A stretch of 64,000 bases of DNA, taken from positions 62,001-126,000 of IMG/VR virus record IMGVR_UViG_3300043418_000114; one strand, given 5' to 3'. The notes beneath the pieces are model-generated. The model ran no database searches and was not told the DNA's origin. It worked only from the letters and a program-made list of their open reading frames with translations. Shown piece after piece: positions 1 to 64,000 of this stretch; positions within the stretch are counted from its first letter, which is position 1; the number at the start of each line of letters is the position of its first letter. The translations under genes and the position numbers were made by a program.

Positions 1-5
1 TGCCA

Positions 6-623
6 ATGGGTGAACTAGTTGACAAAAACAACTCACAGCACAAAGTATACGTAGACTATCTCGCCTCTAGGAAGATAGATAGTAGTGATTATCCCTTCTT
101 AATCACCCCGAATGAGCGGGGCAGAATGAATTCACGTGTCGTCATCCCTTATACATACAAGGGAAAGATTGTAGGACACACATCTAGATTCTTAGACAAC
201 AAAGTACCAAAGTATATCAACGAACAACAGCCTGGCTATGTCTTTAACATTGACATGCAAAAGGATGAATGGCAAGTTTGCATACTCACCGAGGGTATTT
301 TTGATGCATTGGCAATCGACGGTGTTGCAGTCATGCACGACGACATAAGCAATGAACAAGCCGAATTACTATCAACCTTAAATCGTCAAATCATCGTAGT
401 ACCAGATCGAGACAAAACTGGCATGAAGATGATAGACAGAGCGTTGGCGCTGGGATATCAAGTTAGTCTGCCTGATTGGGATGCAGGAGTCAAAGACGTT
501 AATGATGCAGTGGTCAAGTACGGCAAGATCCAGACCATTTTGAGTATCTTGCAGACAGCTACAAATAGTAAAATAAAGATAGAATTACAGAGGAAGAAAA
601 TTGGCAAACAAAACGGCTTCTAA
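6..623 (+). CDS. DNA primase, TOPRIM domain (T4 gp61/DnaG-like); probably 5'-truncated by window edge
   Basis: TOPRIM motifs ILTEGIFDAL and VVPDRDKTG, KDVNDA; directly upstream of helicase. Confidence 0.85.
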   Translation: MGELVDKNNSQHKVYVDYLASRKIDSSDYPFLITPNERGRMNSRVVIPYTYKGKIVGHTSRFLDNKVPKYINEQQPGYVFNIDMQKDEWQVCILTEGIFDALAIDGVAVMHDDISNEQAELLSTLNRQIIVVPDRDKTGMKMIDRALALGYQVSLPDWDAGVKDVNDAVVKYGKIQTILSILQTATNSKIKIELQRKKIGKQNGF

Positions 624-2064
624 GCAACAAATTGATTATAACAAACCAGAGATTCAAAAATTATTTTTAGAAATGATGCTATCTAACGCGGAATTATATA
701 CCCGTGTTATGAACATCATGAACAGTGAAAACTTCGACAAGACCTTACGTCCTGTCGCAGAAATGTTCAAGTCTCATACTGACAAATATAACGTATTGCC
801 TGATCCAGTGCAGATCAAAGCAATGACTGGCGTTGAAGTTAATCCAGTGCCTGGCATGAATGAAGGACACGACGAGTGGTTTCTTGATGCGTTTGAAGCA
901 TTCACCAAGCGACAAGAATTAGAACGTGCGATCCTTAAAGCCGCTGATATGCTTGAGAAAGGTGACTATGATCCAGTTGAGAAACTAATCAAAGACGCAG
1001 TTCAAATCAGTCTACAGAAAGACATGGGTACCGATTATTTCGCTGACCCACAGGCTCGTATCAACAAATACTTTAACGCTGGTGGCCAAGTCTCTACCGG
1101 CTGGCCACAGATGGATAAGATTCTCTATGGTGGCATGTCACGTGGTGAATTGAATATCTTTGCAGGTGGCTCGGGTTCAGGTAAGTCACTGGTTATGATG
1201 AACTTAGCCCTAAACTGGTTAGGCGTAGGCATGAGCGGTGTGTATATCTCACTTGAATTGAGTGAAGAATTAACATCCCTGCGTACCGATGCGATGGCGA
1301 CAAGCATGGGCACTAAAGAGATTCGCAAGAATATCGACGATGCTCACTTGAAAGTCAAGATGCTTGCTAAGAAGTCTGGCCAGTATCGTGTTAAGGCGTT
1401 GCCTGCTCAATCGACAGTTAACGACATTCGTTCATACTTGAAAGAAGTTCAAATTCAAACTGGTATTCGTGTTGACTTTGTGATGGTCGACTACCTTGAC
1501 TTGGTGATGCCAGTATCTGTTAAAGTTAACCCTAACGATCAGTTTATCAAAGACAAGTATGTTGCGGAAGAATTGCGTAACTTGGCCAAAGAGATGGGAA
1601 TCTTGTTAGTCACTGCATCACAGTTGAACCGTAGTGCTGTTGATGAACTTGAGTTTGATCACAGTCACATTGCTGGTGGTATCTCAAAGATTAACACAGC
1701 GGATAACGTGTTTGGTATCTTTACTAACCGAAGTATGCGTGAACGTGGCAAATACCAGATACAATGTATGAAGTCTCGTAGTTCGACTGGTGTAGGTCAG
1801 AAGATTGACCTAGATTATAATATCGAAACTATGCGTATTACAGATGAAGATCCTGATGGATATGCTGACCAACAAGCAAAGTATAGACCAGCGTCAAGTC
1901 CTAATGATATAATGAGCAAATTCAAGACTCAATCTACTGTGACTGCCACTGAACCTATCATTGATCAGTCTACGGGTGAAATTTTAGAACCAGTTCAAAA
2001 GAAAGTTGTAGCGGATGTGCAGGGTTCCAAGCTAAAAGGCTTGTTGAACTCATTGAAGAAATAA
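601..2064 (+). CDS. Replicative DNA helicase (DnaB/T4 gp41-like)
   Basis: Walker A GGSGSGKS, ISLELSE, Walker B VMVDYLDL, TASQLNR; TTG start overlapping primase end. Confidence 0.92.
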   Translation: MANKTASKQQIDYNKPEIQKLFLEMMLSNAELYTRVMNIMNSENFDKTLRPVAEMFKSHTDKYNVLPDPVQIKAMTGVEVNPVPGMNEGHDEWFLDAFEAFTKRQELERAILKAADMLEKGDYDPVEKLIKDAVQISLQKDMGTDYFADPQARINKYFNAGGQVSTGWPQMDKILYGGMSRGELNIFAGGSGSGKSLVMMNLALNWLGVGMSGVYISLELSEELTSLRTDAMATSMGTKEIRKNIDDAHLKVKMLAKKSGQYRVKALPAQSTVNDIRSYLKEVQIQTGIRVDFVMVDYLDLVMPVSVKVNPNDQFIKDKYVAEELRNLAKEMGILLVTASQLNRSAVDELEFDHSHIAGGISKINTADNVFGIFTNRSMRERGKYQIQCMKSRSSTGVGQKIDLDYNIETMRITDEDPDGYADQQAKYRPASSPNDIMSKFKTQSTVTATEPIIDQSTGEILEPVQKKVVADVQGSKLKGLLNSLKK

Positions 2065-2077
2065 ATCAATTTACTGA

Positions 2078-2083
2078 TAAATA
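2078..2083 (+). promoter_or_regulatory. T4-late-like promoter box TAAATA (first of more than 20 intergenic copies; others at 3518, 4000, 4950, 7557, 10195, 15830, 20046, 22742, 26389, 27055, 28266, 29084, 29581, 32433, 36602, 37672, 43080, 48746, 50558, 51507, 51629, 53974, 58573, 63027 on +; 15808, 22684, 42114, 42964, 63045 on -)
   Basis: (GA/C/G/TA)TAAATA recurs just upstream of structural/late genes in the correct orientation; resembles T4 gp55 consensus TATAAATA. Confidence 0.8.
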
Positions 2084-2103
2084 CACATAGGATAATTAAT
2101 TAT

Positions 2104-2346
2104 ATGCAAAGAAAAACACGCTCACTTTTGCAAGAACTAGAAGAACTCGGCAGTAACCGTGATGCAAGTCATGTCATTGAAAGCCGAGCAAGTAACATTA
2201 TTACTAGTGCAATCCATTTATTGGAAATGATTCAAAAACATTATCCAGAAGAACAAGCTCAGATTCTAGAGCGAAAGCTACTTAGCTCAATCAAGAGTCG
2301 TGATAAGGATAGATTCGCAAAATCTATCAAAAAGAATAGAGACTAA
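2104..2346 (+). CDS. Hypothetical phage protein
   Basis: 80-aa ORF with TAAATA box and AGGA RBS upstream. Confidence 0.7.
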   Translation: MQRKTRSLLQELEELGSNRDASHVIESRASNIITSAIHLLEMIQKHYPEEQAQILERKLLSSIKSRDKDRFAKSIKKNRD

Positions 2347-2348
2347 TT

Positions 2349-3488
2349 GTGACCGTTAGCCTGACTGCGCTCGTTGAAGCGATTGATACATTATCTCGTC
2401 CTAAAAAAGGTCATTTGGATCATCCAGAAGACCTGATTTTTCTCGACGGGATAGCTGGCGCAAATAGCGCAATCAAGGCACTAGTCGCTACAGCTAAAAA
2501 TCCAAACTCAGTTTCCATTAAGTGGGATGGTTACCCAGCATTGATCTTTGGTCATGGCCGAGATGGTAAGTTTTCCATCATGGACAAGCACATGTTCAAC
2601 AAGAAAGATGGCACAGGTCGTCTTGTCTATAGTCCAGAAGATTTCGTGGCATACGATGCTGAACGTGGAGTTGCTAGAGATAGTTTACATAAAATCATCC
2701 ATTCAATTTGGCAGGGACTAGCCGATGCTACTCATGGTGGCATGGGATATTACTGGGGCGATTTGCTTTTCGGTCATCCACTGAAAGAAAAGAACGGCAC
2801 TTATACGTTCAAAGCTAATCCTCATGGGATTACGTATCAAGTTGCCGCTGATAGTGATATTGGCAAGTTAATTGGTGGCAAAACGGCAGGTATCGCCGTT
2901 CATCAATTCTTGTCTCCAGAGGCTGCCAGCACGGATATGGCGCAGTCACTAAATGGTACAATTGGCAAGCTCAAAAACAATGGCGATGTGGCTATTGTTT
3001 CAAGTAAGATGCCTGCTATTCCTAGAATCAACCTTGATGCGGCTCTAGTGAAGAATGCACAAGATGCTGTGGCTAAATTTGGGCCAAGTGTAGAAGAATT
3101 CTTTAATAATGCACCACAATCTCGTGGCAGTTTTGGTCAGTTGTTTACGGTATATATCAACAAAAAGATCATGTCTGGTAATCTAAATGACCTACAAGCT
3201 GGGTTTATGGATTTCATTGCATCACGTAAACTATCAGATAGCATGAGAGCAAAAATCACGGAATATTTAAATAATAATCCTGAGGCAGTCACTGGTGCGT
3301 TTACAATCTGGGCTGAGATTTACAAGCTAAAAATGGACCTGGTTAACCAGTTAAACTCTGCTACTGATGCTAGTCCAGTTAAAGGATATTTGCAAGATGG
3401 CACTGAATCACATGAGGGATTCGTTGCAAATAGCATTAAATTGATCGATAGACTAGGATTTAGTCGCCAAAATCTCTCAGGAAGATAG
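2349..3488 (+). CDS. DUF6267-like protein, ligase-type nucleotidyltransferase fold
   Basis: HLDHPED, motif-I-like SIKWDGYPA, motif-IV-like HEGFV, following IKL. Confidence 0.6.
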   Translation: MTVSLTALVEAIDTLSRPKKGHLDHPEDLIFLDGIAGANSAIKALVATAKNPNSVSIKWDGYPALIFGHGRDGKFSIMDKHMFNKKDGTGRLVYSPEDFVAYDAERGVARDSLHKIIHSIWQGLADATHGGMGYYWGDLLFGHPLKEKNGTYTFKANPHGITYQVAADSDIGKLIGGKTAGIAVHQFLSPEAASTDMAQSLNGTIGKLKNNGDVAIVSSKMPAIPRINLDAALVKNAQDAVAKFGPSVEEFFNNAPQSRGSFGQLFTVYINKKIMSGNLNDLQAGFMDFIASRKLSDSMRAKITEYLNNNPEAVTGAFTIWAEIYKLKMDLVNQLNSATDASPVKGYLQDGTESHEGFVANSIKLIDRLGFSRQNLSGR

Positions 3489-3568
3489 TCTAAAGGGCTG
3501 TTTTTTATTCCAAATGATAAATATTAATATGAATCAGTAGGATTCAACACATTTAAAGGAATATTAAA

Positions 3569-3937
3569 ATGGCACAATTTACACGCACCCATGGTGACTA
3601 TCAACCAGTAATGAACTTCGACGCTCCAGCTTATACAGTTGGTGCAGTTAACGCCGTAACTTCAGGCGCAGTTGTTCAACCTCAAGGTCCTAAGCTAGAC
3701 TACTTCACAGCAACAGCAACTGGCGCTTTCTCAACAGCACAAGTTAACACTCTAATCCAGACAATCCAACAATTGGCAACTGTCTATATCTATGAGTACA
3801 CTGATGCATCTAACGATACATTGGCATTCGCAGTATACCCAACTGCGGCTTGGACTGCTTCTGCACTAGACACTGCTTTCACAGCGGCTGGTGTTACAGG
3901 CACTACAACTGCGGCTGGCGCAACATTCGGTGCTTAA
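3569..3937 (+). CDS. Small Ala/Thr-rich virion structural protein
   Basis: Late box, strong RBS, highly biased codons, followed by terminator. Confidence 0.6.
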   Translation: MAQFTRTHGDYQPVMNFDAPAYTVGAVNAVTSGAVVQPQGPKLDYFTATATGAFSTAQVNTLIQTIQQLATVYIYEYTDASNDTLAFAVYPTAAWTASALDTAFTAAGVTGTTTAAGATFGA

Positions 3938-3961
3938 TCACTGAGTTGTAATTCAACCTCT

Positions 3962-3991
3962 AAAAAACCCGAGATTTTCTCGGGTTTTTTT
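3962..3991 (+). terminator. Rho-independent terminator
   Basis: AAAAAACCCGAGA-TTT-TCTCGGGTTTTTTT inverted repeat with U tract. Confidence 0.85.
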
Positions 3992-4010
3992 ATTCCTGTT
4001 AAATAATAGC

Positions 4011-4472
4011 ATGAGTTATATGATTACATGCTACACACTATTTGATATCACATCGACGAATGTGTTGAGCCGCCATCGTCCAGAAGTAGGCCAGGACGAA
4101 AATGAATGGCGTTATAAACGAAACACTCAGTGCAATTTTGATACTATCCTACAAGCTATTTCCCTACGTTCTCAGCCAGACATTCTATCAAAGCCAGTAA
4201 AGAATCAAATCAGATTCGACGAATTTACTGATTTTGGATTCTTGTTCGAACAACAAGAAAGCGAAACATATCCTTGCTGGTCATTCAACTTCGAAATTCA
4301 TCATCTTAGTGTTTTTGATGACGGAATTTCAGAGTTAGGAGCCCTATATGGTGATTGCCATGGAGTGCCAATGATTAAATGTGGCACAGAGTGGGACAAG
4401 TTGCCAGTGGCACTGGACAGCACAGACGAGTTACGGAATATATATTTTAAGGTGTCAACACATGAAGTTTGA
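4011..4472 (+). CDS. Hypothetical protein
   Basis: 153-aa ORF; TAAATA 5 nt before ATG. Confidence 0.7.
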   Translation: MSYMITCYTLFDITSTNVLSRHRPEVGQDENEWRYKRNTQCNFDTILQAISLRSQPDILSKPVKNQIRFDEFTDFGFLFEQQESETYPCWSFNFEIHHLSVFDDGISELGALYGDCHGVPMIKCGTEWDKLPVALDSTDELRNIYFKVSTHEV

Positions 4473-4932
4473 AAAACTGATTAAAAAGATAGAACGTGTT
4501 ATTCCCAGTGATCAGATAAGATCACTCCAGGACATAATAGTATATCAGGATCCAGATGGTAAATATCAACTATTTGAAACATATTCCATTGAGAAGGTCG
4601 ATGATTTATTCATCGTATCAGGTATTAGACTTGCCAAGAATTTGACATTTTCTGTTCTAAAGAATGCAGTTACTTGGTGCACTTATGATAAGCGTAATCG
4701 AATTCAGGAATCCAACGAGATTTTGACTTTAGATCACAAATTGAACAGAATAAACTCGGATATTAGTATTCGTCAATTGATGGCCAAAAAAGCCAAGAAT
4801 CCAGACGATAAATTAATATATATTGCCAAGATAGGCGAGGACAAAATCAAGCGCAAACAGATGACAGAACGACTAGATGGCTACATTAGAGAGTCTAGGA
4901 ACTGGCAGATTAAGCGATTAAGCAAAAGCTAA
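4462..4932 (+). CDS. Hypothetical protein (start moved to ATG 4462, MKFEKL)
   Basis: ORF track 4381..4932; internal ATG gives a short overlap with the upstream gene. Confidence 0.65.
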   Translation: MKFEKLIKKIERVIPSDQIRSLQDIIVYQDPDGKYQLFETYSIEKVDDLFIVSGIRLAKNLTFSVLKNAVTWCTYDKRNRIQESNEILTLDHKLNRINSDISIRQLMAKKAKNPDDKLIYIAKIGEDKIKRKQMTERLDGYIRESRNWQIKRLSKS

Positions 4933-4983
4933 ACCTTAGCACAAAATGATAAATACTTTATACATTTGTTTGGAATGGAAACT

Positions 4984-5712
4984 ATGAAACTAACAGAATT
5001 TGACAACAACACCGTAACTAATGCATCACGTGCATTAAAAGAACACTATGAGCTACCTTTCAATGTGGACAGCATGAATATGCCATCTACTGCGAAGATG
5101 CTAAACAAAGTTCGCGGTTTAATCAAGGAATCAAAGCAAGGCGCTGATTTCTACAAGAACCAAGCTACACCAGCTTACATGAAACTAGTGTTCATGGAAC
5201 AAGCGTTAGCATCACGTTTCAGCTATCTACAGACACTACCACAAGCTCGTATCGTGGTAGAAAACGAAGAAGTTGAGAAGTCACAAGTCGTTTTAGCGGC
5301 ACAAGACCTAGTCGATTCAGTACAAAAAATGCTTGAAGAAGTTGGTCAAATGCAAGTTAAAGAATTGCCAGCACTAGTCTCTAGCATCGAATCTGAAATC
5401 GGTGTGCAAGAGAGCCAGCAATATGACCAAGAAGTATCACAGCAATTAGATCAACTAAGTGCCGCACTAAAAGAAGCGTTCACTGGTCTAAAAGGCGCAT
5501 TGGGTACAGTTACTGGTCAAGGTGGTGCAGGATTTGACGATGGCATGGGTGCAATGGATCAAATGGATGCAGGCATGGACGACATGGAAGCCGGTGCCGC
5601 TGAAATGGGCGATGACATGACTGATATGGGCATGGACGTTGCAGAACCAGCACCAGCTCCTGCAGAAGAACCAGATGCAGAACTAAGTGCTGTAGGTCGC
5701 GCAAAGCGTTAA
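4984..5712 (+). CDS. Acidic coiled-coil protein, possible prohead core/scaffold component
   Basis: Late box; MKLTEF start; helical acidic sequence with Met/Asp/Gly-rich tail. Confidence 0.5.
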   Translation: MKLTEFDNNTVTNASRALKEHYELPFNVDSMNMPSTAKMLNKVRGLIKESKQGADFYKNQATPAYMKLVFMEQALASRFSYLQTLPQARIVVENEEVEKSQVVLAAQDLVDSVQKMLEEVGQMQVKELPALVSSIESEIGVQESQQYDQEVSQQLDQLSAALKEAFTGLKGALGTVTGQGGAGFDDGMGAMDQMDAGMDDMEAGAAEMGDDMTDMGMDVAEPAPAPAEEPDAELSAVGRAKR

Positions 5713-5714
5713 TC

Positions 5715-6047
5715 ATGCGTTTATACGAGTTTGCTAACTCAGATCCGCAAGTTACATCCTTGATCGCTATCAGTAATCAATTAAAAGATGACATTGATAG
5801 CGGGCGAGCCGATTCTAACTGGACGGTAGATGAATTGCTCCAGTATTTTCACGAATACGGCATCAATCTATCTCCTAGTGACTTGAGAAGTATGATCACA
5901 CACCCACCATTGAAGAATGTTATCAGTAACATTCAAGGTGATCAGGTTGTTTTTGCTGGACAGGACACTGGAACTGGCGAAGAAGACGATGAAACACAAA
6001 ATCAAGAAGTCGTTGCACAAATGGCAAAGAGCGCAATGCCAAGCTAA
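5715..6047 (+). CDS. Hypothetical acidic protein (MRLYEF N-terminus)
   Basis: 110-aa ORF in operon. Confidence 0.65.
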   Translation: MRLYEFANSDPQVTSLIAISNQLKDDIDSGRADSNWTVDELLQYFHEYGINLSPSDLRSMITHPPLKNVISNIQGDQVVFAGQDTGTGEEDDETQNQEVVAQMAKSAMPS

Positions 6048-6059
6048 AACGAGGTACAC

Positions 6060-6830
6060 TTGGAAGTTACTCACTTAGTGACAAACGGATGTAGTTTTAC
6101 ATTCGGCGATGAATTAGATGATCCAAAAACGCAAGCCTGGCCTGCTTTGTTAGCAAAGCGACTAGGCTTACCTATTGTAAACTTAGCATTACCTGGTTCA
6201 GGTAATGATTGTATCCTACGCAGAACAACAGAATACCTATATAAAGGCTTACCTAAAGATAGTAAGCCTTTAGTCGTTATTGCTTGGTCACAAGATTGGC
6301 GTAGAGAAGAATGGTTCACGGATTATTATGGCTGTAAGGGTCACAACAACTACGGTATAGTATGCTTGCCACATGGCAGTCCATGCAATGATTATGAGCG
6401 GGTGATGCTTGATAATTGGTCCGAAGAAGATATCTATCGAAAGACCATAATGCGTAAACTAGCAATGAAACATTTATTGACCACACTTAATATACCTCAT
6501 GTTTCAACTGCATTTGCATATTCTGAATATGATTTTGAAAAATTGCCACTATTGAGGCAACGATTCAACTATATGGATAAACATATTGAGAATGATCCAT
6601 ATAGAATAGAAGATATGTTTCGGGTTGTTCCTGACAGTTATCCTAAGATGCCAATGGGTCATTATGGATACGAAGCACAACATTTTACTAGCGATTATAT
6701 GTATGATGCTATAATCAAACGACATGGAGACATTACTCCAGTTTCTGGAGATTATCTAAGTCTAGTAGATTACGTGCGTGACGATGATTTTATCTGGGGC
6801 AAATGGCTTCATTGGACAGATGCAAATTGA
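6060..6830 (+). CDS. SGNH/GDSL-hydrolase-like protein
   Basis: Block I LVTNGCSFTFG, block II NLALPGSGN, C-terminal GH. Confidence 0.6.
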   Translation: MEVTHLVTNGCSFTFGDELDDPKTQAWPALLAKRLGLPIVNLALPGSGNDCILRRTTEYLYKGLPKDSKPLVVIAWSQDWRREEWFTDYYGCKGHNNYGIVCLPHGSPCNDYERVMLDNWSEEDIYRKTIMRKLAMKHLLTTLNIPHVSTAFAYSEYDFEKLPLLRQRFNYMDKHIENDPYRIEDMFRVVPDSYPKMPMGHYGYEAQHFTSDYMYDAIIKRHGDITPVSGDYLSLVDYVRDDDFIWGKWLHWTDAN

Positions 6831-6854
6831 TATTTTCCTATAATCTGTTATAAT
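6827..6854 (+). promoter_or_regulatory. sigma70-like promoter (extended -10), leaderless mRNA predicted
   Basis: TTGATA-N16-TATAAT with TG extension; ATG 6 nt downstream. Confidence 0.65.
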
Positions 6855-6860
6855 ACTTTA

Positions 6861-7547
6861 ATGTACATACCAGATAAATTTAACTACGTCCCAATGAGTA
6901 GAGTTGAAATCGATGGGAAACGTAGATATGCCACTCCAGATGGTGAGAAACTACCTAGCGTTACCACGATTCTCTCTGCAACAACTCCCAAAGAAAAAAT
7001 AGAAGCTCTCAATGAGTGGCGACAGCGAATGGGTCCAAAGCGGGCACAAGAGATCACCACAGAGGCTGCCAATCGTGGCACAAGAATGCACAAGTTCTTG
7101 GAAGATTATGTAAAAACAGGAGCAATCAGTGAGTCCGGAAGCAATCCATACAGCAAGCAAAGCCATCGCATGGCAGAGTCTATCATTCAACAAGGTCTTG
7201 TTAACTGCACTGAGTTCTGGGGTACCGAAGTTCCTCTCTATTTTCCTAAAGTATATGCCGGCACAACTGACTTGGTTGGCGTACATGACGGTAGCCCTGC
7301 TATCATGGACCACAAACAGTCTAACAAGCTAAAGAAAAAAGAGTGGATCGATGATTACTTCATTCAGTTGGCGGCATATGCCAATGCACATAATGAAGTA
7401 CATGGCACAAATATTCGCAAGGGCGTGATTTTTATGTGTACTCAAGACTTTGTATATCAAGAGTTCATAGTAGAGGGTACCGAATTCGATCATTGGACCA
7501 CTGAATGGTTCAAGCGGGTCGAACAATACTACATGCAGTTCATCTAG
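6861..7547 (+). CDS. PD-(D/E)XK exonuclease (Cas4/RecB-like fold)
   Basis: LPSVTTIL, RGTRMH, AGTTDLV, DHKQS, QLAAYA motifs. Confidence 0.85.
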   Translation: MYIPDKFNYVPMSRVEIDGKRRYATPDGEKLPSVTTILSATTPKEKIEALNEWRQRMGPKRAQEITTEAANRGTRMHKFLEDYVKTGAISESGSNPYSKQSHRMAESIIQQGLVNCTEFWGTEVPLYFPKVYAGTTDLVGVHDGSPAIMDHKQSNKLKKKEWIDDYFIQLAAYANAHNEVHGTNIRKGVIFMCTQDFVYQEFIVEGTEFDHWTTEWFKRVEQYYMQFI

Positions 7548-7591
7548 GATTTTTGATAAATAAGTGTAAATCTCTTTAAAAGAATACACTT

Positions 7592-9880
7592 ATGGCAATC
7601 ATACAAATCTCTAAAATCCAACAACGTACCGGAAATCTCGTAGACTTACCTCAACTAGACGATGGTGAATTTGGATGGGCGACAGACTCTAAGCGACTAT
7701 TCATTGGTAAGACTACACCTAATGAAAACATTGAGGTCTTAACCACATATTCTAACATCAGCTTTAGTCAGTTAGATGGTGCTGTCGGTAATTTAAACAT
7801 GGATTCTGTCACAAATGGACAGATTCTAACTTATGTTGCTAGTACTAATACCTGGGAAAACTATACTGGTTCAACACAATTGAACGGTGGCAAGCTACAA
7901 CTAGGTGATGTTGCAAATATATCAATGACCGGTGCCGCTGGCATTGGTTATGTATTATCCACAGACGGCGTTGGCAATCTTTCATGGACACCTAAGGGCA
8001 CGATACAGACTAATATCAAAGCTCTGTCAAACGCCAATCCTATTATCATGACAGTACCCAATACTGTCCCGTTCACGAACGGAGCTCAGTTGACTATTAC
8101 TGGCGTACAAGGCGCAAACGCCAATACTATCGTTAACGGTCAAAGTTTCTACATCACTTTATCCAATGATTATAACACATCTGGCAACGTCAAATTATAC
8201 ACTGACGTAGGCCGTACTTCTGGTGCAAACGGTTTCTACTTGACTGCAACAGCAAACACCGGCGTAGCTACTTCTGTTATTTCTGGTGGTGGAGGTGGTG
8301 GAAGTGTTGGTGGTGCAAATACCAGCGTACAATTCAACGATCAAAACATCAGTAATGGCGTAGCTGGCTTTACGTTTGACAAAGTAACTACCACTCTAAC
8401 GGTAGCTGGACCAATAGGTGGCACTGCACTCACTGCCAGTACATCAATAACTAGTCCAGTTCTAGTATCAAATATTGCTACTGGAACAGCCCCATTGACT
8501 GTAACAAGTACTACTCGTGTTGCAAACTTGGATGTAGCTAAAGCTGGAGTTGCCAATACAGTCAATGATGCTAATCAATCGAACATTACAGCAGTTGGCA
8601 CACTTGCATCGTTATCTGTATCAGGTAATGCCAACGTAGGTAACATCGGTACTGGTGGATTAATCACTGCTACTGGCAACGTAACAGGAGGCAACTTAGT
8701 AACAGGAGGCGTGTTGAGCGTTACTGGTAATGCAAACATTGGTAATATCGGTACAGCTGGATTAATCACTGCAACCGGCAACATCGGCGGCGGCAATTTA
8801 AACACGGGTGGACTAGTAAGTGCAACTGGCAATGGTACATTTGGAAATGTAATAGCCACTTTGCACGTTGGTAATCTATCTGGCACGGGCAACAGTAACG
8901 TTGGTAACTTGGGTACTGCTGGATTGATTACCGCTAGCGGCAACTTGAATGCTGGTAATTTAATCACTGGTGGACTAGTAAGTGCAACCGGCAATGGTAC
9001 ATTCGGTAATGTATCAGCAACCCTATATGTTGGTAATCTATCTGGCACTGGCAACAGTAACGTTGGTAACTTGGGCGCAACTGGTGTATTTGCAACAACT
9101 TTGAGTGCAAGTGGCAACGCTAACGTAGGCAATCTAGGCACAACTGGTGTATTTGCTACCACGTTAAGTGTAACAGCTAACGCTAACGTAGGTAACTTGG
9201 GTACTGCTGGTATTATCGTATCAAGTATCGCCACTGGCACTGCTCCATTCACAGTTACATCCACTACTCAAGTAGCTAACTTGAATGTGGCGACTGCAGG
9301 CTCAGCCGGTAGTGCAACCACAGCGGGTACCGTCACTACTGCCGCACAACCTAACATCACAAGTGTCAGTTCATCATTTACAGATTTAACATTCGCTAAT
9401 GCTCAAGTGATCAGTGGCAATAACATGACACTAACAACCGGTGCAAACACCAATGCAGGTACTATTACTGGTAACTGGTCATTGAGTGCTGGTTCTAAAT
9501 TACAAGCAACATACGCTGACTTGGCAGAATATTACGAGGCAGATCAACCGTATGAGCCAGGCACAGTGTTGCAGTTTGGTGGTTCAAAAGAAGTCACGCT
9601 AGCAGAAGATGGCACAACTCGTGTCGCTGGTGTAGTTTCAACTGACCCAGCATATGTAATGAATTCTGGTTGTGACGGCGATGCAGTTGCATTAGCTCTG
9701 CAAGGTCGTGTACCAACTAAAGTACGTGGCACAATTCGTAAAGGTGACATGATGATTTCAGGTGGCAATGGATTTGCTAGACCTGCAATCTCTCCTGTAG
9801 TAGGAACAGTCATCGGCAAAGCACTGCAAGATTTTGATGGCATTGAAGGCATCATCGAAGTTGCAGTTGGAAGATTATAA
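7592..9880 (+). CDS. Tail fibre-like protein with Gly/Asn/Thr repeats and C-terminal chaperone-like domain
   Basis: N-terminal LPQLDDGEFGWATD fibre anchor, repeated (S/T)GNANVGN(L/I)G units, C-terminal ATYADLAEYY...GRVPTKV domain. Confidence 0.75.
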   Translation: MAIIQISKIQQRTGNLVDLPQLDDGEFGWATDSKRLFIGKTTPNENIEVLTTYSNISFSQLDGAVGNLNMDSVTNGQILTYVASTNTWENYTGSTQLNGGKLQLGDVANISMTGAAGIGYVLSTDGVGNLSWTPKGTIQTNIKALSNANPIIMTVPNTVPFTNGAQLTITGVQGANANTIVNGQSFYITLSNDYNTSGNVKLYTDVGRTSGANGFYLTATANTGVATSVISGGGGGGSVGGANTSVQFNDQNISNGVAGFTFDKVTTTLTVAGPIGGTALTASTSITSPVLVSNIATGTAPLTVTSTTRVANLDVAKAGVANTVNDANQSNITAVGTLASLSVSGNANVGNIGTGGLITATGNVTGGNLVTGGVLSVTGNANIGNIGTAGLITATGNIGGGNLNTGGLVSATGNGTFGNVIATLHVGNLSGTGNSNVGNLGTAGLITASGNLNAGNLITGGLVSATGNGTFGNVSATLYVGNLSGTGNSNVGNLGATGVFATTLSASGNANVGNLGTTGVFATTLSVTANANVGNLGTAGIIVSSIATGTAPFTVTSTTQVANLNVATAGSAGSATTAGTVTTAAQPNITSVSSSFTDLTFANAQVISGNNMTLTTGANTNAGTITGNWSLSAGSKLQATYADLAEYYEADQPYEPGTVLQFGGSKEVTLAEDGTTRVAGVVSTDPAYVMNSGCDGDAVALALQGRVPTKVRGTIRKGDMMISGGNGFARPAISPVVGTVIGKALQDFDGIEGIIEVAVGRL
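8807..9075 (+). repeat. Imperfect in-frame direct repeat, 162-nt period (54 aa), within tail fibre gene
   Basis: 8807-8913 closely matches 8969-9075 (GGTGGACTAGTAAGTGCAAC...AACGTTGGTAACTTGGG). Confidence 0.85.
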
Positions 9881-9892
9881 TAGGAAAACAAA

Positions 9893-10180
9893 ATGGCATC
9901 AGTAATTTACACAGCAAACGGTACAAGTCAACTAACAGCGGCATCGACCACTGATAAAGTTCGTATTGCTACAACAACATCAGCAATCGCATTTGCAACA
10001 GGTAACTCTAGCGTAACAGCTAACTTAACAGCATGTGCAATCATTCCAGCTAACACAGTAAACAACGATGTTTACGTTGGCCAAGGAAACTACATTGCTT
10101 ATATCAACGTGGCTGGCACTGCGGGTGCATTCAGTATCACCAACCTAGGTGCTAATCACGCCAACACTGGCACTGAATAA
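9893..10180 (+). CDS. Small beta-rich virion protein
   Basis: 95-aa Ala/Thr-rich ORF with RBS in structural cluster. Confidence 0.6.
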   Translation: MASVIYTANGTSQLTAASTTDKVRIATTTSAIAFATGNSSVTANLTACAIIPANTVNNDVYVGQGNYIAYINVAGTAGAFSITNLGANHANTGTE

Positions 10181-10208
10181 TTTCACGTAATAGATAAATA
10201 TAACATAT

Positions 10209-10260
10209 ATCTCATAGGGAGATTTATGCAGTACCCACTGCGTAGCGGCTAGAACCCGCA
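10209..10260 (+). promoter_or_regulatory. Structured 5' leader (three consecutive hairpins)
   Basis: ATCTC/GAGAT, TATGCAGT/ACTGCGTA, GCGG/CCGC between late box 10195 and RBS of gene 10282. Confidence 0.55.
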
Positions 10261-10281
10261 ACTCATTTCAAAGGAAAACAA

Positions 10282-11661
10282 ATGGGACGTCCTCTAAAAA
10301 TTTCGAAAGCTGTCTTGTTAACAATGACAGGCACAGCATCAGCAACTGGTTTAGTAACTGTATCTGAAAACTTAAACACATTGAATATTATCGCTGGTAT
10401 GCCATTCACACCAAACGTTAATCGTGGTGGTTTAGTTGCTGGTACTACTTACTATGTTCTACAAGTTGTTTCTGCAAATACATTCACTGTTTCTGCAACC
10501 CAACTAAGTGCTAACCCTGACTCTACACCAGTAACGTTAACAAACTCATCAACATCAACTGTATTGACTGTTGGTTTCACTGACACTGGTTTCAACAACC
10601 CAGACAACTCTAACACAGCCGCACCTAGTGGTTCTAACGCATCATTCGGTGTCGTTGGTGGTAACACTGGTATCTATGGCAAGCAAGTTCTAGCGAACGT
10701 TGCATTCGGCGTTGAAGGTCAAGGTCGTGTAATCGCTGATACCGGTAGCAATATTGTTGTTGGTTATGGTACTGACTTTGCAAACATTGCAACAGGTACA
10801 CACTTGTATGCACACTGGGGAGATGATCCTGCAGTTCAACAATTGCTAGGAACCACAACTTCTACAGCAGGCGATGTGACTGTTGCAGTTGCTAACACAA
10901 ATGCTACTGGCAACGTTATCCGCACAACAGGCAATGCTCAAACACTAGTATTGAATGGTCCTGTTAATTTCAGTGCTAACTTAGGTGGTCTAATCACTGG
11001 TACAACTTACTGGGTTAAGTCTATTGCTAACGCAAGTGCTTTCACAGTTTCTGCAACACCATCAGGTGCAACATTCGGTCTATCAAGTGCGACTGGTACA
11101 CCAGATGCCACACAACAGCAAATCGTATTGGCAGCCGTATCAGCGAACAACGCAACTGGTACAAACGGCACAGGCGATACATTCGTTCAAGCTCTTCCAG
11201 AAGCAGGCTACATCTTGCGTCAAAAGGGTAAGACAAAGTATTTGGTACAAGGTACTGTAACTGGTATCGTTGGTGCTGCCTACACAGCTAACGTTGCTAA
11301 CACAGCGTTGACGCCAAACACAATGTCAATTATCTCCACAAATGCCGCATCTGGTACTAACTACATTTCTTCATTGAATGACTATCAATCTGAAACATTC
11401 CCAGCGCAAGTTGCGGCAGGTTCATTGTCAGCTGGCACTCAGTATGTAATCTATAATACAGGTACAACAGATTGGACAGCAGTTGGTGCACCATCTAATA
11501 TCACTGGTGTAACATTCACTGCTACAGCAACTGGTTCTGGTACAGGTACTGCAATCTTGACTACAGCTAACCCAGATGTAATCGCTACATTCGTAACAGC
11601 GTATGCGGCAAATACATATGGTGGCCAAACAACTCCAGTCGTAGTTATTAACAACGCTTAA
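10282..11661 (+). CDS. Virion structural protein with repeated beta-barrel modules
   Basis: MGRPLK N-terminus, YILRQKGKTKYLV core, two GGL(V/I)xGTTY(Y/W)V modules; biased codons. Confidence 0.65.
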   Translation: MGRPLKISKAVLLTMTGTASATGLVTVSENLNTLNIIAGMPFTPNVNRGGLVAGTTYYVLQVVSANTFTVSATQLSANPDSTPVTLTNSSTSTVLTVGFTDTGFNNPDNSNTAAPSGSNASFGVVGGNTGIYGKQVLANVAFGVEGQGRVIADTGSNIVVGYGTDFANIATGTHLYAHWGDDPAVQQLLGTTTSTAGDVTVAVANTNATGNVIRTTGNAQTLVLNGPVNFSANLGGLITGTTYWVKSIANASAFTVSATPSGATFGLSSATGTPDATQQQIVLAAVSANNATGTNGTGDTFVQALPEAGYILRQKGKTKYLVQGTVTGIVGAAYTANVANTALTPNTMSIISTNAASGTNYISSLNDYQSETFPAQVAAGSLSAGTQYVIYNTGTTDWTAVGAPSNITGVTFTATATGSGTGTAILTTANPDVIATFVTAYAANTYGGQTTPVVVINNA

Positions 11662-11670
11662 TACTAAGAA

Positions 11671-11994
11671 ATGAGTTTAAAGATGCCAGCCGCAAGAGCC
11701 ATCAAATCAACCCAAACAGCAACGGACGTTGCTGTTCTTCAGGTTCAAGTTCAGAACATCGAAGACAAAGTTGGCGAGATTAAAGAAGATGTGAAAGACC
11801 TTCGTCGAACTATTGAGAATCACGCTGAGGAAAATCAGAAGACACTCAAAGAGATGAAGGAAGCTAGCTCTACCGCTCACAAAGGCATGAACGACAAAAT
11901 TATCTCATTAGAGAAATGGCGTTGGATGATGATGGGAGCAGGTATAGCACTCGGTGCACTAGGACATAATTTTCTAGGAACACTGCTAAAATAA
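11671..11994 (+). CDS. Coiled-coil protein with C-terminal transmembrane helix
   Basis: Heptad region followed by WRWMMMGAGIALGALG. Confidence 0.6.
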   Translation: MSLKMPAARAIKSTQTATDVAVLQVQVQNIEDKVGEIKEDVKDLRRTIENHAEENQKTLKEMKEASSTAHKGMNDKIISLEKWRWMMMGAGIALGALGHNFLGTLLK

Positions 11995-11995
11995 G

Positions 11996-12023
11996 AAAAA
12001 GGGAACATTAAGTTCCCTTTTTT
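11996..12023. terminator. Bidirectional terminator between convergent genes
   Basis: AAAAAGGGAAC-ATTAA-GTTCCCTTTTTT. Confidence 0.8.
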
Positions 12024-12424
12024 GTTAGTGCTTTTAATTTCTCTTGAACTACATCAAAGTTCACTGTACTGAATAAGCCTGGATGCAGAGGCTTAGGATA
12101 TTGATTCAATCCCACCCATGCATACCCACAATGTTCATCGTTTAACGTAGGTATAAATTCATCTTGTACTTCACAAAAGAATGTGTTATATGTAAAATTG
12201 TTATTGACGAACTTTTGAATAGGCACTAGCTTGCCATCTTTAGGAAAGAAACCTAATTCTTCCTCACATTCTCTACTCAACCCTTCTAGTAGAGTTTCGT
12301 CATTTTCTATTTTACCACCAGGAATACCCCAGTTACCAGGATTCTTAGCATCTGTTCTTAGGAGATAAAGAAATCGTTCAGTACTGTTAGCGTAAAAGAA
12401 TATTCCTGCGGATATAGTTTTCAT
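12008..12424 (-). CDS. NUDIX hydrolase
   Basis: Nudix box WGIPGGKIENDETLLEGLSRECEEELG. Confidence 0.9.
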   Translation of the reverse strand: MKTISAGIFFYANSTERFLYLLRTDAKNPGNWGIPGGKIENDETLLEGLSRECEEELGFFPKDGKLVPIQKFVNNNFTYNTFFCEVQDEFIPTLNDEHCGYAWVGLNQYPKPLHPGLFSTVNFDVVQEKLKALTKKGT

Positions 12425-12430
12425 CTATAA

Positions 12431-12459
12431 AGTATAGCATAATATCAATTAAATGACAA
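12431..12459 (-). promoter_or_regulatory. sigma70-like promoter, leaderless mRNA predicted
   Basis: Minus strand TTGTCA-N17-TATACT with TG extension; ATG 6 nt downstream. Confidence 0.65.
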
Positions 12460-13819
12460 TGCTATAATCACCTTGATCGTACCAGCCTTCATATGACTTC
12501 ATCCAATAACCATCTGCCCAACGATATTGAATACCAGTGGTGATGTTTAGTACGTATTGAACGGCTGTGTCTTCTACGCTATTGAAACTAACAAACCATT
12601 GACCTGTTCCAGAATCATATTCAATGATATCATTTGCATTGGCAACTACGGTACCCCATGCTTCGGTAGAGTCGCCTTGATTGCCCATGTTTTCGACGAT
12701 TAGATATCGGCGACCATTCACGGGTGCTGGTAATCCTGCACCAGGACCAGTTGTCAATGGATTGATAACACTATCAACTGGATCAAGTGTGTTTTGTGGT
12801 AATGTATCTGGGTCGATATTGAATATCAACAAGCGATCATCAACTGGATCAGGCACAATTGTACCTACAATCTCAGTACTCATGAATGGATTCTGTAACC
12901 AAATCTGACTGATGCCTGGACGAACAGTACCGTACACGTTCAATAGACTTGACCAGTACAGTGAAGTGTTTGGGTTAGGTGGCAAATCCAAATCAACGTT
13001 CGGTGGATAGAAGTCTTGATTGGCAGGTAGAAGTTGTAAACTGTTGCCAATTAATAGTAGTTTATATCCATACGGTGTGATTTTTTGACGAGTGCCGAGT
13101 AGCAAATCATCATCTTGAATATCTTGTAATGCAGTACCTTGGTGAATACTTGCAATGATTTTCTCAATAACACCCATCTTTTTCAACTTACTTGCAGTTG
13201 AGATCCAGATAGGCATATAGAACTTCCATGTCATCACATCAATTGGATTACCAGTACCCTGCGGAATACTACGACTAGTAAATGTCAAGCCATCTTGAAA
13301 GACTGCACTAAGTGAAGTCCAGTCAATGAAGTTGTCAGTGCTTTGAATTTCCAACGCAGGATTGAATAAGGTGCCTAACTGTTCAATCAACTGCATCTTT
13401 TGATTATAGTTAGTTGTCCAGAAGTCAACGGTGATACGTAGGGTATATGGCGCAGGCATTAGTCGTTCAATAGTGAATGCTTGACCTTGTGTCTGTTCAT
13501 ATTGTTGAGTGTCAGGGTTGAATGTACGCTGACGAACGTTTACTTTATCAACGAATGTAGGATCCTGTAGCCACTTTTGATTATACTCTAAGCCACTGAT
13601 ATAATACGTGATCAGAGGTGCGCTAGGCAAGTTACTTGCTGAGTTGTTAGCAATAATTGTTGCGGCCTGTCTTGAGCTATCACCATACATGATAGGCACA
13701 CGAACGATGATATCATTGCCTGCAGGATCTTTACCCTTAGTAACTTCCCAGTTACTAAAGATTTTTGCAAACTGAATTAAGAATCTGCGTATTTGATTGT
13801 CGTAAAAAAATTGTGCCAT
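12449..13819 (-). CDS. Tail terminator / sheath stabiliser (T4 gp15-like) with C-terminal extension
   Basis: FFYDNQIRRFLIQFAKIFSN, VPIMYG, MPAPY, QLIEQLGTLFNP motifs. Confidence 0.75.
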   Translation of the reverse strand: MAQFFYDNQIRRFLIQFAKIFSNWEVTKGKDPAGNDIIVRVPIMYGDSSRQAATIIANNSASNLPSAPLITYYISGLEYNQKWLQDPTFVDKVNVRQRTFNPDTQQYEQTQGQAFTIERLMPAPYTLRITVDFWTTNYNQKMQLIEQLGTLFNPALEIQSTDNFIDWTSLSAVFQDGLTFTSRSIPQGTGNPIDVMTWKFYMPIWISTASKLKKMGVIEKIIASIHQGTALQDIQDDDLLLGTRQKITPYGYKLLLIGNSLQLLPANQDFYPPNVDLDLPPNPNTSLYWSSLLNVYGTVRPGISQIWLQNPFMSTEIVGTIVPDPVDDRLLIFNIDPDTLPQNTLDPVDSVINPLTTGPGAGLPAPVNGRRYLIVENMGNQGDSTEAWGTVVANANDIIEYDSGTGQWFVSFNSVEDTAVQYVLNITTGIQYRWADGYWMKSYEGWYDQGDYSIVI

Positions 13820-13822
13820 GTG

Positions 13823-15787
13823 TTATGCTACCGGTGGTAAGTTGTCTGGTGCCAATTGCAGAATGCTTGATAGCGCCTGCTTTTGCGGTACGTATGTACC
13901 ATCTGTAAGTTTTGTTTGTTGATCGTTACTGATGAATCCAGCTTTCTGAGACTCACTACCAAGACCGAATCCAGTTTCAGTTCTAACTTTAGTAGAGATA
14001 CGAACCCATAACTGTCCATCCCAACGGAACAACAATTGAGGGAAGTAGTCGATACGTAAGAAGTAATCTCCAACTTGTGGATTCTGTGGGAATGCAATAC
14101 CAGCACCCGTTGGGAATCCGTTAGGTGCTTCGCCAGTGCCATCTAGATAGCCAGTAGTGTAGCCAAAGCTACGTGGGCTACTACGTGCAATGTATTGATA
14201 TGCTGGGTCACAGTCGGCTCTAAAGTCCATTTGTGGACTGACTGTACCAGTAAAGTTACTAGCTACTGTTACGACTGTTCCAGCTGGAATAGTCATTGTA
14301 GTTGTTACAGGATCACCATTGCCATCAACAATAGTAAATGTTTTCAATATCTTGTCAACTGTACCAGTGAATGTATTTGGTGGGAATGGATTACCTGAAC
14401 CACTTGCTGTTAGAATAGTGGCAGTGATCATTAAGCCAGGCACGATATCATTGAAGTTTGCAGTATCAACAAATGAAATAACACTACTAACAGGTGGAAT
14501 AGTCAATGCAGTTAGTTCAATACTTGGGAATTGATCAGCAGTTGAATATGTGTTGTCAGATGTACCATATGGTCCAGTAATTTGTCCCATTGAGTAAACT
14601 GACATGGCTTTATCGCCACTGACACGCCCTGAACCTGTATCAGTTTGTGTTTTTGATAGAGTAATCTGTTCGATGTTGACTGTGTTCTTAACATTCAACT
14701 TTGCACTGACTTGGTCAGCAGTCATGTCCCAAATCGACTTTACTGCCGCTTTTGGAATTCTAACGACTGGACTTGGGTTTTTGTATTTAGGACTACGCAT
14801 CATCGCCACAACACCAGTTGGTATTGGTGCACCACCAGAAGTAGTGATGATGTTGATAGGAGGTGCAGGCTGATTATACTTGCCAGATAGGGTATTGTTC
14901 GTTCCGAACTCACCATACGTAGGCACAATGTATAGCTTGCTTCTATCGTAACCTGCCTTAGGCAACAATCTTGCCGCCTCTTGTAGTGCCGCATCATTGA
15001 TTGCAATGTTTTTGTTGTATGTACTCAATATGTCTGCTAGGTTATCGGCAGTATCTAGTTGCCAGTATGTGTCATTTGGAGGTGTTATGCCAGCTGGAAC
15101 ATCTATTTTTGCAACATAATTCTTGTCGCCAAATGTCATGACATACCCAGCTGGATAGGTCTTGGTTTTATCCCAGATGCCTAGATATGTATCTTGATTT
15201 ACTGGTGCAGAAAGAATTTGACTGAATTCTTCACTATTGACCAACGGTTCACACTTGATACGCCATAGATGTGGATACCATGTCTGTGAAAAACCCTCGC
15301 TGGCATAGTTACCATCTGTGATTTGATAGAATCGTTTCAACGCTGTTGGCAACTTTTCATCTAGTGGGTTATAGTCTAGTAAGTGTGGTAGCTCAATAAC
15401 GTCACCTACCATCAATTTACGACCAACCAAGTCGATCATGTCATTATAGTGAATGGTTATAAAAAGAATGTCATTATTTAAGAACAGACCGAATTGTGAT
15501 AAATCAAAGTCTAAGTTCTGAACATTGTAATGTCCACGTAAGCGGAAAATGTTAGGATCATAAGCTCTGTCTCTGTTTTCTAAAAAGAGCAAATCTTGAA
15601 TATTTGTTGGACTTAGAGTAGCATATTCTGGTTGCGTTGCGTCCGCACTTGGACCCTGGTTCTGAGGACCTAGGTATTTGTGAACATATAAATCGGTACC
15701 GCCAACTGTCATTTGCTCAGACACAGTTCTATCCATGAATCTGTAGTCGTTTTGCTTATTTGGGCGGTAAAGTGATAATCTTGGCAT
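13823..15787 (-). CDS. Neck / head-tail connector protein (T4 gp14-like) with inserted carbohydrate-binding-like module
   Basis: DLSQFGLFL, GDVIELPHL motifs; WDKTKTYPAG...YWQL module; adjacent to gp15-like gene. Confidence 0.65.
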   Translation of the reverse strand: MPRLSLYRPNKQNDYRFMDRTVSEQMTVGGTDLYVHKYLGPQNQGPSADATQPEYATLSPTNIQDLLFLENRDRAYDPNIFRLRGHYNVQNLDFDLSQFGLFLNNDILFITIHYNDMIDLVGRKLMVGDVIELPHLLDYNPLDEKLPTALKRFYQITDGNYASEGFSQTWYPHLWRIKCEPLVNSEEFSQILSAPVNQDTYLGIWDKTKTYPAGYVMTFGDKNYVAKIDVPAGITPPNDTYWQLDTADNLADILSTYNKNIAINDAALQEAARLLPKAGYDRSKLYIVPTYGEFGTNNTLSGKYNQPAPPINIITTSGGAPIPTGVVAMMRSPKYKNPSPVVRIPKAAVKSIWDMTADQVSAKLNVKNTVNIEQITLSKTQTDTGSGRVSGDKAMSVYSMGQITGPYGTSDNTYSTADQFPSIELTALTIPPVSSVISFVDTANFNDIVPGLMITATILTASGSGNPFPPNTFTGTVDKILKTFTIVDGNGDPVTTTMTIPAGTVVTVASNFTGTVSPQMDFRADCDPAYQYIARSSPRSFGYTTGYLDGTGEAPNGFPTGAGIAFPQNPQVGDYFLRIDYFPQLLFRWDGQLWVRISTKVRTETGFGLGSESQKAGFISNDQQTKLTDGTYVPQKQALSSILQLAPDNLPPVA

Positions 15788-15840
15788 GGGTAATGTACCT
15801 TATAGCTTATTTATCGCAAACTCAGCCTATAAATATTGTC

Positions 15841-16539
15841 ATGAACTATCTAGATTTTAAAAATATATTTGTGGTTTTTCCGATGGGCACTGGTGGAAAT
15901 CATCTAGCAAACCTTCTAAGTTTACACCACGATATGGAACCTAGATTTAATATACCGGCGCACAATTATCAAGATGTAATGAAGTATAGATACGTCACCT
16001 ATCTATCAAATATAAACATCGACGATGGCTATGGCGAAGCAACAGTCCACTACACTAACTTAGAGAACCTACGACAAGATACATGGAAAGTACACGCTGA
16101 CTCGGTAGTTAATAGTGAAAAAATCTACGTTTTGTGTGCCCATTCCGATGAATATGTGTTCACAAACACATTAGGCATACTAGATCAACTCGACAATAGA
16201 TTAATCATATTATTCACATATCCAAAAGTTGGATCATATGCACATAAACGACATGCAGATGGTCACTGGTATAGACCAGAAGAAACTCCATACACGACAG
16301 ATGAATTTGTTGCAAAAATAAACTCTCATGGAAAGTTATATGCCACTCACGGCCCATATCGCAAACCAGACACGGATCATGTAATCACTATTGATACCGA
16401 TCTGTTTGTATCTGATACAGGATTCGACTACATTAAACAAATATTGGACGAAAAGATAGGATTAGAACTTCCAGAATCTGGAAGAGAACTACATTCCCTA
16501 TGGTTCAACGCAGTAAAATTGATATCCGTCGAATCTTGA
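15841..16539 (+). CDS. Hypothetical protein (start moved to ATG 15841), possible P-loop/sulfotransferase-like
   Basis: TATAAATA 5 nt before ATG; FPMGTGGNHL N-terminal loop. Confidence 0.55.
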   Translation: MNYLDFKNIFVVFPMGTGGNHLANLLSLHHDMEPRFNIPAHNYQDVMKYRYVTYLSNINIDDGYGEATVHYTNLENLRQDTWKVHADSVVNSEKIYVLCAHSDEYVFTNTLGILDQLDNRLIILFTYPKVGSYAHKRHADGHWYRPEETPYTTDEFVAKINSHGKLYATHGPYRKPDTDHVITIDTDLFVSDTGFDYIKQILDEKIGLELPESGRELHSLWFNAVKLISVES

Positions 16540-16564
16540 CAATATTTTAGATACCTGTTACCAT
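16536..16564 (+). promoter_or_regulatory. sigma70-like early promoter
   Basis: TTGACA-N17-TACCAT with TG extension, upstream of AAGGAG RBS. Confidence 0.7.
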
Positions 16565-16594
16565 CACTAAATCATTGTAAAGGAGTAGCCGTAG

Positions 16595-17743
16595 ATGGCG
16601 ACACGCAAACGAAATTCCGAAGATCATTCTCAAGTAAAAGCACTTAATCCTAGAAGCCCAGAGACCAAATACACTGGTGATGAACCATTGTTCGTTCTCC
16701 AGCCAGAGAATCGCATGGTGGCTTTAATGAGTAGCTTTACTTGGTACAATACATTCTATGGCAAAAAAGATGCCAAAGAACTAATGTGTCAGTACCTAGA
16801 CTTTAGTGGTCGAACCAATGAAGCAAAAACAATTCGCAAAGTACAAGATAACGAATTCAACAATACATTCTGCTGGCTAGCACGAATGCGCCTACGCGGT
16901 CTAGAACTCAATGAGCAGGAAGAAGCTCGTTTTGAGAAAGAGATTGATAGATTAATGAGTGCGCTACAAAAGCCAGAAGAAGTTAAAACAGAATCTGATG
17001 GTCCAACTCGCCCGAATATTCAAGAAATCATGCGAGAGAAGGCACACGATGCCGCTGGCGAACTTGAAGGATCATTTGATGACTTCATCACAACCGGCAA
17101 AGCTCCCAAGACAATGGACGTTGTTGCAAAATTCAATGTGATGCCACAGCATATCTCCATTATCACTGATATCTGGAAGAAAAAGCAAAGTGAATTTGCT
17201 GAACTCCAGAAGGGCGACGACAAGCAACTAGTCGAAGGCTACTCACATCTTAGTAAGATTCAGGTAAGAAATGTTGTAAAGTATATTGACCAAGTTCTCA
17301 CTGACCTGAATTCATATATCTCTGTCAAGAAAGCAAGCAAAGCTCCTAGGGCACGTAAAGCCGTACCAGTTGAAAAGCAAGTCGCCAAGTTGAAATACTT
17401 GAAGACTTTCAAAGATGCCGCTACGAAGCTAGACCTGGTCAGTATTAGTCCAGTGAAGCTACATGGTGCATCGGAAGCATGGGTCTACGACACTGCCAAA
17501 CGAAAACTGCATCACTATATCGCAGATGAATACTCCAAGAGTTTCACAGTCAAGGGTAATACTATTCTTGGCTTTGATAAAACAAAGAGTGAAATCAAGA
17601 CTCTACGCAAACCAGCAGAGCAAATTAAAGAAATCATGGGTAGCAAGCCTGCCGCTAGAAAGTACTTTGATGGTATCAAGGCAGTTGCAACGTCACCTAA
17701 TGGTCGCTTTAATGAAGCACTCGTTATTTTGAAGGCATTCTAA
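16595..17743 (+). CDS. Basic phage protein of unknown function
   Basis: 382-aa Lys-rich ORF, strong RBS, first gene of an early operon. Confidence 0.75.
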   Translation: MATRKRNSEDHSQVKALNPRSPETKYTGDEPLFVLQPENRMVALMSSFTWYNTFYGKKDAKELMCQYLDFSGRTNEAKTIRKVQDNEFNNTFCWLARMRLRGLELNEQEEARFEKEIDRLMSALQKPEEVKTESDGPTRPNIQEIMREKAHDAAGELEGSFDDFITTGKAPKTMDVVAKFNVMPQHISIITDIWKKKQSEFAELQKGDDKQLVEGYSHLSKIQVRNVVKYIDQVLTDLNSYISVKKASKAPRARKAVPVEKQVAKLKYLKTFKDAATKLDLVSISPVKLHGASEAWVYDTAKRKLHHYIADEYSKSFTVKGNTILGFDKTKSEIKTLRKPAEQIKEIMGSKPAARKYFDGIKAVATSPNGRFNEALVILKAF

Positions 17744-17907
17744 TGACACGTGATACCGGATATGCGATTCTGTTAGGGTTCGTAATTTGTACCATCGTTC
17801 ATACTCTGCCGTTTACTGATTCAGAACAGTACCGCAGAGCCATCAAAGAATGTGAAAGAACTCTACCAAGAGATAAACATTGTAAAGTTATTGGAGTACC
17901 AGAATGA
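17743..17907 (+). CDS. Small membrane-anchored protein (54 aa; below ORF-track cutoff)
   Basis: MTRDTGYAILLGFVICTIVHTLPF...; start and stop overlap both neighbours and fill the gap exactly. Confidence 0.7.
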   Translation: MTRDTGYAILLGFVICTIVHTLPFTDSEQYRRAIKECERTLPRDKHCKVIGVPE

Positions 17908-18221
17908 AAATGTATATTTGTATTAAAGACGATATCCCAGTGGGCATCGCAATGAACTCTGCGGCACATGGTAGTCTAATGTGTCATCTAAAATACTACG
18001 ATTGTAATGATCGTACAAATTACCATACTTGGCTCAAAAAGAGTTTCAAGAAAGTAACTTGCATGGTTACGCCTGCAGAATTTGCTATGCTAAAAGAAGT
18101 ATCAGATAGCATTGTTGTGACTGAAAGCCGTCTAGATGGCAAAGAAGTTGCAGTTGTTCTTTGTCCTCGACCAGATACTGACTGGCCCGAGTTTGTCAAT
18201 CTATTGAAGATGTGGAAATGA
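17904..18221 (+). CDS. Peptidyl-tRNA hydrolase, PTH2 family
   Basis: KMYICIKDDIPVGIAMNSAAH, WLKKSFKKV pattern of PTH2. Confidence 0.7.
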   Translation: MKMYICIKDDIPVGIAMNSAAHGSLMCHLKYYDCNDRTNYHTWLKKSFKKVTCMVTPAEFAMLKEVSDSIVVTESRLDGKEVAVVLCPRPDTDWPEFVNLLKMWK

Positions 18222-18781
18222 AAACTAAAGTTGTTAATTTATACGGTGGGCCTGGAACAGGCAAAAGCACTACTGCCGCTGGATTATTCAGTGAATTGAA
18301 ACAGCGTGGCGTCAATTGCGAATACGTACAAGAGTACGCAAAAGACAAAGCATGGGAGTTTGGCACTAGTCACATGGGTGTCCCTAAGGTCTTTCAAGCA
18401 CAAGAATACATCTTCGGCAAGCAACATTTTCGTATGCGTAGATGCGCTCAGGATGTTGATGTGATTATCACTGATTGTCCATTGTTTCTAGGACTGATAT
18501 ACATGCCAGAAGACTTTGAAATTCCAAGTCTGCGGCCAGCAATCCGTGAAGCATACGACATTTACGATAACCTAGACGTATTCTTAGTCAGGCACAAGGA
18601 ATACAACCCCAAGGGACGTTTTCAAACAGAAGACAAAGCGAAAGAGCTAGATACCACTATACGTGACATGCTAGTATCGCAAAATGTAAACTACGAAGTC
18701 GTTGATAGCGACCGTGATGCAGTCACCAATATCATCATTAAGATGAAAGAACGTGGCTGGGCACAAGATATTACTATATAA
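18218..18781 (+). CDS. P-loop NTPase/kinase (NadR/AAA_28-like)
   Basis: NLYGGPGTGKST, EYAK, IITDCPL, YNPKGRFQ. Confidence 0.75.
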   Translation: MKTKVVNLYGGPGTGKSTTAAGLFSELKQRGVNCEYVQEYAKDKAWEFGTSHMGVPKVFQAQEYIFGKQHFRMRRCAQDVDVIITDCPLFLGLIYMPEDFEIPSLRPAIREAYDIYDNLDVFLVRHKEYNPKGRFQTEDKAKELDTTIRDMLVSQNVNYEVVDSDRDAVTNIIIKMKERGWAQDITI

Positions 18782-18789
18782 GGAAAATT

Positions 18790-19203
18790 ATGACACAAAA
18801 TATCGATTTGAATAAATACACTAAATTCGTTGACGCTGTAACTAGCAAAGAATCAAACAACTTTGATCACATGTTACCACGAGTCAATGAACTCCGCAAC
18901 ACAACCAACGTAAACGTCAGTCTATTACTGACTGCATGTTTGGGACTCCCTGCTGAAACAGGCGAATTCGTTGAAATTCCTAAAAAGATTTTCTTCCAAG
19001 GCAAGCCACTCACTGATGCAGAAATCTTCCATATGAAACGTGAACTAGGCGATATCATGTGGTATTGGATTCAAGCATGTCGTGCCCTGAATCTTGATCC
19101 TAATGATGTTATCGACGAGAACGTTAGAAAACTAGAAGCACGTTATCCAGGCGGCTCCTTTGATGCTCACTACAGTGAGAATCGCCAAGAACACGATATC
19201 TGA
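18790..19203 (+). CDS. mazG: MazG-like nucleotide pyrophosphohydrolase
   Basis: GLPAETGEF, RELGDIMWY, NVRKLEARYP. Confidence 0.85.
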   Translation: MTQNIDLNKYTKFVDAVTSKESNNFDHMLPRVNELRNTTNVNVSLLLTACLGLPAETGEFVEIPKKIFFQGKPLTDAEIFHMKRELGDIMWYWIQACRALNLDPNDVIDENVRKLEARYPGGSFDAHYSENRQEHDI

Positions 19204-19204
19204 T

Positions 19205-19429
19205 ATGGCTCCTTGGAACGAAGAAGGTCTTTACCTATTCACTGTCGAGGAGTATAATCAACTCCCCGACGGCATCGAATTAACGTGTATCATGGACGAT
19301 GAAAAAGCTATCAAAGGCAAAGACTGCATCGACCTAGATACACGATTCGGACACATCGCTTACGGTGTCTATCATCCATGGGAACATGAGTTGAAAGACC
19401 TGTTCTTGGTTTTCAAACTCAAAGAATGA
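19205..19429 (+). CDS. Hypothetical protein (start moved to ATG 19205)
   Basis: ORF immediately after mazG stop. Confidence 0.6.
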   Translation: MAPWNEEGLYLFTVEEYNQLPDGIELTCIMDDEKAIKGKDCIDLDTRFGHIAYGVYHPWEHELKDLFLVFKLKE

Positions 19430-19644
19430 GAAGTCCTGTTTCTGATAAGGAATGGAATGACTTTATTGCTAGAAAAATGACAGTTTCACCTTGGCAAGAG
19501 TTTTATGCATGGAGACCTGTCAAAGTACACGGCAAGTGGGTTTGGTTAGAAACAGTATACCGACGTTGCATTAACACATATGTTGATATGGATAATTGGA
19601 AACGGTACGAGTACGGCACAATCTTTGATGTGCTAACAAATTAA
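19426..19644 (+). CDS. Hypothetical Trp-rich protein
   Basis: ATGA overlap; WQEFYAWRPV...WVWLE. Confidence 0.65.
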   Translation: MRSPVSDKEWNDFIARKMTVSPWQEFYAWRPVKVHGKWVWLETVYRRCINTYVDMDNWKRYEYGTIFDVLTN

Positions 19645-19659
19645 TATTATTGACTAATA

Positions 19660-20020
19660 GGTATCCGCTACCTCGAAATGCGGCGAAACTCCGTCCTCAT
19701 CGTGCAGTGGCGGTAGATTGCATGGTCAATGCAGATTTATGGGACTACCATTTGATGCTTAAACGTCTACCCCCTGTGTAGAAACGTTTCCCATATCTTA
19801 ATAGTTGATGTTGCCAGGTCATAGTAATTGCGATAGAGGGCCTGGGCTGTGTGTAGAATCCCGATGAATTTATCTACACTTAACAGCGAAAACGGAAAAG
19901 CCCCATTTGGGTCGGTGAGACATAGACAATCCTCCACTGTAATCTTTTAATTCATCGTCGCCTCGACCCCTCAAGAATGTCGAAATGGTGCGTAGATTCA
20001 TATCTACTCGCCATTTCCTA
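19660..20020 (+). ncRNA. Candidate large structured non-coding RNA, family unknown
   Basis: No ORF in track over ~400 nt; at least 7 helices, G-U pairs on plus strand, 9-nt loop-to-distal complement. Confidence 0.7.
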
Positions 20021-20076
20021 AGAATATCGAATTCAATTAGGTGACTAAATACATGTATTATAGGACACTTAATTCC

Positions 20077-20862
20077 ATGGCAACAACACTTTTATCAACA
20101 CCTAATGGTTTAACATTAGATGAACTTAAGCAAACAGTATTTAAAAACATACGATTACGTCTTGGTGATGGTATTATTGACCTTGAGTTGGACCCTGAAC
20201 ATTACGAAGCGGCATATAACTACGCCATTAAGATATATCGTCAAAGAGCGCAGAATTCCACGGCGGAATCCTACATTTTAATGACTGTAGAAAAGAACGT
20301 AGACATTTACACCCTTCCACAAGAAATCATTAACGTTCGTTCCTTATTCCGTAGAAACATCGGCATGGAGACAGGCCCTGGCGGTAGCGCATTTGATCCA
20401 TTCAGCTCCGCTATCTTAAACACATACCTATTAAATTATAACTATGCGGGCGGTATGGCAACCTATGACTTCTATGCAGGTTATGTTGAGTTGGCGGCAC
20501 GTATGTTTGGTGGCTATGTTATCTATACATTCGATCCTGTTACCAAGGCCTTACGCATTGTACGTGATCCTAAAGCCACTGGTGAGCATGTGCTTATCTG
20601 GGCTGACGTTCAACGCACGGAGGAAGTACTCTTACAAGACCCAGGAGCAGGCGTTTGGATCACTGACTGGATCTATGCTACCCTTAAGGGAACAATCGGC
20701 GAAGCACGTGAGAAGTTCGGTACGATTGCGGGTCCTGGCGGTGGCACAACATTGAATGGTACTGCCATGAAGGCTGAATCTAAAGCAATGCAAGAAGCAT
20801 TGATTGACGAATTGAAACGTTATGTGGATTTCAGTCAGCCACTAACTTGGATCCAGGGATAA
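20077..20862 (+). CDS. Neck protein (T4 gp13-like)
   Basis: LRLGDGIIDLELDPEH, EAREKFGTIAGPGGGTTLNG; late box and RBS. Confidence 0.75.
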   Translation: MATTLLSTPNGLTLDELKQTVFKNIRLRLGDGIIDLELDPEHYEAAYNYAIKIYRQRAQNSTAESYILMTVEKNVDIYTLPQEIINVRSLFRRNIGMETGPGGSAFDPFSSAILNTYLLNYNYAGGMATYDFYAGYVELAARMFGGYVIYTFDPVTKALRIVRDPKATGEHVLIWADVQRTEEVLLQDPGAGVWITDWIYATLKGTIGEAREKFGTIAGPGGGTTLNGTAMKAESKAMQEALIDELKRYVDFSQPLTWIQG

Positions 20863-21653
20863 TGAGAGCAAAAGAATTTATTTACGAACATGCGGCCCAG
20901 GATTATTCCGAGTACAGCAAGGAATTCAACGGCCTAGATATGTCTGTTCAACTCAACAACAGAACTGGCAATTTAACAATCATGGCTTATGACGATGGTC
21001 AGCTACTAGGACAAGTTCTATTCAAATTACACGGCGGTACCAAACTATATCCATGGCAATTAGAAGTACAACCTCAATTTCGTGGAAAAGGCATCGCAAA
21101 GACAATGTATGATTTTGTAAAGGGCGAAGGCTTTACGATTCAACGTAGTGTACATCAAACTGATGCGGGTTCCGGATTCTGGGACAAGCATCGCGGTAAA
21201 TCATCAACTGTTTGGGAAGATACTGAATCCAGAGATACTAATTTCAAACAGTGGTTCGGTAATAGCAAAGTGGTGAATGTCCAAGGTAAGCCATTGGTAG
21301 TTTATCATGGCACAGACAAAGATTTCTCACATTTTGAGTCAGCATCTGGTGTTTACTACTTTACACCGGATGCGGAGTACGCAGGTACAGGCAGTCATTC
21401 TGCTCGTGGTGACCGTCAACTAATGCCAGTGTACTTGAGCATTCAAAATCCAGCCGTTATAGATTCTAGAGAACAATTAACTGCCAAGACAGTTAATAGA
21501 TTACGTCAGAAAGGATATGACGGCGCAATCGGAAAGATCAACGACTATATTTTTGAGTACATAGCATTTTACCCAACTCAAATAAAATCTGCAATCGGCA
21601 ATATTGGTAAATTTGATTCAAATAATGCTGATATAACTGCTGAATCTTTATAA
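20862..21653 (+). CDS. Two-domain effector: GNAT acetyltransferase + ADP-ribosyltransferase-like (polyvalent-protein type)
   Basis: MRAKEFIYE start; VQPQFRGKGIAKTMY (GNAT motif A); FKQWFGNSKVV...VYHGT...YFT...QIKSAIGN. Confidence 0.75.
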   Translation: MRAKEFIYEHAAQDYSEYSKEFNGLDMSVQLNNRTGNLTIMAYDDGQLLGQVLFKLHGGTKLYPWQLEVQPQFRGKGIAKTMYDFVKGEGFTIQRSVHQTDAGSGFWDKHRGKSSTVWEDTESRDTNFKQWFGNSKVVNVQGKPLVVYHGTDKDFSHFESASGVYYFTPDAEYAGTGSHSARGDRQLMPVYLSIQNPAVIDSREQLTAKTVNRLRQKGYDGAIGKINDYIFEYIAFYPTQIKSAIGNIGKFDSNNADITAESL

Positions 21654-21718
21654 CCTAAACGCTTTCTTTTGTACTACTCCTATCATAGAATAAGTATCTC
21701 TGATAGGAGTTTTTCTTT

Positions 21719-22351
21719 ATGATTATAGGCGTAACAGGCTTTATTGGTAGTGGCAAAGATACAGTTGCTGATTATCTGACAACCTTTCACGGGTTTAAAC
21801 GTGTAAGTTTTGCGGCTTCTCTAAAAGACGCAGTTTCAGCGGTGTTTGGCTGGGACAGAGAGTTACTAGAAGGCTCTACAAAAACAAGTAGAGAATGGCG
21901 AGAGCAAAAGGACGTTTGGTGGAGTGAACGTTTGGGTATGGAAATTACACCTCGTTGGGTACTACAATACTGGGGTACCGATGTATTGAGAAATCATTTT
22001 CATACTGATATTTGGGTTGCTAGCGTAGAGAATAAACTACGTCAAAGCAAAGACAATATCGTTATCACAGATTGTCGTTTCGCTAATGAAGTGAATGCCA
22101 TCAAGAATGTCGGTGGTATCACAATGCGAGTCAATCGTGGCCAACCACCAGAGTGGTACGATGCGGCAGTATCTTACAACAAAGGCGAGTGGGGCAACAT
22201 GTCTTGGGCACTGAGTCGTGGTAAATTAGAAAGACATGGAGTACATGCAAGTGAGTATTCAAGTGTGGGTATTGAATATGATCACTACATTGACAACAAT
22301 GGTTCAATCGATGATTTGCATCACCAACTTCAATCAGTAATCAACCTTTAA
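21719..22351 (+). CDS. Deoxynucleoside monophosphate kinase (T4 gp1-like)
   Basis: IIGVTGFIGSGKDT, SFAASLKD, TPRWVLQYWGTD, ITDCRFANE. Confidence 0.9.
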   Translation: MIIGVTGFIGSGKDTVADYLTTFHGFKRVSFAASLKDAVSAVFGWDRELLEGSTKTSREWREQKDVWWSERLGMEITPRWVLQYWGTDVLRNHFHTDIWVASVENKLRQSKDNIVITDCRFANEVNAIKNVGGITMRVNRGQPPEWYDAAVSYNKGEWGNMSWALSRGKLERHGVHASEYSSVGIEYDHYIDNNGSIDDLHHQLQSVINL

Positions 22352-22678
22352 GTCGCCACGTTTCCAAGTGACTTCTTTCTTTTTAACTACCTCAACACAG
22401 TTAAGACAGATAGAACGTAGATTAGTTAGATTGATATTCTCTAGATCACCGTCGATATGAAAGACTGTAATCTGACTTGAGAATAAACTTTTAAAGCCAC
22501 ATAAATCACATGTGGCTTTTTTCTTGTACCCACTTTTTGTCCAATTAGGCTTGCCAGGCTTTTTCTTTTCACGCTTCATCCTACACTCATTGCATAGGCT
22601 TCTGTAATGAGTAATGTCATTCTTTATGTAATTGATTGCTCTGTAATTTTTATTACAGGTTTCGCATATGGGTCTCAT
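22334..22678 (-). CDS. Small Zn-binding HNH-like protein
   Basis: CxxC pairs, HIDGDLENINLTNLRSICLNC. Confidence 0.65.
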   Translation of the reverse strand: MRPICETCNKNYRAINYIKNDITHYRSLCNECRMKREKKKPGKPNWTKSGYKKKATCDLCGFKSLFSSQITVFHIDGDLENINLTNLRSICLNCVEVVKKKEVTWKRGDLKVDY

Positions 22679-22801
22679 GCTTTTATTTAGTATGAAATGG
22701 CTTCGAAGCCATGCATAACCAGTCTTTTTTAGGTTTTCAACTAAATAATAGTATGCATTTTAGGTGGTAAACCTCATAATTTTACATAAAGGAAAAACAA
22801 A

Positions 22802-25800
22802 ATGGCATTAACATCTCCAGGCGTACAAGTAACCGTAACGGACGAAAGTCAGTATTTACCTGCGCCAACAAACTCAGTTCCTCTTGTTGTTCTAGCTACA
22901 GCACAAAATAAAGCAGACCCTACAGGTACTGGTGTTGCTCAAGCTACTACAGCGGCGAACGCGGGTAAACTATATCAAGTAACAAGCCAGAGAGATTTGG
23001 TATCTTTGTATGGTACCCCATTCTTCTATACAACTTCAAATGGTACACCAATTCAAGGTTACGAATTGAACGAATACGGTCTACTAGCGGCATATAGCTT
23101 GCTAGGTGTTACAAACCGTTGTTACGTTCTACGTGCTGACATTGACTTGGCTAGCTTGGTAGGCCAAACAGGTCGCCCAACTGGTGCACCTGCAGACGGC
23201 ACATGGTGGTTAGATACTACAAACTCAACATGGGGTATCTTCTCTTTCAACCAAACAACTGGTCAATTCACTTCTCAAAATCCTATCGTTATTACTGATT
23301 TACAGTATCTAACTGGTGGCGTAGCGACAGGTGTTCCAGTAGCTAGTTTGGGTAACGTTGGTCAGTATGCAGTTGTTGCAATTCAACCAACTACGTTGAA
23401 TCCTGTAAGCGCAAGTACATATTACTACAAGACCACGGCAAATGAGTGGGTAGTAGCAGGTTCAGTTGATTGGTTAGGTGATATTCCTACCGTTACTGGT
23501 ACTGCAAGCAACCCAACACTAACAGCTGGTAACCAATTCGGTATCGGTGTAGATGGTTACTTCTCTGCAACCATCACTGTTCCAAACAGTCCAAACAACA
23601 CTATTGCTGGTGTTGCGAACGCAATCAATGCTTTAGGATATGCAGATATCAAAGCGGCAGTACGTTCTGGCAAGTTGTGCATTTTCTCTGAACAAACAGA
23701 AAATAGCCCAGTAGCTAGCGATTATATCGTGATTAGTCAAATAAGTGCGTACACTGTATTGACTGATATGGGTATCTCAGCTGGTACATATCGTCAACCT
23801 GCTTTATCATACGGCACTTCTGCACAGATGCCATTGTGGCAAGCAAGCCAAGCACAACCACGTCCTACTGGTTCAGTATGGATCAAAGTTGGCGCATCTG
23901 GCAACGGTTTAAACCCAGTAGTATCTCAGTATTCAAGTGCAACTGCTTCATGGAAAGCAAAATCTGTAGCACTAGGCACTTCTGACTGGGAAGTTAACTC
24001 TACATTAGACAGCACTGGTGGCAAGATGATTCCAGCAGGCACCGTCTATGCTCAGTACTTCTATGACAACTACTACAACTTGGCTCCAATATATCTATGG
24101 GAGCGTATCGCTACAGGTCCAACTGTAGTAACAGGTACAGAAACAACAGTTTCAACACCAGGTGGTGATGTTTTCGTAACTGTAAGTTTACCAGGTGAGC
24201 CAACAATTAACAATGGCGGTTATACTGTCTCTGTTACAGCAAGTGGCGATGCAACTGATTTCGTAACTGCATGGACTAGCGCAAACATTCCATACACAAC
24301 TGCTACAGTAACAACAAGCGGTGCAGTTCAAATTACCCATACCGCAGGTGGTGCAATCCAACTTACCGATTTTAGTGATAACTTGGGTGCCCTAGGTTTA
24401 GTGGCAGGTGTTACAACTGGTGTAAAGTATGGTGAAGGTATCTCCATTCCATATCGTGTTACTCAAACTTCTACAACTGGTAGCGGTACAGGCGCACATA
24501 TCAGTTTGACTTCATTGTACGGTGAGTACTATCTAGATGGCGACGGCATTGCTTCAGGTGACGGTGGTTCAGGCTACGCAGTTGGTGATAGCATCACTAT
24601 CGCTGGTACATCATTAGGTGGCACAACTCCAGCAAATGACTTAATTGTGAAAGTTGCATCAGTTAGTGGTGGCGCAATCACATCAGTTACATTCGTATCT
24701 GGCACAGCACAAGTTTACTTGACAACAGTATTCAGTAACTGGGTATCATTTGATTACACAGCTAACGAAGGTGCACCAGTAGCGATTCCAGCTAACAATA
24801 CAAACTGGTTCTTCTCAGTTGTTGATCAAGTTGATATCATGGTTAACTATGGTGGAAACTGGAAAGGCTATCGCAACCAACAGTATGACTTGAACGGTTT
24901 CCCTATGACTGGTTCAGGCAATACTGATCCTAACGGTCCTATCGTATCTCCAAGTGAGCCAACAACACAAAGTGATGGCACTGCATTGGTATATGGTGAC
25001 TTGTGGATCAACACAACCGATCTAGAAAACTATCCAGTAATCAACCGTTGGCAATCTGTCAACAACGTTGATCAATGGGTAACTCTAAACAACGCTGACC
25101 AAACAAGTTCAACTGGTGTATTGTTTGCCGATGCACGTTGGGCAACAACTGGTGACGTTAACCCAGCGAATGATCCAATTCCATCTATCACTAGTTTGCT
25201 AACAAGCAACTACTTAGACATTGATGCTCCAAGCTCAAGTTTGTATCCAAACGGTATGTTGATTTTCAACACACGCCGTAGTGGTTATAACGTCAAGCGT
25301 TATGCAGTTAACTACTTCAATAGCGCAAGTTTCCCTAACGATGATATCCCTGCTCAAACTGATGCATGGGTTTCTGAGAGTGGTCTACAAGCTAACGGTG
25401 CACCATACATGGGTCGTAAAGCACAACGTAACATGGTCGTCAAGGCTCTACGTTCTGTAATCGACACAAACACTGATATCCGTGACGAAGATAACTTCTT
25501 CAACTTGATGGCTACACCTAACTATCCAGAACTACAACCTAACATGGTTGTGTTGAACGCAGATCGTGGCGAAACAGGCTACATCATTGGTGATACACCA
25601 ATGCGTCTATCTGATAGTGCAACTGATATCCAAGCATGGGCAACTAACGCCGCCGGCGCAGAAGCTACAGGTGAAGATGGTCTAGTTACACGTAACACTT
25701 ACTTGGGTCTATTCTATCCAAGTGGTATTACAAGCGACTTGTCAGGTAACTTAGTTGCCGTTCCAGCATCACACATGATGCTACGTACATTCCTACGTAA

Positions 25801-26350
25801 CGACACTATTAGCTATCCATGGCTAGCGGCCGCCGGTACTCGTCGTGGTACTATCGACAACGCTACAAACATCGGTTATATCGATAGCACAACAGGTGAA
25901 TTCATCACTATCAAGACTCGTCTTGGCATTCGTGATGTATTGTATATCAATGAAATCAACCCATTGGTATTCTTCACTGGTATCGGCTTGTTGAACTATG
26001 GTAACAAGAATAGCTTCAATAGCTCAAGTGCATTGGATAGAACTAACGTATCTCGCTTGGTTGCTTATATCCGTAGACAACTAACACTAGCAGGTCGTCC
26101 ATTCGTGTTCGAACCTAACGATCAGTTGACTCGTCAACAGTTCACTGGTGTTGTTCAATCCTTGATGGTTGACTTGGTTGCTAAACGTGGTCTATACGAC
26201 TATCTAGTTGTATGTGATGACTCTAATAACACTCCTGCTCGTATCGACAGAAACGAATTGTGGTGTGACGTTGCAATTGAACCTGTTAAGGCCGCTGAAT
26301 TCATCTATATCCCAGTTCGTATTTTGAACACAGGGGCATCATTGAAGTAA
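22802..26350 (+). CDS. Contractile tail sheath protein with large insertions
   Basis: MALTSPGVQV N-terminus; PWLAAAGTRRG, INPLV, FVFEPND, AIEPVKAAEFIYI C-terminus. Confidence 0.95.
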   Translation: MALTSPGVQVTVTDESQYLPAPTNSVPLVVLATAQNKADPTGTGVAQATTAANAGKLYQVTSQRDLVSLYGTPFFYTTSNGTPIQGYELNEYGLLAAYSLLGVTNRCYVLRADIDLASLVGQTGRPTGAPADGTWWLDTTNSTWGIFSFNQTTGQFTSQNPIVITDLQYLTGGVATGVPVASLGNVGQYAVVAIQPTTLNPVSASTYYYKTTANEWVVAGSVDWLGDIPTVTGTASNPTLTAGNQFGIGVDGYFSATITVPNSPNNTIAGVANAINALGYADIKAAVRSGKLCIFSEQTENSPVASDYIVISQISAYTVLTDMGISAGTYRQPALSYGTSAQMPLWQASQAQPRPTGSVWIKVGASGNGLNPVVSQYSSATASWKAKSVALGTSDWEVNSTLDSTGGKMIPAGTVYAQYFYDNYYNLAPIYLWERIATGPTVVTGTETTVSTPGGDVFVTVSLPGEPTINNGGYTVSVTASGDATDFVTAWTSANIPYTTATVTTSGAVQITHTAGGAIQLTDFSDNLGALGLVAGVTTGVKYGEGISIPYRVTQTSTTGSGTGAHISLTSLYGEYYLDGDGIASGDGGSGYAVGDSITIAGTSLGGTTPANDLIVKVASVSGGAITSVTFVSGTAQVYLTTVFSNWVSFDYTANEGAPVAIPANNTNWFFSVVDQVDIMVNYGGNWKGYRNQQYDLNGFPMTGSGNTDPNGPIVSPSEPTTQSDGTALVYGDLWINTTDLENYPVINRWQSVNNVDQWVTLNNADQTSSTGVLFADARWATTGDVNPANDPIPSITSLLTSNYLDIDAPSSSLYPNGMLIFNTRRSGYNVKRYAVNYFNSASFPNDDIPAQTDAWVSESGLQANGAPYMGRKAQRNMVVKALRSVIDTNTDIRDEDNFFNLMATPNYPELQPNMVVLNADRGETGYIIGDTPMRLSDSATDIQAWATNAAGAEATGEDGLVTRNTYLGLFYPSGITSDLSGNLVAVPASHMMLRTFLRNDTISYPWLAAAGTRRGTIDNATNIGYIDSTTGEFITIKTRLGIRDVLYINEINPLVFFTGIGLLNYGNKNSFNSSSALDRTNVSRLVAYIRRQLTLAGRPFVFEPNDQLTRQQFTGVVQSLMVDLVAKRGLYDYLVVCDDSNNTPARIDRNELWCDVAIEPVKAAEFIYIPVRILNTGASLK

Positions 26351-26359
26351 GCTAAATGA

Positions 26360-26381
26360 GAGGGTGCCGAGAGGCACTCTC
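26360..26381 (+). other. GNRA-capped hairpin between sheath and tube genes (stabiliser or weak terminator)
   Basis: GAGGGTGCC-GAGA-GGCACTCTC, no U tract. Confidence 0.5.
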
Positions 26382-26415
26382 CCAATGATAAATATACATA
26401 ACAGGAGAATTAAAA

Positions 26416-27051
26416 ATGGCAACAGCCTCACAATCATTGTTTAACATGACAGTAGCATCCGATAACGCTGGTGGTAACCAGGGTCTATTGATGCCTAAAC
26501 TACAGTTCCGTTTCAGAGTTAACTTCTTGAACTTCGGTACAAATACTAGCACTGTTGAGTTGACAAAACAAGTTATTGACTGCGCCCGTCCGCAAGTTCA
26601 ATTCCAAGAAATCACATTGCCAGTTTACAACTCAACATTGTATCTAGCTGGTAAGCACCAGTGGCAAACTCTATCAGTTAACATCCGTGATGATGCATCT
26701 GGTTCAGTTTCTAAATTGGTTGGTCAGCAACTACAAAAGCAAATGGACTTTGTTGAGCAGGCATCTGCGGCAACAGGTCAAGACTATAAGTTCCAAATGA
26801 ACATCGAAATCTTAGATGGTGGTAACGGTACATCCGCACCAGTTGTCTTAGAGACATGGGAACTATATGGTTGCTTCTTACAGACAGCTAACTACAACAC
26901 ATTGAACTACGGCACAAACGAAGCTGTAACAATTTCATTGACAGTACGTTTCGACAACGCAATTCAGGGACCATTGGGTTCTGGTGTTGGTACAAGTGTT
27001 GGTCGTGCGTTAGGTGGAGCAACAGTTACCGGTATTGGCTCTGGCCAATAA
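26416..27051 (+). CDS. Tail tube protein (T4 gp19-like)
   Basis: Follows sheath; FRFRVNF, AGKHQWQT, WELYGCF, TVRFDNA. Confidence 0.88.
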   Translation: MATASQSLFNMTVASDNAGGNQGLLMPKLQFRFRVNFLNFGTNTSTVELTKQVIDCARPQVQFQEITLPVYNSTLYLAGKHQWQTLSVNIRDDASGSVSKLVGQQLQKQMDFVEQASAATGQDYKFQMNIEILDGGNGTSAPVVLETWELYGCFLQTANYNTLNYGTNEAVTISLTVRFDNAIQGPLGSGVGTSVGRALGGATVTGIGSGQ

Positions 27052-27081
27052 GCATAAATAAATCTAGACATTTAAACTATT

Positions 27082-28272
27082 ATGGCTGGATTTATTCAAA
27101 ACTTACTACAAGACGCTACCGGAGCATTCTTCGGTAGCGATTACTTGCGTGATTATACTCATGCTAGTAAAACATTTAGGACTAACTCTTATCAGTACGC
27201 TCCTAAATTAAAATTTCTATTCCACGTTGTTTTCGAAACCAACACCGAAGCATATCCAGCTGGTGGTGCAGGTCAAAACTTTGGTTTAGCTGTAAAGACA
27301 ATCAAGTTGCCTGACTTCTCTATCGAAACTCAGACAATGAATCAGTACAATAGAAAACGCATTGTACAATCTAAAATCAAATACGAACCAATCAACGTTT
27401 CATTCCACGATGACAATGGCAACATGATTCGTAATTTGTGGCAAGGTTATTATAATTACTACTATAAAGATGGTAGACAATCCGAAGTAATGTTCGCCGG
27501 TACAAAGGGTTCCAAGCAACCAACTGTACTTAATCCAGGCGGTGGCCAATCATCTGCGACATTAACAAACTATAACGCAAAAACAACTTATGCACCTGAT
27601 ATTTCAGGTAATGCAGATTGGGGCTATGTAGGTGAATCTACTACGGGCAGTGATGTTAAAGTTCCATTCTTTAAACAAATTACGATCTTTGGTCTAAATC
27701 AGCACCAATGGTCATCATATACACTGATTAATCCAGTGATTACTCGCTTCTCCCACGATACATATAACTATGCAGAGGGTGGTGGTACAATGGAAAATCA
27801 AATGACAATCGACTATGAGACAGTTGTATATGACTCTGGTGCACTTGATGGTAGCAAACCAGACAACATCTTAACAGGATTTGGCGATAACGCAACTTAT
27901 GATAGAACAGTAAGTCCTATTGCTCGTCCAGGTTCTAACGCTACTATTTTAGGTCAAGGTGGCCTAATCGATGGTGCTGGTGGTGTAGTACAAGGTCTAC
28001 TACAGGGTGATTTGAATGGTCTATTGAAGGCCGCACAGTCTGCTGGTACTACCTATAATACATTCAAAAATCAAAACGTCAGTCAACTTGCAAAACAAGA
28101 AGTCGTGTCAGGTATTACTAACGCAATTCAACAGACACCAAACCGCAACATAAATAGCATTATACCAATGTTTGGATCTACTCCACAAACATCAGGCACT
28201 GCTGGTCAGACTCAAGGTCAAGCCGCACCTGTGAATATAGGCAGTACTCCAACTTCTGGCACTAGTAAATAA
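27082..28272 (+). CDS. Tail tube-like / tube initiator protein
   Basis: KTIKLPDF, NQYNRKRIVQ, YEPINVSFHDD, MTIDYE tube-fold motifs. Confidence 0.7.
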   Translation: MAGFIQNLLQDATGAFFGSDYLRDYTHASKTFRTNSYQYAPKLKFLFHVVFETNTEAYPAGGAGQNFGLAVKTIKLPDFSIETQTMNQYNRKRIVQSKIKYEPINVSFHDDNGNMIRNLWQGYYNYYYKDGRQSEVMFAGTKGSKQPTVLNPGGGQSSATLTNYNAKTTYAPDISGNADWGYVGESTTGSDVKVPFFKQITIFGLNQHQWSSYTLINPVITRFSHDTYNYAEGGGTMENQMTIDYETVVYDSGALDGSKPDNILTGFGDNATYDRTVSPIARPGSNATILGQGGLIDGAGGVVQGLLQGDLNGLLKAAQSAGTTYNTFKNQNVSQLAKQEVVSGITNAIQQTPNRNINSIIPMFGSTPQTSGTAGQTQGQAAPVNIGSTPTSGTSK

Positions 28273-28283
28273 TAGGACAAATA

Positions 28284-28643
28284 ATGCCTCAAATCTTAGA
28301 CACTCGCAATTCATTAGATAACACAGTAAAGATTTTCGATAGCTTTTATGCTTTCGATTTAAATGTAAATGCAGACCAATATGATATTGTTCATGGCTAT
28401 TTTACATCAGTGTGTGATACAAAAAACATTGCAGACAACTTCACTGCCGTATTCTTTAGAATTGCACAAGAAACTGGCATCAATGTACTAGATTTGCTAG
28501 ATCAAATCAAGGGTACAAAAAAGATGGAAATGAATCAAGTGATGGCATATTACTTGAATAGTTTCAAATCTAGAACAAGTTTATATGGCATTGCAGTAGA
28601 GCCAAAATCTAATCAGCCAGTAGCACGTAACATCGTTCAGTAA
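28284..28643 (+). CDS. Hypothetical virion-associated protein
   Basis: Late box, RBS, tail cluster. Confidence 0.6.
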   Translation: MPQILDTRNSLDNTVKIFDSFYAFDLNVNADQYDIVHGYFTSVCDTKNIADNFTAVFFRIAQETGINVLDLLDQIKGTKKMEMNQVMAYYLNSFKSRTSLYGIAVEPKSNQPVARNIVQ

Positions 28644-28644
28644 C

Positions 28645-29082
28645 ATGGCTAATTGGGCACAAGGAATATACACTCCTAAGAATCCTGAGAAATATGTAGG
28701 CAAACATGCGCCTAAATATCGTTCAGGATGGGAAATGACATTCATGACATTCTGTGATTCAAACAAGAATGTATTATATTGGGCAAGTGAAGCTATAAAG
28801 ATTCCATATCGTAGCCCACTTGATGGCAAAATACACCAATATATCCCTGATTTCTTTGTAGTATATCAAAATAAAAATGGTCAAAAGATTGCAGAAATGG
28901 TTGAAATCAAACCAAAGAAGCAAAGTCTAATTGAAAGTAGAAAAGCCAGTGCTAAGGATCGTGCTATTGTGGCAGTGAATCATGCAAAATGGGCAAGCGC
29001 AATGGCATATTGTAAAGCTCAAGGTTACACATTCAGAGTCATCACCGAAGATGACCTTTTCTATAATGGTTCAAGAAAGTAA
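28645..29082 (+). CDS. Head completion nuclease (T4 gp4-like, TnsA-type)
   Basis: PKNPEKYVG, YRSGWE, WASE, YIPDF, EIKP, AKW, FRVITE. Confidence 0.9.
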   Translation: MANWAQGIYTPKNPEKYVGKHAPKYRSGWEMTFMTFCDSNKNVLYWASEAIKIPYRSPLDGKIHQYIPDFFVVYQNKNGQKIAEMVEIKPKKQSLIESRKASAKDRAIVAVNHAKWASAMAYCKAQGYTFRVITEDDLFYNGSRK

Positions 29083-29094
29083 ATAAATACTTTC

Positions 29095-29580
29095 ATGACC
29101 AAAAAACTCAACGAATTATTTGATCTTCCTGAAGACGACAACGATATGGGATTAACTATTCCCATTCCTGTCAATGCTCAGGAAGTCACTACTGATGCAA
29201 TGGACAATCTAGAAAAGATTGAAAGTGCATTGCCAGCAGTTAAAGGACTCGAAGCCGCAGACGGTGAAATGGACGAGTTAGCGGCACTAGCAACTAACAG
29301 CTACAAAGACTTAGTAGACTTGGGAATGCAAGTTGACAGTCGATTTGCTAGTGAAATTTTCAATGCCGCAAGCAGTATGTTAGGACACGCAATCACTGCC
29401 AAGACTGCAAAGATCAATAAAAAGCTCAAGATGTTGGATCTACAATTGAAGAAAGCTCAATTGGATCAAAAGGTGGCATCCAAAGTCGAAGAAGTCGAGA
29501 ATACCCCAGTTGGAGAAGGTAAAGCATTAGATCGTAATGAACTACTACGAATGCTTGCCGACAAAACTGAGGAACAATGA
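29095..29580 (+). CDS. Helical protein, possible terminase small subunit
   Basis: Size, helical acidic-to-basic pattern, C-terminal DRNELL, position after gp4-like gene. Confidence 0.45.
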   Translation: MTKKLNELFDLPEDDNDMGLTIPIPVNAQEVTTDAMDNLEKIESALPAVKGLEAADGEMDELAALATNSYKDLVDLGMQVDSRFASEIFNAASSMLGHAITAKTAKINKKLKMLDLQLKKAQLDQKVASKVEEVENTPVGEGKALDRNELLRMLADKTEEQ

Positions 29581-29605
29581 TAAATATATAATACAGGATT
29601 TTAAA

Positions 29606-30229
29606 ATGCGAAGCCTAAAACAATACATAATGGAAAGTGTAAAAACATACAATTACACTATCAAAATCGCCGGTGAAGTCGATAAAAACTGGGTAGACAT
29701 GTTCAAGCACAACTTGACCAAGTTTGACCCTGTGAAAATATCTGACCCAATCAGCACACCTATTCAAAAAGATCCATACGGATTTCCTAACGTATCTAAT
29801 CAGCCAGTGACTATCATTAAAGCTGAGTTTAGATATCCAGCAACTGAGCCAATGATTCAACAAATTGCACAGTTGTTAGGTTATAACCTAAACATGGTTC
29901 GAGTTATCGGCGCACAGTTCGACGATAGTATCAACAGTGAATCAGACGCATATGCAAATGAAATGAAGCATAGCCCAGTCCTAACTCATGAAGAATTAGA
30001 AGAACAACCTGGTGCTAAAGAAGCCAATAAAGCATACGCTGGATCATACTTGCAATCTATTAAAGATCAAATGCAAGGTTCAAAGATTGATATTCCATAT
30101 GCGGGTAACAAAACTCCAGATGCGTTTGATCCATTCAAGCCATATCTAGATGACAAGGCACAGGGTGACAATAGTCCTATGACTAAGATTACTCGTCCTC
30201 CAAAGCCACAAACTGGCGCTAATAAATAA
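29606..30229 (+). CDS. Hypothetical head-associated protein (start ATG 29606, MRSLKQYIME)
   Basis: Late box 29581, AGGA RBS. Confidence 0.6.
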   Translation: MRSLKQYIMESVKTYNYTIKIAGEVDKNWVDMFKHNLTKFDPVKISDPISTPIQKDPYGFPNVSNQPVTIIKAEFRYPATEPMIQQIAQLLGYNLNMVRVIGAQFDDSINSESDAYANEMKHSPVLTHEELEEQPGAKEANKAYAGSYLQSIKDQMQGSKIDIPYAGNKTPDAFDPFKPYLDDKAQGDNSPMTKITRPPKPQTGANK

Positions 30230-30247
30230 TTCAAAGGAATAATTGAA

Positions 30248-32371
30248 ATGAATTTCAAAGACATGCTAGCAAAAATGAGCCAGTTGAGCGAGGCTACTAA
30301 AGAAGTCAAGGGTGGCAAGATTCACACCGCTGACGCAGGTGGATATGGTCGTAAAGTCGATGCTTCAGGCGATGACGACGAGCCAAAGAAGAAACGTGGT
30401 GGTCAAGAGAAAGACTCTGGTCCTAAGTTCGATGCACCTACAAAGGGTGATATCTTCGGTCGTACTTCTGGAGAAGCTCCAAAAGGTAAAGAAGGTAGAA
30501 AAGTTACGCCTATCAAAGACGGCGATAGCAAAGATGATGGTACAGGTGACGAGCCAAAAGCTAAAAAAGGATTGAAAGAGTATTTCGATTCTCTAGATAA
30601 AGCGTTGAATGAAGCTGACCAGATTCAAATCAAACCAGCATCACAAATGCCTAAGCAACCAGGTCAAACCTCATTAGGCGCTAAACCAGTTCAACCAGGT
30701 CAACCACAACAAGTTGCTGGTCAACCACAAAAGAATACTCAAGTTATCGCACAAGGTAACAAGACATTAGGTACAGTTGATAACCCACAATTAGCACAAC
30801 AGATTAAGCAATCTATTGGCAAGGGTGAAATGACATTGATGCCAGGCGAAGCAATGGCAGAAGGTGAAGACGAAGGTAAACCAGGTAAGAACTTTGCAAA
30901 GATTGCCAAGTCTGCCGCAAAACACTATGGATCAAAAGCCGCAGGTGAACGTGTAGCTGGCGCAGTTCGTGCTAAGTTAATGAAGGCAGGCAAGATCAAA
31001 GAAGCTGAAATCCCATCACATGATGGCGATGAAGGTGCTAACTTAGGTGCCGGCCGCAGTGATGCATTCTTAGAAAGTGCTAAACCAGACTTCTTGGATA
31101 TGGACAAAGACGGCAACAAGAAAGAATCTTTCAAGAAAGCAGTTGCTGATAAAAAGAAAGTTAAAGAAAGTATGGACAATAGATTAAAGGCGGCACATCA
31201 CGAAGGTCGTGCCCATGGTCTAACTGGTAAGCCACACTGTGGTAAGAACTATGATGACATGGAAGAAGCACGTATGTATCACGAAGGATACAAACAAGGA
31301 TTGGACGAATGTCACGGTCAGATGCCTATCCAAGGTTATGTTGGCGAGAACAACACAGAAGTTGACGATATGGCAAGTTTCGGCGCTCATACTCCAGCTA
31401 TGGAAGATGAATTCGACGAAGGCAATGCTTTCACTCGTAAGCTAGCTACTACACCAGCTGGTGGTTCATTCAAACTAGGTGGCAAGTCATTCACTGATAA
31501 CTCTGGCTATGACGCTAAAGTGTTTGAATCATGGGATAATCAATTGAATTCTCTATTGACTGAGTATAACACAATTCAAGAAGGTTTGAGTGTTTCTATT
31601 TCTAAAGGTCAAGAAGGTGCACCTGATTCAGTATCAGTAACAGCACAAGATGGCGAAGCAGAACAATTACTACAGTTCATTAAACAAGCTGGCCTAGGTA
31701 TCTTCGGTGGTGAAGAACAAGCTCAAGTTGGCACATCAAGTCCAATGTCCGTGGCTACTGATGGTGAACCAGCTCAAACTGGCGCCAATGGTATCGAACT
31801 AGATGTTGTTGATGATCATGATGGCATGATGGATTTGATCAAGAAAGTAACTGGCGGTCAAGCACAATCAGGTCCTGCACAAGGCTTTGGTGACTCTGGC
31901 GAAGATGAACACGATCATGATCACGAACACACTGACGAAGAAACATGCAACGAATGTGGCATGATGGAATGCGAATGTGAAGCTGACGACAAAGAGCAAG
32001 TTGATGAAGTTGAATCAGAAGACCAAATGGAATATGAAGTAGCAGAAGACAATGCTCCTGATTCTGGTGCAACTGATACTAACTTAGAAGATCAAGATGA
32101 CCAAGAAGCGAACGCATCGGCTGCCGCATATGATCAAGCTCAAGATGAAGAACAAGTTGAAGAATCATTTGCCAATAGTGCAGACGACACATTCGAATCT
32201 GATATTGACTTTATGACTAAGGTTATCTCAGGTGGCTTGAACAAGCAGAAGTCTACAGGTCAGACAACAATTCCAGTTGTTGCTAGTCAATTAAATCGTA
32301 CTGTATCAGAATCAAAGATGATTAATGAATCAGTATCTGATTGGAAGAAACTAGCTGGCATTAAATCATAA
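30248..32371 (+). CDS. Large acidic low-complexity modular protein, probable internal head/core protein
   Basis: Many (L/I/V/F)-x-E junctions, EF-hand-like DMDKDGNKKE, His/Cys acidic tract, C-terminal WKKLAGIK. Confidence 0.55.
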   Translation: MNFKDMLAKMSQLSEATKEVKGGKIHTADAGGYGRKVDASGDDDEPKKKRGGQEKDSGPKFDAPTKGDIFGRTSGEAPKGKEGRKVTPIKDGDSKDDGTGDEPKAKKGLKEYFDSLDKALNEADQIQIKPASQMPKQPGQTSLGAKPVQPGQPQQVAGQPQKNTQVIAQGNKTLGTVDNPQLAQQIKQSIGKGEMTLMPGEAMAEGEDEGKPGKNFAKIAKSAAKHYGSKAAGERVAGAVRAKLMKAGKIKEAEIPSHDGDEGANLGAGRSDAFLESAKPDFLDMDKDGNKKESFKKAVADKKKVKESMDNRLKAAHHEGRAHGLTGKPHCGKNYDDMEEARMYHEGYKQGLDECHGQMPIQGYVGENNTEVDDMASFGAHTPAMEDEFDEGNAFTRKLATTPAGGSFKLGGKSFTDNSGYDAKVFESWDNQLNSLLTEYNTIQEGLSVSISKGQEGAPDSVSVTAQDGEAEQLLQFIKQAGLGIFGGEEQAQVGTSSPMSVATDGEPAQTGANGIELDVVDDHDGMMDLIKKVTGGQAQSGPAQGFGDSGEDEHDHDHEHTDEETCNECGMMECECEADDKEQVDEVESEDQMEYEVAEDNAPDSGATDTNLEDQDDQEANASAAAYDQAQDEEQVEESFANSADDTFESDIDFMTKVISGGLNKQKSTGQTTIPVVASQLNRTVSESKMINESVSDWKKLAGIKS

Positions 32372-32388
32372 TTAAAGCCTAGCTCACT

Positions 32389-32418
32389 AAATACCCGACT
32401 TCGGTCGGGTATTTTTTT
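32389..32418 (+). terminator. Rho-independent terminator with UUCG loop
   Basis: AAATACCCGAC-TTCG-GTCGGGTATTTTTTT. Confidence 0.9.
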
Positions 32419-32458
32419 GATTGGGAAAATGATAAATACGTCATAAGGTTATTATATC

Positions 32459-33310
32459 ATGTCCCAACAAAACATTGACTTTGGATCATTTCCAAACGAT
32501 CCATCAGCGGATTCTATCCAGACTGCATTTCAGAAAGCAAACACGAACTTTACACAGTTGTTTGCCGCCAGTACAAGCACAGCAGTTACATCGATCAACC
32601 GAACCCCAGGCGCAGGCATTACTGTAAATCAGTCAACTGGCAACGTTGTGCTATCTGCGAGTATTGCATGTGTTCAGGTAGCTACCAGCTCATTAAGCAT
32701 AGGTCGCAATGGCAACGGAGGCACTAGTGCTTCTATTACACAATCTAGCAGTCAAACACTGGTTATTGACATTAACCCAGATTTAGTTCAATCAAATAGC
32801 TTTGCCGCAGTAGGTGGAGGATTAGCTGGGTTCAACGGAACACTTAGTGCCGCATCTAGCGCACAACCAAACGTTACTAGTCTTGGTAATTTATTAGTCG
32901 CCAACGTTACTGGCAACTTGATTGCAGGCAATATCACTGCGAATGCGAATATCGACGCTAACGTTGTTACAGCAAACTACATTACTTCTAATAGTTTTGT
33001 TATCAAGTCAGTTGGAACAACAATTACTGCAACTGGCACAGTGCAATCGGATGCTACTCCATTAACTAAATCTATCAACGTTGTTTCATCAGCCGCAGTT
33101 GGTACAGGAGTTGTCTTGCCAACAGCTACTGCTGGTATGACTATTTACATTACCAACACTAGTGCTAATACGATCAACGTTTATCCAGCAGTCGGTGCAT
33201 CTATTAACACAGGCGCATCTAACGCATCAGTGAGTTTGAGTTCGAACGTAACTACTCAGTTCATCGCTCCATCTGCAACACAGTGGTTCACTGTGGCAAA
33301 TCTATCTTAA
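32459..33310 (+). CDS. Baseplate/fibre-associated structural protein
   Basis: IDFGSFPNDPSADSIQTAFQKANTNFTQL resembles gp9/gp10-type N-termini; Ser/Thr-rich. Confidence 0.6.
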   Translation: MSQQNIDFGSFPNDPSADSIQTAFQKANTNFTQLFAASTSTAVTSINRTPGAGITVNQSTGNVVLSASIACVQVATSSLSIGRNGNGGTSASITQSSSQTLVIDINPDLVQSNSFAAVGGGLAGFNGTLSAASSAQPNVTSLGNLLVANVTGNLIAGNITANANIDANVVTANYITSNSFVIKSVGTTITATGTVQSDATPLTKSINVVSSAAVGTGVVLPTATAGMTIYITNTSANTINVYPAVGASINTGASNASVSLSSNVTTQFIAPSATQWFTVANLS

Positions 33311-33318
33311 GGAAAATC

Positions 33319-33942
33319 ATGCAAGTTACATTAGACTTATTACAGCACATGTGTCCACGAACAAAGACTTCTATACTAGAATCTTATGTTGAACCATTAA
33401 ACACAGTGGCAGAATATTATGAAATGACTGCCAACCCAGCAAGATTAGCAGGATTTTTAGCTCAAGTAGCACATGAGTCAGGTGGATTCGTGGCAGTTAA
33501 AGAAAACCTAAACTATAGTGCCAAAGGATTGATGGGAATCTTTAAGAAGTATTTTCCAGACGAAGCAACAGCTAAAGCATACGAACGTCAACCAGAAAAG
33601 ATTGCAAACAAAGTATATGCCAATCGAATGAACAATGGCGATGAAGCAAGTGGCGATGGCTATCGTTTCTGTGGTCGTGGTTTGATCCAATTAACAGGTC
33701 GTGCCAACTATACAAAGTTTGCCGCTGACCTAGGCATGAGTATCGAAGACACAGTTGCCTACTTAGAAACACCTAACGGTGCAGTAGCTAGTGCTGGCTG
33801 GTTCTGGGACAATAATAACTTGAATCAATATTGCGATGCCAATGATTTCGTGACGCTAACTAAGCGTATAAATGGTGGAACTATCGGCATAGAAGATAGA
33901 AAACATCATTTCGATATCGCAATGCACTACTTACAGGGTTAA
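33319..33942 (+). CDS. Glycoside hydrolase family 19 endolysin
   Basis: FLAQVAHESGGF, ENLNYS, GRGLIQLTG, TKRINGG. Confidence 0.92.
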   Translation: MQVTLDLLQHMCPRTKTSILESYVEPLNTVAEYYEMTANPARLAGFLAQVAHESGGFVAVKENLNYSAKGLMGIFKKYFPDEATAKAYERQPEKIANKVYANRMNNGDEASGDGYRFCGRGLIQLTGRANYTKFAADLGMSIEDTVAYLETPNGAVASAGWFWDNNNLNQYCDANDFVTLTKRINGGTIGIEDRKHHFDIAMHYLQG

Positions 33943-33943
33943 T

Positions 33944-36604
33944 ATGGCACAACCAATCTGGAATACACCCGCTGGAGCGTTAGGAACATACCCATATGGT
34001 GTTCCTATGTCTATACAATTATCTGTCACACCAGTGTCTCCTGGTGTGTTTATAACATATGCTCTCATCAGTGGATCATTGCCAGCTGGCGTGACATTAA
34101 CTGCAAATGGATTAATATCAGGTACTCCAAGTTTAGTAACTGAATCAATTACCAGTTTCTTTACAATTCGTGCCACTGACGACTTGGGTAATATCAGAGA
34201 TAGAACATTCACAATGGTGATAAGTGGTTCAGCAGTGCCTAAATTTGCCACACCAGAGGGTAGCATTCTAAGCACACAAGATAGCATTTGGGTACAGTAC
34301 AATGTACTTGTAAATAATCCATTTTCTGCTAACGAAGTTATCATTGAACTACGTGAAGGATTGTTGCCGCCAGGATTAGAAATCACCTTAGATGGTGTGA
34401 TCAGAGGCTATGCAAATCCACCTACAATCAACGTAACATTGCCAACTATTATAACGACTGGCAGTGTTACTAGTGCATCTGACAATTCAATAACGTGTTT
34501 GAGTACAAACAATTTTACTGTTGGTCGCGCAATCGTCTTTACAGATTCTTTTGGCAATATTACAGACGGTGTAACATACTATATTAAAAACATTTTAACT
34601 AGTACAACATTCACCATTTCAGCTACACAGGATGGCCCAGTATATCCTATGATAGATGGCTCTGGCATCATGACTATTACTTTGCCAGCAACATCAGTGG
34701 GTGAGCCAACGATTCGTACTTATTCATTTACATTGCAGTTATCTAGTCCTCTTGGCAATGACACTGCAACATATTCGATAACTGTCATTAATCAAAACAC
34801 ACCTGTGGCACAGGGAGGACCTGGTAAGCCACCTAATACACGTGTGCCAGTGTTATTAAACACTAGACCAAAGACGATTGTAATACCAAGTACTGATCCA
34901 TATTATGGCTATTACGTATTACCACCAGTTGCACCAGCTCAAACCGCATCATTTGGTATGATTGAGTCTGGTGACACATTTGCAATCAAATTGATAGGAA
35001 ATGATTTTGACAGTGATGTTGTAAAATACTCTTATGGTGATTTGCCTGCTGGCGTTATTGGAGATCCAGATACGGGATGGATTTCTGGAATGATCACACT
35101 ATCATCACCGAGTGTAAGTAAATATGACTTCACTGCGGCAGTTTATAAGAAAGATAATCCATCTATTATCAGTCAGTATTATAACTATGCATTTACCATT
35201 TACTATAATGATCCTGTAGTTAGAGGTATCATCACTTGGATTACCAACAGTAATCTAGGAACTGTGAATAATGGTTCAGTTAGTACAATTAGTATAGTTG
35301 CAGAATCTGATACAGCCCTGCAATATCGAATTGTCAATGGTAATTTGCCTCCTAACTTGACATTGAGTAGTACTGGTGACATTTTAGGTAAAGTAGCCAT
35401 TCAACCTACGGCTGAATTATTAAGTCAAGGCGACTCATCCACCTTTACTTTTACAGTAGAAGCATACTCGCCGCAGTTTGGCGTTGTAACTTCCACAAAA
35501 ACGTTTACGTTGGAAGTGCTACAGCAATATAGCCAGCCTACTGATATATTGTATATGAAAGCGACTCCTAGTATTGCAGATAGACTATTGCTTGATTCAT
35601 TGCTAAACAACGATGCTTTAATTCCACCATCGGTAATCTATCGACCAGATGATATTTACTTTGGAAAAGCATCAAGTGTTATATACGAACATGCTTATGG
35701 CATTCATGCTAGTGATATTGATGAATACATTGCCGCAGTGACTAAAAATCACTATTGGAGAAATATTACTCTAGGTGAGTTAAAGACCGCAGTGGCTAGA
35801 GATAGCTCAGGTAATGTGATATATGAAGTTGTGTATAGTTCGATTGTTGATAATTTGGTAAGTCCAACTTATTCTAATTTCTCAGCAACCAGTATGGTCG
35901 CAGGTAAGACATACACTATTATCAATATTGGTACTACTGACTTTACCTTAGCAGGATCTCCAGATAATAAGCCTGGCACCATTTTTACAGCTACTGGTCC
36001 TACACTAGGCACGGGTACGGTCAGTACCATCGTTAAGACGACAAGTATAAGTGAAGAAATTTACTGGGATAGATTAATTGATTTGAATTTAGGCCCATGG
36101 TATGACAGTATGGAAAACATCTATACTAGTTTTGAAAAAGAGCCTCCTATTCTAGGTCAAGAATATTATACCAGCCTGACACCAGGTTATGCTCGTTTAC
36201 TATATCCAAACAGTTTACCTAACATGCGTCAACGTGTTTCTCAGGTATTAGGTCAAGAATACGATAGTAAACTATTGCCATTGTGGATGACTAGTCAACA
36301 ACGAGATGGCTCGACTCTTGGATATACCCAAGCATGGGTAATCTGCTACACAAAGCCAAATTATGCAGAGACTGTAAAGAATAACATTGAAACTAATTGG
36401 CCAGGTAAACTAAACATGATTAACTTCCAATTGGATAGATTCTCAGTGGACAAGAGCGATACATATGACTACGACAAGAATTTAAGTCCGCCAGCATGGA
36501 CTGGATTGCCAAGTGCAACTCCAACTCCTACGCCACTTGATAGTAAAGACTTCTATGTGTTATTCCCACGACAAACTATTTTGCCTGACGAGACACAATA
36601 CTAA
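33944..36604 (+). CDS. Large virion protein with repeated putative Ig-like domains (baseplate region)
   Basis: Repeated GSLPAGVTL...GLISGTP / GLLPPGL / GNLPPNLTL...G units. Confidence 0.7.
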   Translation: MAQPIWNTPAGALGTYPYGVPMSIQLSVTPVSPGVFITYALISGSLPAGVTLTANGLISGTPSLVTESITSFFTIRATDDLGNIRDRTFTMVISGSAVPKFATPEGSILSTQDSIWVQYNVLVNNPFSANEVIIELREGLLPPGLEITLDGVIRGYANPPTINVTLPTIITTGSVTSASDNSITCLSTNNFTVGRAIVFTDSFGNITDGVTYYIKNILTSTTFTISATQDGPVYPMIDGSGIMTITLPATSVGEPTIRTYSFTLQLSSPLGNDTATYSITVINQNTPVAQGGPGKPPNTRVPVLLNTRPKTIVIPSTDPYYGYYVLPPVAPAQTASFGMIESGDTFAIKLIGNDFDSDVVKYSYGDLPAGVIGDPDTGWISGMITLSSPSVSKYDFTAAVYKKDNPSIISQYYNYAFTIYYNDPVVRGIITWITNSNLGTVNNGSVSTISIVAESDTALQYRIVNGNLPPNLTLSSTGDILGKVAIQPTAELLSQGDSSTFTFTVEAYSPQFGVVTSTKTFTLEVLQQYSQPTDILYMKATPSIADRLLLDSLLNNDALIPPSVIYRPDDIYFGKASSVIYEHAYGIHASDIDEYIAAVTKNHYWRNITLGELKTAVARDSSGNVIYEVVYSSIVDNLVSPTYSNFSATSMVAGKTYTIINIGTTDFTLAGSPDNKPGTIFTATGPTLGTGTVSTIVKTTSISEEIYWDRLIDLNLGPWYDSMENIYTSFEKEPPILGQEYYTSLTPGYARLLYPNSLPNMRQRVSQVLGQEYDSKLLPLWMTSQQRDGSTLGYTQAWVICYTKPNYAETVKNNIETNWPGKLNMINFQLDRFSVDKSDTYDYDKNLSPPAWTGLPSATPTPTPLDSKDFYVLFPRQTILPDETQY

Positions 36605-36630
36605 ATATAACATTAACGGACATTAAAAAG

Positions 36631-37671
36631 ATGAGTACAATCAACACAAACGGCATTAACGTAAATTATCCAGTGCCTGGCGTCAATAACAATAGTCAAG
36701 GTTTCAGAGACAATTTTGCCTCTATCAAGACTAATTTGGACCAAGCGGCAACTGAAATTACCGACCTACAGAACAATGTAGTCGTTAAAAATGCATTAAC
36801 GAACACTGTTGTCAATAATGACATGGGCAATACGCTAATTAGCAATGCGGCAACTCGTGGATTCAGGGCTACTACCTACAATCTAGGCAATGATATTAGC
36901 GGCACATTGTCGATTGACGTTTCATTAGGTGACGTACAATATGGAACAATTGCTGGCAATACCGTTCTACAATTTAGATCATGGGCACCAACTGGAACAC
37001 AATCTAATGTTCAGCTACTATTGAGTGTTTCAAATTCTAGCGCCGCAATTAGTTTCCCAACCGCATTGCCAATTTCCAGCGATTCGGGTGCAACAACTCT
37101 AGAGAATTTTAGCAACGTAGGCGGAATTCCAACTGTAACAGTGCCATATGGTGTTACTGAATTGGATTATAGAATCAGTACTATCGATTGTGGAACAACT
37201 CTGTCAATTGAGCCAATCAATCGTCCTACTCAGTCTACTCAAATTCAAGTTCGTACACCAGCTAGTACTGGTTTCTTAGGCGATGTGCAAGGTGACGTTT
37301 GCGTGGATGCCAATTACTTGTATGTTGCCACTGGAAACTTTAATTCAGCAGTGGTAGGACCAAAGACTAGTGTAAGTTCATCGTCTGTTACTAATGAACT
37401 AGTGCTGAACAACCTTACCAGCCTTGTAGCAAACGCACCGATTGTATTCACTGGCACTCCATTTGGTGGATTAGTGGCGAATCAAGTATATTATATCAAG
37501 TCAATCGTTGGCGGCAATACTAGTATCACTTTGAGTGCAACCCGTAGTTCTGGCACAGCTGGATCAACTCTTGCATTAACTACTGCCACACCTGCTATTG
37601 GAACCAATATGTACGCAACTAGTTACAATGGCACTGATATCTGGAAAAGAATTGCACTGACTAGCTTCTAA
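36631..37671 (+). CDS. Baseplate/tail fibre structural protein
   Basis: YPVPGVNNNSQGFRDNF N-terminus, WKRIALTSF C-terminus. Confidence 0.65.
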   Translation: MSTINTNGINVNYPVPGVNNNSQGFRDNFASIKTNLDQAATEITDLQNNVVVKNALTNTVVNNDMGNTLISNAATRGFRATTYNLGNDISGTLSIDVSLGDVQYGTIAGNTVLQFRSWAPTGTQSNVQLLLSVSNSSAAISFPTALPISSDSGATTLENFSNVGGIPTVTVPYGVTELDYRISTIDCGTTLSIEPINRPTQSTQIQVRTPASTGFLGDVQGDVCVDANYLYVATGNFNSAVVGPKTSVSSSSVTNELVLNNLTSLVANAPIVFTGTPFGGLVANQVYYIKSIVGGNTSITLSATRSSGTAGSTLALTTATPAIGTNMYATSYNGTDIWKRIALTSF

Positions 37672-37682
37672 TAAATAGACTC

Positions 37683-37907
37683 ATGGAACATCCTTTTTTA
37701 CCTGATCTATCCGAAAAGACTGTAGAAGAACTACAGACTACCATGACTGATTTAACTAGCAAACTAACCTTTGCTTATAGAATGCAGAATCAGCCGTTAG
37801 TTCACCAACTTCAAATGGTTATTGAGGGTTATAAAAAGGAATATTCCAAAAAGATGAACGAGATATTCGACAAACAGAATATCCAAAATAAAATTAACAT
37901 CAAATAA
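37683..37907 (+). CDS. Hypothetical protein
   Basis: 74-aa ORF, TAAATA 5 nt before ATG. Confidence 0.65.
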   Translation: MEHPFLPDLSEKTVEELQTTMTDLTSKLTFAYRMQNQPLVHQLQMVIEGYKKEYSKKMNEIFDKQNIQNKINIK

Positions 37908-37908
37908 C

Positions 37909-38499
37909 ATGACTTCTATTGAACGTGAATTTGACCTACGTGCATGTGTGCATTTTGAAGATAAATTTCTAATAAACTATTATTCATTAGTTTGTTCAAT
38001 GAACGTTGAGACAGAATCTATCAAAGAGCAAAACATTGCGATGGATAGAATTAAATGCTTACTGGAAGAATGCCTGGCAAATGGAGTCTTTATTCAAGAT
38101 TCCGAAAAGAAAGCCATTGAAAAGTACACGACTGCTGGAATGAAAGTATGTACTTTGCCAGAAGAACCATACGATCAGATTACAGCATTGATGTTATTCC
38201 ACAAACTCAATGCAATCACAGAAGGTAGACTAGACGTTACTTCTCTTGCCCTAGATTCTGTGTTGGGTGATGGCGTTAGATTTATATATGATGCAGAAAA
38301 TGCAGAGCATCCATATAAGTCAGGATGGTGGAACGAATCAGGCCCATCCATTACTACAACAGTGTCTAATAAAAAAGACAAAATCGTTAAGCTAGTAAAA
38401 CAAGCTGATTGGTCAGCATATGAGCTAGATTGGAAACAACAACCAGTCAAGTCATCAGAAATTATTTTTGCACAGGATTTGGACAAAGGACAACCGTAA
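37909..38499 (+). CDS. Hypothetical protein
   Basis: 196-aa ORF in operon. Confidence 0.7.
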   Translation: MTSIEREFDLRACVHFEDKFLINYYSLVCSMNVETESIKEQNIAMDRIKCLLEECLANGVFIQDSEKKAIEKYTTAGMKVCTLPEEPYDQITALMLFHKLNAITEGRLDVTSLALDSVLGDGVRFIYDAENAEHPYKSGWWNESGPSITTTVSNKKDKIVKLVKQADWSAYELDWKQQPVKSSEIIFAQDLDKGQP

Positions 38500-38503
38500 A
38501 CAC

Positions 38504-38532
38504 TTGAATCTTAGTACTTTTTGTGACAAAAT
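38504..38532 (+). promoter_or_regulatory. Weak sigma70-like promoter, leaderless mRNA predicted
   Basis: TTGAAT-N17-CAAAAT with TG extension; ATG 6 nt downstream. Confidence 0.45.
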
Positions 38533-38538
38533 AGCACA

Positions 38539-39048
38539 ATGCGTACTGATATTTACGGACAACCTATCTTAAATGAAAATGACTTGTGTGACCTGTTCCT
38601 ACAGGATCCTACACGCATAATCAAACATGCATACGTCGAAGACAGTATTAACTTTGACGATTCGATTATTAATACAGAGAATCTCCCTCGTCTTGAGAAA
38701 TACATGGATATTGGAATATCCGTAACAGAATTCGACCAAATCAATCAATCTAACTGGCATATGCCAGAATCATATAAAACATTTGATATTGCCAAATACG
38801 TTTTAGATAAGTGTACAACAGAAGAAGAACTCCAGCGCACTGGCGATGAACTACTTAAATTCCAAGAACGTGATATGTTTGTACTACTCAGATATCTTAA
38901 GTTTTTGGTAGACACCATGCGTGAGAATAATGTCGTGTGGGGTGTTGGACGAGGTAGTAGCGTTTCCAGTTATGTATTGTATTTGCTGGAAGTACACAGG
39001 ATAAATAGTCTCTACTATCAATTATCAATTGATGAGTTTTTAAAATAA
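38539..39048 (+). CDS. dnaE: Stand-alone fragment of family C DNA polymerase (Pol III alpha, palm GRGS segment)
   Basis: VVWGVGRGSSVSSYVLYLLEVHRINSLYYQL matches DnaE GPGRGS..GSLVAY.LGIT.IDP. Confidence 0.85.
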   Translation: MRTDIYGQPILNENDLCDLFLQDPTRIIKHAYVEDSINFDDSIINTENLPRLEKYMDIGISVTEFDQINQSNWHMPESYKTFDIAKYVLDKCTTEEELQRTGDELLKFQERDMFVLLRYLKFLVDTMRENNVVWGVGRGSSVSSYVLYLLEVHRINSLYYQLSIDEFLK

Positions 39049-39057
39049 GGAAACAAA

Positions 39058-39456
39058 ATGGGTATACATCGCACAGCAATGGGCAGAGCAGTGGACATGA
39101 GTGCTTTGCAAGCAAAAAATGAAAAAGTTCGAGCAGTCGGTAACATGGGCGTGAACGCACGTGGCGACACAATTGATGGCAACGGTAAAGTAATTGTTCC
39201 AGTCACTAATAAAGTGAATAACAATTATGCACAGACTGTAGGCAATCGTGGTGCAAATCAAACTCGTGGCGTGGTTAGAGTGCCGCTACAACCTGATGCA
39301 CAAAAAGCACCGCCACCTCCTGTAGTTGTACCAGAAGAACCAATGGAACTAACAGAGGCAGAAATGGCAATGGAAGCTGAATTCGATGACGATGAATTGA
39401 CTGAACAGATCAAGAAAATGGAAATCGAACAGCAACAGAAAAAAGGAAAGAAATGA
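39058..39456 (+). CDS. Hypothetical protein
   Basis: RAVGNMGVNARGD core; RBS. Confidence 0.7.
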   Translation: MGIHRTAMGRAVDMSALQAKNEKVRAVGNMGVNARGDTIDGNGKVIVPVTNKVNNNYAQTVGNRGANQTRGVVRVPLQPDAQKAPPPPVVVPEEPMELTEAEMAMEAEFDDDELTEQIKKMEIEQQQKKGKK

Positions 39457-39830
39457 TCGAACACGTTAAACCAGCATTTAGTCCTACTAAAGTAGATAAA
39501 CTAACATTCATGCGTGACCACATTATTGTGTCAGACATGAAGTTTGAAGACCGCATTACTAAAGGTGGCATCATCTTGATGAATGACGATAAAAAGTCAG
39601 CGGGTATTCGTCCACGTTGGGCAAAAGTATATGGTTTAGGACCAGACTATAAAGAAGATTTGATTCAAATCGGCAAATGGATTCTTATCAGTCATGGTCG
39701 TTGGACACGCGGTATCACAGTTGATACTCCTTTGGGTGAAGTCACGTTGCGTAAAGTAGATCCTAAAGATATACTACTTGTGTCGGATACGCCGATGGAT
39801 GATGAAACAATGAGTACACAGGTATATTAA
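39453..39830 (+). CDS. groES: Co-chaperonin GroES-like
   Basis: RITKGGIIL mobile loop, AKVYGLGP, KDILLV. Confidence 0.8.
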   Translation: MIEHVKPAFSPTKVDKLTFMRDHIIVSDMKFEDRITKGGIILMNDDKKSAGIRPRWAKVYGLGPDYKEDLIQIGKWILISHGRWTRGITVDTPLGEVTLRKVDPKDILLVSDTPMDDETMSTQVY

Positions 39831-40183
39831 TGTTTAAATGGTTTGATAATTGGTTTGCTAAAAAGTGCAAACAAGCATGGGAAGATTCTCAAAATTCTGA
39901 AAAAGAATATGCAGAAGATCGTCCACTAGTTCCTCGACTTGGCCCTCCTCGCAATCGCAATCGTGTAGGCCTAGCCACAGCGGGCTCAATGGATAGCATG
40001 GAGTTGCAATCCCATAGTACTACGTTTAAAATGTATCAAGCAAACGGTGGCACTGTTATTGAATTGCGTCATTTTGACGATCATAAAGAACAGTGGGATT
40101 CGTCATTGCACATTATCCCTAGCGGCGAAGACTTTGGCAAAGCTATCGAACACATTATTACATATGAGGCACTAAAACGATGA
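39830..40183 (+). CDS. Hypothetical protein
   Basis: 117-aa ORF, overlapping start/stop with neighbours. Confidence 0.7.
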   Translation: MFKWFDNWFAKKCKQAWEDSQNSEKEYAEDRPLVPRLGPPRNRNRVGLATAGSMDSMELQSHSTTFKMYQANGGTVIELRHFDDHKEQWDSSLHIIPSGEDFGKAIEHIITYEALKR

Positions 40184-41106
40184 AATCGCAACTCTGGGTA
40201 GAAAAGTATCGCCCAAACTCTGTCAACGATTACGTATTCACTGACGACCGATTGAAGAAACAAGTAGAAGGTTGGATCGCCGACGGCATCATTCCTCATC
40301 TATTGTTATCTGGTGATCCAGGCACAGGTAAGACTACACTAGCCAAAGTTCTTATTCATGAACTTGGTGTAGAAGAATATGATATCATGGAGATTAACGC
40401 ATCACGTGAAAATGGTGTTGCAATCGTTAAAGACAAGATTAACACGTTCGCACAGACTATGCCGTTTGGCAAGTTCAAAGTCATTTTACTTGACGAGGCA
40501 GACTATACTTCTACTGAATTCCAGGCGGCACTTCGCAACGACATGGAAGCATATGCCAGCACAGTGCGTTTTATCTTGACTTGTAACTATGAACACAAGA
40601 TTATTCCAGCACTACGTGAGTCACGTTGCCACAAAATTCACATTGCCAAGCCAGATCGTACTGAATACACAGCACGTGCCGCAACTGTACTGGTAACTGA
40701 AGGCATCGACTTTGATTTAGATGTGTTAGATAGCTACGTTCGGGTTGCATATCCTGATTTACGTAAGTGTTTGAATCAATTGCAAGTGAATAGTAGCACT
40801 GGTAAGCTATTGCCACCACAAGCACAAGGTTCTAGTGAGCATGAATTACTTGTCGAAGCTACCCAATTGTTCAAAGCGGGCAAAATCCTTGAAGGAAGAC
40901 AGCAGTTAATGCAATATATCGCACTTTACCCTACACGAGTAGAAGACACTTACAAGTGGATGTATGACAATCTCGATTTGTGGGGCAAAGATCAAGAAAA
41001 GAAAGACGCTAGCATCCTTATCATTCGAAATGGTCTAGCACAACTGCCATTGGTTGGAATCCCTGAGATTTCAATGGCCGCAACCTTAGTGGAACTAACA
41101 TCATGA
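40180..41106 (+). CDS. Clamp loader AAA+ subunit (T4 gp44/RFC-like)
   Basis: WVEKYRP, GDPGTGKT, EINAS, LLDEAD, FILTCN, SRC. Confidence 0.93.
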   Translation: MKSQLWVEKYRPNSVNDYVFTDDRLKKQVEGWIADGIIPHLLLSGDPGTGKTTLAKVLIHELGVEEYDIMEINASRENGVAIVKDKINTFAQTMPFGKFKVILLDEADYTSTEFQAALRNDMEAYASTVRFILTCNYEHKIIPALRESRCHKIHIAKPDRTEYTARAATVLVTEGIDFDLDVLDSYVRVAYPDLRKCLNQLQVNSSTGKLLPPQAQGSSEHELLVEATQLFKAGKILEGRQQLMQYIALYPTRVEDTYKWMYDNLDLWGKDQEKKDASILIIRNGLAQLPLVGIPEISMAATLVELTS

Positions 41107-41369
41107 GATATTTACTAATTACATATTTAAGAAAACCAAACGGTCAGATTGACGAACAAGTTGCAGTGGGCAAAAAGGTCAAATCTACTGACATTCAAAT
41201 GTGCAACGTCATCATTGACTATGCAAAGAAGAAAGTTGAAAAGTGCGTTATCGAGGGAAACAGAGTCGAAACAGATTTTGAAAAGATGAACGAGTATTAC
41301 AAGCGAATCTATCCATCACTGGTAGCACAACTCGAAAAAGAAGCTGAGATTACAGCTAAAGAAAAGTAA
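41103..41369 (+). CDS. Hypothetical protein
   Basis: 88-aa ORF, ATGA overlap. Confidence 0.7.
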   Translation: MRYLLITYLRKPNGQIDEQVAVGKKVKSTDIQMCNVIIDYAKKKVEKCVIEGNRVETDFEKMNEYYKRIYPSLVAQLEKEAEITAKEK

Positions 41370-41394
41370 AAAGAGGGCTTACGCCCTCTTTTTT
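41368..41394. terminator. Bidirectional terminator
   Basis: AAAAAGAGGGC-TTAC-GCCCTCTTTTTT between convergent genes. Confidence 0.85.
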
Positions 41395-42055
41395 ATTTAA
41401 TGGATTTGCAGTTCTCGCCATGCCATCTATTATAATTTCCTTTATCTACTAGTTTTTGGCAATGCGGACATGTGATGCTAGATTTGAACATGCCTTCTCT
41501 TATTTTTGATCTTCCCTCATCAGTCCAGTGTTTACCAAACATATGATGATCTGTCCCAAACTTTTTACTTTCATCACTGCGAGTTTTTCCATACATTGGA
41601 TTGTTATGATCACTAAAGTTCGGTCGATTAGCCTTCATCTTTTCAATAGATTCAAATGAATGCTTTTTACCGAACATCCCATTTAATTCACCTTCTAATT
41701 TTTTACCGAACATCCCGTTCTTTTTCCCGAAACTAGCTTTCCTTCTTCTAGTCTCAACTGAATCATTACTAGCACCCTCGCCACCATCAGTTTTATTTCT
41801 CAAAATTCCTGTATGTAGGTCTTGTCTACCATACCATTGTATCATTCTTCTTTCGATAGCAAAGGCACCGAGTTCAGTTAAGTTTTGTTCTAGAATTACT
41901 ATTTTTGAATGGTCTTTGGGCACACTAACAGTATGTCTTTCTACTGCTCTTTTGTTTTTACCCTTGCCGATATAATATGGCGTATTGTCTGATTGTCTAA
42001 TATATGCGTAGACATAAAATCCAGCTGGTGGATTATGTTTGTTATAAATATTCAT
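41393..42055 (-). mobile_element. Free-standing GIY-YIG homing endonuclease with NUMOD3 repeats
   Basis: FYVYAY...[16 protein letters not shown], repeated NGMFGKK/NPMYGKT/HMFGKH, C-terminal CPHC. Confidence 0.85.
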
Positions 42056-42110
42056 GCTGGTGCTCCTGTAAGCATTAGAGTGAGTGGGTATTATCAGTAC
42101 CGCGACTCAC
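42056..42110 (-). promoter_or_regulatory. Structured leader of homing endonuclease with RBS-occluding hairpin
   Basis: Minus strand GTGAGT-CGC-GGTA-CTGATAA-TACC-C-ACTCAC, then TGCT-TACAGG-AGCA covering AGGAG. Confidence 0.55.
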
Positions 42111-42124
42111 CCTTATTTATCTAA

Positions 42125-42913
42125 TTAGTCATACATTTTAAGTATTGGGCCAATTAGTCTATGACGTTGAACATCTTTCAGTTCGAACGTACACACTTGT
42201 ATACCAGGAATCACCTCCTTCCCCAACCTAATTTGTAGATCCATTAGCCCGTTGTCGGCTGTTTTTCTATCGGTCTGTTCTACATCACCGCCGATAATCA
42301 TTTTACTACCGGCACCGATTCTAGTCATAATCATTTTAAGTTGACTAGGAGTTGCATTTTGCGCCTCGTCTAATACTATCCAGCTATTTTTAAAGTTTCG
42401 ACCTCGACAGAATGCTAGGGGCGCAATTTCAACTATCTGTTCTTCTAGCATGTGGGCGATTTCCGCGGCTGTGTAATACTCACGCAATACGTCTAATAAT
42501 GGTCTTGTCCAAGGTTCCATCTTTTGATTTAGGTCACCTGGCAAGAAGCCATGTTTCTCGTCATCCACGCCAACTGCTGGGCGAGTCAAGATGATGCGGT
42601 CGCATTCACCTGCTCTCATTGCTTTAATGGCGGCTTGCATTGCTAAGTAGGTCTTGCCCGTACCGGCTGGTCCGCCGACGACTACAATATCTATATTTTC
42701 ATTTAGCAGTGCTAGGATGTATTTTTCTTGATTAAGGGATTTGGGGATAAGTTGAACAGGTCGTTTATTAACCTTCAACTCTTTTTGTGCTTGTGCAAAA
42801 TCGATAGTTTTTGACTCTTTCATGTAATATGTTTGGTTGTCATGTTTTTTGCCGTGTGAGAAACGTGTGTCTTGTTGTTGGGTGCGTAATGCGCTGGTTT
42901 TTCTCTTGCTCAA
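42125..42913 (-). CDS. phoH: PhoH-like ATPase (likely TTG start at 42913)
   Basis: GPAGTGKT, LTRPAV, GFLPG, RGRNF, DEAQN, GDVEQTD; AAGGAG RBS before TTG. Confidence 0.93.
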   Translation of the reverse strand: MSKRKTSALRTQQQDTRFSHGKKHDNQTYYMKESKTIDFAQAQKELKVNKRPVQLIPKSLNQEKYILALLNENIDIVVVGGPAGTGKTYLAMQAAIKAMRAGECDRIILTRPAVGVDDEKHGFLPGDLNQKMEPWTRPLLDVLREYYTAAEIAHMLEEQIVEIAPLAFCRGRNFKNSWIVLDEAQNATPSQLKMIMTRIGAGSKMIIGGDVEQTDRKTADNGLMDLQIRLGKEVIPGIQVCTFELKDVQRHRLIGPILKMYD

Positions 42914-43090
42914 AGTAAATTCTCCTTTTTGTCGAGCTAATGAGTTCTCATAAAACTCAGTAATATTTACAGTGAGTTGATCCATGGCAAGTAGTGTACT
43001 TTATACACAATTTTCCAGACTAAATATTAAGCTGTGCCCATGCCAGTCCATCAATTTAGTGCTAATCGTTCGTAAAAGATAAATACAACT

Positions 43091-43702
43091 ATGAATAAGC
43101 ACATGACAGCCGATAATTTTTTTGACAGCGTTGATTACGTAAGTATTATCGATACCGTAAAAGGAATCTATACTAGCGACGGGTCAATGAATACCTTACT
43201 AGACTATGAACGAGTCCTAGATGAGGCAGACATATACGCATTTAAGAACTGGGACCTAGGTGAATTAGTCCAAGGACCTATTGCAAAGCGTTACTCAGTA
43301 TCTTGTATTTTCATGTGGCCATATAAATTAATGCCTGACCCACGTGCAGTTAAGCGCCTATTGAGTATTGGATGCGATGTTCAATATGCAAGTTCTTCTA
43401 TTGAAGTTCCAGTAGAAGTCGAAGACTATGACGACTTTGTGCCAGGCACGAGATATCCAAAGATGAAGAAACGCAAGATTTGGTTCGTCAATATCGTTAT
43501 TCCACGTGATTTAATGGACGATATCAAAGAAGGTTCTATCGACTTGTCAGATCAAACCATCGACTTGGAAGAAATCGATGATGCATACGATGAAGATTTA
43601 GATCAACAAGATACACAAGAAGGCCAAGGCAGTGATGGCATGGGCACCGATGGTGCAGGCCAAGAAGCGCAACCAGGTCAAGCTCCAACACCGGCGATAT
43701 AA
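43091..43702 (+). CDS. Hypothetical acidic protein
   Basis: 203-aa ORF with late box. Confidence 0.7.
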   Translation: MNKHMTADNFFDSVDYVSIIDTVKGIYTSDGSMNTLLDYERVLDEADIYAFKNWDLGELVQGPIAKRYSVSCIFMWPYKLMPDPRAVKRLLSIGCDVQYASSSIEVPVEVEDYDDFVPGTRYPKMKKRKIWFVNIVIPRDLMDDIKEGSIDLSDQTIDLEEIDDAYDEDLDQQDTQEGQGSDGMGTDGAGQEAQPGQAPTPAI

Positions 43703-43703
43703 T

Positions 43704-44252
43704 ATGACAAGAATTCTTAATGAAGGTTTAGATTATCACGATTTAGTAGGACAGTTAGAGCCTACTGTTTCAGTCGATGAATACAAAGCCAAGATGGGCA
43801 AAGATAGTGATGTTGTCACTCTAGCATTTTACATTAAAAGTGAAGCCGCCGGTGACGACTTAGTTAATTGGTTCGAGCGCGGTTATGAATATGTTTTGGA
43901 TGCCAGCATAAGTGAAGGTCCATTGGACAATGGCAAGTACTTAGTGTTTGTTGAATTGAAACGTAGAAACGCAGTTCCAGAGCGAATCATCGAAATGATC
44001 GAGGACATGGTTACGTTGACTGACTTACCATTGGTAGATTGGACAATCGTCGTTGACGGCGAAGACTATGAAGCTGAGGAAGATATTCTAAAGCAAGTGA
44101 TTACCACTAGCCCACATGAATACAGAGAAAAGTTCGAAAAAGAAGACGAAGACATTAACGAAATGCGTCAACGTGCAGGTTTAGATACAAAGAAGAATCT
44201 ACCAGAACAAGACTCAGAAATCAAATCATTTAAATCAATGGCAGGACTATAA
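43704..44252 (+). CDS. Hypothetical acidic protein (start ATG 43704, MTRILNE)
   Basis: ATG just after upstream stop; ends RQRAGL...KSMAGL. Confidence 0.7.
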   Translation: MTRILNEGLDYHDLVGQLEPTVSVDEYKAKMGKDSDVVTLAFYIKSEAAGDDLVNWFERGYEYVLDASISEGPLDNGKYLVFVELKRRNAVPERIIEMIEDMVTLTDLPLVDWTIVVDGEDYEAEEDILKQVITTSPHEYREKFEKEDEDINEMRQRAGLDTKKNLPEQDSEIKSFKSMAGL

Positions 44253-44253
44253 C

Positions 44254-44937
44254 ATGGCAACAATACTAGCAAAAAAATCAGGTCCAACTGACAATGCCAT
44301 CGCTACTGACGATGAACATCACGAAGCATTAGCCGCTGATCCTACTATTAATGCTTTCCCACAGGGTAGCACGTTTGGAGACACAAATGCATTCCCAGCA
44401 ACAACAGCGACTTTCGGTTCACCAGCAACAAGCACAACAAGCGGTTTCGGATCTACAGCATCAGGAGGAGGTTTTGGATCTCCATCGACAGGCTCAAGTT
44501 TTGGAGCACCAGCAACGAGCGGCTTTGGGTCAAGTCCAGCAGTTGGAGGCAGTTCGTTTGGGGCAAGTCCAATGGGTGCAGGACAACCAGGATCAGTGCA
44601 AGTAGTACAGAATCAAGGTGAATCACTTAAGAACACTGGCGGCGCTATGCAAGAGGGTGCAGAGAATCTAGTTAAGCTAGATAAAGATGCAACTGATTGG
44701 ATCAACAAGAAATGGCGTCCAGTCATGGGTTGGGTTTATATGTTAACATGTACATGTGACTTTGTGTTATTCCCAATCATGTGGTCATTGTTACAAGCAT
44801 TAACACACGGTAACGTTACATCACAGTGGCAACCTCTAACATTACAAGGCGCAGGATTGTACCATATTGCAATGGGTGCAGTTCTAGGTATCGCCGCATA
44901 TGGTCGAACAAAAGAAAAGGTCGCAGGAGCGGCTTGA
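44254..44937 (+). CDS. Holin-like membrane protein (GTA 3TM holin-like) with N-terminal FG-repeat region
   Basis: WRPVMGWVY and GAVLGIAAYGRTKEK hydrophobic segments; seven FG dipeptides in Ser/Thr/Gly-rich tract. Confidence 0.65.
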   Translation: MATILAKKSGPTDNAIATDDEHHEALAADPTINAFPQGSTFGDTNAFPATTATFGSPATSTTSGFGSTASGGGFGSPSTGSSFGAPATSGFGSSPAVGGSSFGASPMGAGQPGSVQVVQNQGESLKNTGGAMQEGAENLVKLDKDATDWINKKWRPVMGWVYMLTCTCDFVLFPIMWSLLQALTHGNVTSQWQPLTLQGAGLYHIAMGAVLGIAAYGRTKEKVAGAA

Positions 44938-44962
44938 CAAACGCTAAATTAGGTGTTACACT
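44934..44962 (+). promoter_or_regulatory. sigma70-like promoter, leaderless dnaJ mRNA predicted
   Basis: TTGACA-N17-TACACT with TG extension; ATG 6 nt downstream, no SD. Confidence 0.75.
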
Positions 44963-44968
44963 CACTTA

Positions 44969-45778
44969 ATGGATCATTATCAAACTCTCGGAGTGGCTAA
45001 AACAGCCACTGCCGACGAAATCAAAAAAGCATATCGCAAACTTGCAAGTCAACACCACCCAGACAAGGGTGGTGATACTGCTAAATTCCAAGAAATTCAA
45101 ACAGCATACGATACTCTTTCTGACCCAAACAAGCGTCAAGAGTATGATAATCCGCGACCACAGTTTCAAGACTTTGGTGGTGGATTCCCAGGTGGCTTTA
45201 GTTTCCATCAGGGTGGTGGATTTGAAGACTTGTTTGAAATGTTCAATAGACACAACAATCAACAACGTAGACAACAACAAGTCTTTAGAACGGCAGTTCA
45301 AGTTAGTTTGTTTCAGGCATATCATGGTGGCGAACAAGCTATTAAATTGCAGACACATACTGGAATACACGGCGTGAATATCACTGTGCCCGTTGGTGTT
45401 AATAATGGTGATCAAGTTCGCATTGATAATGTAATCGATGGAGCATCATTATTGATTGAGTTCAGAATTCAGCCAGATTTGCGTTTTGAACGCAGAGGTC
45501 ATGATTTAATTGCAACTCAACAAGTGTCAGTTCTGGACCTTATCGTTGGAGGTTCATTTGAATTTACGTCATTAGCTGGCAAAACATTCGAAGTGAATAT
45601 TAAGCCAAAAACACAACCGTATGTTCAGTTGCGTATTCCTGGTCAAGGCATGCCAATAGGGAATTCTGGAAAATTTGGTGACCAAATTATATTGATTAAG
45701 CCCTTTATCCCTGATATGATCGATGAACAAGTTATTAATAGCATTAAGCAACAACAACTTAACTCTGGAGTAAAATGA
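44969..45778 (+). CDS. dnaJ: DnaJ-class co-chaperone (J-domain, G/F region, C-terminal domain, no Zn finger)
   Basis: HYQTLGV...[18 protein letters not shown]. Confidence 0.93.
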
Positions 45779-48039
45779 TTAATTCACCTGAAATTGAAAG
45801 CATTATCGAGAATGCGATTGAACTTGCGAAAACTCGTAAGCATCAATACTGTACCCTAGAACACTTGCTTCTAGCACTTGTCAGCCATCAACCATTCAAG
45901 AAATGTGTTGGTGGATTTGGCGCTGACGTTGACTCGTTGATTGCTGAACTGGGAACCTATCTAGATAGTCTTCACGCTATCGAAAGTAAAGACCCTGACG
46001 TTAACCCTCGCAAGACTAACGCACTTGAACGTGCCATTAATCGCAGTGTTACTCAAGTATTGTTTACTGGTCGTCGCCAAGTAACCACCATCGACTTTTA
46101 TTTGTCTATTGCCGCAGAAGGCAACAGTCACGCACATTACTTCCTGTTGAAGTATGGCATCAACAAGAATGAGTTCGTTGCTTACTGGCAAAAGAACTAT
46201 AAAGGCCAAGAGTTCACTAGCTCATTGACCGAAAATCAAGCTGATGAAATCCTTGAAGAATACACCACTAATTTGAGTCAACTTGCCAAAGCAGGCAAAC
46301 TTGAGCCTCTGATTGGTCGAAGCAAAGAATTGGATGATATCGTTAACGTTCTCGCTAAACGATTCAAAGCTAACGTGTTGATGGTTGGCGATCCTGGTGT
46401 TGGTAAGACTGCAATCGCAGAAGGTCTAGCTAACATGATTCAAGAAGGCAATGCTCCTGAGTTCCTAACTGACCACGAAGTATATTCACTTGAAGTTGGC
46501 GCATTGCTTGCTGGTAGTAAGTATCGTGGTGACTTTGAAGAAAAGGTCAAAGCTGTCCTTGATGCTCTGAACACCAAGAAGAAAGCTATCTTGTTCATTG
46601 ACGAAGCTCATACTATGAGTGGCGCAGGCTCAAGTAACAATGGTGGTCCTGACTTTGCTAACATGATCAAGCCTGCAATCACTAAGGGTACACTGAAAGT
46701 TATTGCAAGCACAACATGGGAAGAGTTCTACGAATCATTTGAGAAGGATCGTGCCTTGATGCGCCGATTCTATCGTGTTGCAATTGACGAGCCTAGTCAA
46801 GAATCTACCGTTCGCATTCTGTCTGGTTTGTCTACTCGCCTAAACGACTTCCACAAAGTCAACATCACAGAAGAAGCGATCAAGGCGGCAGTCGAAAGCT
46901 CTGCCCGATATATCCATGATCGTAAGAACCCTGATAAGTCGATTGACTTGTTAGATGCCGCATGTGCTAAACAACGTGTAGCGAACAACGAAGGTGCAAC
47001 CATCACCAAAGAATTGGTGTTTGAACAAGTTGAGAAGTTCACTGGCGTACCAGCCGATAAACTCAGTGGCGACAACTACGATATGATTAGTAACCTAGAT
47101 GTGAACGTCAAAGGCAAGTTGTATGGCCAAGATGAAACAGTTGACCAAGTTCTAGAACGTGTGTATGTTTCATTCGCTGGTATCAACAATGATACTAAGC
47201 CAACTGCAAGTTTCTTATTCTTGGGCCCAACTGGTACAGGTAAAACTGAACTAGCTAAGTTGCTGTCTAAGAATCTTGACATGCCGTTGCTCAAGTATGA
47301 TATGTCTGAATACGGTGAGAAACATTCAGTCTCTAGTTTGATTGGACCTCCTCCAGGCTATGTTGGCTTCGGCGACAGTCAAGTTGGTGGCGGTCGATTG
47401 ATTAGCGACTTGAGTAAGAACCCGCACTCAATCATGTTGTTTGACGAAGTTGAAAAAGCTCACCCTGATATTTTCAACATCTTCCTGCAAATGCTTGATG
47501 AAGGTACTATTACAGGCTCGAACGGCAAGAAGGTTAGTTGCAAAAACTCTATCATTATCTTGACTTCCAACTTGGGTAGTGCTGATGGTGAACGCAATCA
47601 GATCGGCTTCGGTAGTCAAGAAAAGACTGGCGAAGATGATAAAGCATTGAAAGACTTCTTTAAGCCAGAGTTCCGTAATCGTCTTGATCTTGTATGTAAG
47701 TTCAACAAGCTCGATGGTCTTGCAATCAAGAAAATCGTTGTTAAGTTTACCGAAGACTTAAAGAAACAGTTGCTCGATAAGCACAACATTACATTCAATC
47801 TAAGCGAAGGCGCCATTGAATATCTAGCAGAACAAGGCTATGATAAGAAGATGGGCGCACGACCACTAGCACGTAAAATTGACGAACTAGTGCGAGTTCC
47901 ACTATCGAAAAAGATTCTGTTTGAGCGTATCAAAAACGCAAACATCACCGCAGTGATGGGCACAGACGGTATCGAATTCAACGTAGTGAACACCACAACG
48001 GCACGAGTAGGCGAAGATGGCATTATTGAAGTCAATTGA
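45775..48039 (+). CDS. clpA: ATP-dependent Clp protease ATPase subunit, ClpA-like
   Basis: Clp N-domain, two AAA+ modules ([16 protein letters not shown]), IGF ClpP-docking loop, GARPL. Confidence 0.93.
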
Positions 48040-48739
48040 TAACGTACCAGGAATTGATTACTACGATTACCGCGACCAAGATTACTACGGTAAATATGTA
48101 TACAGGGTGAGAGTAAAACTCCCCTGTGTCAGGTATACGTGGTCAGTTAAAACTCCTGAAGAACTTGATGATAAATTAAAATCCAAAAAGAATACGTACG
48201 GTTCAGTTCGAAAGCATGATAGAATAGCGTTTACCGATAATTTGCCAGCACTTAAAGAGTTTGTTACCTATCGCAACAAACTCAAAGAGAGTAAACTAGG
48301 AATGATTCGTATCGAATCTGATACAGTAGCAATTTTCAGCAATGATCTGGCACTACTTAAAGAAATTGAACAAATCGATCCTAGTCTTAGCTACGATTAC
48401 ACGGAGTGCCAGAAGTCTGACTACGCTGGAATTAAACAGTTTGTGAATGAGCCTAAACATAAGTTTAGAATCTATCTCAAATCTAAGCGTATTTCCGATA
48501 CTTTTCCAACCGAGTTGAGAGAGTTATTGGAGAGAATGACTACACTGCATCCTAGTAATTCACTAGACATATGGCTGAAAGATGCCCATCAGTCACGAGG
48601 ACATTGGAAGTATCGATATTCTAGTCCCAGTCATTTTATTGACTATGACGACGAAAGTACTCTAAGCTATCTAATGTTGCTTCACGGCGGAATATTCGGT
48701 AAACGATATAAGTTAGAAAAGCGACCAGATAACGTTTGA
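48017..48739 (+). CDS. Hypothetical protein
   Basis: 240-aa ORF. Confidence 0.7.
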   Translation: MALLKSIDNVPGIDYYDYRDQDYYGKYVYRVRVKLPCVRYTWSVKTPEELDDKLKSKKNTYGSVRKHDRIAFTDNLPALKEFVTYRNKLKESKLGMIRIESDTVAIFSNDLALLKEIEQIDPSLSYDYTECQKSDYAGIKQFVNEPKHKFRIYLKSKRISDTFPTELRELLERMTTLHPSNSLDIWLKDAHQSRGHWKYRYSSPSHFIDYDDESTLSYLMLLHGGIFGKRYKLEKRPDNV

Positions 48740-48775
48740 CTGTGATAAATACTCTATTATAATGGAGTATTTACC

Positions 48776-48943
48776 ATGGCAAAGATTGTCGAAACCGTAT
48801 TTGTAGTTAAACTAAGTCAATTAGTAAGAGATAACCCGATAGAATGTGATTCTACTGGGTTTGATGACCTTCCAAAGACGATTGAAGAAGTAGTACAGCA
48901 ACTAGTAGCTAGTGACGTTTTAGTTGAAGTGGAACGTGCATAA
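48776..48943 (+). CDS. Small hypothetical protein (55 aa; below ORF-track cutoff)
   Basis: MAKIVETVFVVKLSQLVR...VEVERA; late box, GGAG RBS, stop overlaps next ATG. Confidence 0.75.
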   Translation: MAKIVETVFVVKLSQLVRDNPIECDSTGFDDLPKTIEEVVQQLVASDVLVEVERA

Positions 48944-49332
48944 TGAGCCAATCAACTACACTAATTCTGTTGCCTCAAACATCATTTGTTAATCCAGGCA
49001 ACGGCACACCATACACAGTCGTAGGCAATAGTCAGCCTGCGGCAGCCTATTATTTGGGCAACAAAGACCTACAAACGGTAAATATCAGTTGCCAAGAAGT
49101 GACAGGCAACATTATAATCGAAGCTAGCCTAGCATCACAACCAAACTTAGATTCAGATTGGTTCAACGTTTATACGTTTGAAGCTAACGCTAATGCTACG
49201 CCTAATAGTGTACCACAACTCAATAGCAATGCCGCGGTGTATACAAACGTCGATGGTAACTTTGTCTATATGAGAGCAAAGATTGAAGACTTTGCTGGTG
49301 GTGTTGTTAACTTTGTTAAATTGAGTTATTAA
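48943..49332 (+). CDS. Hypothetical beta-rich (likely virion) protein
   Basis: 129-aa ORF in late operon. Confidence 0.6.
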   Translation: MSQSTTLILLPQTSFVNPGNGTPYTVVGNSQPAAAYYLGNKDLQTVNISCQEVTGNIIIEASLASQPNLDSDWFNVYTFEANANATPNSVPQLNSNAAVYTNVDGNFVYMRAKIEDFAGGVVNFVKLSY

Positions 49333-49333
49333 A

Positions 49334-50536
49334 ATGTCTACTATCGTCATTATGCCAGGTGGCTTTCATCCGTTTCATGCAGGTCATAAAAACTTGCATG
49401 AATCTGCAACGGCAGCCTTCCCTGATGCAAGTATCTATATTGCCGCAACTGACGACACAAAGACTCGACCATTCCCATTTGCAGTCAAGGAGAAATTAGC
49501 CAAAGTATCTGGCATTCCTTCTGGCCAATTCGTTCAAGTAAAGAGTCCCTTTCAGCCACGTGAAATCACAAGTCAATTCGATCCTAATGCGGATGTGTTG
49601 ATCTTTGTCCGTAGTGAGAAAGATAAAAACGAAAGCCCTACTCCGGGTGGTACCAAGAAAGATGGAAGTCCTAACTACTTTCAGCCTTATACAAAAGGTC
49701 AACTACAACCTTTTGCTAAACACGCATACATGGCATATCTACCTACTGTAGAGTTTGGCCCTGGCCTAACAAGTGCAACAGAAATTCGTGATGCATGGGC
49801 TACATTAGATGAAAGACGCAAAACAGCGTTAGTCATGAGTTTGTACCCAGCTACTCAAAAGAACAAACGATTGGCTGATGTAGTTGTTAAACTACTAAAC
49901 TCCGCACTTGGAGGCACTACTCAAATGAACGAAGAACAAAGCATGATACAAGTGCCTAACAACATCGCAAATACTGTTGCTGAATTACTCAATCACAAGA
50001 AACCAGACCTGTTCACTAGATATGGCCCTGAATACGTAATGAATATTGTTCAGGATGTATGTGCAGATGCACCTACTAAGTCAATTCATGAATTGGCAAT
50101 CGAGACACTACTGCGCCTAAAGGCAAAGGTTAAAAAGAAAGCCAAGTCATTGAGTGAAAACATGGTGATTGGATGCTGTCCTAACGAAAGTCAGGGATTG
50201 CCTATGCCAGGTACTTACGAACAGGAATATGACATGTACAAAACACATGGTCCTAAGCGTATTACCGCACTCACCACCGAAGATTCTGATGCAGGTGATA
50301 GGGAAGTACAGGCGATGCTAAGATTCGCTCAACAGCATTATCCTGAAGCGTCCAAGCAGGAAGCATTCATGAAGTTCGTACTACATGCATTAAAGCATTC
50401 CGAACAAGATGATAATCGTCAAGATCAGGCGATCCAGTCATTGGATCATGACGTTGACCAAATTGAGCATGAAGTTGATAGTCTAGAACATAAGCCTAAT
50501 ATTGCCGAAAATAGGGATTATCTCGAAGAAAAATAA
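49334..50536 (+). CDS. Cytidylyltransferase-like (HxGH) nucleotidyltransferase with appended C-terminal modules
   Basis: MPGGFHPFHAGH, SATEIR; junctions MNEE, LSEN, TTED, IAEN. Confidence 0.75.
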   Translation: MSTIVIMPGGFHPFHAGHKNLHESATAAFPDASIYIAATDDTKTRPFPFAVKEKLAKVSGIPSGQFVQVKSPFQPREITSQFDPNADVLIFVRSEKDKNESPTPGGTKKDGSPNYFQPYTKGQLQPFAKHAYMAYLPTVEFGPGLTSATEIRDAWATLDERRKTALVMSLYPATQKNKRLADVVVKLLNSALGGTTQMNEEQSMIQVPNNIANTVAELLNHKKPDLFTRYGPEYVMNIVQDVCADAPTKSIHELAIETLLRLKAKVKKKAKSLSENMVIGCCPNESQGLPMPGTYEQEYDMYKTHGPKRITALTTEDSDAGDREVQAMLRFAQQHYPEASKQEAFMKFVLHALKHSEQDDNRQDQAIQSLDHDVDQIEHEVDSLEHKPNIAENRDYLEEK

Positions 50537-50585
50537 TTCGAGCACCTCTTTAAAGAGTAAATATTTTCATCTTTAAGAGGACCTT

Positions 50586-51470
50586 ATGGCAAAGAAACAA
50601 AAAACAGAAGAAAAAACAGTTCCAGTAGAAAAAGTACTGGAGATCGCTGAACAAGCCGCACAAGAACAAAAACCTGCAGAGGGTCAAGTTCAAGTTAACG
50701 TAGACTTCCTACGTACAACTCGCGTACACATCGCAATGCCTTGCTACGGCGGCATGTTGACTGAATCTACATTCATGTCTTTTATCAAGTGGGCAAATAC
50801 CGCTCGTCAATTGGGCATCGATTGGACATTGGAAACAATGGTCAATGAATCATTGATTAGCCGCGCTCGTAATACCCTAACTGCTAAGTTCTTGGATATG
50901 GATGATGCCACTCACTTGTTCTTTGTTGACGCTGATATTGGCTGGGAACCATGGCACTTGCTAGTGTTGTTGAATCGTGACGTTGACGTTGCGGCTGGCC
51001 TATACCCAATGAAGACAATGCCAATCAAGTGGGTTGTTAACGGCTTCGAAGGTGCAGAAGAAGGACCAGACGGATTCCAGGAAGTATCTAAAGCGGGTAC
51101 AGGCTTCTTGTTGATCAAGAAACACGTTTTCGAGAAGATGAATTCTCACCCTGCCGTCAAGCAATACAAGAATGATATTGGCTTAGATCCAAAGTTCGAC
51201 AAGTACTTAAAGACTTACTTCGACACCGCAGTTCGTCAGAATCGTTACTACAGTGAAGACTGGACATTCTGTGAAAACTGGCGCGATCTAGGTGGTAAAA
51301 TCTGGGTTGATAAGCGCATCTTGTTGCGTCACAGTGGTTCATATGTATTCTGCATGGAAAACCAGCAACACTTGATGAACACAATCGGACCAATGTATGT
51401 TGAAGAAAAGAAACAACAAGGTCTAAGACTAGTTGATAAAGACGGAAACGAAGTCAATATTCAACAGTAA
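50586..51470 (+). CDS. Glycosyltransferase-like protein (GT-A fold)
   Basis: IAMPCYGG, ESLISRARN, LFFVDADI, GTGFLLI, YSEDWTFC. Confidence 0.8.
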   Translation: MAKKQKTEEKTVPVEKVLEIAEQAAQEQKPAEGQVQVNVDFLRTTRVHIAMPCYGGMLTESTFMSFIKWANTARQLGIDWTLETMVNESLISRARNTLTAKFLDMDDATHLFFVDADIGWEPWHLLVLLNRDVDVAAGLYPMKTMPIKWVVNGFEGAEEGPDGFQEVSKAGTGFLLIKKHVFEKMNSHPAVKQYKNDIGLDPKFDKYLKTYFDTAVRQNRYYSEDWTFCENWRDLGGKIWVDKRILLRHSGSYVFCMENQQHLMNTIGPMYVEEKKQQGLRLVDKDGNEVNIQQ

Positions 51471-51472
51471 TC

Positions 51473-51496
51473 AAAAGCCCCTTCGGGGGCTTTTTT
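51473..51496 (+). terminator. Rho-independent terminator with UUCG loop
   Basis: AAAAGCCCC-TTCG-GGGGCTTTTTT. Confidence 0.9.
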
Positions 51497-51517
51497 GTTA
51501 TGGGTATAAATAGATTT

Positions 51518-51622
51518 ATGAGTTGGTTCAGAAGAATTCCACCAAAACACCCTCCCTACAGAACAGTACCTGTTCAGCCTGTAATACCTATCCCTGAAAA
51601 TAAAGACCCTAAGCGAAAGTAA
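51518..51622 (+). CDS. 34-aa proline-rich cationic peptide (below ORF-track cutoff)
   Basis: MSWFRRIPPKHPPYRTVPVQPVIPIPENKDPKRK; TATAAATA box 5 nt before ATG. Confidence 0.55.
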   Translation: MSWFRRIPPKHPPYRTVPVQPVIPIPENKDPKRK

Positions 51623-51641
51623 TAGTGATAAATACATTACT

Positions 51642-53957
51642 ATGAATTTGCGTGAATTAGACTCTTTTAAATTAGCGGATGCCGTCACTTTCCATGACGA
51701 ACTTAATCCAAAACTGTGGCACAACAATCAGTTGCGTCCCGAGGTGAAGGAACAGCTAATCCTAATCACAGAAGACTTCCTATCAGAATTAGGTATACCA
51801 GACGTTGATGTTGATGATATCACCGTATCAGGGTCAAATGCCGCATTCAGCTACACACCACACTCAGACTTGGATCTACACTTGCTTGTTGATATGAGCA
51901 GGTACGATGATGACATTTACAAAGAATTTTTCAACGCCAAAAAAGCATTATATAACGAAGCACACGATATTAAAATTCATGGGGTACCAGTAGAAGTATA
52001 CGTACAAGATTCCAGAGAACCCGTCGTAAGTCTAGGTGAGTACAGTGTATTGCAGGATAAATGGCTTAGAATCCCAACTAAGCGCAGAGCAAACTTTGAT
52101 CAAACAACCACTCAAGCAAAATATAACACACTTAAAGAACTAATTGAATTAGCCCTAAAGAGTAAGAATCTCAAAAAAGTAGAAAAAATCACACGCAAGA
52201 TTAAACAGTATCGACAAGCAGGACTAGACAAAGGGGGCGAGTTTGGTCCTGAAAACTTAGCATATAAAGCATTACGCAGTCAGGGTTATATCACCAAGCT
52301 ATATGATTTGCGTGATAAACTACACAGTGAAATCTTGACCATTGAAACGATGTATCAAGATCCAACTCAAATGATTGAGGAAGAAGATGAACAAAAGTTG
52401 CCACCAAAAGTGTATCATGTTACACCTGCTAGCAACTTAGACAGTATCATGAAAGCTGGATTACGTCCACAAGTTGGTGCACGTTCCAGTCAGATACCTG
52501 GCGAACAATCAGCTATATACTGCTTCCCTGACAAAACTTCACTAGAAGATGCCATGATGAATTGGCTTGGTGATGAATTCGATGAAGACGAAGAATTAGC
52601 TTTGTTGGAAATTGACACCTCTAACTTAACAGGCGAGTATACTCCAAATGCTGAGTTTGAGATTGCAATCACTTCCCTAATTCCACCCAATCGTATCAAA
52701 GTATTGTCTAGCAATCTAGCTACAATCACCGAATCGGATGTTAACATTACTCCTGTTGAAAAGACACTGCCTGTTACGCCATACGGCAACAAAGAAAGAC
52801 AGTTTCGTGGTTCAATAGCAGAGGGTTTCGATCAACCATACCCACTTACATGGGAAAAGAGCGAATACGGTGACGTTGACGCACTAGCTAAATTACCAGA
52901 TGGTACTCCATTGAGCATCATGTTTAACGACGAAGGTGATGGCACTGTACAGGTTGAGTTCTATAGAAACAATAGCCAAGAAGTCACAGGCGAAGGCGAT
53001 GCAATGCGAGTATTCGCTACTGTATTAACTGCTATTCAACATTACGTTCAGGAATATGAACCTGAGAAATTAAAGTTTTCAGCAAGCAAAGATAACTGGG
53101 CAAAACAGCAACAAAACAGCGAAAGCCGTGCTAGTCTATATGATAAATTGGTTCAGCGTTATAGCAAATCATGGGGCTATGGTGCATCTAGATCCGACAA
53201 AGGGGACTTTGTTTTGTACCAATTGACTAGAATAAAAAAAAAGTTAGCGACCACTGAATCTTGGGAATTTGCTCCTGCTAAAATCGATAGTTCTCTTTTA
53301 CAAGAATCAATCGAAGAATATTTCAAAAAAGATGGAAAATATTTTCCACATAGAATTCACGGTGCCCATCAACTAATACGTCATTACGATAAAATCGTTG
53401 AATCAGTGGAAACTGATGTAAAAGATTTCTGGCATCAGATGGCTAGCTTGGACAAGCGCAAGGAAGTAAATTTAAAACCTGGCAATAGTGTGAGTGTGAT
53501 CCAATGCTGGACTCATCTTTATGATTCTATTTTTGAGTTGAAGGGCAACTTGACACCCAAAGAAATCGTTAATGTAGAATATGATGATGACGGAAAGGTT
53601 CAATATATCGAATTCAAAGACGGATCATCGTTTCCAGATAAGGCATTTATTGATAGAAACCAAGGTGGCAATTTAGATGGCATTGTCACTACTTTCTTCC
53701 CGACCAAACAAACAGCAAGTCATGCAATTACTGTATTGCATTTATGTGTTCCTGCAGGCTGGGAGTTAAGCAGAAAGAATCTCTCGGAAGCATCTGGCTA
53801 CATTCCATCTGAAAAAGAGAAAAATGACCCTCGTTTCAAGACTGCCCTAACAGTAGATGTTAAGCCTGATGCAGTTAAAAAGAACGCTAAATCCTTCAAC
53901 TGGAAGACCACCAGAGCAGGTATTCCTCCAACAGCGAACCCTAATGGCAAATTCTGA
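51642..53957 (+). CDS. Multidomain effector: Pol-beta-like nucleotidyltransferase + ART/Tpt1-like domain + further modules
   Basis: VSGSNAAFSYTPHSDLDLH (GS...DxD); VYHVTPASNLDSIMKAGL; EVTGEGDAMRVFATV; junctions IEE, ITES, IAEG, LQES, LSEA. Confidence 0.75.
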   Translation: MNLRELDSFKLADAVTFHDELNPKLWHNNQLRPEVKEQLILITEDFLSELGIPDVDVDDITVSGSNAAFSYTPHSDLDLHLLVDMSRYDDDIYKEFFNAKKALYNEAHDIKIHGVPVEVYVQDSREPVVSLGEYSVLQDKWLRIPTKRRANFDQTTTQAKYNTLKELIELALKSKNLKKVEKITRKIKQYRQAGLDKGGEFGPENLAYKALRSQGYITKLYDLRDKLHSEILTIETMYQDPTQMIEEEDEQKLPPKVYHVTPASNLDSIMKAGLRPQVGARSSQIPGEQSAIYCFPDKTSLEDAMMNWLGDEFDEDEELALLEIDTSNLTGEYTPNAEFEIAITSLIPPNRIKVLSSNLATITESDVNITPVEKTLPVTPYGNKERQFRGSIAEGFDQPYPLTWEKSEYGDVDALAKLPDGTPLSIMFNDEGDGTVQVEFYRNNSQEVTGEGDAMRVFATVLTAIQHYVQEYEPEKLKFSASKDNWAKQQQNSESRASLYDKLVQRYSKSWGYGASRSDKGDFVLYQLTRIKKKLATTESWEFAPAKIDSSLLQESIEEYFKKDGKYFPHRIHGAHQLIRHYDKIVESVETDVKDFWHQMASLDKRKEVNLKPGNSVSVIQCWTHLYDSIFELKGNLTPKEIVNVEYDDDGKVQYIEFKDGSSFPDKAFIDRNQGGNLDGIVTTFFPTKQTASHAITVLHLCVPAGWELSRKNLSEASGYIPSEKEKNDPRFKTALTVDVKPDAVKKNAKSFNWKTTRAGIPPTANPNGKF

Positions 53958-54000
53958 TTGCGTAGTATTTTGATAAATACTATATCAACTCGGAATTCCC

Positions 54001-55098
54001 ATGAAAATCAATCAAATTATCGTTGAAACATCAACAACATCTGGTTCAATCTCCACTGTAGCACAACCTCTAGGCGAAGTTCAAGCTCGTTCAGTTAGTG
54101 GACTAGAGCCAGCAGAAAAAGTAATGAAGGGCAAAGCCAAAAAGAAGGGCCCTTATGCCAACTCTATTAGTGAAAGCAAGAAAAAAATCAAAGAAGCTGA
54201 ACTATCTGAGGAAGATGTAATTTTAGTTCCAGGTCAAGGTCGTCAATTCAAGCCTGGATTTCACAAGATTGACCCAGATAGAGCAGAACGCGAAGGCGAA
54301 ACCCTAAAGAACAGCCTACACACTATCATTCGTGTTGCTACTGCATTAGACGAAGAATTATCAACCAGAGATAACTTTCCAGAGTGGGTATCAGAGAAAA
54401 TTGGTGCCACTAAAGGCATGCTAGTGTCGATTGCAGACTACTTGATCAGTGCAGACGAAATGCAACATGATCCAGATGCAATGGAAGACATTACTGGAGC
54501 TGGCGTAATCGCTGGTGGCGCTCAATACGAAGGTAAGAACGTAGATCGCATGGTCAAACACATTACCAAGTCAGAAGAAAAAGCTGGCAAGTCACATGAT
54601 GAGGCAGAAGACATTGCATGGGCAACTGCTAACAAGCGTGGCATGTTAGATAATAAGAATAAAAAGAAACGTGCAGACGAAGGCGTTATGGACGTACTTA
54701 AGAATAAGTTCGGCAAGAAGCCAGCACCAGCGGCTCAGCCACGTGTTGAGCCAACACTTAATGCACCACAGCAATCAAAGCAACGTGTTCGTAAGCCAGC
54801 GGCATCAAGTAATCCATTTGGTAACATGATATCACAAATCACTCAGCCAGAAAAGCCTACGTTCAAGCCAACTAGCACAGGCTCAGTTGCACAGACTAGC
54901 ACAGGCATGATTCATGCTCCTAAAGCTAGCAATCCAAATTTAAAAGCACAATCAGCAGGAGCTGGACAACAGGTTCCAGTGAAGCAAAAATTAGATCCAA
55001 ACAGAATCATGAATGGTATTATGACATTGAACGACAATGAGTTCAAGCAAGTAGTAGATTTCGTGCGTAATCAAATCAGAAAAGGCCGCCCAGCATGA
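54001..55098 (+). CDS. Modular low-complexity putative internal head protein
   Basis: MKINQIIVE start; junctions ISES, IKEAE, LSEE, ADEG. Confidence 0.55.
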   Translation: MKINQIIVETSTTSGSISTVAQPLGEVQARSVSGLEPAEKVMKGKAKKKGPYANSISESKKKIKEAELSEEDVILVPGQGRQFKPGFHKIDPDRAEREGETLKNSLHTIIRVATALDEELSTRDNFPEWVSEKIGATKGMLVSIADYLISADEMQHDPDAMEDITGAGVIAGGAQYEGKNVDRMVKHITKSEEKAGKSHDEAEDIAWATANKRGMLDNKNKKKRADEGVMDVLKNKFGKKPAPAAQPRVEPTLNAPQQSKQRVRKPAASSNPFGNMISQITQPEKPTFKPTSTGSVAQTSTGMIHAPKASNPNLKAQSAGAGQQVPVKQKLDPNRIMNGIMTLNDNEFKQVVDFVRNQIRKGRPA

Positions 55099-58000
55099 GC
55101 AACATTTTTAAAGGTATTAAGCAGTTAAACGAGGTCGATCCTCGTAACTTTGACAGTGACATTGACTACTACGATGCACTGAATAGAAAGCCACGTGGTC
55201 GTAGCGAAGACGATTATGTAGATCCATCAGAAAAATATGATGAACCTATCGCCGCGCAAAAGAAGATCACTCGTCCTGAATATTCTATCAGTGATGATGA
55301 AGACAGAAAAGCTGGTTATAACATGACTCTAACTGTTAAGGCACCAACTACTCAGGCGGCTGAATGGGCAGCCAGTAGTTATGTTGATAGCAACTGGGGC
55401 GCCAAGAAACAAATTGGCAAGATTACTCCAATCGCTGATGGCGTTGTTCAAGTTCACATGGTTGACAATCACAAGTATGGTATGTGGAAGCCTTGGAAAG
55501 ACGAAGCTCCAACCCAAAAGCCTATTAGTTTCAATGAAGAACAACTAGATGAACTAAGCCCAGATACATTAGCTAGCTATAAAAAGAAAGCTGGAGCACA
55601 CGCTAGTGAACTAGACAAAGCCGCTTGGGGTGGTGCACCTGATGCACAACAAAAGATCAACAAAGCGAACAAGCGTTTCAGTGGTATCATTCGTGCTACT
55701 AAGAAAGAACTTGACAATGACGTTAAGGGCATTAAAGAAAACGCAGAAGAATTGAATATGGGTGATCCAGTTGTTGTAACTGGTGACGTTCAATTTAATG
55801 GAACTACTGGTGATATCGTTGGTTTTAGCAATGACAAACACTTTGTTATCGTTGACCTATACAATCATGGTAAGCGTAGTTTTCATTCAAGTGATGTAAG
55901 TTTCAATGACTATGCAGACAGTGACGATGAACATGAACATATCAATCGTGTTGCGGAAGACGAACAACAGTCTCCAAACACTGATTCAATCTTAGAATAT
56001 TTAACTAAAGCCGCTCGTAGTTTGCAACAGAATAAAGATATGTTCTCGCCAGAAGGCTGGGAAAGAATCAAGCGTAGTTATGAATTCTTACGTAGCTATT
56101 TGAAAGATGGCGACTATGAAGGTTTCCTATCAGCATACAATGAAATCTTGCGTAGTTATCCAGATTCAACTGGTCTATTGATTGACGAAATGTTTGCTAT
56201 GGCTGGTCTAGATGAAAACGCTACAATCGAAGATTTCTTAGCTAAAACATCTGAACTTGATGAAGGTCGAGTAAAAGATATCGCCGTTCAACGTCTTGAT
56301 TGGGAAGACATGAGTCCTCAACAATTCAATGGTCAATATGGCAGAACTAAGAATGACTGGGAAGGTCAATTCTCTAGACTGATGAACCCAAAGAAAGCTA
56401 AGGCTAAAAAGACAAGTGCACCAAAATCAACACGCGAGTTGGACTACTGCCCAACATGCCAACGTGGTGATAATCGTTGCGTATGTGAAGATCAGTCTAT
56501 ACAAAAAGGTACTCCTATCACAGTAACGTCAATCAAAGGTACAGTGTATAAAGGTACATTTGAACATGAGAATGAAAATTCAGTTGTTATGAAGACAACT
56601 GGTCGTGGTGGTAATCCACACACTAGCGCAATCGTTCCAGAAACTCATGTAGTTGCAATTAAGAAGTCACACATCAAGTCAATGACTCCTGAGTTGGCAG
56701 AAGATTTACCTCCACCAGAGAACGCACGTAAGACACAAATCGCAGGCACTCTACCTACATACAAGAAAGCCGCTGATATCTTGAACAAGACTGGCGTACA
56801 AGGTAAAGCACTTGACTTTGGTGCTGGTTTAGGTATGGGTACTGGTGAATTGGGTCCTGATGCACATAGCTATGAACCATTCCCTGGCGAAAAGTTCAAG
56901 CCACACTTTGTTGATGTAACAAAGATTCCAGATAACAGCTATCACAAGATTGTTAACTTGAACGTTCTAAACGTTGTACCTAATACAGGTGAACACAAGA
57001 TTCGTGATTCTATTGTTAAGAACATCGGTCGTGTATTGGCACCAGGTGGTGTTGCACTAATCACTACTCGTGGTAAAGATGTGTTAACAATCAAAGGCAC
57101 TCCTGGCGAAGAGCCAACTAGCATGATCAGTAAGATTGGTACATATCAAAAAGGCTTTACACAAAAAGAATTGTTGCAATACATTCAGCAAACATTGGGT
57201 AAAGGTTTCGAAGTATCTAGTATCAAACTAGGCCCAGCTGGCGTAATGATCAAGAAATTGGATCATCAAGGTGTGGCGGAAGGCTCTGAAAATATTCTTC
57301 CAAGAGGAACATCCGTAACAGTCCTACATAAAGGCAAGCAAGTACCTGGTAAAATTGTTAGATATGATGCTGGCAAAAATGGTTATTCAAATGCCTATGT
57401 AGTTGATGTTGGTGGATATGAATCTATATTTGTGCCAGCCAGTAAAATCCAAACGCAAGGTGTGGCGGAAGATACCGGCGACAACAAGTTTGACGCTATG
57501 ATGTCCAACGTTACTTCTAAGAAGTCACTACATGCTAGAGAAGCACTAGGCTTAATGAATGAATTAATTTATCAAGGTGGCGCATCATATAAAGAAGCAC
57601 TAGACCAAGCAAGCACAAGTTTTGAAATCGATCCAGCTAAGTTACATCAGCTATATCAACAAGACATTCGTGCATTAGATGAAGCTGAGTCTAAGCCAGT
57701 CAACATGAAGCGTTGGTTGCGTGACTTCGAACGTAGAGAAGACAATAACTTCCATACTGAAAACGTATTGGCGATGGCACAATTAGTTGGCACACCAGAA
57801 GATGTTGCAACTATGAAAAGTTTGGTAAAGCAACACAGAGGTTTTGGTCTATCTGAGAAACAGTTTGAGATTCGTCATGCAATCGCAGATAGATTGCGTC
57901 CACTAGTCAAGCAAAAGATTCAAGATAGTCAAGCACAAGAAATGGAAGAAGGTAAAACTGGACCAGGTCTATGGGCAAACATCCATGCAAAGCGTGAGCG

Positions 58001-58517
58001 TATCAAGCATGGTTCTGGTGAGAAGATGCGTAAGCCAGGTAGCAAAGGTGCACCAACTGCCGATAACTTTAAATCTGCACAAGCTGGTACCAACGAAGAC
58101 GTAGTTGATGAAGATTGGAAAAAAGTCAATCAACACGATAAGACTGATGGCATGAGCAAGAAAGCAGTCAAGGCTTATCGTAATGAGCATCCAGGTTCTA
58201 AACTACAAACAGCAGTTACTAAGAAGCCAAGTGAATTGAAGGCAGGTAGCAAAGATGCTAAACGCCGTAAATCTTTCTGTGCCAGAATGAGTGGCATGAA
58301 GGGTCCAATGAAGGATGAACATGGTAAGCAAACTCCAAAAGCTAAAGCATTAGCACGTTGGAACTGTGAGTCTATTGAACAGATGGAAGAGTTAGCAATG
58401 ATTGCCGAACAGAAGATTCAGGAAGCAAAAAATGCTAAACAACAAGCCGCAATTGCTATTGCAAAGAAAGAGAAAAAAGTCTCTGAAAGCAATATCATGA
58501 AGGGCATTAAAAAATGA
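55095..58517 (+). CDS. 1140-aa modular polyprotein incl. class I SAM methyltransferase, SH3/KOW-like modules and a DUF6321-like basic domain
   Basis: ALDFGAGLG...NLNVLNVV; RRKSFCARMSG...ARWNC; modules bounded by LNE, LDE, IKE, VAE, LAE, MEE, VDE. Confidence 0.7.
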   Translation: MSNIFKGIKQLNEVDPRNFDSDIDYYDALNRKPRGRSEDDYVDPSEKYDEPIAAQKKITRPEYSISDDEDRKAGYNMTLTVKAPTTQAAEWAASSYVDSNWGAKKQIGKITPIADGVVQVHMVDNHKYGMWKPWKDEAPTQKPISFNEEQLDELSPDTLASYKKKAGAHASELDKAAWGGAPDAQQKINKANKRFSGIIRATKKELDNDVKGIKENAEELNMGDPVVVTGDVQFNGTTGDIVGFSNDKHFVIVDLYNHGKRSFHSSDVSFNDYADSDDEHEHINRVAEDEQQSPNTDSILEYLTKAARSLQQNKDMFSPEGWERIKRSYEFLRSYLKDGDYEGFLSAYNEILRSYPDSTGLLIDEMFAMAGLDENATIEDFLAKTSELDEGRVKDIAVQRLDWEDMSPQQFNGQYGRTKNDWEGQFSRLMNPKKAKAKKTSAPKSTRELDYCPTCQRGDNRCVCEDQSIQKGTPITVTSIKGTVYKGTFEHENENSVVMKTTGRGGNPHTSAIVPETHVVAIKKSHIKSMTPELAEDLPPPENARKTQIAGTLPTYKKAADILNKTGVQGKALDFGAGLGMGTGELGPDAHSYEPFPGEKFKPHFVDVTKIPDNSYHKIVNLNVLNVVPNTGEHKIRDSIVKNIGRVLAPGGVALITTRGKDVLTIKGTPGEEPTSMISKIGTYQKGFTQKELLQYIQQTLGKGFEVSSIKLGPAGVMIKKLDHQGVAEGSENILPRGTSVTVLHKGKQVPGKIVRYDAGKNGYSNAYVVDVGGYESIFVPASKIQTQGVAEDTGDNKFDAMMSNVTSKKSLHAREALGLMNELIYQGGASYKEALDQASTSFEIDPAKLHQLYQQDIRALDEAESKPVNMKRWLRDFERREDNNFHTENVLAMAQLVGTPEDVATMKSLVKQHRGFGLSEKQFEIRHAIADRLRPLVKQKIQDSQAQEMEEGKTGPGLWANIHAKRERIKHGSGEKMRKPGSKGAPTADNFKSAQAGTNEDVVDEDWKKVNQHDKTDGMSKKAVKAYRNEHPGSKLQTAVTKKPSELKAGSKDAKRRKSFCARMSGMKGPMKDEHGKQTPKAKALARWNCESIEQMEELAMIAEQKIQEAKNAKQQAAIAIAKKEKKVSESNIMKGIKK
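57267..57471 (+). repeat. Perfect 16-bp in-frame direct repeat CAAGGTGTGGCGGAAG (57267-57282, 57456-57471)
   Basis: Read directly; 189-nt period; both copies encode QGVAE. Confidence 0.9.
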
Positions 58518-58583
58518 ACCAGGACACCTTTGAATTCTACTGGAATCGCAAAGGTGCCCCTCCAGTAAAGAGTAAATAGAACT

Positions 58584-59024
58584 ATGTTATCAGATAATTT
58601 AAAAGTATTACTAGCAAGCACTCAGTCGTTTGCTATCAAATCTCAGAACTTTCATTGGAATATTGAAGGGTCTGACTTCCCACAATATCATGCATTCTAT
58701 GATACTCTTTACGGAGATGTAGCAGAAACTATTGACAAAATCGCTGAGTATATCAGAATTTTGGGACACTACACGCCTGGCAGTCTATCACGCTACAGTG
58801 AATTGTCAATCATCCAAGATCAAACAAAGATTCCACGTGCTGAATTGATGTTTCAAGAATCACTACACGATACTCAAGTAATGATTGAATTGGTTCAAGC
58901 TATGTTTGATGAAGCTACCCAAGAGCGTCAACAAGGCATTGCCAACTACATGGCTGAATTACAAGACCTATATGCCAAGAAAGCATGGTTCATTCGTTCT
59001 ATCTTAAAGAAAGACCGTGAGTAA
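58584..59024 (+). CDS. dps: Dps / ferritin-like DNA protection protein
   Basis: FHWNIEGSDFPQYH, IDKIAEYIRILG, KKAWFIRS. Confidence 0.9.
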   Translation: MLSDNLKVLLASTQSFAIKSQNFHWNIEGSDFPQYHAFYDTLYGDVAETIDKIAEYIRILGHYTPGSLSRYSELSIIQDQTKIPRAELMFQESLHDTQVMIELVQAMFDEATQERQQGIANYMAELQDLYAKKAWFIRSILKKDRE

Positions 59025-59704
59025 TGAGAGCGTTTGAGTTTTTAGGAGAACAAATTGTTGATGAAATGCCGCTACCGGCAGATTGGGATGCATCCCAAAT
59101 GCGTCAACAAAGTACTACATTCAAATCTCGCTTGGCATACGCATTAGAACGCGCCAAGAAGCTAGGAACAGGTTCTAGTCGTGTTGCCACCGTGATCGAA
59201 TATCAGGGTCGTCCTACAGTGCTTAAAATCGCTAAGAACGCCAAGGGTCTAGCACAGAATAGTGTAGAGGCAGATATTCTCAGTGATGGTTATGGCAGTC
59301 AACTTGGCATTCTTATCCCTATCATTGACTATGATGAACAGAATCGTGAACCAAGTTGGATTCACACTGAAATGGCACAGAAGGCTACTGACAAGCAATT
59401 AAGCACCATCATGAAATGTGGTGATCTGTCCATGCTAGTTCATGCCGCCAACTCAATCGCAGGTAAAAAAAGTTTCTACTCGTATGATAGCGTGGTGAAA
59501 TATTTAAGAGAACATGGTTCTAGTGACAGTGATATCGAAACATTTACTGACTATGCAAACGTTCTAGCTGACCTTGCAAACTCATTTGATGTTGAATTGG
59601 CTGATATGGCACGTGCCGCGAACTGGGGATTATATCACGGTAAACCGGTTATTGTTGATGTTGGTTTCAACAGCAACGTTATGAATCAATATTACAAAAA
59701 ATGA
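59024..59704 (+). CDS. Protein-kinase-like fold protein
   Basis: MRAFEFLGE start; LGTGSSRVA Gly loop, VLKIAK, QNSVE, DMARAANWG, IVDVG. Confidence 0.65.
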   Translation: MRAFEFLGEQIVDEMPLPADWDASQMRQQSTTFKSRLAYALERAKKLGTGSSRVATVIEYQGRPTVLKIAKNAKGLAQNSVEADILSDGYGSQLGILIPIIDYDEQNREPSWIHTEMAQKATDKQLSTIMKCGDLSMLVHAANSIAGKKSFYSYDSVVKYLREHGSSDSDIETFTDYANVLADLANSFDVELADMARAANWGLYHGKPVIVDVGFNSNVMNQYYKK

Positions 59705-60252
59705 GAGCAGAAGAATTCCTATTTGAGTTTGAATTACCAAAGAACAAATGGGAATTGGTAGTATCTAATGGTGATAAAGAAGAATTAGGTTCTGATTTAG
59801 TTTCTCTAGTTAGACATGCTTATAGTAATACTCCACACGGTAGTTTTGTAAACAGTATAAAAGATGTCATTCCAAGTGATTGGAATGTCATTGATTGGGA
59901 CCAAGATCCAGACGTTGATAGTTGTGTGTTCTATCGCAGTAATAGACCTACTGAAAATTGGACAGGATACAAGATTCAAGGAATCGGACATGATGGCTCA
60001 CGTACTAGTAAAGATAAAGCAATAAATAAAGTACAAGAGCTACTGAGTAGACCAGGCGTTTGGATTGAATCAAGTGACGCAATGCGCCATTTATTGAAAA
60101 AATTAAATGTCCAGTCAATCAATGATGAGCAATTTTTACAACATCTATTTAATGATCCCAATCTAAAAATGGTCAGTGACGACACATACACAAGAGCATT
60201 AAGTGGTGGTAATGTAACAGAGACAGTATTTGGATATCCTAAATTAAAATGA
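59701..60252 (+). CDS. Hypothetical protein, possibly GNAT-like
   Basis: MRAEEFLFE start; ATGA overlaps. Confidence 0.6.
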   Translation: MRAEEFLFEFELPKNKWELVVSNGDKEELGSDLVSLVRHAYSNTPHGSFVNSIKDVIPSDWNVIDWDQDPDVDSCVFYRSNRPTENWTGYKIQGIGHDGSRTSKDKAINKVQELLSRPGVWIESSDAMRHLLKKLNVQSINDEQFLQHLFNDPNLKMVSDDTYTRALSGGNVTETVFGYPKLK

Positions 60253-61442
60253 GAGCTACAGAATTTATCACAGAACGTAACAACGGCACTCGCTGGACAG
60301 GCGATGAAATCTATCGTCAAATTGGTGATGAATGTCTCACTGAACTTTTCGAGCCAGGTAAGCCATTTGAATGGGATTTTCGTGGCAGTGAGGAGGCACA
60401 TGCATCATTTACGATAGGCAATGTGCCATATAGATTTACTGCACATACCAACGGTGGTAATCAGTGGGAAATAGAATTCAAAGTAGATAAGAATACATCT
60501 GATAAGAACGCCAAGTATGGACGTACTGGCACTGGCAACTCAGCAGAAGTAATGTCAACAGTCACTGATATCATGCGCGACTTTCTGGGCATGTACAAGG
60601 ACAAAATTAAATATTTGACCTTCAGCGCGGAGGAAGAATCTAGAAAATCATTGTACATGAAAATGGCAAAGCGATTACTTCCTACATGGCGTCTCGGCAG
60701 TAACGATAAAATATATTGGTTAGCTAATCCAGATCATTTAGACGAAGGCGTAGTTGACTGGGCCAAGAAGGGTGCCGCGGCAGGTGCAATTGCACTCGGT
60801 GCATTAGGAGCTGGTGGTGCTGGAGCAAAGCAAATGCCACAACAAGTTCAAAAGCCTGCAGTTATTCAGCCTGCTAAAAAAGTTCAACCACAAGCACAGC
60901 AACAAACAAAAGCACCTGAGCAATTCAATGTGTTAAGTAACAACATTAACAACGAGATTACTCTACAAAGAGCCGCCAGAAAAGCAGGCATTAAGGGGCA
61001 AGAGTTAGCACAGTTTATGGCGCAAATGAAACACGAAAGCTGGGATTTTGAGCGCATGAAAGAGAAAGCACAACCAGGTGTAAAAGACTATTATGCCAAA
61101 CGTTACGACTTAAAGTATTCACCAAAGACAGCGAAGATTTTAGGCAATAAACATGCGGGTGATGGCGCAAGATATCATGGTCGTGGTTTCGTTCAACTAA
61201 CTGGCAGAGACAACTACAGAATGGCAAGTGATGCGTTGGGTATTGATCTATTGAATCACCCTGAACTAGCTAGTAAGCCAGATGTTGCCGCAAAAATAGC
61301 AGTATGGTATTGGAATACAAGAGTTAAGCCTAGTGTTCAAAACTTTGCAGATACTGTAGCAGTGACTAAGAAGATTAACCCAGCGGCAAGAGGTCTAGAG
61401 AATAGACACGAGAATTTTAAAGACTACATGAAAATAATATGA
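60249..61442 (+). CDS. Modular protein with C-terminal GH19 lysozyme domain
   Basis: MRATEFITE start; RTGTGNSAEVMSTV domain; LDEG junction; FMAQMKHES, YHGRGFVQLTG, VTKKINP. Confidence 0.8.
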   Translation: MRATEFITERNNGTRWTGDEIYRQIGDECLTELFEPGKPFEWDFRGSEEAHASFTIGNVPYRFTAHTNGGNQWEIEFKVDKNTSDKNAKYGRTGTGNSAEVMSTVTDIMRDFLGMYKDKIKYLTFSAEEESRKSLYMKMAKRLLPTWRLGSNDKIYWLANPDHLDEGVVDWAKKGAAAGAIALGALGAGGAGAKQMPQQVQKPAVIQPAKKVQPQAQQQTKAPEQFNVLSNNINNEITLQRAARKAGIKGQELAQFMAQMKHESWDFERMKEKAQPGVKDYYAKRYDLKYSPKTAKILGNKHAGDGARYHGRGFVQLTGRDNYRMASDALGIDLLNHPELASKPDVAAKIAVWYWNTRVKPSVQNFADTVAVTKKINPAARGLENRHENFKDYMKII

Positions 61443-62260
61443 TAAAAATTATAACAACAGCATTATTACTACTTGCTTCAACCCAAACATTTGCATGGAC
61501 ACAGCGTCAACCGCTACCTGTTCAACAATGTCAAGTACACGCACCGTATGGATTTCCTAATACACAGGGTGTACAACCTCTATGCCAACAAGCATATCTA
61601 GTAGGATATGATGCGGCAGCCAAACTACCAAAATTTGTTACTTATGAATTACTTCCTCAAAACGCACTGGGATGTGTTGCTCGTACTAATGCTTTTGTCG
61701 CTAACCAGTTTGTGCCTGGTGGAGCTAGACCAGATGACTACACAGCGACTGGCTTTGACAAAGGCCATGCCGCACCAGACGGTGACTTGTCATGGGACCA
61801 ACAAGTAGAATATGAATCATTCTTGATGACTAACATGTATCCACAAAAGGGTTCATTGAATCGTGGTATTTGGAAATTATTAGAAACTAGTGTACGTGGT
61901 TGGACAGTACAGCGCAATCAAAGCTATACAATTTATGTTGGTGGAATATACAATACAGCTACTGATAAGAAGATCGGCCAAGGTGTAGTTGTGCCAACAG
62001 CATTCTATAAGATCGTTATCAATAATCAAACTAAAGAGATTGCTGGTTGGGGATTCCCTCACGTTGAGCCATATCCTAACTTAGGTAATGACTTAACTAA
62101 GTTCCGTGTTCCAGTTGCGACCCTAATGCAACAGGCCGGAGTTCAATATGCATTCCCACAAGGAGCAATCGAACTACAGCCTGGCAAAGAGTGGGCAGTT
62201 GACTTTGGCGCACTCACTAAAGCAAAACGCACCAAATGTGGCGCGAATGCAGAAGATTAA
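61439..62260 (+). CDS. Secreted DNA/RNA non-specific endonuclease (NucA/EndoG family)
   Basis: Signal peptide; FDKGHAAP, FLMTNMYPQ, LNRGIWKLLE, VPTAFYKI. Confidence 0.9.
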   Translation: MIKIITTALLLLASTQTFAWTQRQPLPVQQCQVHAPYGFPNTQGVQPLCQQAYLVGYDAAAKLPKFVTYELLPQNALGCVARTNAFVANQFVPGGARPDDYTATGFDKGHAAPDGDLSWDQQVEYESFLMTNMYPQKGSLNRGIWKLLETSVRGWTVQRNQSYTIYVGGIYNTATDKKIGQGVVVPTAFYKIVINNQTKEIAGWGFPHVEPYPNLGNDLTKFRVPVATLMQQAGVQYAFPQGAIELQPGKEWAVDFGALTKAKRTKCGANAED

Positions 62261-62985
62261 TTCTTAGTATAAACGAAGTACAATCTATCGTTGGCATCTT
62301 TCTTGAAGGTGTCTAGCGTAAGATTGTACTTTTCAGCAAACTCATTCACGACTTCAAAACTCCAAGGGAAGATATCAACGTAGGGACCTGTCTTATGTGA
62401 GATGCCTGGATTAGCACGTAGATAAAACTTGCCACCCTTCTTTAAGAGATTGACACAATGCTCAAATCGTGCTTCAATCTCATCCTTGCTATTAAAGTTA
62501 ATTGATCCAAGAGCCAGAATTACATCATGTGATTCTGGTTTTACTTTATACTCAAGAATATCAACTTCATAGTCGGCTTGATTGTTATATGGGTCGATAC
62601 CAATTAAGTTTTGAATGCGGCCCTTGAATGGGTGATAGCCACAGCCAACATCAAGTACCTTCTCTGGGTTTAGTTTGTTAACTTCATCAGCAAGCTCCCA
62701 CCCTGTATGCTCATAGTCACCTGTGCGTGGCTTCCAAATCTCTCCAAAGAAGCGCAGGATATATCGTTCGCTCAAATCATCGACGATATCTTTCAATGTA
62801 CCTACGTATTCGCATGGCAAGCTCAATTCGGCCTCTACAGCGTCTTTGAATTTGCGATAACGTGCAGGTGTCCATGGTAAGTCTTGCACAACGGTGTTTT
62901 CGTCAATGGAAATCTTTGCATACTTTGGTAAATTAAACGCAAGTTTCAAATTTTCGCTAACTAGTTTAAAAATTTTAGTGTTCAT
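62257..62985 (-). CDS. Class I SAM-dependent methyltransferase with N-terminal carrier-protein-like domain (start moved to ATG 62985)
   Basis: VLDVGCG, GIDPY, DVILALGSINF; the longer track ORF overlaps the divergent tctC-like gene. Confidence 0.75.
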   Translation of the reverse strand: MNTKIFKLVSENLKLAFNLPKYAKISIDENTVVQDLPWTPARYRKFKDAVEAELSLPCEYVGTLKDIVDDLSERYILRFFGEIWKPRTGDYEHTGWELADEVNKLNPEKVLDVGCGYHPFKGRIQNLIGIDPYNNQADYEVDILEYKVKPESHDVILALGSINFNSKDEIEARFEHCVNLLKKGGKFYLRANPGISHKTGPYVDIFPWSFEVVNEFAEKYNLTLDTFKKDANDRLYFVYTKN

Positions 62986-63064
62986 AGTAATTTTTTCTAA
63001 AAAATATAAATTTCTTGGAAATTGTATAAATATTCTTGTCGTCATATTTATATTAGGAGGAACG

Positions 63065-64000
63065 ATGAAAAAACTTTTAGCAACACTCACACTAGTTATA
63101 TTACCTTTGTTCGCATTCGCATGGGAACCATCTAAGCCGGTGACTGTTATTGTGGGTAACACACCTGGAGCAGGCAACGAAATCGCATTTAGGAAACTAG
63201 CAGAGATTGTGCAGAAACAAAACCCAAAGTTTGTTTATGTCGTACAAAACATTCCAGGTGCTGATTCTGTGGTAGCAAATAATAAGGTACTAGATGCTCC
63301 GACTGACGGCTATACAATCAATTTGCCAAGTCATATGAGTTCATACGTGACTAATGATATTTGGGAAAAGAAAGTTAAAAAGTATCAATGGGATAGTTTC
63401 ATCGACGTACTTACAATGGGTAAGAGTCCTCTGGTATTGGTCGCTAGTACAAAAAGTAATGTTAACACGCCAATCGACTTCATTAGATATCTGCATACTT
63501 CTACAAAGCCGATTAATATCGCAGTAGGTGGTGGAGCACACAGAACAGCATATGAGTATTTGATGGAATCTGCACATGGTGACAAGAATCTAATCACCCA
63601 CGTGAAGTTCAATGGTCCGATGCCAGCAGTGTCGAGCGTAGCACAATATGATGGTAAGACGGGTACAGAGTTCGGTATCATACCAATTGCAGTTGCTCGT
63701 TCGTTGATTGATGCAGGTAAAGTTAAACCTATCGGATTCACTGGCACAAGACACATGCCGCAATACCCAGATGTTCCGTTATTGAACACAGTAGCACCTG
63801 GGATTAACGTGTATGCCGCATGGTCAATTCAACTGCCACCTAACACTAACAAAGAGATTGTAGATTGGTATCAAAAAGCATTTAGTACCGCAGTACGTAG
63901 TAAAGAATATGCAGAATGGTGCAAATTAAATGTAGTGTTCTATTCAGAAGACGAATTGACTCCGGTTGGTCTAAAGAAACACATGCAAGAATTACGCACA
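63065..64000 (+). CDS. tctC: Tripartite tricarboxylate transporter substrate-binding protein (Bug/TctC), runs off window end
   Basis: GGAGG RBS; signal peptide MKKLLATL...AFA; KPVTVIVGNTPGAG, NIPGA, PTDGYTI, YPDVP; absent from ORF track because no stop in window. Confidence 0.85.
   Translation, partial: MKKLLATLTLVILPLFAFAWEPSKPVTVIVGNTPGAGNEIAFRKLAEIVQKQNPKFVYVVQNIPGADSVVANNKVLDAPTDGYTINLPSHMSSYVTNDIWEKKVKKYQWDSFIDVLTMGKSPLVLVASTKSNVNTPIDFIRYLHTSTKPINIAVGGGAHRTAYEYLMESAHGDKNLITHVKFNGPMPAVSSVAQYDGKTGTEFGIIPIAVARSLIDAGKVKPIGFTGTRHMPQYPDVPLLNTVAPGINVYAAWSIQLPPNTNKEIVDWYQKAFSTAVRSKEYAEWCKLNVVFYSEDELTPVGLKKHMQELRT

Follow-up and report, generated by a model that had tools for sequence, protein, structure and literature searches.

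A large, multi-pseudoknotted RNA of uncultured freshwater phages that very probably represents a new structured RNA family

Large RNAs whose intricate folds have been proven by covariation are rare. They include the group I and group II introns, RNase P RNA, tmRNA, GOLLD, ROOL, OLE, HEARO and raiA, and nearly all of the large ornate RNAs that have been characterised are machines, acting as a ribozyme, as a guide or as an RNA-only assembly. GOLLD (RF01998) and ROOL (RF03087) are large, ornate and multi-pseudoknotted non-coding RNAs that are carried by phages and prophages as accessory elements and whose function is unknown. GOLLD was first observed in lake metagenomes. GOLLD, ROOL and OLE form homo-oligomers (PMC12286853). 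In this study we analysed a 64-kb stretch of phage DNA (the window), in which an intergenic element encodes an RNA that shares several of these traits.

The element occupies positions 19645-20040 (396 nt), the largest stretch of the window without an ORF of at least 60 aa (the runner-up is 203 nt), and its GC content is 0.44-0.45 in comparison to 0.41 in the whole window and 0.29-0.41 in the other gaps. The initial annotation, made without homologues, had singled out this stretch as the largest ORF-free gap and as more GC-rich than the others, and both statements held. It had also proposed a structured plus-strand non-coding RNA of about 360 nt; this held as well, the RNA being slightly longer (Table 1). 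The conservation and the covarying pairs start at 19650 and stop near 20027, and the nhmmer and covariance-model matches span 19645-20040 and 19806-19962. When folded as a single sequence, the element had only a mild advantage over shuffled sequences (z = -2.7 for the plus strand and -1.9 for the minus strand), and therefore the proof of a structured RNA rests on the comparison of homologues. The presence of ORFs of 33-56 codons on both strands could suggest that the element encodes one or more small proteins. However, no ORF was conserved among the members: the longest open frame switches strand and frame from one member to another, the indels among close relatives are mostly of 1-2 nt, and the substitutions track base-pairing and not codon periodicity. 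This reading is effectively refuted and can be all but excluded.

About 100 homologues of the RNA (64 of them unique, with 57-88% identity) were recovered from IMG/VR phage contigs with two independent sequence patterns and then confirmed by nhmmer and a covariance model; each locus carries one copy. The host phages are jumbo myoviruses, distant relatives of Atu_ph07, PA5oct and Rak2, and the four ncRNAs reported for PA5oct sit at loci other than the site of this RNA. No match was found among the cultured phages of INPHARED when three divergent members were used as blastn queries, and the nearest cultured phages share only about 40% identity in Ad2, the head-tail adaptor encoded downstream. 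No copy of the RNA turned up in the 185,579 species genomes of bacteria and archaea in GTDB, where a search with a degenerate 19-mer retrieved 14 matches, all of them due to chance. A metagenome scan likewise returned 14 matches, three of which were true members, all from the second clade that had already been found. Thus, in the searches made, the RNA is confined to uncultured freshwater phages and is phage-only. No description of it was found in the open literature that was searched; the 10,006 unnamed candidate RNAs of Fremin et al. 2023 were outside this comparison.

The comparison with known families was likewise negative. When the window was scanned with Rfam 15 (4227 models) at the gathering threshold, the only match was freshwater-2 at 10208-10284. 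At E ≤ 10 the region 19500-20200 gave only a chance miRNA match outside the element, and in ten diverse homologue loci (11 members counting the window's copy) nothing overlapped the element. ARAGORN detected no tRNA or tmRNA gene in the 64-kb window. The RNA thus belongs to no catalogued Rfam 15 family. The initial annotation had seen no hallmarks of tRNA, tmRNA, RNase P or group I/II introns, which held in the sense that Rfam gave no match at E ≤ 10 and ARAGORN found none. It had proposed an Rfam scan and a covariation test on collected homologues as checks; the former gave no match to a known family even at E ≤ 10, and the latter revealed strong covariation.

The covariance-model alignment behind the pair statistics covers the 3' core of the RNA only (33 pairs). 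In this alignment 97.0% of the cells were standard pairs, compared with 36-45% when the partners were slid, and compensatory changes were present in 27 of the 33 pairs. Moreover, the covariation score of the 3' core was 0.567 versus 0.180 in shuffles, and none of the 500 shuffles equalled it. RNAalifold found compensatory changes in 29 of 45 pairs. A covariation scan based on APC-corrected mutual information recovered the pseudoknots without prior assumption, the slid controls being low. The fold shown by these data comprises about 13 helices, two three-way junctions, four pseudoknots and about 50 Watson-Crick-type covarying pairs. Two of the pseudoknots connect the 5' tail with the loops of H3 (PK3) and H1 (PK0), and in PK1 and PK2 the loops of H8 and H7 pair with strands located 80 nt and 175 nt further downstream, respectively. 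The loops include UUCG and GNRA types, GNRA-capped peripheral hairpins have been gained and lost between lineages, and the 5' and 3' ends are not paired with each other. On the plus strand G-U cells far exceed A-C cells (50:1 in H7, 18:0 in H2 and 49:9 in H11), which shows that the RNA is read from this strand, as had been deduced from the wobbles in the initial annotation. We consider it very likely that this is a genuine new structured RNA family.

A DNA-level element, either a single-stranded DNA fold or a protein-bound site serving as a replication origin or in packaging or recombination, was the alternative envisaged by the initial annotation if covariation were absent. The intergenic position at a module boundary would suit such an element, and single-stranded DNA tolerates G-T wobbles too. 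However, the approximately 50 covarying pairs, the H-type pseudoknots and the UUCG/GNRA loops indicate RNA; in addition, iterons and other repeats are lacking, as is an AT-rich region for unwinding, the GC content is above the window mean, and the element is dispensable in close relatives. With covariation found, this alternative is disfavoured and appears very unlikely.

Table 1. Features of the RNA and its flanking genes (positions are those of the window).
Feature	Position	Strand	Remarks
72-aa ORF	19426-19644	+	Upstream neighbour; stop codon abuts the RNA
Whole conserved structured RNA	~19648-20028	+	~380 nt
PK3 5' strand	19650-19654	+	UUGAC, UUGGUC in most relatives; pairs with H3 loop 19724-19728
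5' H-type pseudoknot	19659-19683	+	PK0 AGGU 19659-62 / ACCU 19670-73, interleaved with H1
H1 hairpin	19665-68 / 19680-83	+	CCGC / GCGG; variants CCAC/GUGG, ACACAC/GUGUGU
H2 hairpin	19691-19713	+	CCGUC 19691-95 / GGCGG 19709-13, inner pair 19698-19704
H3 hairpin	19719-19733	+	Loop is the PK3 3' strand; variants UGCAU/AUGCA, GUGU/ACAC, GCGU/ACGC
First three-way junction	19738-19795	+	H4 19738-44/19789-95, H5 19748-54, H6 19762-70/19778-88
Conserved joining strand AUCUUAAUAGUUG	19796-19813	+	After the first three-way junction
H7 hairpin	19814-19845	+	18-nt conserved loop AUAGUAAUUGCGAUAGAG; 99.7% standard pairs, 6/7 compensatory
PK2 5' strand	19828-19833	+	Within the H7 loop; partner 20008-20014
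H8 hairpin	19846-19887	+	GCUG + GUGUAGA / UCUACAC + CAGC; 15-nt loop holds the PK1 5' strand
PK1 5' strand CGAUGAAUU	19862-19870	+	Pairs with 19949-19957
Second three-way junction	19896-19948	+	H10 around H9 and H11
H10	19896-900 / 19944-48	+	AAAAG / CUUUU; compensatory 5/5 pairs; 19896-19948 = CG 30 / AU 20 / UA 9
H9	19902-11	+	Compensatory 3/3 pairs
H11	19913-20 / 19933-39	+	Loop AGACAUAGACAAUCCUC near-invariant; compensatory 4/7 pairs
PK1 3' strand AAUUCAUCG	19949-19957	+	Partner of 19862-19870
Repeat R1 CCUCAAGAAUG	19968-19978	+	
U-rich tract and terminal hairpin H13	19979-20013	+	Tract is UCGAAAU here; H13 is GGUG-GUAGAU / AUCUAC-CGCC
PK2 3' strand UCGCCAU	20008-20014	+	Overlaps H13 lower stem; position 20010 common to both
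Repeat R2 CCUAAGAAUAU	20017-20027	+	3' limit of conservation
Late-promoter-like motif TGACTAAATAC (TGATAAATAC in relatives)	20042-20052	+	T4-type; outside the RNA
Head-tail adaptor Ad2 (gp13-like neck) gene	20077-20862	+	Downstream neighbour; phrog_211, E = 2.6e-25

In the 5' half of the RNA, 90% of the PK3 cells were standard pairs (slid controls 6-42%) and all four pairs showed compensatory changes, with GC 43 / AU 17 at 19652-19727 and GC 47 / AU 10 at 19653-19726. PK0 is kept in the variants GGGC/GCCC (lineage L089) and AAGU/ACUU (the L168 clade). H2 consists of 96% standard pairs and varies as CCCAC/GUGGG and CCGCC/GGCGG; H3 has received a large insertion in some clades. The strands CUACC and GAUGCUUAAA, which join the helices of the first three-way junction, are almost invariant. 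H4 contains 100% standard pairs, 7/7 of them compensatory, and H6a 98% standard pairs; H5 is variable and is expanded in relatives, where it carries UUCG or GNRA caps. Position 19803 (A or G) covaries with the H4 pairs 19740-93 and 19741-92, a pattern that looks like a base triple; this remains a possibility inferred from the covariation. Several clades have a GNRA-capped hairpin (cap GUAA, GCAA or GCGA) inserted after 19807. For PK2, the counts were UA 34 / AU 27 at 19829-20013 and CG 57 / UA 6 at 19831-20010.

In the 3' half, the two helices of H8 contained 100% and 96% standard pairs, with 9/11 compensatory. PK1, with 98% standard pairs (slid controls 16-49%) and 6/8 compensatory, covaries in several independent lineages, and its whole helix has been swapped in the forms AAUGUUUC/GAAACAUU, AAUGAUUC/GAAUCAUU and AAUGAAUC/GAUUCAUU. 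This was the only pseudoknot named by the initial annotation, and at least three more were found. Among the helices that it had listed, TGCAT/ATGCA, TATGGGA/TCCCATA with the enclosed AAACG-TCTAC/GTAGA-CGTTT, CCAGGTC/GGCCTGG, GCTG-GTGTAGA/TCTACAC-CAGC and CGGTG/CACTG were supported by compensatory changes in the homologues. The last hairpin, GTAGAT/ATCTAC with UGG/CCA, held too, except for its outer GAAAU/AUUUC extension, which is specific to this phage. CCGCTAC/GTGGCGG failed, the covarying pairs forming two hairpins instead (19665-68/19680-83 and 19691-95/19709-13), and TCGAC/GTCGA (19963/19979) is not conserved.

The repeats R1 and R2 (CCUMAAGAAU) change in parallel in at least six lineages (L111, L089, L168, L171, L176/L178 and L101). 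The adjacent U-rich tract is complementary to both of them in relatives and was the sole match in an internal search for their partners; in L111 it forms a perfect 8-bp pairing with R2 (UUAUUAGG/CCUAGUAA). In the window's own copy the U tract is replaced by a different pairing. In H13 only the 5' strand varies, in ways compatible with pairing to the invariant 3' strand. The 3' strand of PK2 overlaps the lower stem of H13, and the two pairings therefore compete. It should be kept in mind that the evidence for the U-tract/R2 pairing and for a switch consists of A/U-rich complementarity in a handful of lineages. As potential antisense targets, complements of R1 and R2 were not enriched in the window. 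We infer that the 3' domain (R1, R2, the U tract, and the H13 base versus the pseudoknot with the H7 loop) may adopt alternative pairings, and that it would probably be the interaction or switch end of the RNA, binding a protein, an RNA or a ligand.

In the first clade the RNA lies after a block of PTH2-like, kinase and MazG genes and before the late-promoter motif of Ad2. This motif is located 20-25 nt before the Ad2 start codon and is conserved in relatives with and without the RNA. The window contains 15 occurrences of GATAAATA, compared with 3.2 expected, and one of these precedes the tail-tube gene. A second, unrelated phage lineage carries the RNA upstream of small ORFs and TerL (the terminase cluster), with 130-280 nt to the next ORF, and its neighbours are unrelated to those of the first clade. 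This synteny is shown, as is the distribution among close relatives: among the 80 loci closest in Ad2 about 10 have the RNA, and in the other approximately 70 separate intact genes flank a spacer of about 55 nt. The presence and absence of the RNA among these loci indicates that it is an accessory, self-contained module, dispensable in close relatives. Homologues of the 72-aa ORF directly precede the Ad2 promoter in phages without the RNA as well, and both the 72-aa and the 89-aa ORFs are found with and without it. Consequently, and given the unrelated neighbours in the second clade, these ORFs were rejected as a conserved neighbouring protein. To our knowledge, the RNA is not known to have any partner or activity, and the functions suggested by the initial annotation (ribozyme, decoy or scaffold) remain suggestions only, without activity data.

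At 20 or more loci the RNA is preceded, at a distance of 0-5 nt, by the end of a terminator-like hairpin that carries a U run. These loci have no room for a sigma-70 promoter, and therefore production of the RNA needs either read-through or an unrecognised promoter. A promoter and terminator scan of the window detected neither at the RNA, and no terminator after it. The initial annotation had placed the RNA at the end of an early operon (PTH2, kinase, MazG); the position after this block was confirmed, but the end of the operon is only loosely true because many relatives have the terminator-like hairpin upstream and a late-promoter motif precedes the neck gene. The evidence for expression is weak, and both transcription and the transcript ends are inferred. 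In one metatranscriptome (X21) a contig of a relative, 338 nt long, covers 19694-20026 and nothing beyond, ending at 20026. In another (X20), which contains the same phage at 100% identity, contigs lie over mazG and Ad2 and none over 19121-20107; this hole is not proof of an absent transcript.

The best explanation in our view is a phage-encoded plus-strand ncRNA of about 380 nt from an uncatalogued family, which would act as an accessory module inserted after the end of the early/middle MazG block and ahead of the neck gene's late promoter. It would most likely be produced early, when transcription from upstream reads through or the upstream transcript is processed, and would then accumulate as a free-standing, compact molecule acting in trans. 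For this last step, the free-standing and trans-acting mode, we see as much reason for doubt as for belief. Since the RNA is a 'moron-like' accessory module located at the transition from early to late genes, a role in host takeover or counter-defence is worth considering, although only as a possibility.

As a rival, we considered that the RNA acts in cis where early and late genes meet, as a leader or insulator that is riboswitch-like on read-through transcripts. In this case the alternative 3' pairings would gate the expression of the downstream neck and structural genes or block it when premature. In two or three unrelated lineages a structural or packaging gene cluster follows closely downstream, invariably in the orientation of the RNA, and the mutually exclusive 3' helices of the RNA, each of which is compatible with the covariation, resemble an expression platform. 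However, the RNA is separated from Ad2 by the conserved late-promoter motif, and therefore late transcripts would exclude the RNA, which is thus not in a 5' UTR. The switchable helices are not followed by a terminator or a sequestered ribosome-binding site, and in the second lineage the next ORF is 130-280 nt away. Moreover, of the 80 relatives that are closest in Ad2, about 70 lack the RNA and yet express these genes, and with 380 nt and four pseudoknots the RNA far exceeds known leaders in size, being several times larger than known aptamers. A riboswitch or leader was rejected on the intervening promoter motif, the missing terminator and the lack of ribosome-binding-site sequestration, the transcription start being placed by motif only; this rival is unlikely.

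Another rival is a catalytic RNA, for which catalysis would have to be inferred. It could be a ribozyme that cleaves or processes itself and so leaves the early transcript, or else a mobile ribozyme of an intron-like type, whether novel or degenerate. The size, the multi-pseudoknot core, the covariation resembling base triples and the GNRA-capped peripheral hairpins are typical of large ribozymes, and conservation begins on the 5' side right next to the terminator or stop codon located upstream, as though cleavage had set this boundary. Group I introns (RF00028, T4-type) share with the RNA its size, a pseudoknotted core, triple-like covariation and optional GNRA-capped hairpins; they too occur in T4-like and large myoviruses, and the presence or absence of the RNA at one exact site among close relatives resembles the polymorphism of such mobile introns. 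The short motifs GACUA, AUAGUC and UAGACAAUCC recall the group I R/S elements. However, no ribozyme or intron model of Rfam matched at E ≤ 10 in 11 diverse members, RF00028 included (without a positive control on a T4 intron). Mapping onto P1-P9 by hand failed, since the helix order does not fit P3-P4-P6-P7-P3'-P8-P7' and is unlike P3-P9; the order derived from covariation is one of successive hairpins, the loops of which pair further downstream, without P3/P7 interleaving. In addition, the site is intergenic, between the stop codon or terminator and the Ad2 late-promoter motif, so that no gene is interrupted and there are no exons to join. A homing endonuclease ORF is absent, and the metatranscriptome contigs examined gave no evidence of cleavage, joints or ends at the element. 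A group I intron was rejected on these grounds, and a catalytic RNA in general seems improbable.

Resemblances to smaller motifs were rejected as well. The hammerhead-like CUGAUGA in the H8 loop is not conserved, belongs to PK1 and covaries. The resemblance of UAUGG/CCUAAG to the GAAA-tetraloop receptor fails, UAUGG being paired in H4 and variable, and CUUUUAA, which looks like the anticodon loop of tRNA-Lys, is paired in H10 and varies.

An assembly RNA, either an RNA-only homo-oligomer or a phi29-pRNA-like ring at the portal or neck, is a further rival, in which some of the 'pseudoknots' would be intermolecular and oligomerisation is inferred. Sequence alone cannot tell cis from trans for strongly covarying loop-strand pairings, a single U tract has two identical partners in R1 and R2, which could permit domain swapping, the RNA adjoins the neck gene or lies upstream of terminase genes, and GOLLD, ROOL and OLE offer a precedent for homo-oligomers (PMC12286853). 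Like this RNA, phi29 pRNA (RF00044) is phage-encoded, has covarying loop-loop pairings and is linked to head and neck assembly genes. In contrast, pRNA measures about 120-174 nt, has another architecture and belongs to small podoviruses. A phi29-type pRNA was rejected because no model matched at E ≤ 10, the hosts here are jumbo myoviruses and the RNA is dispensable among close relatives. The models of GOLLD and ROOL showed no homology either, the approximately 70 of 80 closest relatives (by Ad2) that build virions without the RNA speak against an essential packaging role, palindromic loops are absent, and experimental data are lacking. We regard an assembly RNA as unlikely.

Our preferred reading therefore remains the phage-encoded accessory ncRNA. 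A bolder version is possible, though not likely, in which the RNA represents a new class among the large functional RNAs and serves jumbo phages either as a new-fold ribozyme or as an RNA assembling with itself or at the neck or portal, through the covarying loop-strand pairings and the duplicated R1/R2 arms. For its size the RNA is unusually dense in long-range pairings, its 380 nt containing four pseudoknots. Its fold is already defined by about 64 distinct variants found in nature, and its genomic setting is clean and phage-only. It is therefore usable for structure determination, and it also serves the question of what large phages do with ornate RNAs.

Several known systems of similar size or setting can be compared with it. 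tmRNA and bacterial RNase P RNA are alike in their length of about 360-380 nt and in having several pseudoknots. tmRNA was rejected (none by ARAGORN, ends unpaired and hence no tRNA-like end pairing, no tag ORF), and so was RNase P RNA, no model of which matched at E ≤ 10. GOLLD and ROOL are longer (about 600-800 nt versus about 380 nt), and their covariance models did not match at E ≤ 10; unlike them, the RNA described here is not located beside tRNA genes but has a fixed site between MazG and the neck gene. If the bolder reading were true, it would be a third kind of phage 'ornate RNA machine' besides pRNA and GOLLD/ROOL. The RNA thus resembles GOLLD and ROOL in kind, as a large pseudoknotted, phage-borne and accessory RNA, but not in family.

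The largest ORF-free stretch of the window (396 nt, with the runner-up at 203 nt when ORFs of at least 60 aa were counted) had a GC content of 0.446 versus 0.41 window-wide. Both its size and its GC-richness had been stated in the initial annotation, which proposed here a structured non-coding RNA of about 360 nt with a long-range pseudoknot. On the evidence of homologues and covariation we hold this finding as real and its interpretation as essentially right. The single-sequence fold was only modestly better than that of shuffled sequences (z = -2.7 for the plus strand and -1.9 for the minus strand). Thus, the structural case depends on the comparison of homologues.

Similar sequence was present upstream of the gene for Ad2, a gp13-like head-tail adaptor, in only about 10 of the 80 closest Ad2 loci in IMG/VR, and in the remaining loci about 55 nt separated the upstream gene from Ad2. 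A search with an invariant 17-mer retrieved 84 loci, about 76 of them full-length homologues (67-88% identity), and a second, independent pattern from the loop of helix H7 added 16 homologues, some clearly diverged. The de-duplicated set comprised 64 distinct sequences with 57-84% identity to the window, and nhmmer found a single copy per locus, including one in the window.

Nearly all helices showed compensatory changes when the homologue alignment was inspected by eye, and RNAalifold on 52 sequences revealed double changes in 29 of the 45 predicted pairs. A covariance model restricted to the 3' core (33 pairs) scored 94-185 bits on 65 loci and matched none of 19 Ad2 loci lacking the RNA. In its alignment 97.0% of cells held standard pairs, as against 36-45% for slid partners. 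Of the 33 pairs, 27 had changed on both sides, and none of 500 shuffles reached the observed covariation score (0.567 versus 0.180 shuffled). Two of the proposed helices lacked support: CCGCTAC/GTGGCGG, which resolves into two local hairpins, and TCGAC/GTCGA. Plus-strand polarity, inferred earlier from wobble pairs, held, as G-U far exceeded A-C (50:1 in H7, 18:0 in H2 and 49:9 in H11). In addition, indels between close relatives were mostly 1-2 nt long, and the longest open frame switched strand and frame between members. This implies a plus-strand RNA, and a protein gene was rejected; a DNA element is a very improbable explanation.

APC-corrected mutual information, calculated on a structure-blind MAFFT alignment, placed the helices found by the other methods at its top ranks, together with long-range pairs. 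The proposed long-range pseudoknot (PK1) held, and in diverged members the whole helix was exchanged, e.g., to AAUGUUUC/GAAACAUU. A triple-like signal was also detected, the joining-strand position 19803 tracking two base pairs of helix H4, and optional hairpins were capped by GNRA or UUCG loops. The feature very probably represents a new family of RNAs whose tertiary fold is dense.

Features of the RNA and its surroundings (window positions)
Feature	Position	Strand	Remarks
ORF-free gap	19645-20040		396 nt
Next largest ORF-free gaps	48740-48942; 63178-63340; 17744-17903		203, 163 and 160 nt
Covariance model, 3' core	19806-19962		
PK0	5' tail with H1 loop	+	H-type pseudoknot
PK1	19862-70 with 19949-57	+	98% standard pairs; 6/8 pairs compensatory
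PK2	H7 loop 19828-33 with 20008-14	+	mutual information
PK3	5' tail 19650-54 with H3 loop	+	mutual information
H10	19896-900 with 19944-48	+	closes three-way junction; mutual information
R1	19968-78	+	direct repeat, one flank of terminal hairpin H13
R2	20017-27	+	direct repeat, other flank of H13
R1 = R2 variants			AGUAAUG, L111; AGGAAUG, L089; AGAAGAU, L168; AAGCAG, L171; AAGAAA, L176, L178; UGCUGAUU, L101
Upstream genes, in order			PTH2-like ORF, AAA_28 kinase, MazG, small ORFs (89 and 72 aa)
Downstream genes, in order			Ad2, GNAT-ART fusion, dNMP kinase, tail sheath
GNAT-ART ORF	20847-21653	+	
Tail sheath gene	22802-26350	+	1182 aa
GATAAATA example sites	26387; 15808 (minus strand); 10193; 2076; 3516		
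Freshwater-2 RNA	10208-10284	+	RF02980
Hairpin and U-run families			L102, L110, L146, L170, L099, L109; L151, L108, L161, L138, L160, L158, L082; L085, L118, L134, L157

At least six lineages show the same change in both direct repeats, R1 and R2, and a few lineages are exceptions. The U-rich tract from R1 to H13 is complementary to both: in members with longer spacers R1 folds back onto it, and in others it is able to pair with R2 (e.g., the perfect UUAUUAGG/CCUAGUAA in L111); in the copy of this window the local pairing at this site differs. Independently of this, position 20010 covaried with the H7 loop (CG 57 / UA 6) and was also compatible with a partner in the lower H13 stem, which makes PK2 and that stem mutually exclusive. 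The 3' domain could therefore adopt alternative conformations, although this is inferred from few events in A/U-rich sequence.

The window derives from a 364-kb contig of a jumbo myovirus. In this clade the order is constant: mazG, up to two small ORFs, the RNA, a late-promoter-like motif, Ad2, dNMP kinase and sheath. The 72-aa ORF was seen also in loci without the RNA, and is therefore not its obligate partner. The GNAT-ART ORF, directly after the neck gene and present in only a few relatives, encodes a GNAT acetyltransferase domain joined to an ADP-ribosyltransferase domain of the ART-PolyVal type (Pfam E = 1.2e-20). The sheath is unusually long, with a Thr/Gly/Ser-rich middle, and standard sheath profiles match only its C-terminal part.

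In loci with and without the RNA, 20-25 nt separate the motif (C)TGATAAATAC from the Ad2 ATG downstream of it. With 15 occurrences versus 3.2 expected, GATAAATA is about 5-fold over-represented in the window, and it closely precedes structural genes, e.g., that for the tail tube. The T4 late promoter is TATAAATA. By this likeness GATAAATA is probably a T4-type late promoter of the clade, an inference from sequence with no start site mapped. In at least 20 loci with mazG or the 89-aa ORF as the upstream neighbour, the RNA is preceded at a distance of 0-5 nt by a terminator-like hairpin with a U run; if the neighbour is the 72-aa ORF, its stop codon abuts the RNA. Thus, a stop or terminator flanks the RNA upstream and a promoter motif flanks it downstream; a sequence scan recognised no promoter or terminator of its own. 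That the RNA is a cis-acting boundary element is an unlikely rival reading. The hairpins fall into three distinct families filling the 30-60 nt from mazG to the RNA, the last U being 0-5 nt from the first conserved base. In relatives without the RNA (L007, L010, L028, L033, L042 and others) an inverted repeat (about 9 bp; TTTCCTGAT AAATACAAT ATCAGGAAA) surrounds the late-promoter motif about 45 nt upstream of the start of Ad2, so that a hairpin could form in the promoter or at the 5' end of the mRNA.

The RNA also occurs in a second lineage of phages, unrelated to the first (L094, L101, L168, L171, L176, L178), where small unknown ORFs follow it and TerL or a virion protein lies 2-3.5 kb further, and in a third context on a 277-kb contig (L150). 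No homologue was found in cultured phages or in bacterial and archaeal genomes (one per species, n = 185,579; all 14 pattern matches were due to chance), and the three members gained from a metagenome scan belonged to an already-seen clade. The RNA is therefore an accessory, horizontally spread module found in phages only. In L176 (~2700-2930), L168 (6652-6936) and L171 the ORF directly upstream of the RNA has LELFLKW(I/M)P as its conserved C-terminal tail, with an additional ALWDPARKTWYV motif in L176, and is unrelated to the window's 72-aa ORF.

Conserved 31-mers of the family were present in many metatranscriptome runs, and contigs of four runs were aligned to the window. In run X21 a 338-nt contig (94% identity) spanned exactly 19694-20026 with the flanks uncovered, which would be compatible with a discrete RNA ending near 20026. 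In run X20, contigs with 100% identity to this phage covered mazG and Ad2 (depth about 20-25), but none lay over 19121-20107, a coverage hole that proves nothing. Within 19000-20700, Illumina adapter sequence marks the end or start of two phage-identical X20 contigs, at positions 19120 and 20108, and these bracket about 1 kb that includes the RNA. Because only the single X21 contig offers support and X20 has a hole, expression remains plausible but not shown.

ARAGORN detected neither tRNA nor tmRNA anywhere in the window. The sole Rfam 15 match, freshwater-2 RNA (62.7 bits), was outside the gap, which had none even at E ≤ 10; the confident Rfam hit that the initial annotation named as refuting novelty was thus absent. 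Freshwater-2 begins 8 nt past a GATAAATA motif (10193-10200, plus strand) and may therefore be a late-transcript 5' leader in this phage. Tests for group I introns, RNase P, tmRNA, GOLLD, ROOL, pRNA and every small ribozyme in Rfam were negative, and the order of the helices, together with the location between genes, rules out a conventional intron. A ribozyme and an assembly RNA are further unlikely readings. The likeliest mode of action, which we hold at about an even chance, would be that of a free-standing RNA made early and acting in trans, whose 3' interaction domain is switchable. Full-text searches found no description of the RNA; the tables of one 2023 IMG/VR screen were outside this check, and the RNA may be one of the candidates left unnamed there. 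It has no homology to GOLLD and ROOL and is about half their size, but these are its closest likeness in kind, being large, ornate, phage-borne, accessory and of unknown function.

What the first reader, a model, noticed from the sequence alone, without database searches (positions are those of the whole stretch)
44254..44937. Holin-like membrane protein with nucleoporin-like FG repeats
Seen: roughly 44356-44580 encodes a Ser/Thr/Gly/Ala/Pro-rich, nearly uncharged tract with seven FG dipeptides about every 8-13 aa (STFGD, ATFGS, SGFGS, GGFGS, SSFGA, SGFGS, SSFGA). It precedes a WRPxxGW...GRTxEK membrane domain resembling GTA-type holins. The repeats are diverged at DNA level, suggesting protein-level selection. 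Established: FG repeats form cohesive selective barriers in nuclear pores. Inference: the tail may cluster the holin or gate its pore by phase separation.
Basis: partly seen in the sequence, partly recalled or inferred. Interest (0 to 1): 0.6.

Follow-up and report, generated by a model that had tools for sequence, protein, structure and literature searches.

The report
Phage holin-like protein with FG-repeat tail
A freshwater jumbo phage encodes a small two-helix membrane protein of a holin (cell-lysis) family whose cytoplasmic tail is a disordered, uncharged string of Phe-Gly motifs; the motif is kept by selection in most relatives but missing from some, so it looks like an adjustable add-on whose function is still untested.

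Summary
ORF 44254-44937(+) encodes 227 aa with seven FG dipeptides in an uncharged S/T/G/A/P tract (aa 35-109). A conserved linker and a two-helix membrane module follow; the module passes Pfam's threshold for GTA_holin_3TM (PF11351) but covers only the last two of its three helices.

The window is part of a complete 364-kb freshwater jumbo phage related to PA5oct, Atu_ph07 and RaK2.

Across 101 close homologues:
- 88% of tract Phe are followed by Gly (22.5% expected).
- Charged residues are 0.8% of the tract.
- FG counts are about four times the shuffle expectation.
- FG codons vary synonymously, and there is no DNA repeat.

Selection therefore acts on the protein motif. The tract is nonetheless labile and dispensable. 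One positional orthologue has 0 FG, with an N/Q/Y-rich stretch instead. A 138-aa form with a membrane module about 80% identical has no tract. A third phage lineage, with a different N-terminus, also carries FG repeats.

Charge distribution puts the tail in the cytoplasm. The membrane module passes an in-silico self-association test.

Best reading: a class-II-like holin or pinholin whose cohesive tail tunes clustering and lysis timing. The holin role and the tail's role are both inferred. The resemblance to nucleoporins is compositional, not homologous.

Verdict: new variant of a known kind; moderate interest.

The parts
44254..44937 (+). Gene for the 227-aa FG-tailed holin-family membrane protein (P0001)
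   Evidence: ORF. Pfam PF11351 E=7.5e-7 over the cut-off. PHROG 3427 holin. More than 7,500 homologous 90% clusters.
44254..44355 (+). Conserved acidic N-terminal motif, aa 1-34 (MATILAKKSGPxDNAIAxDDEHHEALAxDP...), net charge -4, with a short predicted helix at aa 22-27
   Evidence: Mean majority fraction 0.80 in alignment A1. Helix. Charge.
44356..44580 (+). FG-repeat tract, aa 35-109: seven FG, two FP, 0 K/R, 1 D; predicted disordered
   Evidence: No DNA tandem repeat.
44581..44718 (+). Conserved linker and basic juxtamembrane segment, aa 110-155 (QNQxESLKxxGGAMxEGxExxVxLDKDATDWINKKWR); shared by all N-terminal variants
   Evidence: Five K/R in aa 140-155.
44719..44793 (+). Transmembrane helix 1, aa 156-180 (equivalent to TM2 of the Pfam 3-TM model)
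   Evidence: Hydropathy. AF2 helix 144-183 with pLDDT 74-81. Pfam profile positions 50-122.
44794..44847 (+). Uncharged periplasmic loop, aa 181-198 (..SQWQPLTLQ), nearly invariant
   Evidence: 0 K/R/D/E. Majority fraction 0.93.
44848..44901 (+). Transmembrane helix 2, aa 199-216 (GAGLYHIAMGAVLGIAAY); the consensus residue is present in all 50 aligned sequences (rounded 1.00)
44902..44937 (+). Short basic cytoplasmic C-tail, aa 217-227 (GRTKEKVAGAA), plus the stop codon
   Evidence: 3 K/R, 1 E.
43091..43702 (+). First gene of the tightly packed five-gene run: 203-aa protein of PHROG 12928. Its PA5oct homologue was detected in virions.
43704..44252 (+). Second gene of the run: 182-aa protein of PHROG 13138, a core protein of RaK2, Atu_ph07 and PA5oct-type jumbo phages. 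It ends 1 nt before the FG gene.
44969..45778 (+). DnaJ-like co-chaperone (J domain, G/F-rich region, DnaJ_C) immediately downstream
45775..48039 (+). ClpA/ClpB-like double-AAA+ ATPase whose start overlaps the DnaJ stop by 4 nt

Best explanation
The gene encodes a two-helix, N-in/C-in derivative of the PF11351 (GTA-type) holin family in a 364-kb freshwater jumbo phage.

The membrane hairpin self-associates in the host inner membrane. At a critical density it depolarises or permeabilises the membrane. That would activate a separately encoded SleB-type endolysin, which carries its own N-terminal signal or anchor sequence; this is pinholin-like logic.

The first helix of the 3-TM family is replaced by a cytoplasmic tail of about 155 aa: an acidic conserved N-terminal peptide, then a disordered, uncharged FG-repeat tract, then a conserved linker. 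I propose that the Phe residues act as weak multivalent 'stickers'. These make the tails of neighbouring molecules cohere under the membrane and so set the concentration and sharpness at which the holin clusters and fires. Tract length and FG number would then be an evolvable dial for lysis timing.

Shown:
- the gene and its domain map
- family membership by HMM
- predicted disorder
- selection on the FG motif
- lability of the tract among relatives
- an in-silico pass for self-association of the membrane module

Inferred:
- topology (positive-inside rule)
- holin or pinholin activity
- partnership with the SleB-like enzyme
- any role of the FG tract in clustering or timing
For: Family:
- PF11351 scores 30.1 bits against a 24.8 cut-off, and PHROG 3427 'holin' matches at E=2.4e-8.
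- It is the only PF11351 copy in the genome.
- The family's founding member rcc00556 is required for lysis and release of RcGTA (PMC5026251, PMC3423380).

Topology:
- Two hydrophobic segments, 5 K/R before TM1, 3 K/R after TM2 and none in the loop.
- Helices at 144-183 and 199-216, with pLDDT below 50 for most of aa 37-132.

Self-association: four copies of aa 118-227 score 0.45 against a best control of 0.00. That mark was reached by 21 of 30 solved homo-pairs and 0 of 23 single chains. Runs agree in at least 71% of contacts, and partner pLDDT is at least 67.

Endolysin: PF07486 at genome ~255 kb, E=1.1e-21, with the N-terminal hydrophobic stretch KMLFLGLIAVICLLGTSKVNA-PP. This is the same enzyme type as PA5oct's candidate endolysin (PMC7318152).

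Selection on FG:
- 573 of 651 tract Phe are followed by Gly.
- D/E/K/R make up 0.84% of the tract.
- Observed FG averages 5.7 against 1.45 in shuffles, with z of at least 2.2 in all 101 sequences.
- FG columns score 0.71 against 0.45 for spacers.
- Codon use is synonymous and varied, and there is no DNA repeat.

Sticker-like logic:
- A second lineage with a different N-terminus (MPKLDEDDF...) in a different genome context also has 3-6 FG.
- Some orthologues replace FG with another uncharged, aromatic-bearing N/Q/Y-rich stretch (P0156, P0176).
- FG number changes about 20 times on the membrane-domain tree.
Against: - No endolysin, spanin or antiholin gene is adjacent here or in the two other lineages examined. 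The candidate endolysin is ~149 kb away.
- Only two of the family's three helices are present.
- The experimentally tested ICP1 TeaA is not detected by the Pfam model, so experimental support transfers only from rcc00556.
- The PA5oct homologue was annotated as a virion protein by mass spectrometry.
- A positional orthologue with 0 FG and a tract-less 138-aa form exist, so the tract is not needed for the core function.
- The membrane module is unusually conserved for a holin, at 75-89% identity across different phage contexts.
- The tract is short (median 74 aa in homologues; 7 FG here, about 5-6 on average), and nothing here measures cohesion.
- The structure model is of low overall confidence (mean pLDDT 53.6).
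- The tree is FastTree on 108 columns.
Confidence: 0.45

Rival explanations
1. The FG tract is essentially neutral low-complexity filler, a flexible tether. It only spaces the conserved acidic N-terminal peptide from the membrane module. The functional elements are the N-peptide, acting as a docking motif, and the hairpin. FG enrichment would then reflect a mutational or compositional habit rather than function.
For: - The tract is indel-rich: 144 alignment columns for 75 residues, with a gap fraction of 0.16.
- Its length ranges from 57 to 103 aa.
- Positional orthologues with 0-2 FG exist.
- The N-peptide is much better conserved than the tract, 0.80 against 0.50.
Against: - 88% of tract Phe are followed by Gly against 22.5% expected, with z of at least 2.2 in every one of 101 sequences.
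- There is no DNA repeat to propagate the motif, and codons vary synonymously.
- FG columns are more conserved than spacers.
- FG tracts recur behind a different N-terminal motif in another phage lineage.
- Charged and aliphatic residues are almost excluded, which a neutral linker would not require.
Confidence: 0.2
2. The tail is a handle for protein quality control. The disordered cytoplasmic N-tail is engaged by the co-transcribed DnaJ-like and ClpA-like proteins, or by host FtsH or Clp proteases. The amount of active membrane protein, and hence timing, would then be set by chaperone holding or proteolysis rather than by FG-FG cohesion.
For: - The gene sits 31 nt upstream of DnaJ, inside a packed run of five genes. 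That order is kept in nearly all of 80 related IMG/VR loci that reach far enough.
- PA5oct has the same operon without this gene, so its insertion here is clade-specific.
- From established knowledge, AAA+ proteases start on unstructured cytoplasmic tails of membrane proteins, and DnaJ prefers aromatic-containing segments.
Against: - The FG-bearing type B protein and the tract-less type C protein lie in other contexts without chaperone neighbours.
- Synteny among close relatives is weak evidence.
- No binding test was run.
- The tract has no basic residues, which DnaK-type binding sites usually carry.
Confidence: 0.12
3. It is not the lysis holin. The two-helix jumbo-phage subfamily is instead a virion-associated or early membrane protein, for example part of the DNA-entry channel or a superinfection-exclusion factor, and the tail serves that role.
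For: - The PA5oct homologue EST35_0306 is annotated 'structural protein, ESI-MS/MS' and lies among virion genes.
- The Atu_ph07 copy lies two genes downstream of a tail-fibre gene.
- Here the gene follows two proteins whose PHROG families are labelled virion structural.
- No lysis genes are adjacent in any lineage examined.
- The membrane module is more conserved than holins usually are.
Against: - Pfam and PHROG both place it in a holin family.
- It is the only holin-family hit found in the genome.
- Lysis genes are commonly scattered in large phages (established for T4).
- Small abundant late membrane proteins often contaminate virion preparations.
- A 150-aa cytoplasmic disordered tail has no obvious place in a capsid or tail.
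Confidence: 0.15

Closest known systems
PF11351 GTA_holin_3TM (founding member R. capsulatus rcc00556; also annotated as the holin of HTVC010P-type pelagiphages)
   Same: The HMM match is over the curated threshold across the last two helices, including the W(R/K)P juxtamembrane motif and the short basic C-tail. The protein is a small phage-encoded membrane protein.
   Different: It has only two helices. The first helix is replaced by a cytoplasmic tail of about 155 aa with FG repeats. It is not next to an endolysin, whereas rcc00556 and the pelagiphage copies are (PMC5026251; bioRxiv 10.1101/672428).
Two-helix homologues in cultured jumbo phages: PA5oct EST35_0306 (108 aa), Atu_ph07 AUZ95057 (127 aa), Phosso XYS97366 (174 aa)
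   Same: Same two-helix hairpin with 30-36% identity: K-rich start, W(R/K)P, the WxPLTLxGxGxxHxAxG loop and TM2. All are in jumbo phages that share the PhoH / structural protein / DnaJ / ClpA module.
   Different: They have only 10-25 residues before TM1 and no FG tract. Phosso instead has a Q/Y/P-rich C-terminal extension. The gene lies 6-17 kb from the chaperone operon rather than inside it.
Class II holins and pinholins (phage 21 S68) acting with signal-anchored endolysins
   Same: Predicted two helices with N-in/C-in topology and small size. A candidate endolysin with its own N-terminal hydrophobic export or anchor segment is encoded elsewhere.
   Different: No sequence relationship was tested or claimed. 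S68 activation needs its first helix to leave the membrane, which a 155-aa cytoplasmic tail would hinder. The SAR nature of the SleB-like enzyme is unproven.
T4 holin T and ICP1 TeaA (holins with regulatory soluble domains and antiholins)
   Same: The concept is shared: a holin whose extra-membrane domain sets lysis timing, with lysis genes scattered in a large genome (PMC7182436).
   Different: Their regulatory domains are folded and bind dedicated antiholins. Here the domain is a low-complexity disordered tract. The Pfam model does not detect TeaA in ICP1.
Cohesive FG domains of nucleoporins (Nup98 GLFG type, Nup62/Nsp1 N-terminal type)
   Same: Phe is almost the only hydrophobe and is nearly always followed by Gly. 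Spacing is about 8-13 aa, spacers are S/T/G/A/N/Q/P, under 1% of residues are charged, disorder is predicted, and motif and composition are conserved while sequence and length drift.
   Different: No homology was found: no Pfam family matched, nucleoporin FG families included. The tract is much shorter (57-103 aa, 3-9 FG in the top 120 full-length homologues). It is anchored to a bacterial inner-membrane hairpin rather than a pore scaffold. No transport receptors are known, and cohesion is untested.

Membership tests
Pfam PF11351 GTA_holin_3TM | Sequence scores above the family's curated gathering threshold | tested here: met
   30.1 bits against a 24.8 cut-off, E=7.5e-7, residues 134-218. Confirmed on the genome at 29.8 bits.
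Pfam PF11351 GTA_holin_3TM | Three transmembrane helices | tested here: not met
   Only profile positions 50-122 of 123 are matched. There are two hydrophobic segments and two long helices in the model. The region where the first helix would be is the disordered FG tail.
Pfam PF11351 GTA_holin_3TM | Encoded next to an endolysin (as for rcc00555/rcc00556 and HTVC010P-type phages) | tested here: not met
   Neighbours are PhoH, two structural-type proteins, DnaJ and ClpA-like. The only cell-wall hydrolase family found (PF07486) is ~149 kb away. PF00959, PF01510, PF01464, PF01551, PF08291 and PF13539 are absent.
Holins in general | Small phage membrane protein with at least one TM helix and a short charged cytoplasmic C-terminus | tested here: met
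   227 aa, two TM segments, C-tail GRTKEKVAGAA.
Holins in general | Self-association in the membrane | tested here: inconclusive
   In-silico only. Four copies of aa 118-227 score 0.45 against a best control of 0.00. The mark was reached by 21 of 30 solved homo-pairs and 0 of 23 single chains. Contact agreement is at least 71% and partner pLDDT at least 67. The calibration used two copies, not four.
Holins in general | Collapses membrane potential and permits endolysin-dependent lysis at a programmed time | not testable with these tools
   Needs expression and lysis assays.
Pinholin with signal-anchored (SAR) endolysin | Two TM helices, N-in/C-in | tested here: met
   Positive-inside rule: 5 K/R before TM1, 0 in the loop, 3 after TM2. 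This is a prediction only.
Pinholin with signal-anchored (SAR) endolysin | Partner endolysin carries an N-terminal signal-anchor-release domain | tested here: inconclusive
   The SleB-like 196-aa protein starts with a hydrophobic stretch followed by VNA-PP. Whether this is a cleaved signal, a stable anchor or a SAR domain cannot be told from sequence.
FG nucleoporins | Multiple FG motifs in a disordered, low-charge spacer sequence | tested here: met
   Seven FG in 75 aa, 0 K/R and 1 D. Family-wide, 88% of Phe are followed by Gly and 0.84% of residues are charged. pLDDT is below 50.
FG nucleoporins | Homology to nucleoporin FG-repeat families | tested here: not met
   No Pfam family at E up to 10 for the N-terminal halves of four members. 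No usable Atlas look-alike.
FG nucleoporins | Cohesive phase or selective barrier that binds transport receptors | not testable with these tools
   Needs purified protein, hydrogel or condensate assays, and partners.

The most novel reading that the evidence does not exclude
A bacterial virus has independently evolved a miniature FG-nucleoporin-like domain. Tethered under the host inner membrane by a holin hairpin, the uncharged FG tails would condense into a cohesive two-dimensional phase. That phase would either nucleate holin rafts, acting as an all-or-none lysis trigger, or plug the cytoplasmic mouth of the hole as a built-in gate. Natural variation in FG valence (0-9) would serve as the timing dial. 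This would be the first FG-type cohesive barrier or clustering device outside eukaryotes.
Probability: 0.12. Interest if true: 0.85.

Novelty: new variant of a known kind. Interest (0 to 1): 0.55.

Why it matters
Holin timing is the classic example of a molecular clock built from membrane-protein clustering. What sets the critical concentration is still poorly understood outside lambda, phage 21 and T4.

Here a very abundant environmental phage family offers a natural series of tails on a nearly constant membrane module. The family has more than 7,500 protein clusters at 90% identity and 487 IMG/VR contigs. The tails range from no tract to nine FG, and include N/Q/Y-rich substitutes.

That series makes one question directly testable: can sticker-and-spacer disordered tails tune two-dimensional assembly of a membrane protein? 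It would also be a rare prokaryotic-virus case of convergence on FG-repeat chemistry.

If the tail proves irrelevant, the finding reduces to an ordinary holin-family gene with a low-complexity extension.

Tried and rejected
- **DNA similarity to cultured phages:** none by megablast.
- **Common endolysin families in the whole genome:** PF00959, PF01510, PF01464, PF01551, PF08291 and PF13539 gave no hits. Only PF07486 hit.
- **Direct link to the tested holin ICP1 TeaA:** the Pfam model finds nothing in ICP1, so TeaA is only a remote relative and I do not lean on it.
- **Nucleoporin homology:** no Pfam hit for four N-terminal halves at E up to 10, and no Atlas look-alike.
- **Overlapping gene in the open +1 frame (84-aa ORF at 44351-44605):** rejected. 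74% of codon-shuffled tracts are also open in +1, so this is compositional.
- **Recent DNA repeat expansion:** rejected.
- **Lysis neighbours of the type B and type C copies:** none recognisable by PHROGs.
- **Literature on FG repeats in phage or holin proteins:** nothing relevant found.
- **The PA5oct paper:** it does not discuss a holin.
- **Fold search:** not run, because the AF2 model has mean pLDDT 53.6 and the only confident part is a helical hairpin.
- The word search and family scans had already placed the protein.
- **Reads:** Contigs from an RNA library cover the gene, but that does not prove transcription.
- **Genetic code:** only table 11 was used.

Full report
**What is there**

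ORF 44254-44937 on the + strand encodes a 227-aa protein. The tract (aa 35-109, nt 44356-44580) has no Lys or Arg and one Asp. Its 85-aa neighbourhood is G 19, S 17, T 12, A 11, F 9, P 8.

Seven FG against 2.0 expected from shuffling the tract gives p=2.4e-4. Over the N-terminal 150 residues, p=1e-5. Tandem Repeats Finder finds no DNA repeat even at score 30. No other ORF in the 364-kb genome is FG-dense. The runner-up is a NUMOD-type homing endonuclease with unrelated MFGKK repeats.

**Where it is**

The window is positions 62,001-126,000 of a 364,247-bp virus record with direct terminal repeats, rated complete. Nearly identical DNA occurs in freshwater metagenomes from several studies.

Protein similarities place the phage with the jumbo phages PA5oct, Atu_ph07, Phosso and RaK2. 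There is no nucleotide-level match to any cultured phage.

The gene is the third of five tightly packed genes: a 203-aa protein, a 182-aa protein, the FG protein, a DnaJ-like protein and a ClpA-like protein. Spacers are 1, 1 and 31 nt, followed by a 4-nt overlap. The run lies downstream of a divergent PhoH gene.

This order is kept in practically all of 80 related IMG/VR loci that extend far enough. PA5oct has the same module without any gene between the second protein and DnaJ. Its two-helix homologue lies ten genes away. The placement inside the chaperone operon is therefore specific to this freshwater clade.

An RNA-library assembly from an independent study contains 100%-identical contigs covering 43116-44483 and 44547-45752, broken inside the FG tract. 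This shows presence in an RNA library, not proven transcription.

**The membrane module**

Residues 134-218 match Pfam PF11351 GTA_holin_3TM at 30.1 bits (cut-off 24.8), but only profile positions 50-122 of 123. PHROG 3427 'holin' matches at E=2.4e-8.

There are two hydrophobic segments, aa 156-180 and 199-216. Five K/R lie just before the first, three after the second and none in the connecting loop. By the positive-inside rule both termini are cytoplasmic, so the FG tail is cytoplasmic. This is a prediction.

The AlphaFold2 model, built with a 50-sequence alignment, has helices at 144-183 (pLDDT 74-81) and 199-216. pLDDT is below 50 for most of residues 37-132, and the overall mean is 53.6.

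Four copies of aa 118-227 pass the in-silico self-association test. The score is 0.45 against a best control of 0.00. That mark was reached by 21 of 30 solved homo-pairs and 0 of 23 single chains. Contact agreement is at least 71% and partner pLDDT at least 67. The calibration used two copies, not four.

The cultured jumbo-phage homologues (108-174 aa) are the same hairpin with only a short basic N-terminus.

**Is it a holin?**

Family membership by HMM is met, but the three-helix architecture and endolysin adjacency are not.

Experimental support for the family comes from rcc00556 of the R. capsulatus gene transfer agent, which is needed for lysis and release (PMC5026251, PMC3423380). ICP1 TeaA, shown to have holin activity, was linked to PF11351 only by remote-homology tools (PMC7182436). 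The Pfam model finds nothing in ICP1 here.

The genome has a single PF11351 copy. It has none of six common endolysin families. It has one SleB-type hydrolase at ~255 kb (E=1.1e-21), the type proposed as PA5oct's endolysin (PMC7318152). That 196-aa protein begins with a hydrophobic segment followed by VNA-PP. It may therefore export or anchor itself and need only membrane depolarisation for release, which is pinholin logic. This pairing is inference.

Against the holin reading, the PA5oct homologue is annotated as a virion protein by mass spectrometry. No lysis genes flank the gene in any lineage examined.

**The FG tract in relatives**

The word-indexed search returned 7,529 proteins. The best 120 are 202-248 aa long, 59-82% identical to the query (excluding the window's own copy), align over the full length, and each has 3-9 FG.

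In 101 of them with clear domain borders:
- The tract is 57-103 aa long (median 74).
- 573 of 651 Phe (88%) are followed by Gly, although Gly is 22.5% of the tract.
- D/E/K/R make up 0.84% and L/I/V/M/W/Y/C make up 5.6%.
- Observed FG averages 5.7 against 1.45 in shuffles, with z of at least 2.2 in every sequence.

In alignment A1 the FG columns are more conserved than the spacers (0.71 vs 0.45). The tract needs 144 columns for 75 reference residues. The N-terminal peptide scores 0.80 and the membrane module 0.90-1.00.

FG sites use both Phe codons and all four Gly codons. The open +1 frame across the tract is compositional, since 74% of codon shuffles are also open. Selection therefore acts on the protein motif, not on DNA or an overlapping gene.

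**The tract is a variable module**

Searching with aa 118-227 alone found 6,476 shorter proteins. The best 120 have membrane modules 75-89% identical but differ in their N-termini:
- **A:** this window's motif plus a long FG tract.
- **A-short:** the same motif with 0-3 FG, sometimes with an N/Q/Y-rich stretch instead.
- **B:** a different acidic start (MPKLDEDDF...PPPG) followed mostly by 3-6 FG (range 1-6).
- **C:** 136-139 aa, no tract, 0 FG.
- **D:** a related start with one FG.

P0156 (0 FG) sits in the same PhoH / 195 aa / 181 aa / gene / DnaJ / ClpA run, so it is a positional orthologue. Types B and C lie on 335-kb and 221-kb contigs with quite different neighbours.

On a weakly resolved FastTree of the membrane module (108 columns), N-terminal types cluster. 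The high/low FG state needs about 20 changes.

So the FG tract is dispensable for the core function, expands and contracts often, and occurs behind two different N-terminal motifs in two phage lineages.

**How it most likely works**

The hairpin is a class-II-like holin or pinholin, and the tail is a regulatory module on the cytoplasmic face. The tail's chemistry is almost no charge, Phe as the sole hydrophobe, and S/T/G/N/Q spacers. From established work on nucleoporin FG domains and prion-like domains, this is the chemistry of cohesive sticker-and-spacer sequences. It is not that of charged entropic bristles.

Occasional replacement of FG by N/Q/Y-rich sequence fits selection for cohesiveness rather than for a specific binding motif. 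I therefore favour multivalent tail-tail cohesion that sets the threshold and sharpness of holin clustering, with FG valence as a timing dial.

This step is inferred. I put about 0.45 on the whole package: roughly 0.6 on holin or pinholin function and about 0.3 on the sticker role.

Three rivals are scored in the report: a neutral tether for the conserved N-peptide, a handle for the co-encoded DnaJ/ClpA-like proteins or host proteases, and a non-lytic virion or entry role.

**Comparison with known systems and novelty**

The protein is a member of PF11351 by score but an architectural variant, with two helices plus a disordered tail.

It works like, but is not related to, FG nucleoporins. No Pfam family, nucleoporin FG families included, matches the N-terminal half. 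The tract is only 57-103 aa long and is anchored to a bacterial membrane hairpin.

Full-text searches found no report of FG repeats in phage membrane or lysis proteins.

I rate it a new variant of a known kind, with interest 0.55. It is surprising to a lysis specialist and offers a ready-made natural allelic series, but the function is unproven and close orthologues show the tract to be optional.

- Read laying received 2,688 letters.
- Only genetic code 11 was used.
- No step needed referral.

Noticed in passing
Outside the window: genome G000:C1 ~255,174-255,764 (-), = L010:1447-2037(-): A 196-aa SleB-type cell-wall hydrolase (PF07486, E=1.1e-21) with an N-terminal hydrophobic signal or anchor segment followed by VNA-PP. 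It is the only peptidoglycan hydrolase family found among seven tried, so it is the likely endolysin. A SAM-synthetase-like ORF lies next to it.
   Followed up: partly
window 44969-48039 (+): The phage encodes its own DnaJ-like co-chaperone, with a G/F-rich region ([17 protein letters not shown]), and a ClpA/ClpB-like double-AAA+ ATPase. The ATPase start overlaps the DnaJ stop by 4 nt. The pair, preceded by PhoH and a virion-detected protein, is conserved in PA5oct; the DnaJ-ClpA pair is also annotated in Atu_ph07, and Phosso has the ClpA-like gene (DnaJ not checked there).
   Followed up: partly
window 41393-42055 (-): A NUMOD-type homing endonuclease-like ORF with MFGKK repeats lies between the clamp-loader gene and PhoH. 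The related 367-kb and 513-kb contigs (L008, L009) have no gene of this size at that position, so it looks like a mobile insertion.
   Followed up: no
L008 and L009: 5956-6645 (+); also the P0156 contig: Relatives carry a Bax-inhibitor-1 family membrane protein (PF01027, about 225-229 aa) just upstream of the clamp loader. The window phage has a 117-aa ORF there instead. The E. coli member of this family, YccA, modulates FtsH, which may bear on turnover of membrane proteins with disordered tails.
   Followed up: no
L094:6001-6417 and L095:6001-6525: The linker plus two-helix module is about 80-83% identical (BLASTP) in phages whose local gene content is quite different: a 221-kb contig with Tad3, NUDIX, RNaseH and Phage_DsbA neighbours, and a 335-kb contig with UvdE. 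This is unusually high conservation, or exchange, for a holin-type protein.
   Followed up: partly
window 44477-44683: One DNA-run contig (X4, laid at 85% likeness) joins 44477 to 44683, skipping 205 nt that span the end of the FG tract and part of the linker. 205 is not a multiple of three, so it may be a diverged relative or an assembly artefact rather than a natural deletion variant.
   Followed up: no
window 43116-45752: Contigs from a freshwater metatranscriptome of an independent study are 100% identical to 43116-44483 and 44547-45752. The assembly breaks inside the FG tract. This is consistent with expression of the five-gene run but does not prove it.
   Followed up: partly
Outside the window: genome G000:C1 311,335-329,538 (+): A single 6,067-aa ORF, preceded by a 1,124-aa ORF. 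It is presumably a giant structural or fibre-like protein typical of this jumbo-phage group.
   Followed up: no
L003:3977-4501 (Sinorhizobium phage Phosso): The Phosso homologue has no N-terminal tract. It carries a Q/Y/P-rich low-complexity C-terminal extension (...YQQPGYSQQIDPYQMQGQYPVPPQMQGYQ...). A cytoplasmic aromatic-bearing uncharged tail has therefore been added at the other end of the same hairpin in another lineage.
   Followed up: no

Follow-up and report, generated by a model that had tools for sequence, protein, structure and literature searches.

A T4-like N-terminal leader and protease-type junction sites suggest that a jumbo phage fills its capsid with an enzyme arsenal that is cleaved there

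In a jumbo myovirus, unrelated late enzymes carry a short N-terminal leader like the capsid-targeting sequence (CTS) of phage T4 and contain protease-type sites between their modules, which suggests that the phage loads an enzyme arsenal into its capsid and cuts it there. The DNA analyzed here, which we call the window, is a 64-kb part of a 364-kb genome that belongs to the T4 superfamily and to the group of PA5oct, Atu_ph07 and XacN1. Phages of this clade have a T4-type sheath, a gp15-like protein and a clamp loader, and cultured relatives have an S77 protease. During prohead assembly, the leader would dock a protein onto the scaffolding core. The activated prohead protease would remove the leader and also cut conserved [V/L/I]-x-E sites ahead of each internal module, turning multi-module precursors (genes 60249, 55095 and 51642 and those of the 20862 type, named by start position) into separate proteins inside the head. 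The released set would include GNAT, ADP-ribosyltransferase, kinase-, methyltransferase- and nucleotidyltransferase-like domains, a GH19 lysozyme and the basic DUF6321, and would exit alongside the DNA in the next round of infection. We infer docking, cleavage, packaging, ejection and the enzyme roles from sequence. To the reading as a whole, with docking by a CTS-like leader, S77 cutting of polyproteins, release in the head and exit with the DNA, we give a probability of about 0.62. Comparative evidence supports most of it, though indirectly.

Four window proteins begin with MRAxEF[I/L]xE, and this shared N-terminus is real and far above chance. In a six-frame translation of the 64 kb, EF[ILVM]xE occurs five times and four of these are MRAxEF[IL]xE gene starts. 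A first-pass annotation had reported the four starts, MRAKEFIYE (20862), MRAFEFLGE (59024), MRAEEFLFE (59701) and MRATEFITE (60249), and each was confirmed. The leaders and proteins of interest are as follows.

20862..20888, + strand: leader MRAKEFIYE of gene 20862-21653 (sequence)
20862..21653, + strand: 263-aa protein with leader, GNAT acetyltransferase and ART-PolyVal ADP-ribosyltransferase (Pfam)
29606..29635, + strand: leader MRSLKQYIME of gene 29606-30229 (homologue family, sequence)
30248..30292, + strand: leader MNFKDMLAKMSQLSE, heading the 707-aa protein 30248-32371 (leaders in its family read MSFFHNLNK...QLNE)
51642..53957, + strand: 771-aa multi-module protein (homologue comparison)
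54001..54027, + strand: leader MKINQIIVE of gene 54001-55098, 'TSGSVATVA' domain (homologues)
55095..58517, + strand: 1140-aa multi-module protein (Pfam DUF6321, 2.5e-14; homologues)
59024..59704, + strand: 226-aa protein, leader MRAFEFLGE at 59024-59050 (sequence, homologues)
59701..60252, + strand: 183-aa protein, leader MRAEEFLFE at 59701-59727 (sequence)
60249..61442, + strand: 397-aa protein (Pfam Glyco_hydro_19, 1.7e-13; homologues)

Past residues 1-9 the four MRAxEF[IL]xE proteins have no similarity to one another. Their leader codons differ synonymously (GCA/GCG/GCT for Ala, GAA/GAG for Glu, TTT/TTC for Phe) and the DNA upstream is unconserved, so the leader is conserved at the protein level. 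The looser leaders proposed earlier fared unevenly. MKINQIIVE (54001) and MRSLKQYIME (29606) are backed by homologues: those of the 54001 domain begin MKITQIVE (pattern MKIT.IVE) or MRAQEFIKE, and the 29606 family has the pattern MKxFxxYLxE. MRLYEF (5715) and MKLTEF (4984) are present but weak, as they lack the 9-residue form and resemble only the 5-residue M[KR]LxE type; in 4984 homologues the leader E is often replaced by D. Homologues of 59701 start MKANALINE, MRASEL or MKASEL, and 55095 has its own leader at 55095-55133 (family form MSNI[FL]KGLNE). Several leader forms are thus found in one genome, MRAxEF[I/L]xE being the commonest and MKINQIIVE, MRSLKQYIME and MSNIFKGIKQLNE (55095) the others. 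The 9-residue form was not found in about 30 kb of same-genome flanking sequence.

A DNA-pattern search of IMG/VR for the 9-residue leader returned at least 158 matches in at least 120 contigs, on diverse ORFs, versus 15 single matches for a codon-permuted control pattern of the same composition. Nearly all of the matches listed begin true ORFs, and two to four of them fall together in each of 33 loci. Other genes (sheath, tube and others) are common to the window and 81 of the 120 listed leader loci. The sequence comparisons support the view that the leader is an exchangeable tag at the N-terminus, has the form of the T4 CTS and is widespread in this T4-related jumbo-phage clade. Leaders also vary by lineage ahead of a constant 'PLPADWD' domain start, which reads MRAFEFLGE../PLPADWD in the window (slashes mark the junction), MKQVRLSQFLSE/APLPDDWD in XacN1 and MKIYNLYSTLLE/APLPDDWD in Slicko01, where MKIxxLYESLLxE is common to eight tandem genes.

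The shared start might instead serve expression or stability, as an initiation context, a stability or degron signal or a chaperone recognition motif, with the junction [VLI]-x-E being a fusion relic or linker preference in proteins that are neither cut nor packaged. Consistent with this, the four window tags all open with ATGAGAGC, the start codons of three overlap the preceding stop codon (ATGA), and the Arg codon is AGA in 195 of 216 tags, a figure biased by the search pattern. However, the synonymous codon changes for Ala, Glu and Phe, together with the variable position 4, show that selection acts on the peptide, and the lineage-specific leaders all finish in [LIF]-x-E immediately ahead of the conserved domain. 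We consider this explanation improbable, also in light of the junctions described below.

The effector cargo proposed by the first-pass annotation stood in part. GNAT and ART-PolyVal in 20862 (Acetyltransf_1, 8.5e-07; ART-PolyVal, 1.1e-20) and GH19 in 60249 are Pfam matches, and the 20862 protein is a putative functional analogue of T4 Alt. Only leads were obtained for a class I methyltransferase-like middle part of 55095, an NTP_transf_2-like module with a conserved MNLRE start at the N-terminus of 51642, and a kinase. The last is a motif-level lead in 59024, where the leader is followed by a second site, IVDE (59054-59065), and then by the 'PLPADWD' domain, whose kinase-like motifs are G.GSSRV, VLKIAKN, D..R..NWG and IIDxGF. 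Among 77 tagged proteins surveyed, cargo included GNAT (11), DUF6934 (9), GH19 (8), DUF6267 (6), LysM (2) and, once each, ART, ParB_N, Kinase-PolyVal and a tail lysozyme; none was a core replication enzyme.

Domain boundaries in the long proteins had been claimed to fall at (I/L/V/M)-x-E motifs. The quoted strings are all present: LDEG in 60249 (residues 164-167), VAEG (727-730) and VAED (286-289 and 790-793) in 55095, ITES (362-365), IAEG (392-395) and LSEA (714-717) in 51642, and LSEA also in 30248 (13-16). The bare frequency of [ILVM]xE is undistinctive and unconvincing as a statistic: the long proteins exceed their shuffles by 1.5-3 sd in site density, as does an unrelated Clp-like ATPase, and an N-terminal site is found in 14 of 61 genes versus 8.5 expected. 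We set module boundaries by homology to stand-alone tagged proteins. By this measure, the claim held for 55095 (VVDE/DWKKVN, residue 1006), 60249 (CLTE/LFEPGK, residue 32; HLDE/G, residue 166) and 51642 (SIAE/GFDQ, residue 394). It failed for 49334, a nucleotidyltransferase, and for 50586, which both lack a leader and whose homology-defined boundaries do not fall on [ILVM]xE sites.

In 60249, the leader MRATEFITE (60249-60275) is followed by 18 inserted residues and by a degenerate second tag with CLTE at its end (60333-60344). Next come a DUF6934-type 'A' module and HLDE (60735-60746), and then a hydrophobic stretch ahead of a GH19 module of the muramidase/chitinase type. The DUF6934-type module of 51642 (residues 392-516) is preceded by SIAE/G (52812-52823) and its C-terminal module by NLSE/A (53778-53789). 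Junction motifs QGVAE recur in 55095 at 57270-57281 and 57459-57470, and VVDE (58101-58112) is immediately ahead of the basic DUF6321 module. Comparison among relatives found GNAT, ART, GH19, DUF6321, DUF6934 and the kinase-like domain shuffled, the same modules occurring as stand-alone tagged proteins or within longer tagged ones.

Sites were more frequent at boundaries than at shifted positions: [ILVMF]xE is found exactly where the stand-alone homologue's tag ends in 57 of 76 non-redundant internal junctions and in 0-1 when the position is shifted by 10-30 residues. This test carries some bias, since BLAST alignments run on through matching E residues. Of the 76 junctions, 66 have E at P1, while the P3 residue is V in 26 of them, L in 23 and I in 10. 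When alignments excluded the tag, a site was at most 3 residues away in 18 of 32 junctions versus 0-3 in controls; this unbiased subset gives a weaker signal than the full 76. The signal may also belong partly to DUF6321 itself, because the E ahead of this domain is kept in cyanophage proteins with Thr at P3 (TTNE/DW) and the domain is found in podoviruses without S77. In one relative, a fusion protein has an internal tag that survives in full, Met included (...NMKINELDMVNE/DWQKVN), which supports the link between tags and junctions but also shows that junction motifs can arise as relics, as the explanation by expression or stability holds. Yet at junctions only P3 and P1 are kept, the former tag having otherwise decayed, which is predicted by selection on a cleavage site and not by neutral relics.

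The T4 late promoter is TATAAATA. In the window, GATAAATA occurs 13 times on the + strand and twice on the - strand, and is found 12-36 nt ahead of 4984, 7592, 26416, 29606, 32459, 48776, 51642 and 54001, including the following copies.

29579-29586, + strand: late-promoter-like motif GATAAATA ahead of 29606 (sequence motif)
48744..48751, + strand: late-promoter-like motif GATAAATA ahead of 48776 (sequence motif)
51627-51634, + strand: late-promoter-like motif GATAAATA ahead of 51642 (sequence motif)
53972-53979, + strand: late-promoter-like motif GATAAATA ahead of 54001 (sequence motif)

The motif is absent from a 20-kb replication-gene locus downstream of the window and present in an upstream locus of the same genome, which also has a weak MRLYEF start.

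In PA5oct-like phages, a conserved head-module protein has a leader that resembles the window leader in sequence. This small protein, encoded between portal and scaffold, is PA5oct gp333, which starts MKINDIITE and was detected in virions by MS; across about 80 head modules, its first residues are MKA[KR][DE]LLVE, MRAVEMLTE, MRLNE or MKLFE. PA5oct gp282 (a homologue of 29606), gp281 and gp279 are also virion proteins by MS. Ala replaces the E of the family leader in gp282, and gp281 (MFNINDILRLAGVQAVKE) is the positional counterpart of 30248, with no significant sequence similarity. The GH19 protein carried in the XacN1 virion (ORF272) has no leader. Peptidase_S77 is found in PA5oct (5e-24) and in 2553 phage records, with a taxon spread like that of the 2645 records matching the window sheath. 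Neither the window with about 50 kb of flanks (about 115 kb) nor collection scans yielded the genes for the S77 protease, portal and capsid of this phage.

A different protease, such as a polyprotein peptidase domain or Clp-type machinery, could read the leader and junction sites, with products that act late in the producing cell or are exported. A sub-threshold Peptidase_C39-like match in 55095 (E 0.0026), a DnaJ-like and Clp-like pair in the window (44969-48039) and a XacN1 Clp protease near ORF170 fit this idea, a Tat-like signal immediately after the tag in some relatives points to export, and polyvalent proteins have been proposed to process themselves with peptidases that they carry (passages of PMC5512222). 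We nevertheless regard it as rather unlikely. A [VLI]-x-E site cut after Glu with a 9-10-residue leader is the T4 gp21 substrate form (PMC9026906), the same leader type is on the MS-detected head-module protein, the genes are late-promoter driven alongside structural genes, and most tagged proteins have no peptidase match at all.

Packaged and cut proteins might also be mainly disposable prohead-core or scaffold proteins, like T4 gp22, gp67 and gp68, or DNA-condensing proteins rather than injected enzymes. The small head-core protein bears the same leader, 29606 and 30248 are placed inside the tail/head structural block, DUF6321 is very basic (pI 10) and, in cyanophages, is part of a basic protein whose gene is flanked by those for terminase. 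Many cargos, however, are enzymes of host-modifying type (ART-PolyVal, GNAT, GH19, an ADP-ribosyltransferase exoenzyme, ParB_N and Kinase-PolyVal), for which T4 Alt is a precedent (PMC9026906 and passages of PMC5512222). We consider such a role improbable.

The capsid-loaded arsenal that we favor has its closest counterpart in the T4 CTS of IPI/II/III and Alt, processed by the prohead protease gp21 (Peptidase_S77). In this leader, targeting depends on residues 4 and 7 and processing on residues 8 and 10 (PMC9026906); T4 ipII and ipIII begin MKTYQEFIAE/A. Both systems have a short N-terminal leader on unrelated, fast-evolving proteins, an EF-[IL]-x-E core in which P3 is hydrophobic and P1 is Glu, a late-gene context, and an ADP-ribosyltransferase among the cargo (Alt in T4). 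By contrast, the window-phage leader is one residue shorter and opens MRA instead of MKTY, and several leader types coexist in its genome. Its cargo consists of large multi-enzyme proteins with a site ahead of each internal module, a polyprotein architecture, whereas among T4 proteins only those of the core are known to be cut internally more than once, and Alt has a single C-terminal cut. T4 internal proteins are basic and the tagged proteins are not notably so.

In the phiKZ-like giant phages phiKZ, 201phi2-1 and SPN3US, which have a gp21-related prohead protease, numerous head proteins (ejection or inner-body proteins, enzymes among them) are packaged and ejected, and are cut after Glu at a three-residue motif, with redundant sites in propeptides (PMC5694885, PMC9026906). 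They are of a different phage lineage, with the motif [A/S/G]-x-E and propeptides often longer than 100 residues, whereas in our set P3 is V, L or I in 59 of 76 junctions and leaders are 5-15 residues long. The Dar/Ddr proteins of phage P1, compared via the literature only, are likewise head-packaged, proteolytically processed anti-restriction proteins, some large and multidomain (passages of PMC5512222), but have no shared leader of this type and belong to another assembly pathway and phage family. Polyvalent proteins, as described in passages of Iyer, Burroughs, Anand, de Souza and Aravind (2017, PMC5512222), combine ART, GNAT, kinase, methyltransferase, ParB-like and lysozyme domains with heavy shuffling and predicted delivery with DNA. 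ART-PolyVal on 20862 and Kinase-PolyVal on one tagged relative match this description, whereas no MuF/portal fusion or MPTase-type autoprocessing peptidase was found in the window-phage set, for which we propose the capsid protease at [VLI]-x-E and entry by a CTS-like leader. Neither is described in those passages on polyvalent proteins. The sequence comparisons suggest that this phage has merged a T4 CTS/gp21-type system with polyvalent protein architecture.

The window occupies positions 62,001-126,000 of a 364,247-bp viral contig (IMGVR_UViG_3300043418_000114; JGI Ga0451735_000014). Two JGI assemblies of this contig from different samples have the same size and are circular permutations of each other (L123, L124, L284, L380; L-numbers denote loci of related phages or other stretches of this contig), which suggests that the genome is complete. 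The region has no megablast match among GenBank phages. The tail sheath (1182 aa) is 45-46% identical to the sheaths of the jumbo myoviruses Pseudomonas PA5oct, Agrobacterium Atu_ph07 and Sinorhizobium Phosso, and PHROG and Pfam matches include T4-type tail sheath, tube and gp15-like proteins and a DnaB-type helicase. These protein similarities place the phage among the T4-superfamily jumbo phages, in the PA5oct/Rak2-like group.

Genes of the window are named here by their start coordinate. The first-pass annotation had reported a leader common to unrelated proteins, and the four N-termini were found exactly as it described them: 20862 MRAKEFIYE, 59024 MRAFEFLGE, 59701 MRAEEFLFE and 60249 MRATEFITE. 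These starts account for four of the five occurrences of EF[ILVM]xE in the six-frame translation of the window, and the four proteins have no similarity to one another past residue 9. No 9-residue tag was found in some 30 kb of the genome flanking the window. The best explanation, to which we give a probability of about 0.6, is loading into the capsid by a peptide like the T4 capsid-targeting sequence (CTS) and processing by a prohead protease, extended to modular polyproteins. The leader may instead be an expression or stability signal; the leader codons for Ala, Glu and Phe vary and the DNA upstream of leader genes is not conserved, which argues that the constraint acts on the peptide.

Other features bear on the leader as a capsid-loading signal. 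A degenerate DNA pattern for it gave at least 158 matches in at least 120 IMG/VR stretches and in many protein families, nearly all of them at the first start codon of an ORF and often two to four per locus, whereas a control made by permuting the order of its codons matched 15 stretches once each. Since further window genes (e.g. sheath, tube) are also present in 81 of the 120 leader loci listed, the leader is a trait of this phage clade. Of 216 tags, 203 have I, L or V at position 7 and 199 have E at position 9; for most of these tags the search pattern itself fixed both positions. As in the T4 CTS class, a short N-terminal leader is common to otherwise unrelated proteins of one phage, and it ends in the form of a site for the T4 prohead protease gp21, with I or L at P3 and Glu at P1 (the residue before the putative cut, marked below by a slash) and the mature domain next. 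Tandem MRA-tagged paralogues of about 125 aa and ordinary pI are found in relatives (L006, L007, L008, L032, L035, L042, L049, L058, L096, L103 and others), where the preceding gene often ends in ...FKGYP[RK]; these arrays may be counterparts of the hypervariable internal-protein loci of T4.

Homologous domains have swapped one type of leader for another. The 'TSGSVATVA' domain of 54001 has the leader MKINQIIVE in the window and MKITQIVE or MRAQEFIKE on homologues elsewhere, and homologues of the DUF6267 protein 2349 bear MRAFEFLTE or MKTYTEYLVE, so that 2349-3488, beyond the range covered by the first-pass annotation, may, by homology, belong to the tagged set as another, divergent protein. 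The 29606 family has the leader MKxFxxYLxE, and homologues support the leader families MSNI[FL]KGLNE for 55095 and MSFFHNLNK...QLNE for 30248. Genes 4984 and 5715, also neighbours in the related locus L019, had been listed as looser versions; they lack the full form, and their N-termini fit only the 5-residue M[KR]LxE type of small head proteins.

Divergent leader candidates
2349-3488: DUF6267 protein (Pfam 1.1e-41), GTG start, N-terminus TVSLTALVE
4984-6047: adjacent genes 4984 (MKLTEF...) and 5715 (MRLYEFANSD...), downstream of a late-promoter motif

Together with this swapping, two further comparative observations, lineage-specific leaders and a head-module protein, link the leader to head assembly. 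The start of the PLPADWD-type domain is kept while the leader before it varies by lineage, from MRAFEFLGEQIVDE/MPLPADWD in the window to MKQVRLSQFLSE/APLPDDWD in ORF170 of the Xanthomonas jumbo phage XacN1 and MKIYNLYSTLLE/APLPDDWD in Alishewanella phage Slicko01, and all of these leaders terminate in [L/I/F]-x-E. Slicko01 is a cultured phage of 141 kb that has a leader type of its own and would be a good experimental model; one of its loci carries a run of leader genes:

L122:2933-8603: eight consecutive genes of Alishewanella phage vB_AspM_Slicko01 (OQ508956.1), all with MKIxxLYESLLxE starts

The head-module protein is PA5oct gp333, a small protein encoded between portal and scaffold that starts MKINDIITE/GYYNPADD and is annotated as detected in virions by mass spectrometry. 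In about 80 related head modules its counterpart starts MKA[KR][DE]LLVE/FYDP, MRAVEMLTE/FYDP, MRAKNLLVE/, MRLNE/FY or MKLFE/MF, and these N-termini are built on the same template as the window tag. In the 1-50 kb and 76-125 kb of PA5oct that were scanned for the 9-residue leader, gp333 is the sole bearer. The RefSeq record flags gp333, gp282, gp281 and gp279 as ESI-MS/MS-detected in PA5oct virions (PMC7318152). Of these, gp282 is the syntenic homologue of 29606 (E 4e-9), gp281 has the position of 30248 and the start MFNINDILRLAGVQAVKE with no significant sequence similarity to 30248, and gp279 starts MKLFE/VF. Tagged proteins may, as an alternative to effector cargo, be purely structural core proteins. 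They are not basic in the manner of T4 internal proteins, as they do not differ from control ORFs in this respect.

Loading with processing in the head calls for a prohead protease. In PA5oct the protease next to the gp333-type gene is a Peptidase_S77, the T4 gp21 family (Pfam 5e-24), and XacN1 also has one (ORF297). Neither a Peptidase_S77 gene, sought in the window and about 50 kb of flanks, nor this genome's own head module was found by tblastn of PA5oct head genes against the window or by contig walks, and in three protease-query scans of IMG/VR this contig was not among the 80 matches listed of at least 600 each. Peptidase_S77 occurs in 2553 phage records, whose distribution over taxa matches that of the 2645 records hit by the window sheath, and from this we infer its presence in this genome. 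Processing may alternatively be carried out by another protease, without packaging. No Pfam peptidase was found above threshold in the window tagged proteins (the only match is Peptidase_C39_2, E 0.0026, 18.8 bits vs a cut-off of 24) and none among 77 tagged proteins of relatives.

Late expression alongside head assembly, which capsid loading would entail, is indicated at the level of a motif only. The T4 late promoter is TATAAATA, and GATAAATA, one base off it, has 13 copies on the + strand of the window and 2 on the - strand. Copies are mostly found 12-36 nt ahead of starts, including those of tail genes, 4984, 29606, 48776, 51642 and 54001, and the motif probably represents the T4 late promoter in this clade. 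There is no copy in a 20-kb replication-gene locus downstream of the window (L381), and the upstream locus L284 has such motifs and a weak MRLYEF start. From 54001 to 62260 the genes form one tight string in which stops and starts overlap. The Dps/ferritin-like gene sits among the tagged genes and adjoins them in 15 related loci, and the endonuclease that ends the string lacks a leader; its N-terminus, MIKIITTALLLLASTQTFA, resembles a Sec-type signal.

Late-gene motif and neighbouring genes
2076, 3516, 4948, 7555, 10193, 26387, 29579, 32431, 39000, 43078, 48744, 51627 and 53972, + strand: copies of GATAAATA
44969-45778: DnaJ-like gene, overlapping the start of the Clp-type gene (assigned from N-terminal sequence only)
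45775-48039: Clp-type AAA+ chaperone gene, 754 aa, just upstream of the late block (assigned from N-terminal sequence only)
58584-59024: untagged Dps/ferritin-like protein (Pfam Ferritin 4.3e-17; PHROG 'DNA binding protein')
61439-62260: DNA/RNA non-specific endonuclease, last gene of the string (Pfam 5.9e-38)

The long proteins had been proposed to be polyproteins delimited by [ILVM]xE sites. As a bare count this failed: the motif is common, site density in the long proteins is only 1.5-3 sd over shuffles, with the same value for an unrelated Clp-like ATPase, and N-terminal sites of this type occur in 14 of 61 genes vs 8.5 expected, which is not significant. Generic [ILVMF]xE enrichment at N-termini and in long proteins was therefore dropped as evidence, and we used junctions defined by homology, that is, internal positions of a multi-module protein that align with the last tag residue of a stand-alone homologue. 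Most such junctions fall on the sites. In a non-redundant set of 76 junctions (55 proteins, 37 loci), [ILVMF]-x-E stands exactly at 57, and shifts of 10-30 residues leave 0-1; E occupies P1 in 66 junctions, and 26 junctions have V, 23 have L and 10 have I at P3. BLAST alignments tend to run on through a matching E, so a subset with the tag outside the alignment was also taken (n=32), and a site lies within 3 residues in 18 of these vs 0-3 in shifted controls. Upstream of P3 the junction sequence is not tag-like; one relative keeps a whole internal tag (...NMKINELDMVNE/DWQKVN). Double sites such as VNE/EIIDE/M are frequent at junctions, and redundant double sites are also known in propeptides of phiKZ-like phages (PMC9026906, PMC5694885).

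Among the boundaries named in the first-pass annotation, LDEG (60249 HLDE/G, residue 166) and IAEG (51642 SIAE/GFDQ, residue 394) are homology-defined junctions, and QGVAE/G (residue 729) and QGVAE/D (residue 792) of 55095 resemble the recurrent QGVAE/ junction of relatives. For 49334, which it included, and for 50586 we see no sign of membership in the system, as they have no leader and their homology-defined boundaries lie off such sites.

Further homology-defined junctions of the window
55095, + strand, residue 1006: VVDE/DWKKVN
60249, + strand, residue 32: CLTE/LFEPGK, aligned with MRAxEFITE/LFxPGK

Comparison with relatives showed heavy shuffling of modules. The PLPADWD domain is stand-alone in the window and elsewhere ends tagged proteins of 360-744 aa as their C-terminal module, DUF6321 has stand-alone forms (MRAIEFITE/DWNKVN, MKVNEIINE/DWQKVN and similar), and the DUF6934-type 'A' module and GH19 are also found alone. 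The E before DUF6321 is also kept in cyanophage proteins with Thr at P3, and DUF6321 occurs in podoviruses too, so part of the junction signal may be intrinsic to this domain. In the T4-like cyanophages P-TIM68 (L281:1481-2764) and S-CAM8 (L282:1364-2731), a very basic protein of 430-455 aa has DUF6321 as its C-terminal domain, and the gene for this protein directly precedes that of the large terminase subunit in P-TIM68 and closely follows that of the small terminase subunit in S-CAM8; tblastn also found DUF6321 in small podoviruses of Synechococcus and Pelagibacter.

Many modules of the tagged proteins are of recognisable enzyme types. Protein 20862 combines GNAT and ART-PolyVal (1.1e-20), 60249 has a DUF6934 module and a C-terminal GH19 (1.7e-13), 55095 has a C-terminal DUF6321 (2.5e-14) and a weak class I methyltransferase-like signal, and the N-terminal module of 51642 is NTP_transf_2-like by Atlas features only. 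Searches of PDB sequences with phmmer gave nothing useful for 51642, 55095 and 20862. Protein 59024 has kinase-like motifs, with APH_6_hur as best Pfam match (E 0.03-0.08) and a low-confidence AlphaFold model (pLDDT 59) that has no significant Foldseek match and weak ones mostly to kinases; we treat 'kinase' as a lead. Tagged proteins of relatives have up to four modules, and a Pfam census of 77 gave GNAT 11, DUF6934 9, GH19 8, DUF6267 6, LysM 2, and one each of ADP-ribosyltransferase, ParB_N, Kinase-PolyVal and tail lysozyme. A GH19 'chitinase' is present in XacN1 virions (PMC5852040); we rejected this protein, ORF272, as direct support for packaged GH19 since it has no leader. In some relatives (L011:2992-3612, L131:3540-4217, L133:7485-8147, L059:3858-4493), a twin-arginine-type signal, MRAVEFIAEIDRRGFLGALGAGAMAAAGVP, directly follows the MRA tag, mostly on GH19 modules; Pfam TAT_signal matches 1 of the 77. 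The GH19 module of 60249 opens after HLDE/G with a hydrophobic stretch, WAKKGAAAGAIALGALGAGGAG (window 60759-60827). Tag removal is predicted to expose an export or anchor signal.

More broadly, and at slightly less than even odds, a clade of mostly uncultured T4-related jumbo phages may have a portable grammar for capsid loading. Any late protein or module chain would enter the capsid given a leader of 5-13 residues; each module in a chain would be preceded by [V/L/I]-x-E, at which the prohead protease would cut the chain into separate enzymes; the capsid would thus deliver host-takeover and anti-defence effectors in varying combinations, and modules with Tat-type signals would go on to the periplasm of the next host after ejection. 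If true, the T4 capsid-targeting principle would be a general, evolvable loading system of environmental jumbo phages, not a T-even curiosity, coupled to the use of polyproteins, which elsewhere is characteristic of eukaryotic RNA viruses. The sequence rule (leader plus [VLI]xE junctions) would then predict injected proteins among uncharacterised jumbo-phage genes and lead directly to new enzymes for host takeover and anti-defence, and the system would offer a ready-made tag with which large phage heads could be loaded with foreign proteins. The claim is open to direct proteomics in the cultured relatives XacN1, PA5oct and Alishewanella phage Slicko01.

Literature on the capsid-targeting sequence in jumbo phages yielded only work on T4, phiKZ/SPN3US and P1, and in it we found neither this leader nor site-delimited polyproteins described for this clade. 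T4 ipII and ipIII start MKTYQEFIAE/A (read from NC_000866). The first ten residues are enough for head targeting, residues 4 and 7 serving targeting and 8 and 10 gp21 processing, and T-even internal proteins are diverse with only the CTS in common (PMC9026906, PMC3012670). The window leader shares E-F-[I/L]-x-E with the T4 CTS but is one residue shorter, and T4 Alt is a functional parallel of 20862. The inner-body or ejection proteins of phiKZ-like phages differ in having [A/S/G]-x-E sites and long propeptides, whereas here P3 is mostly V, L or I (59/76) and leaders have 5-15 residues. Polyvalent proteins (PMC5512222, PMC7824862) have the same repertoire as the tagged cargo and are predicted to be injected with the DNA. 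Like them, 20862, 60249 and 55095 join several effector-type domains in one polypeptide, and 20862 includes a PolyVal-set domain, ART-PolyVal; unlike in polyvalent proteins, no built-in peptidase (MPTase or other) above threshold and no MuF/portal linkage was detected. The proposed system would be a variant of the T4 CTS/gp21 system combined with the architecture of polyvalent proteins.
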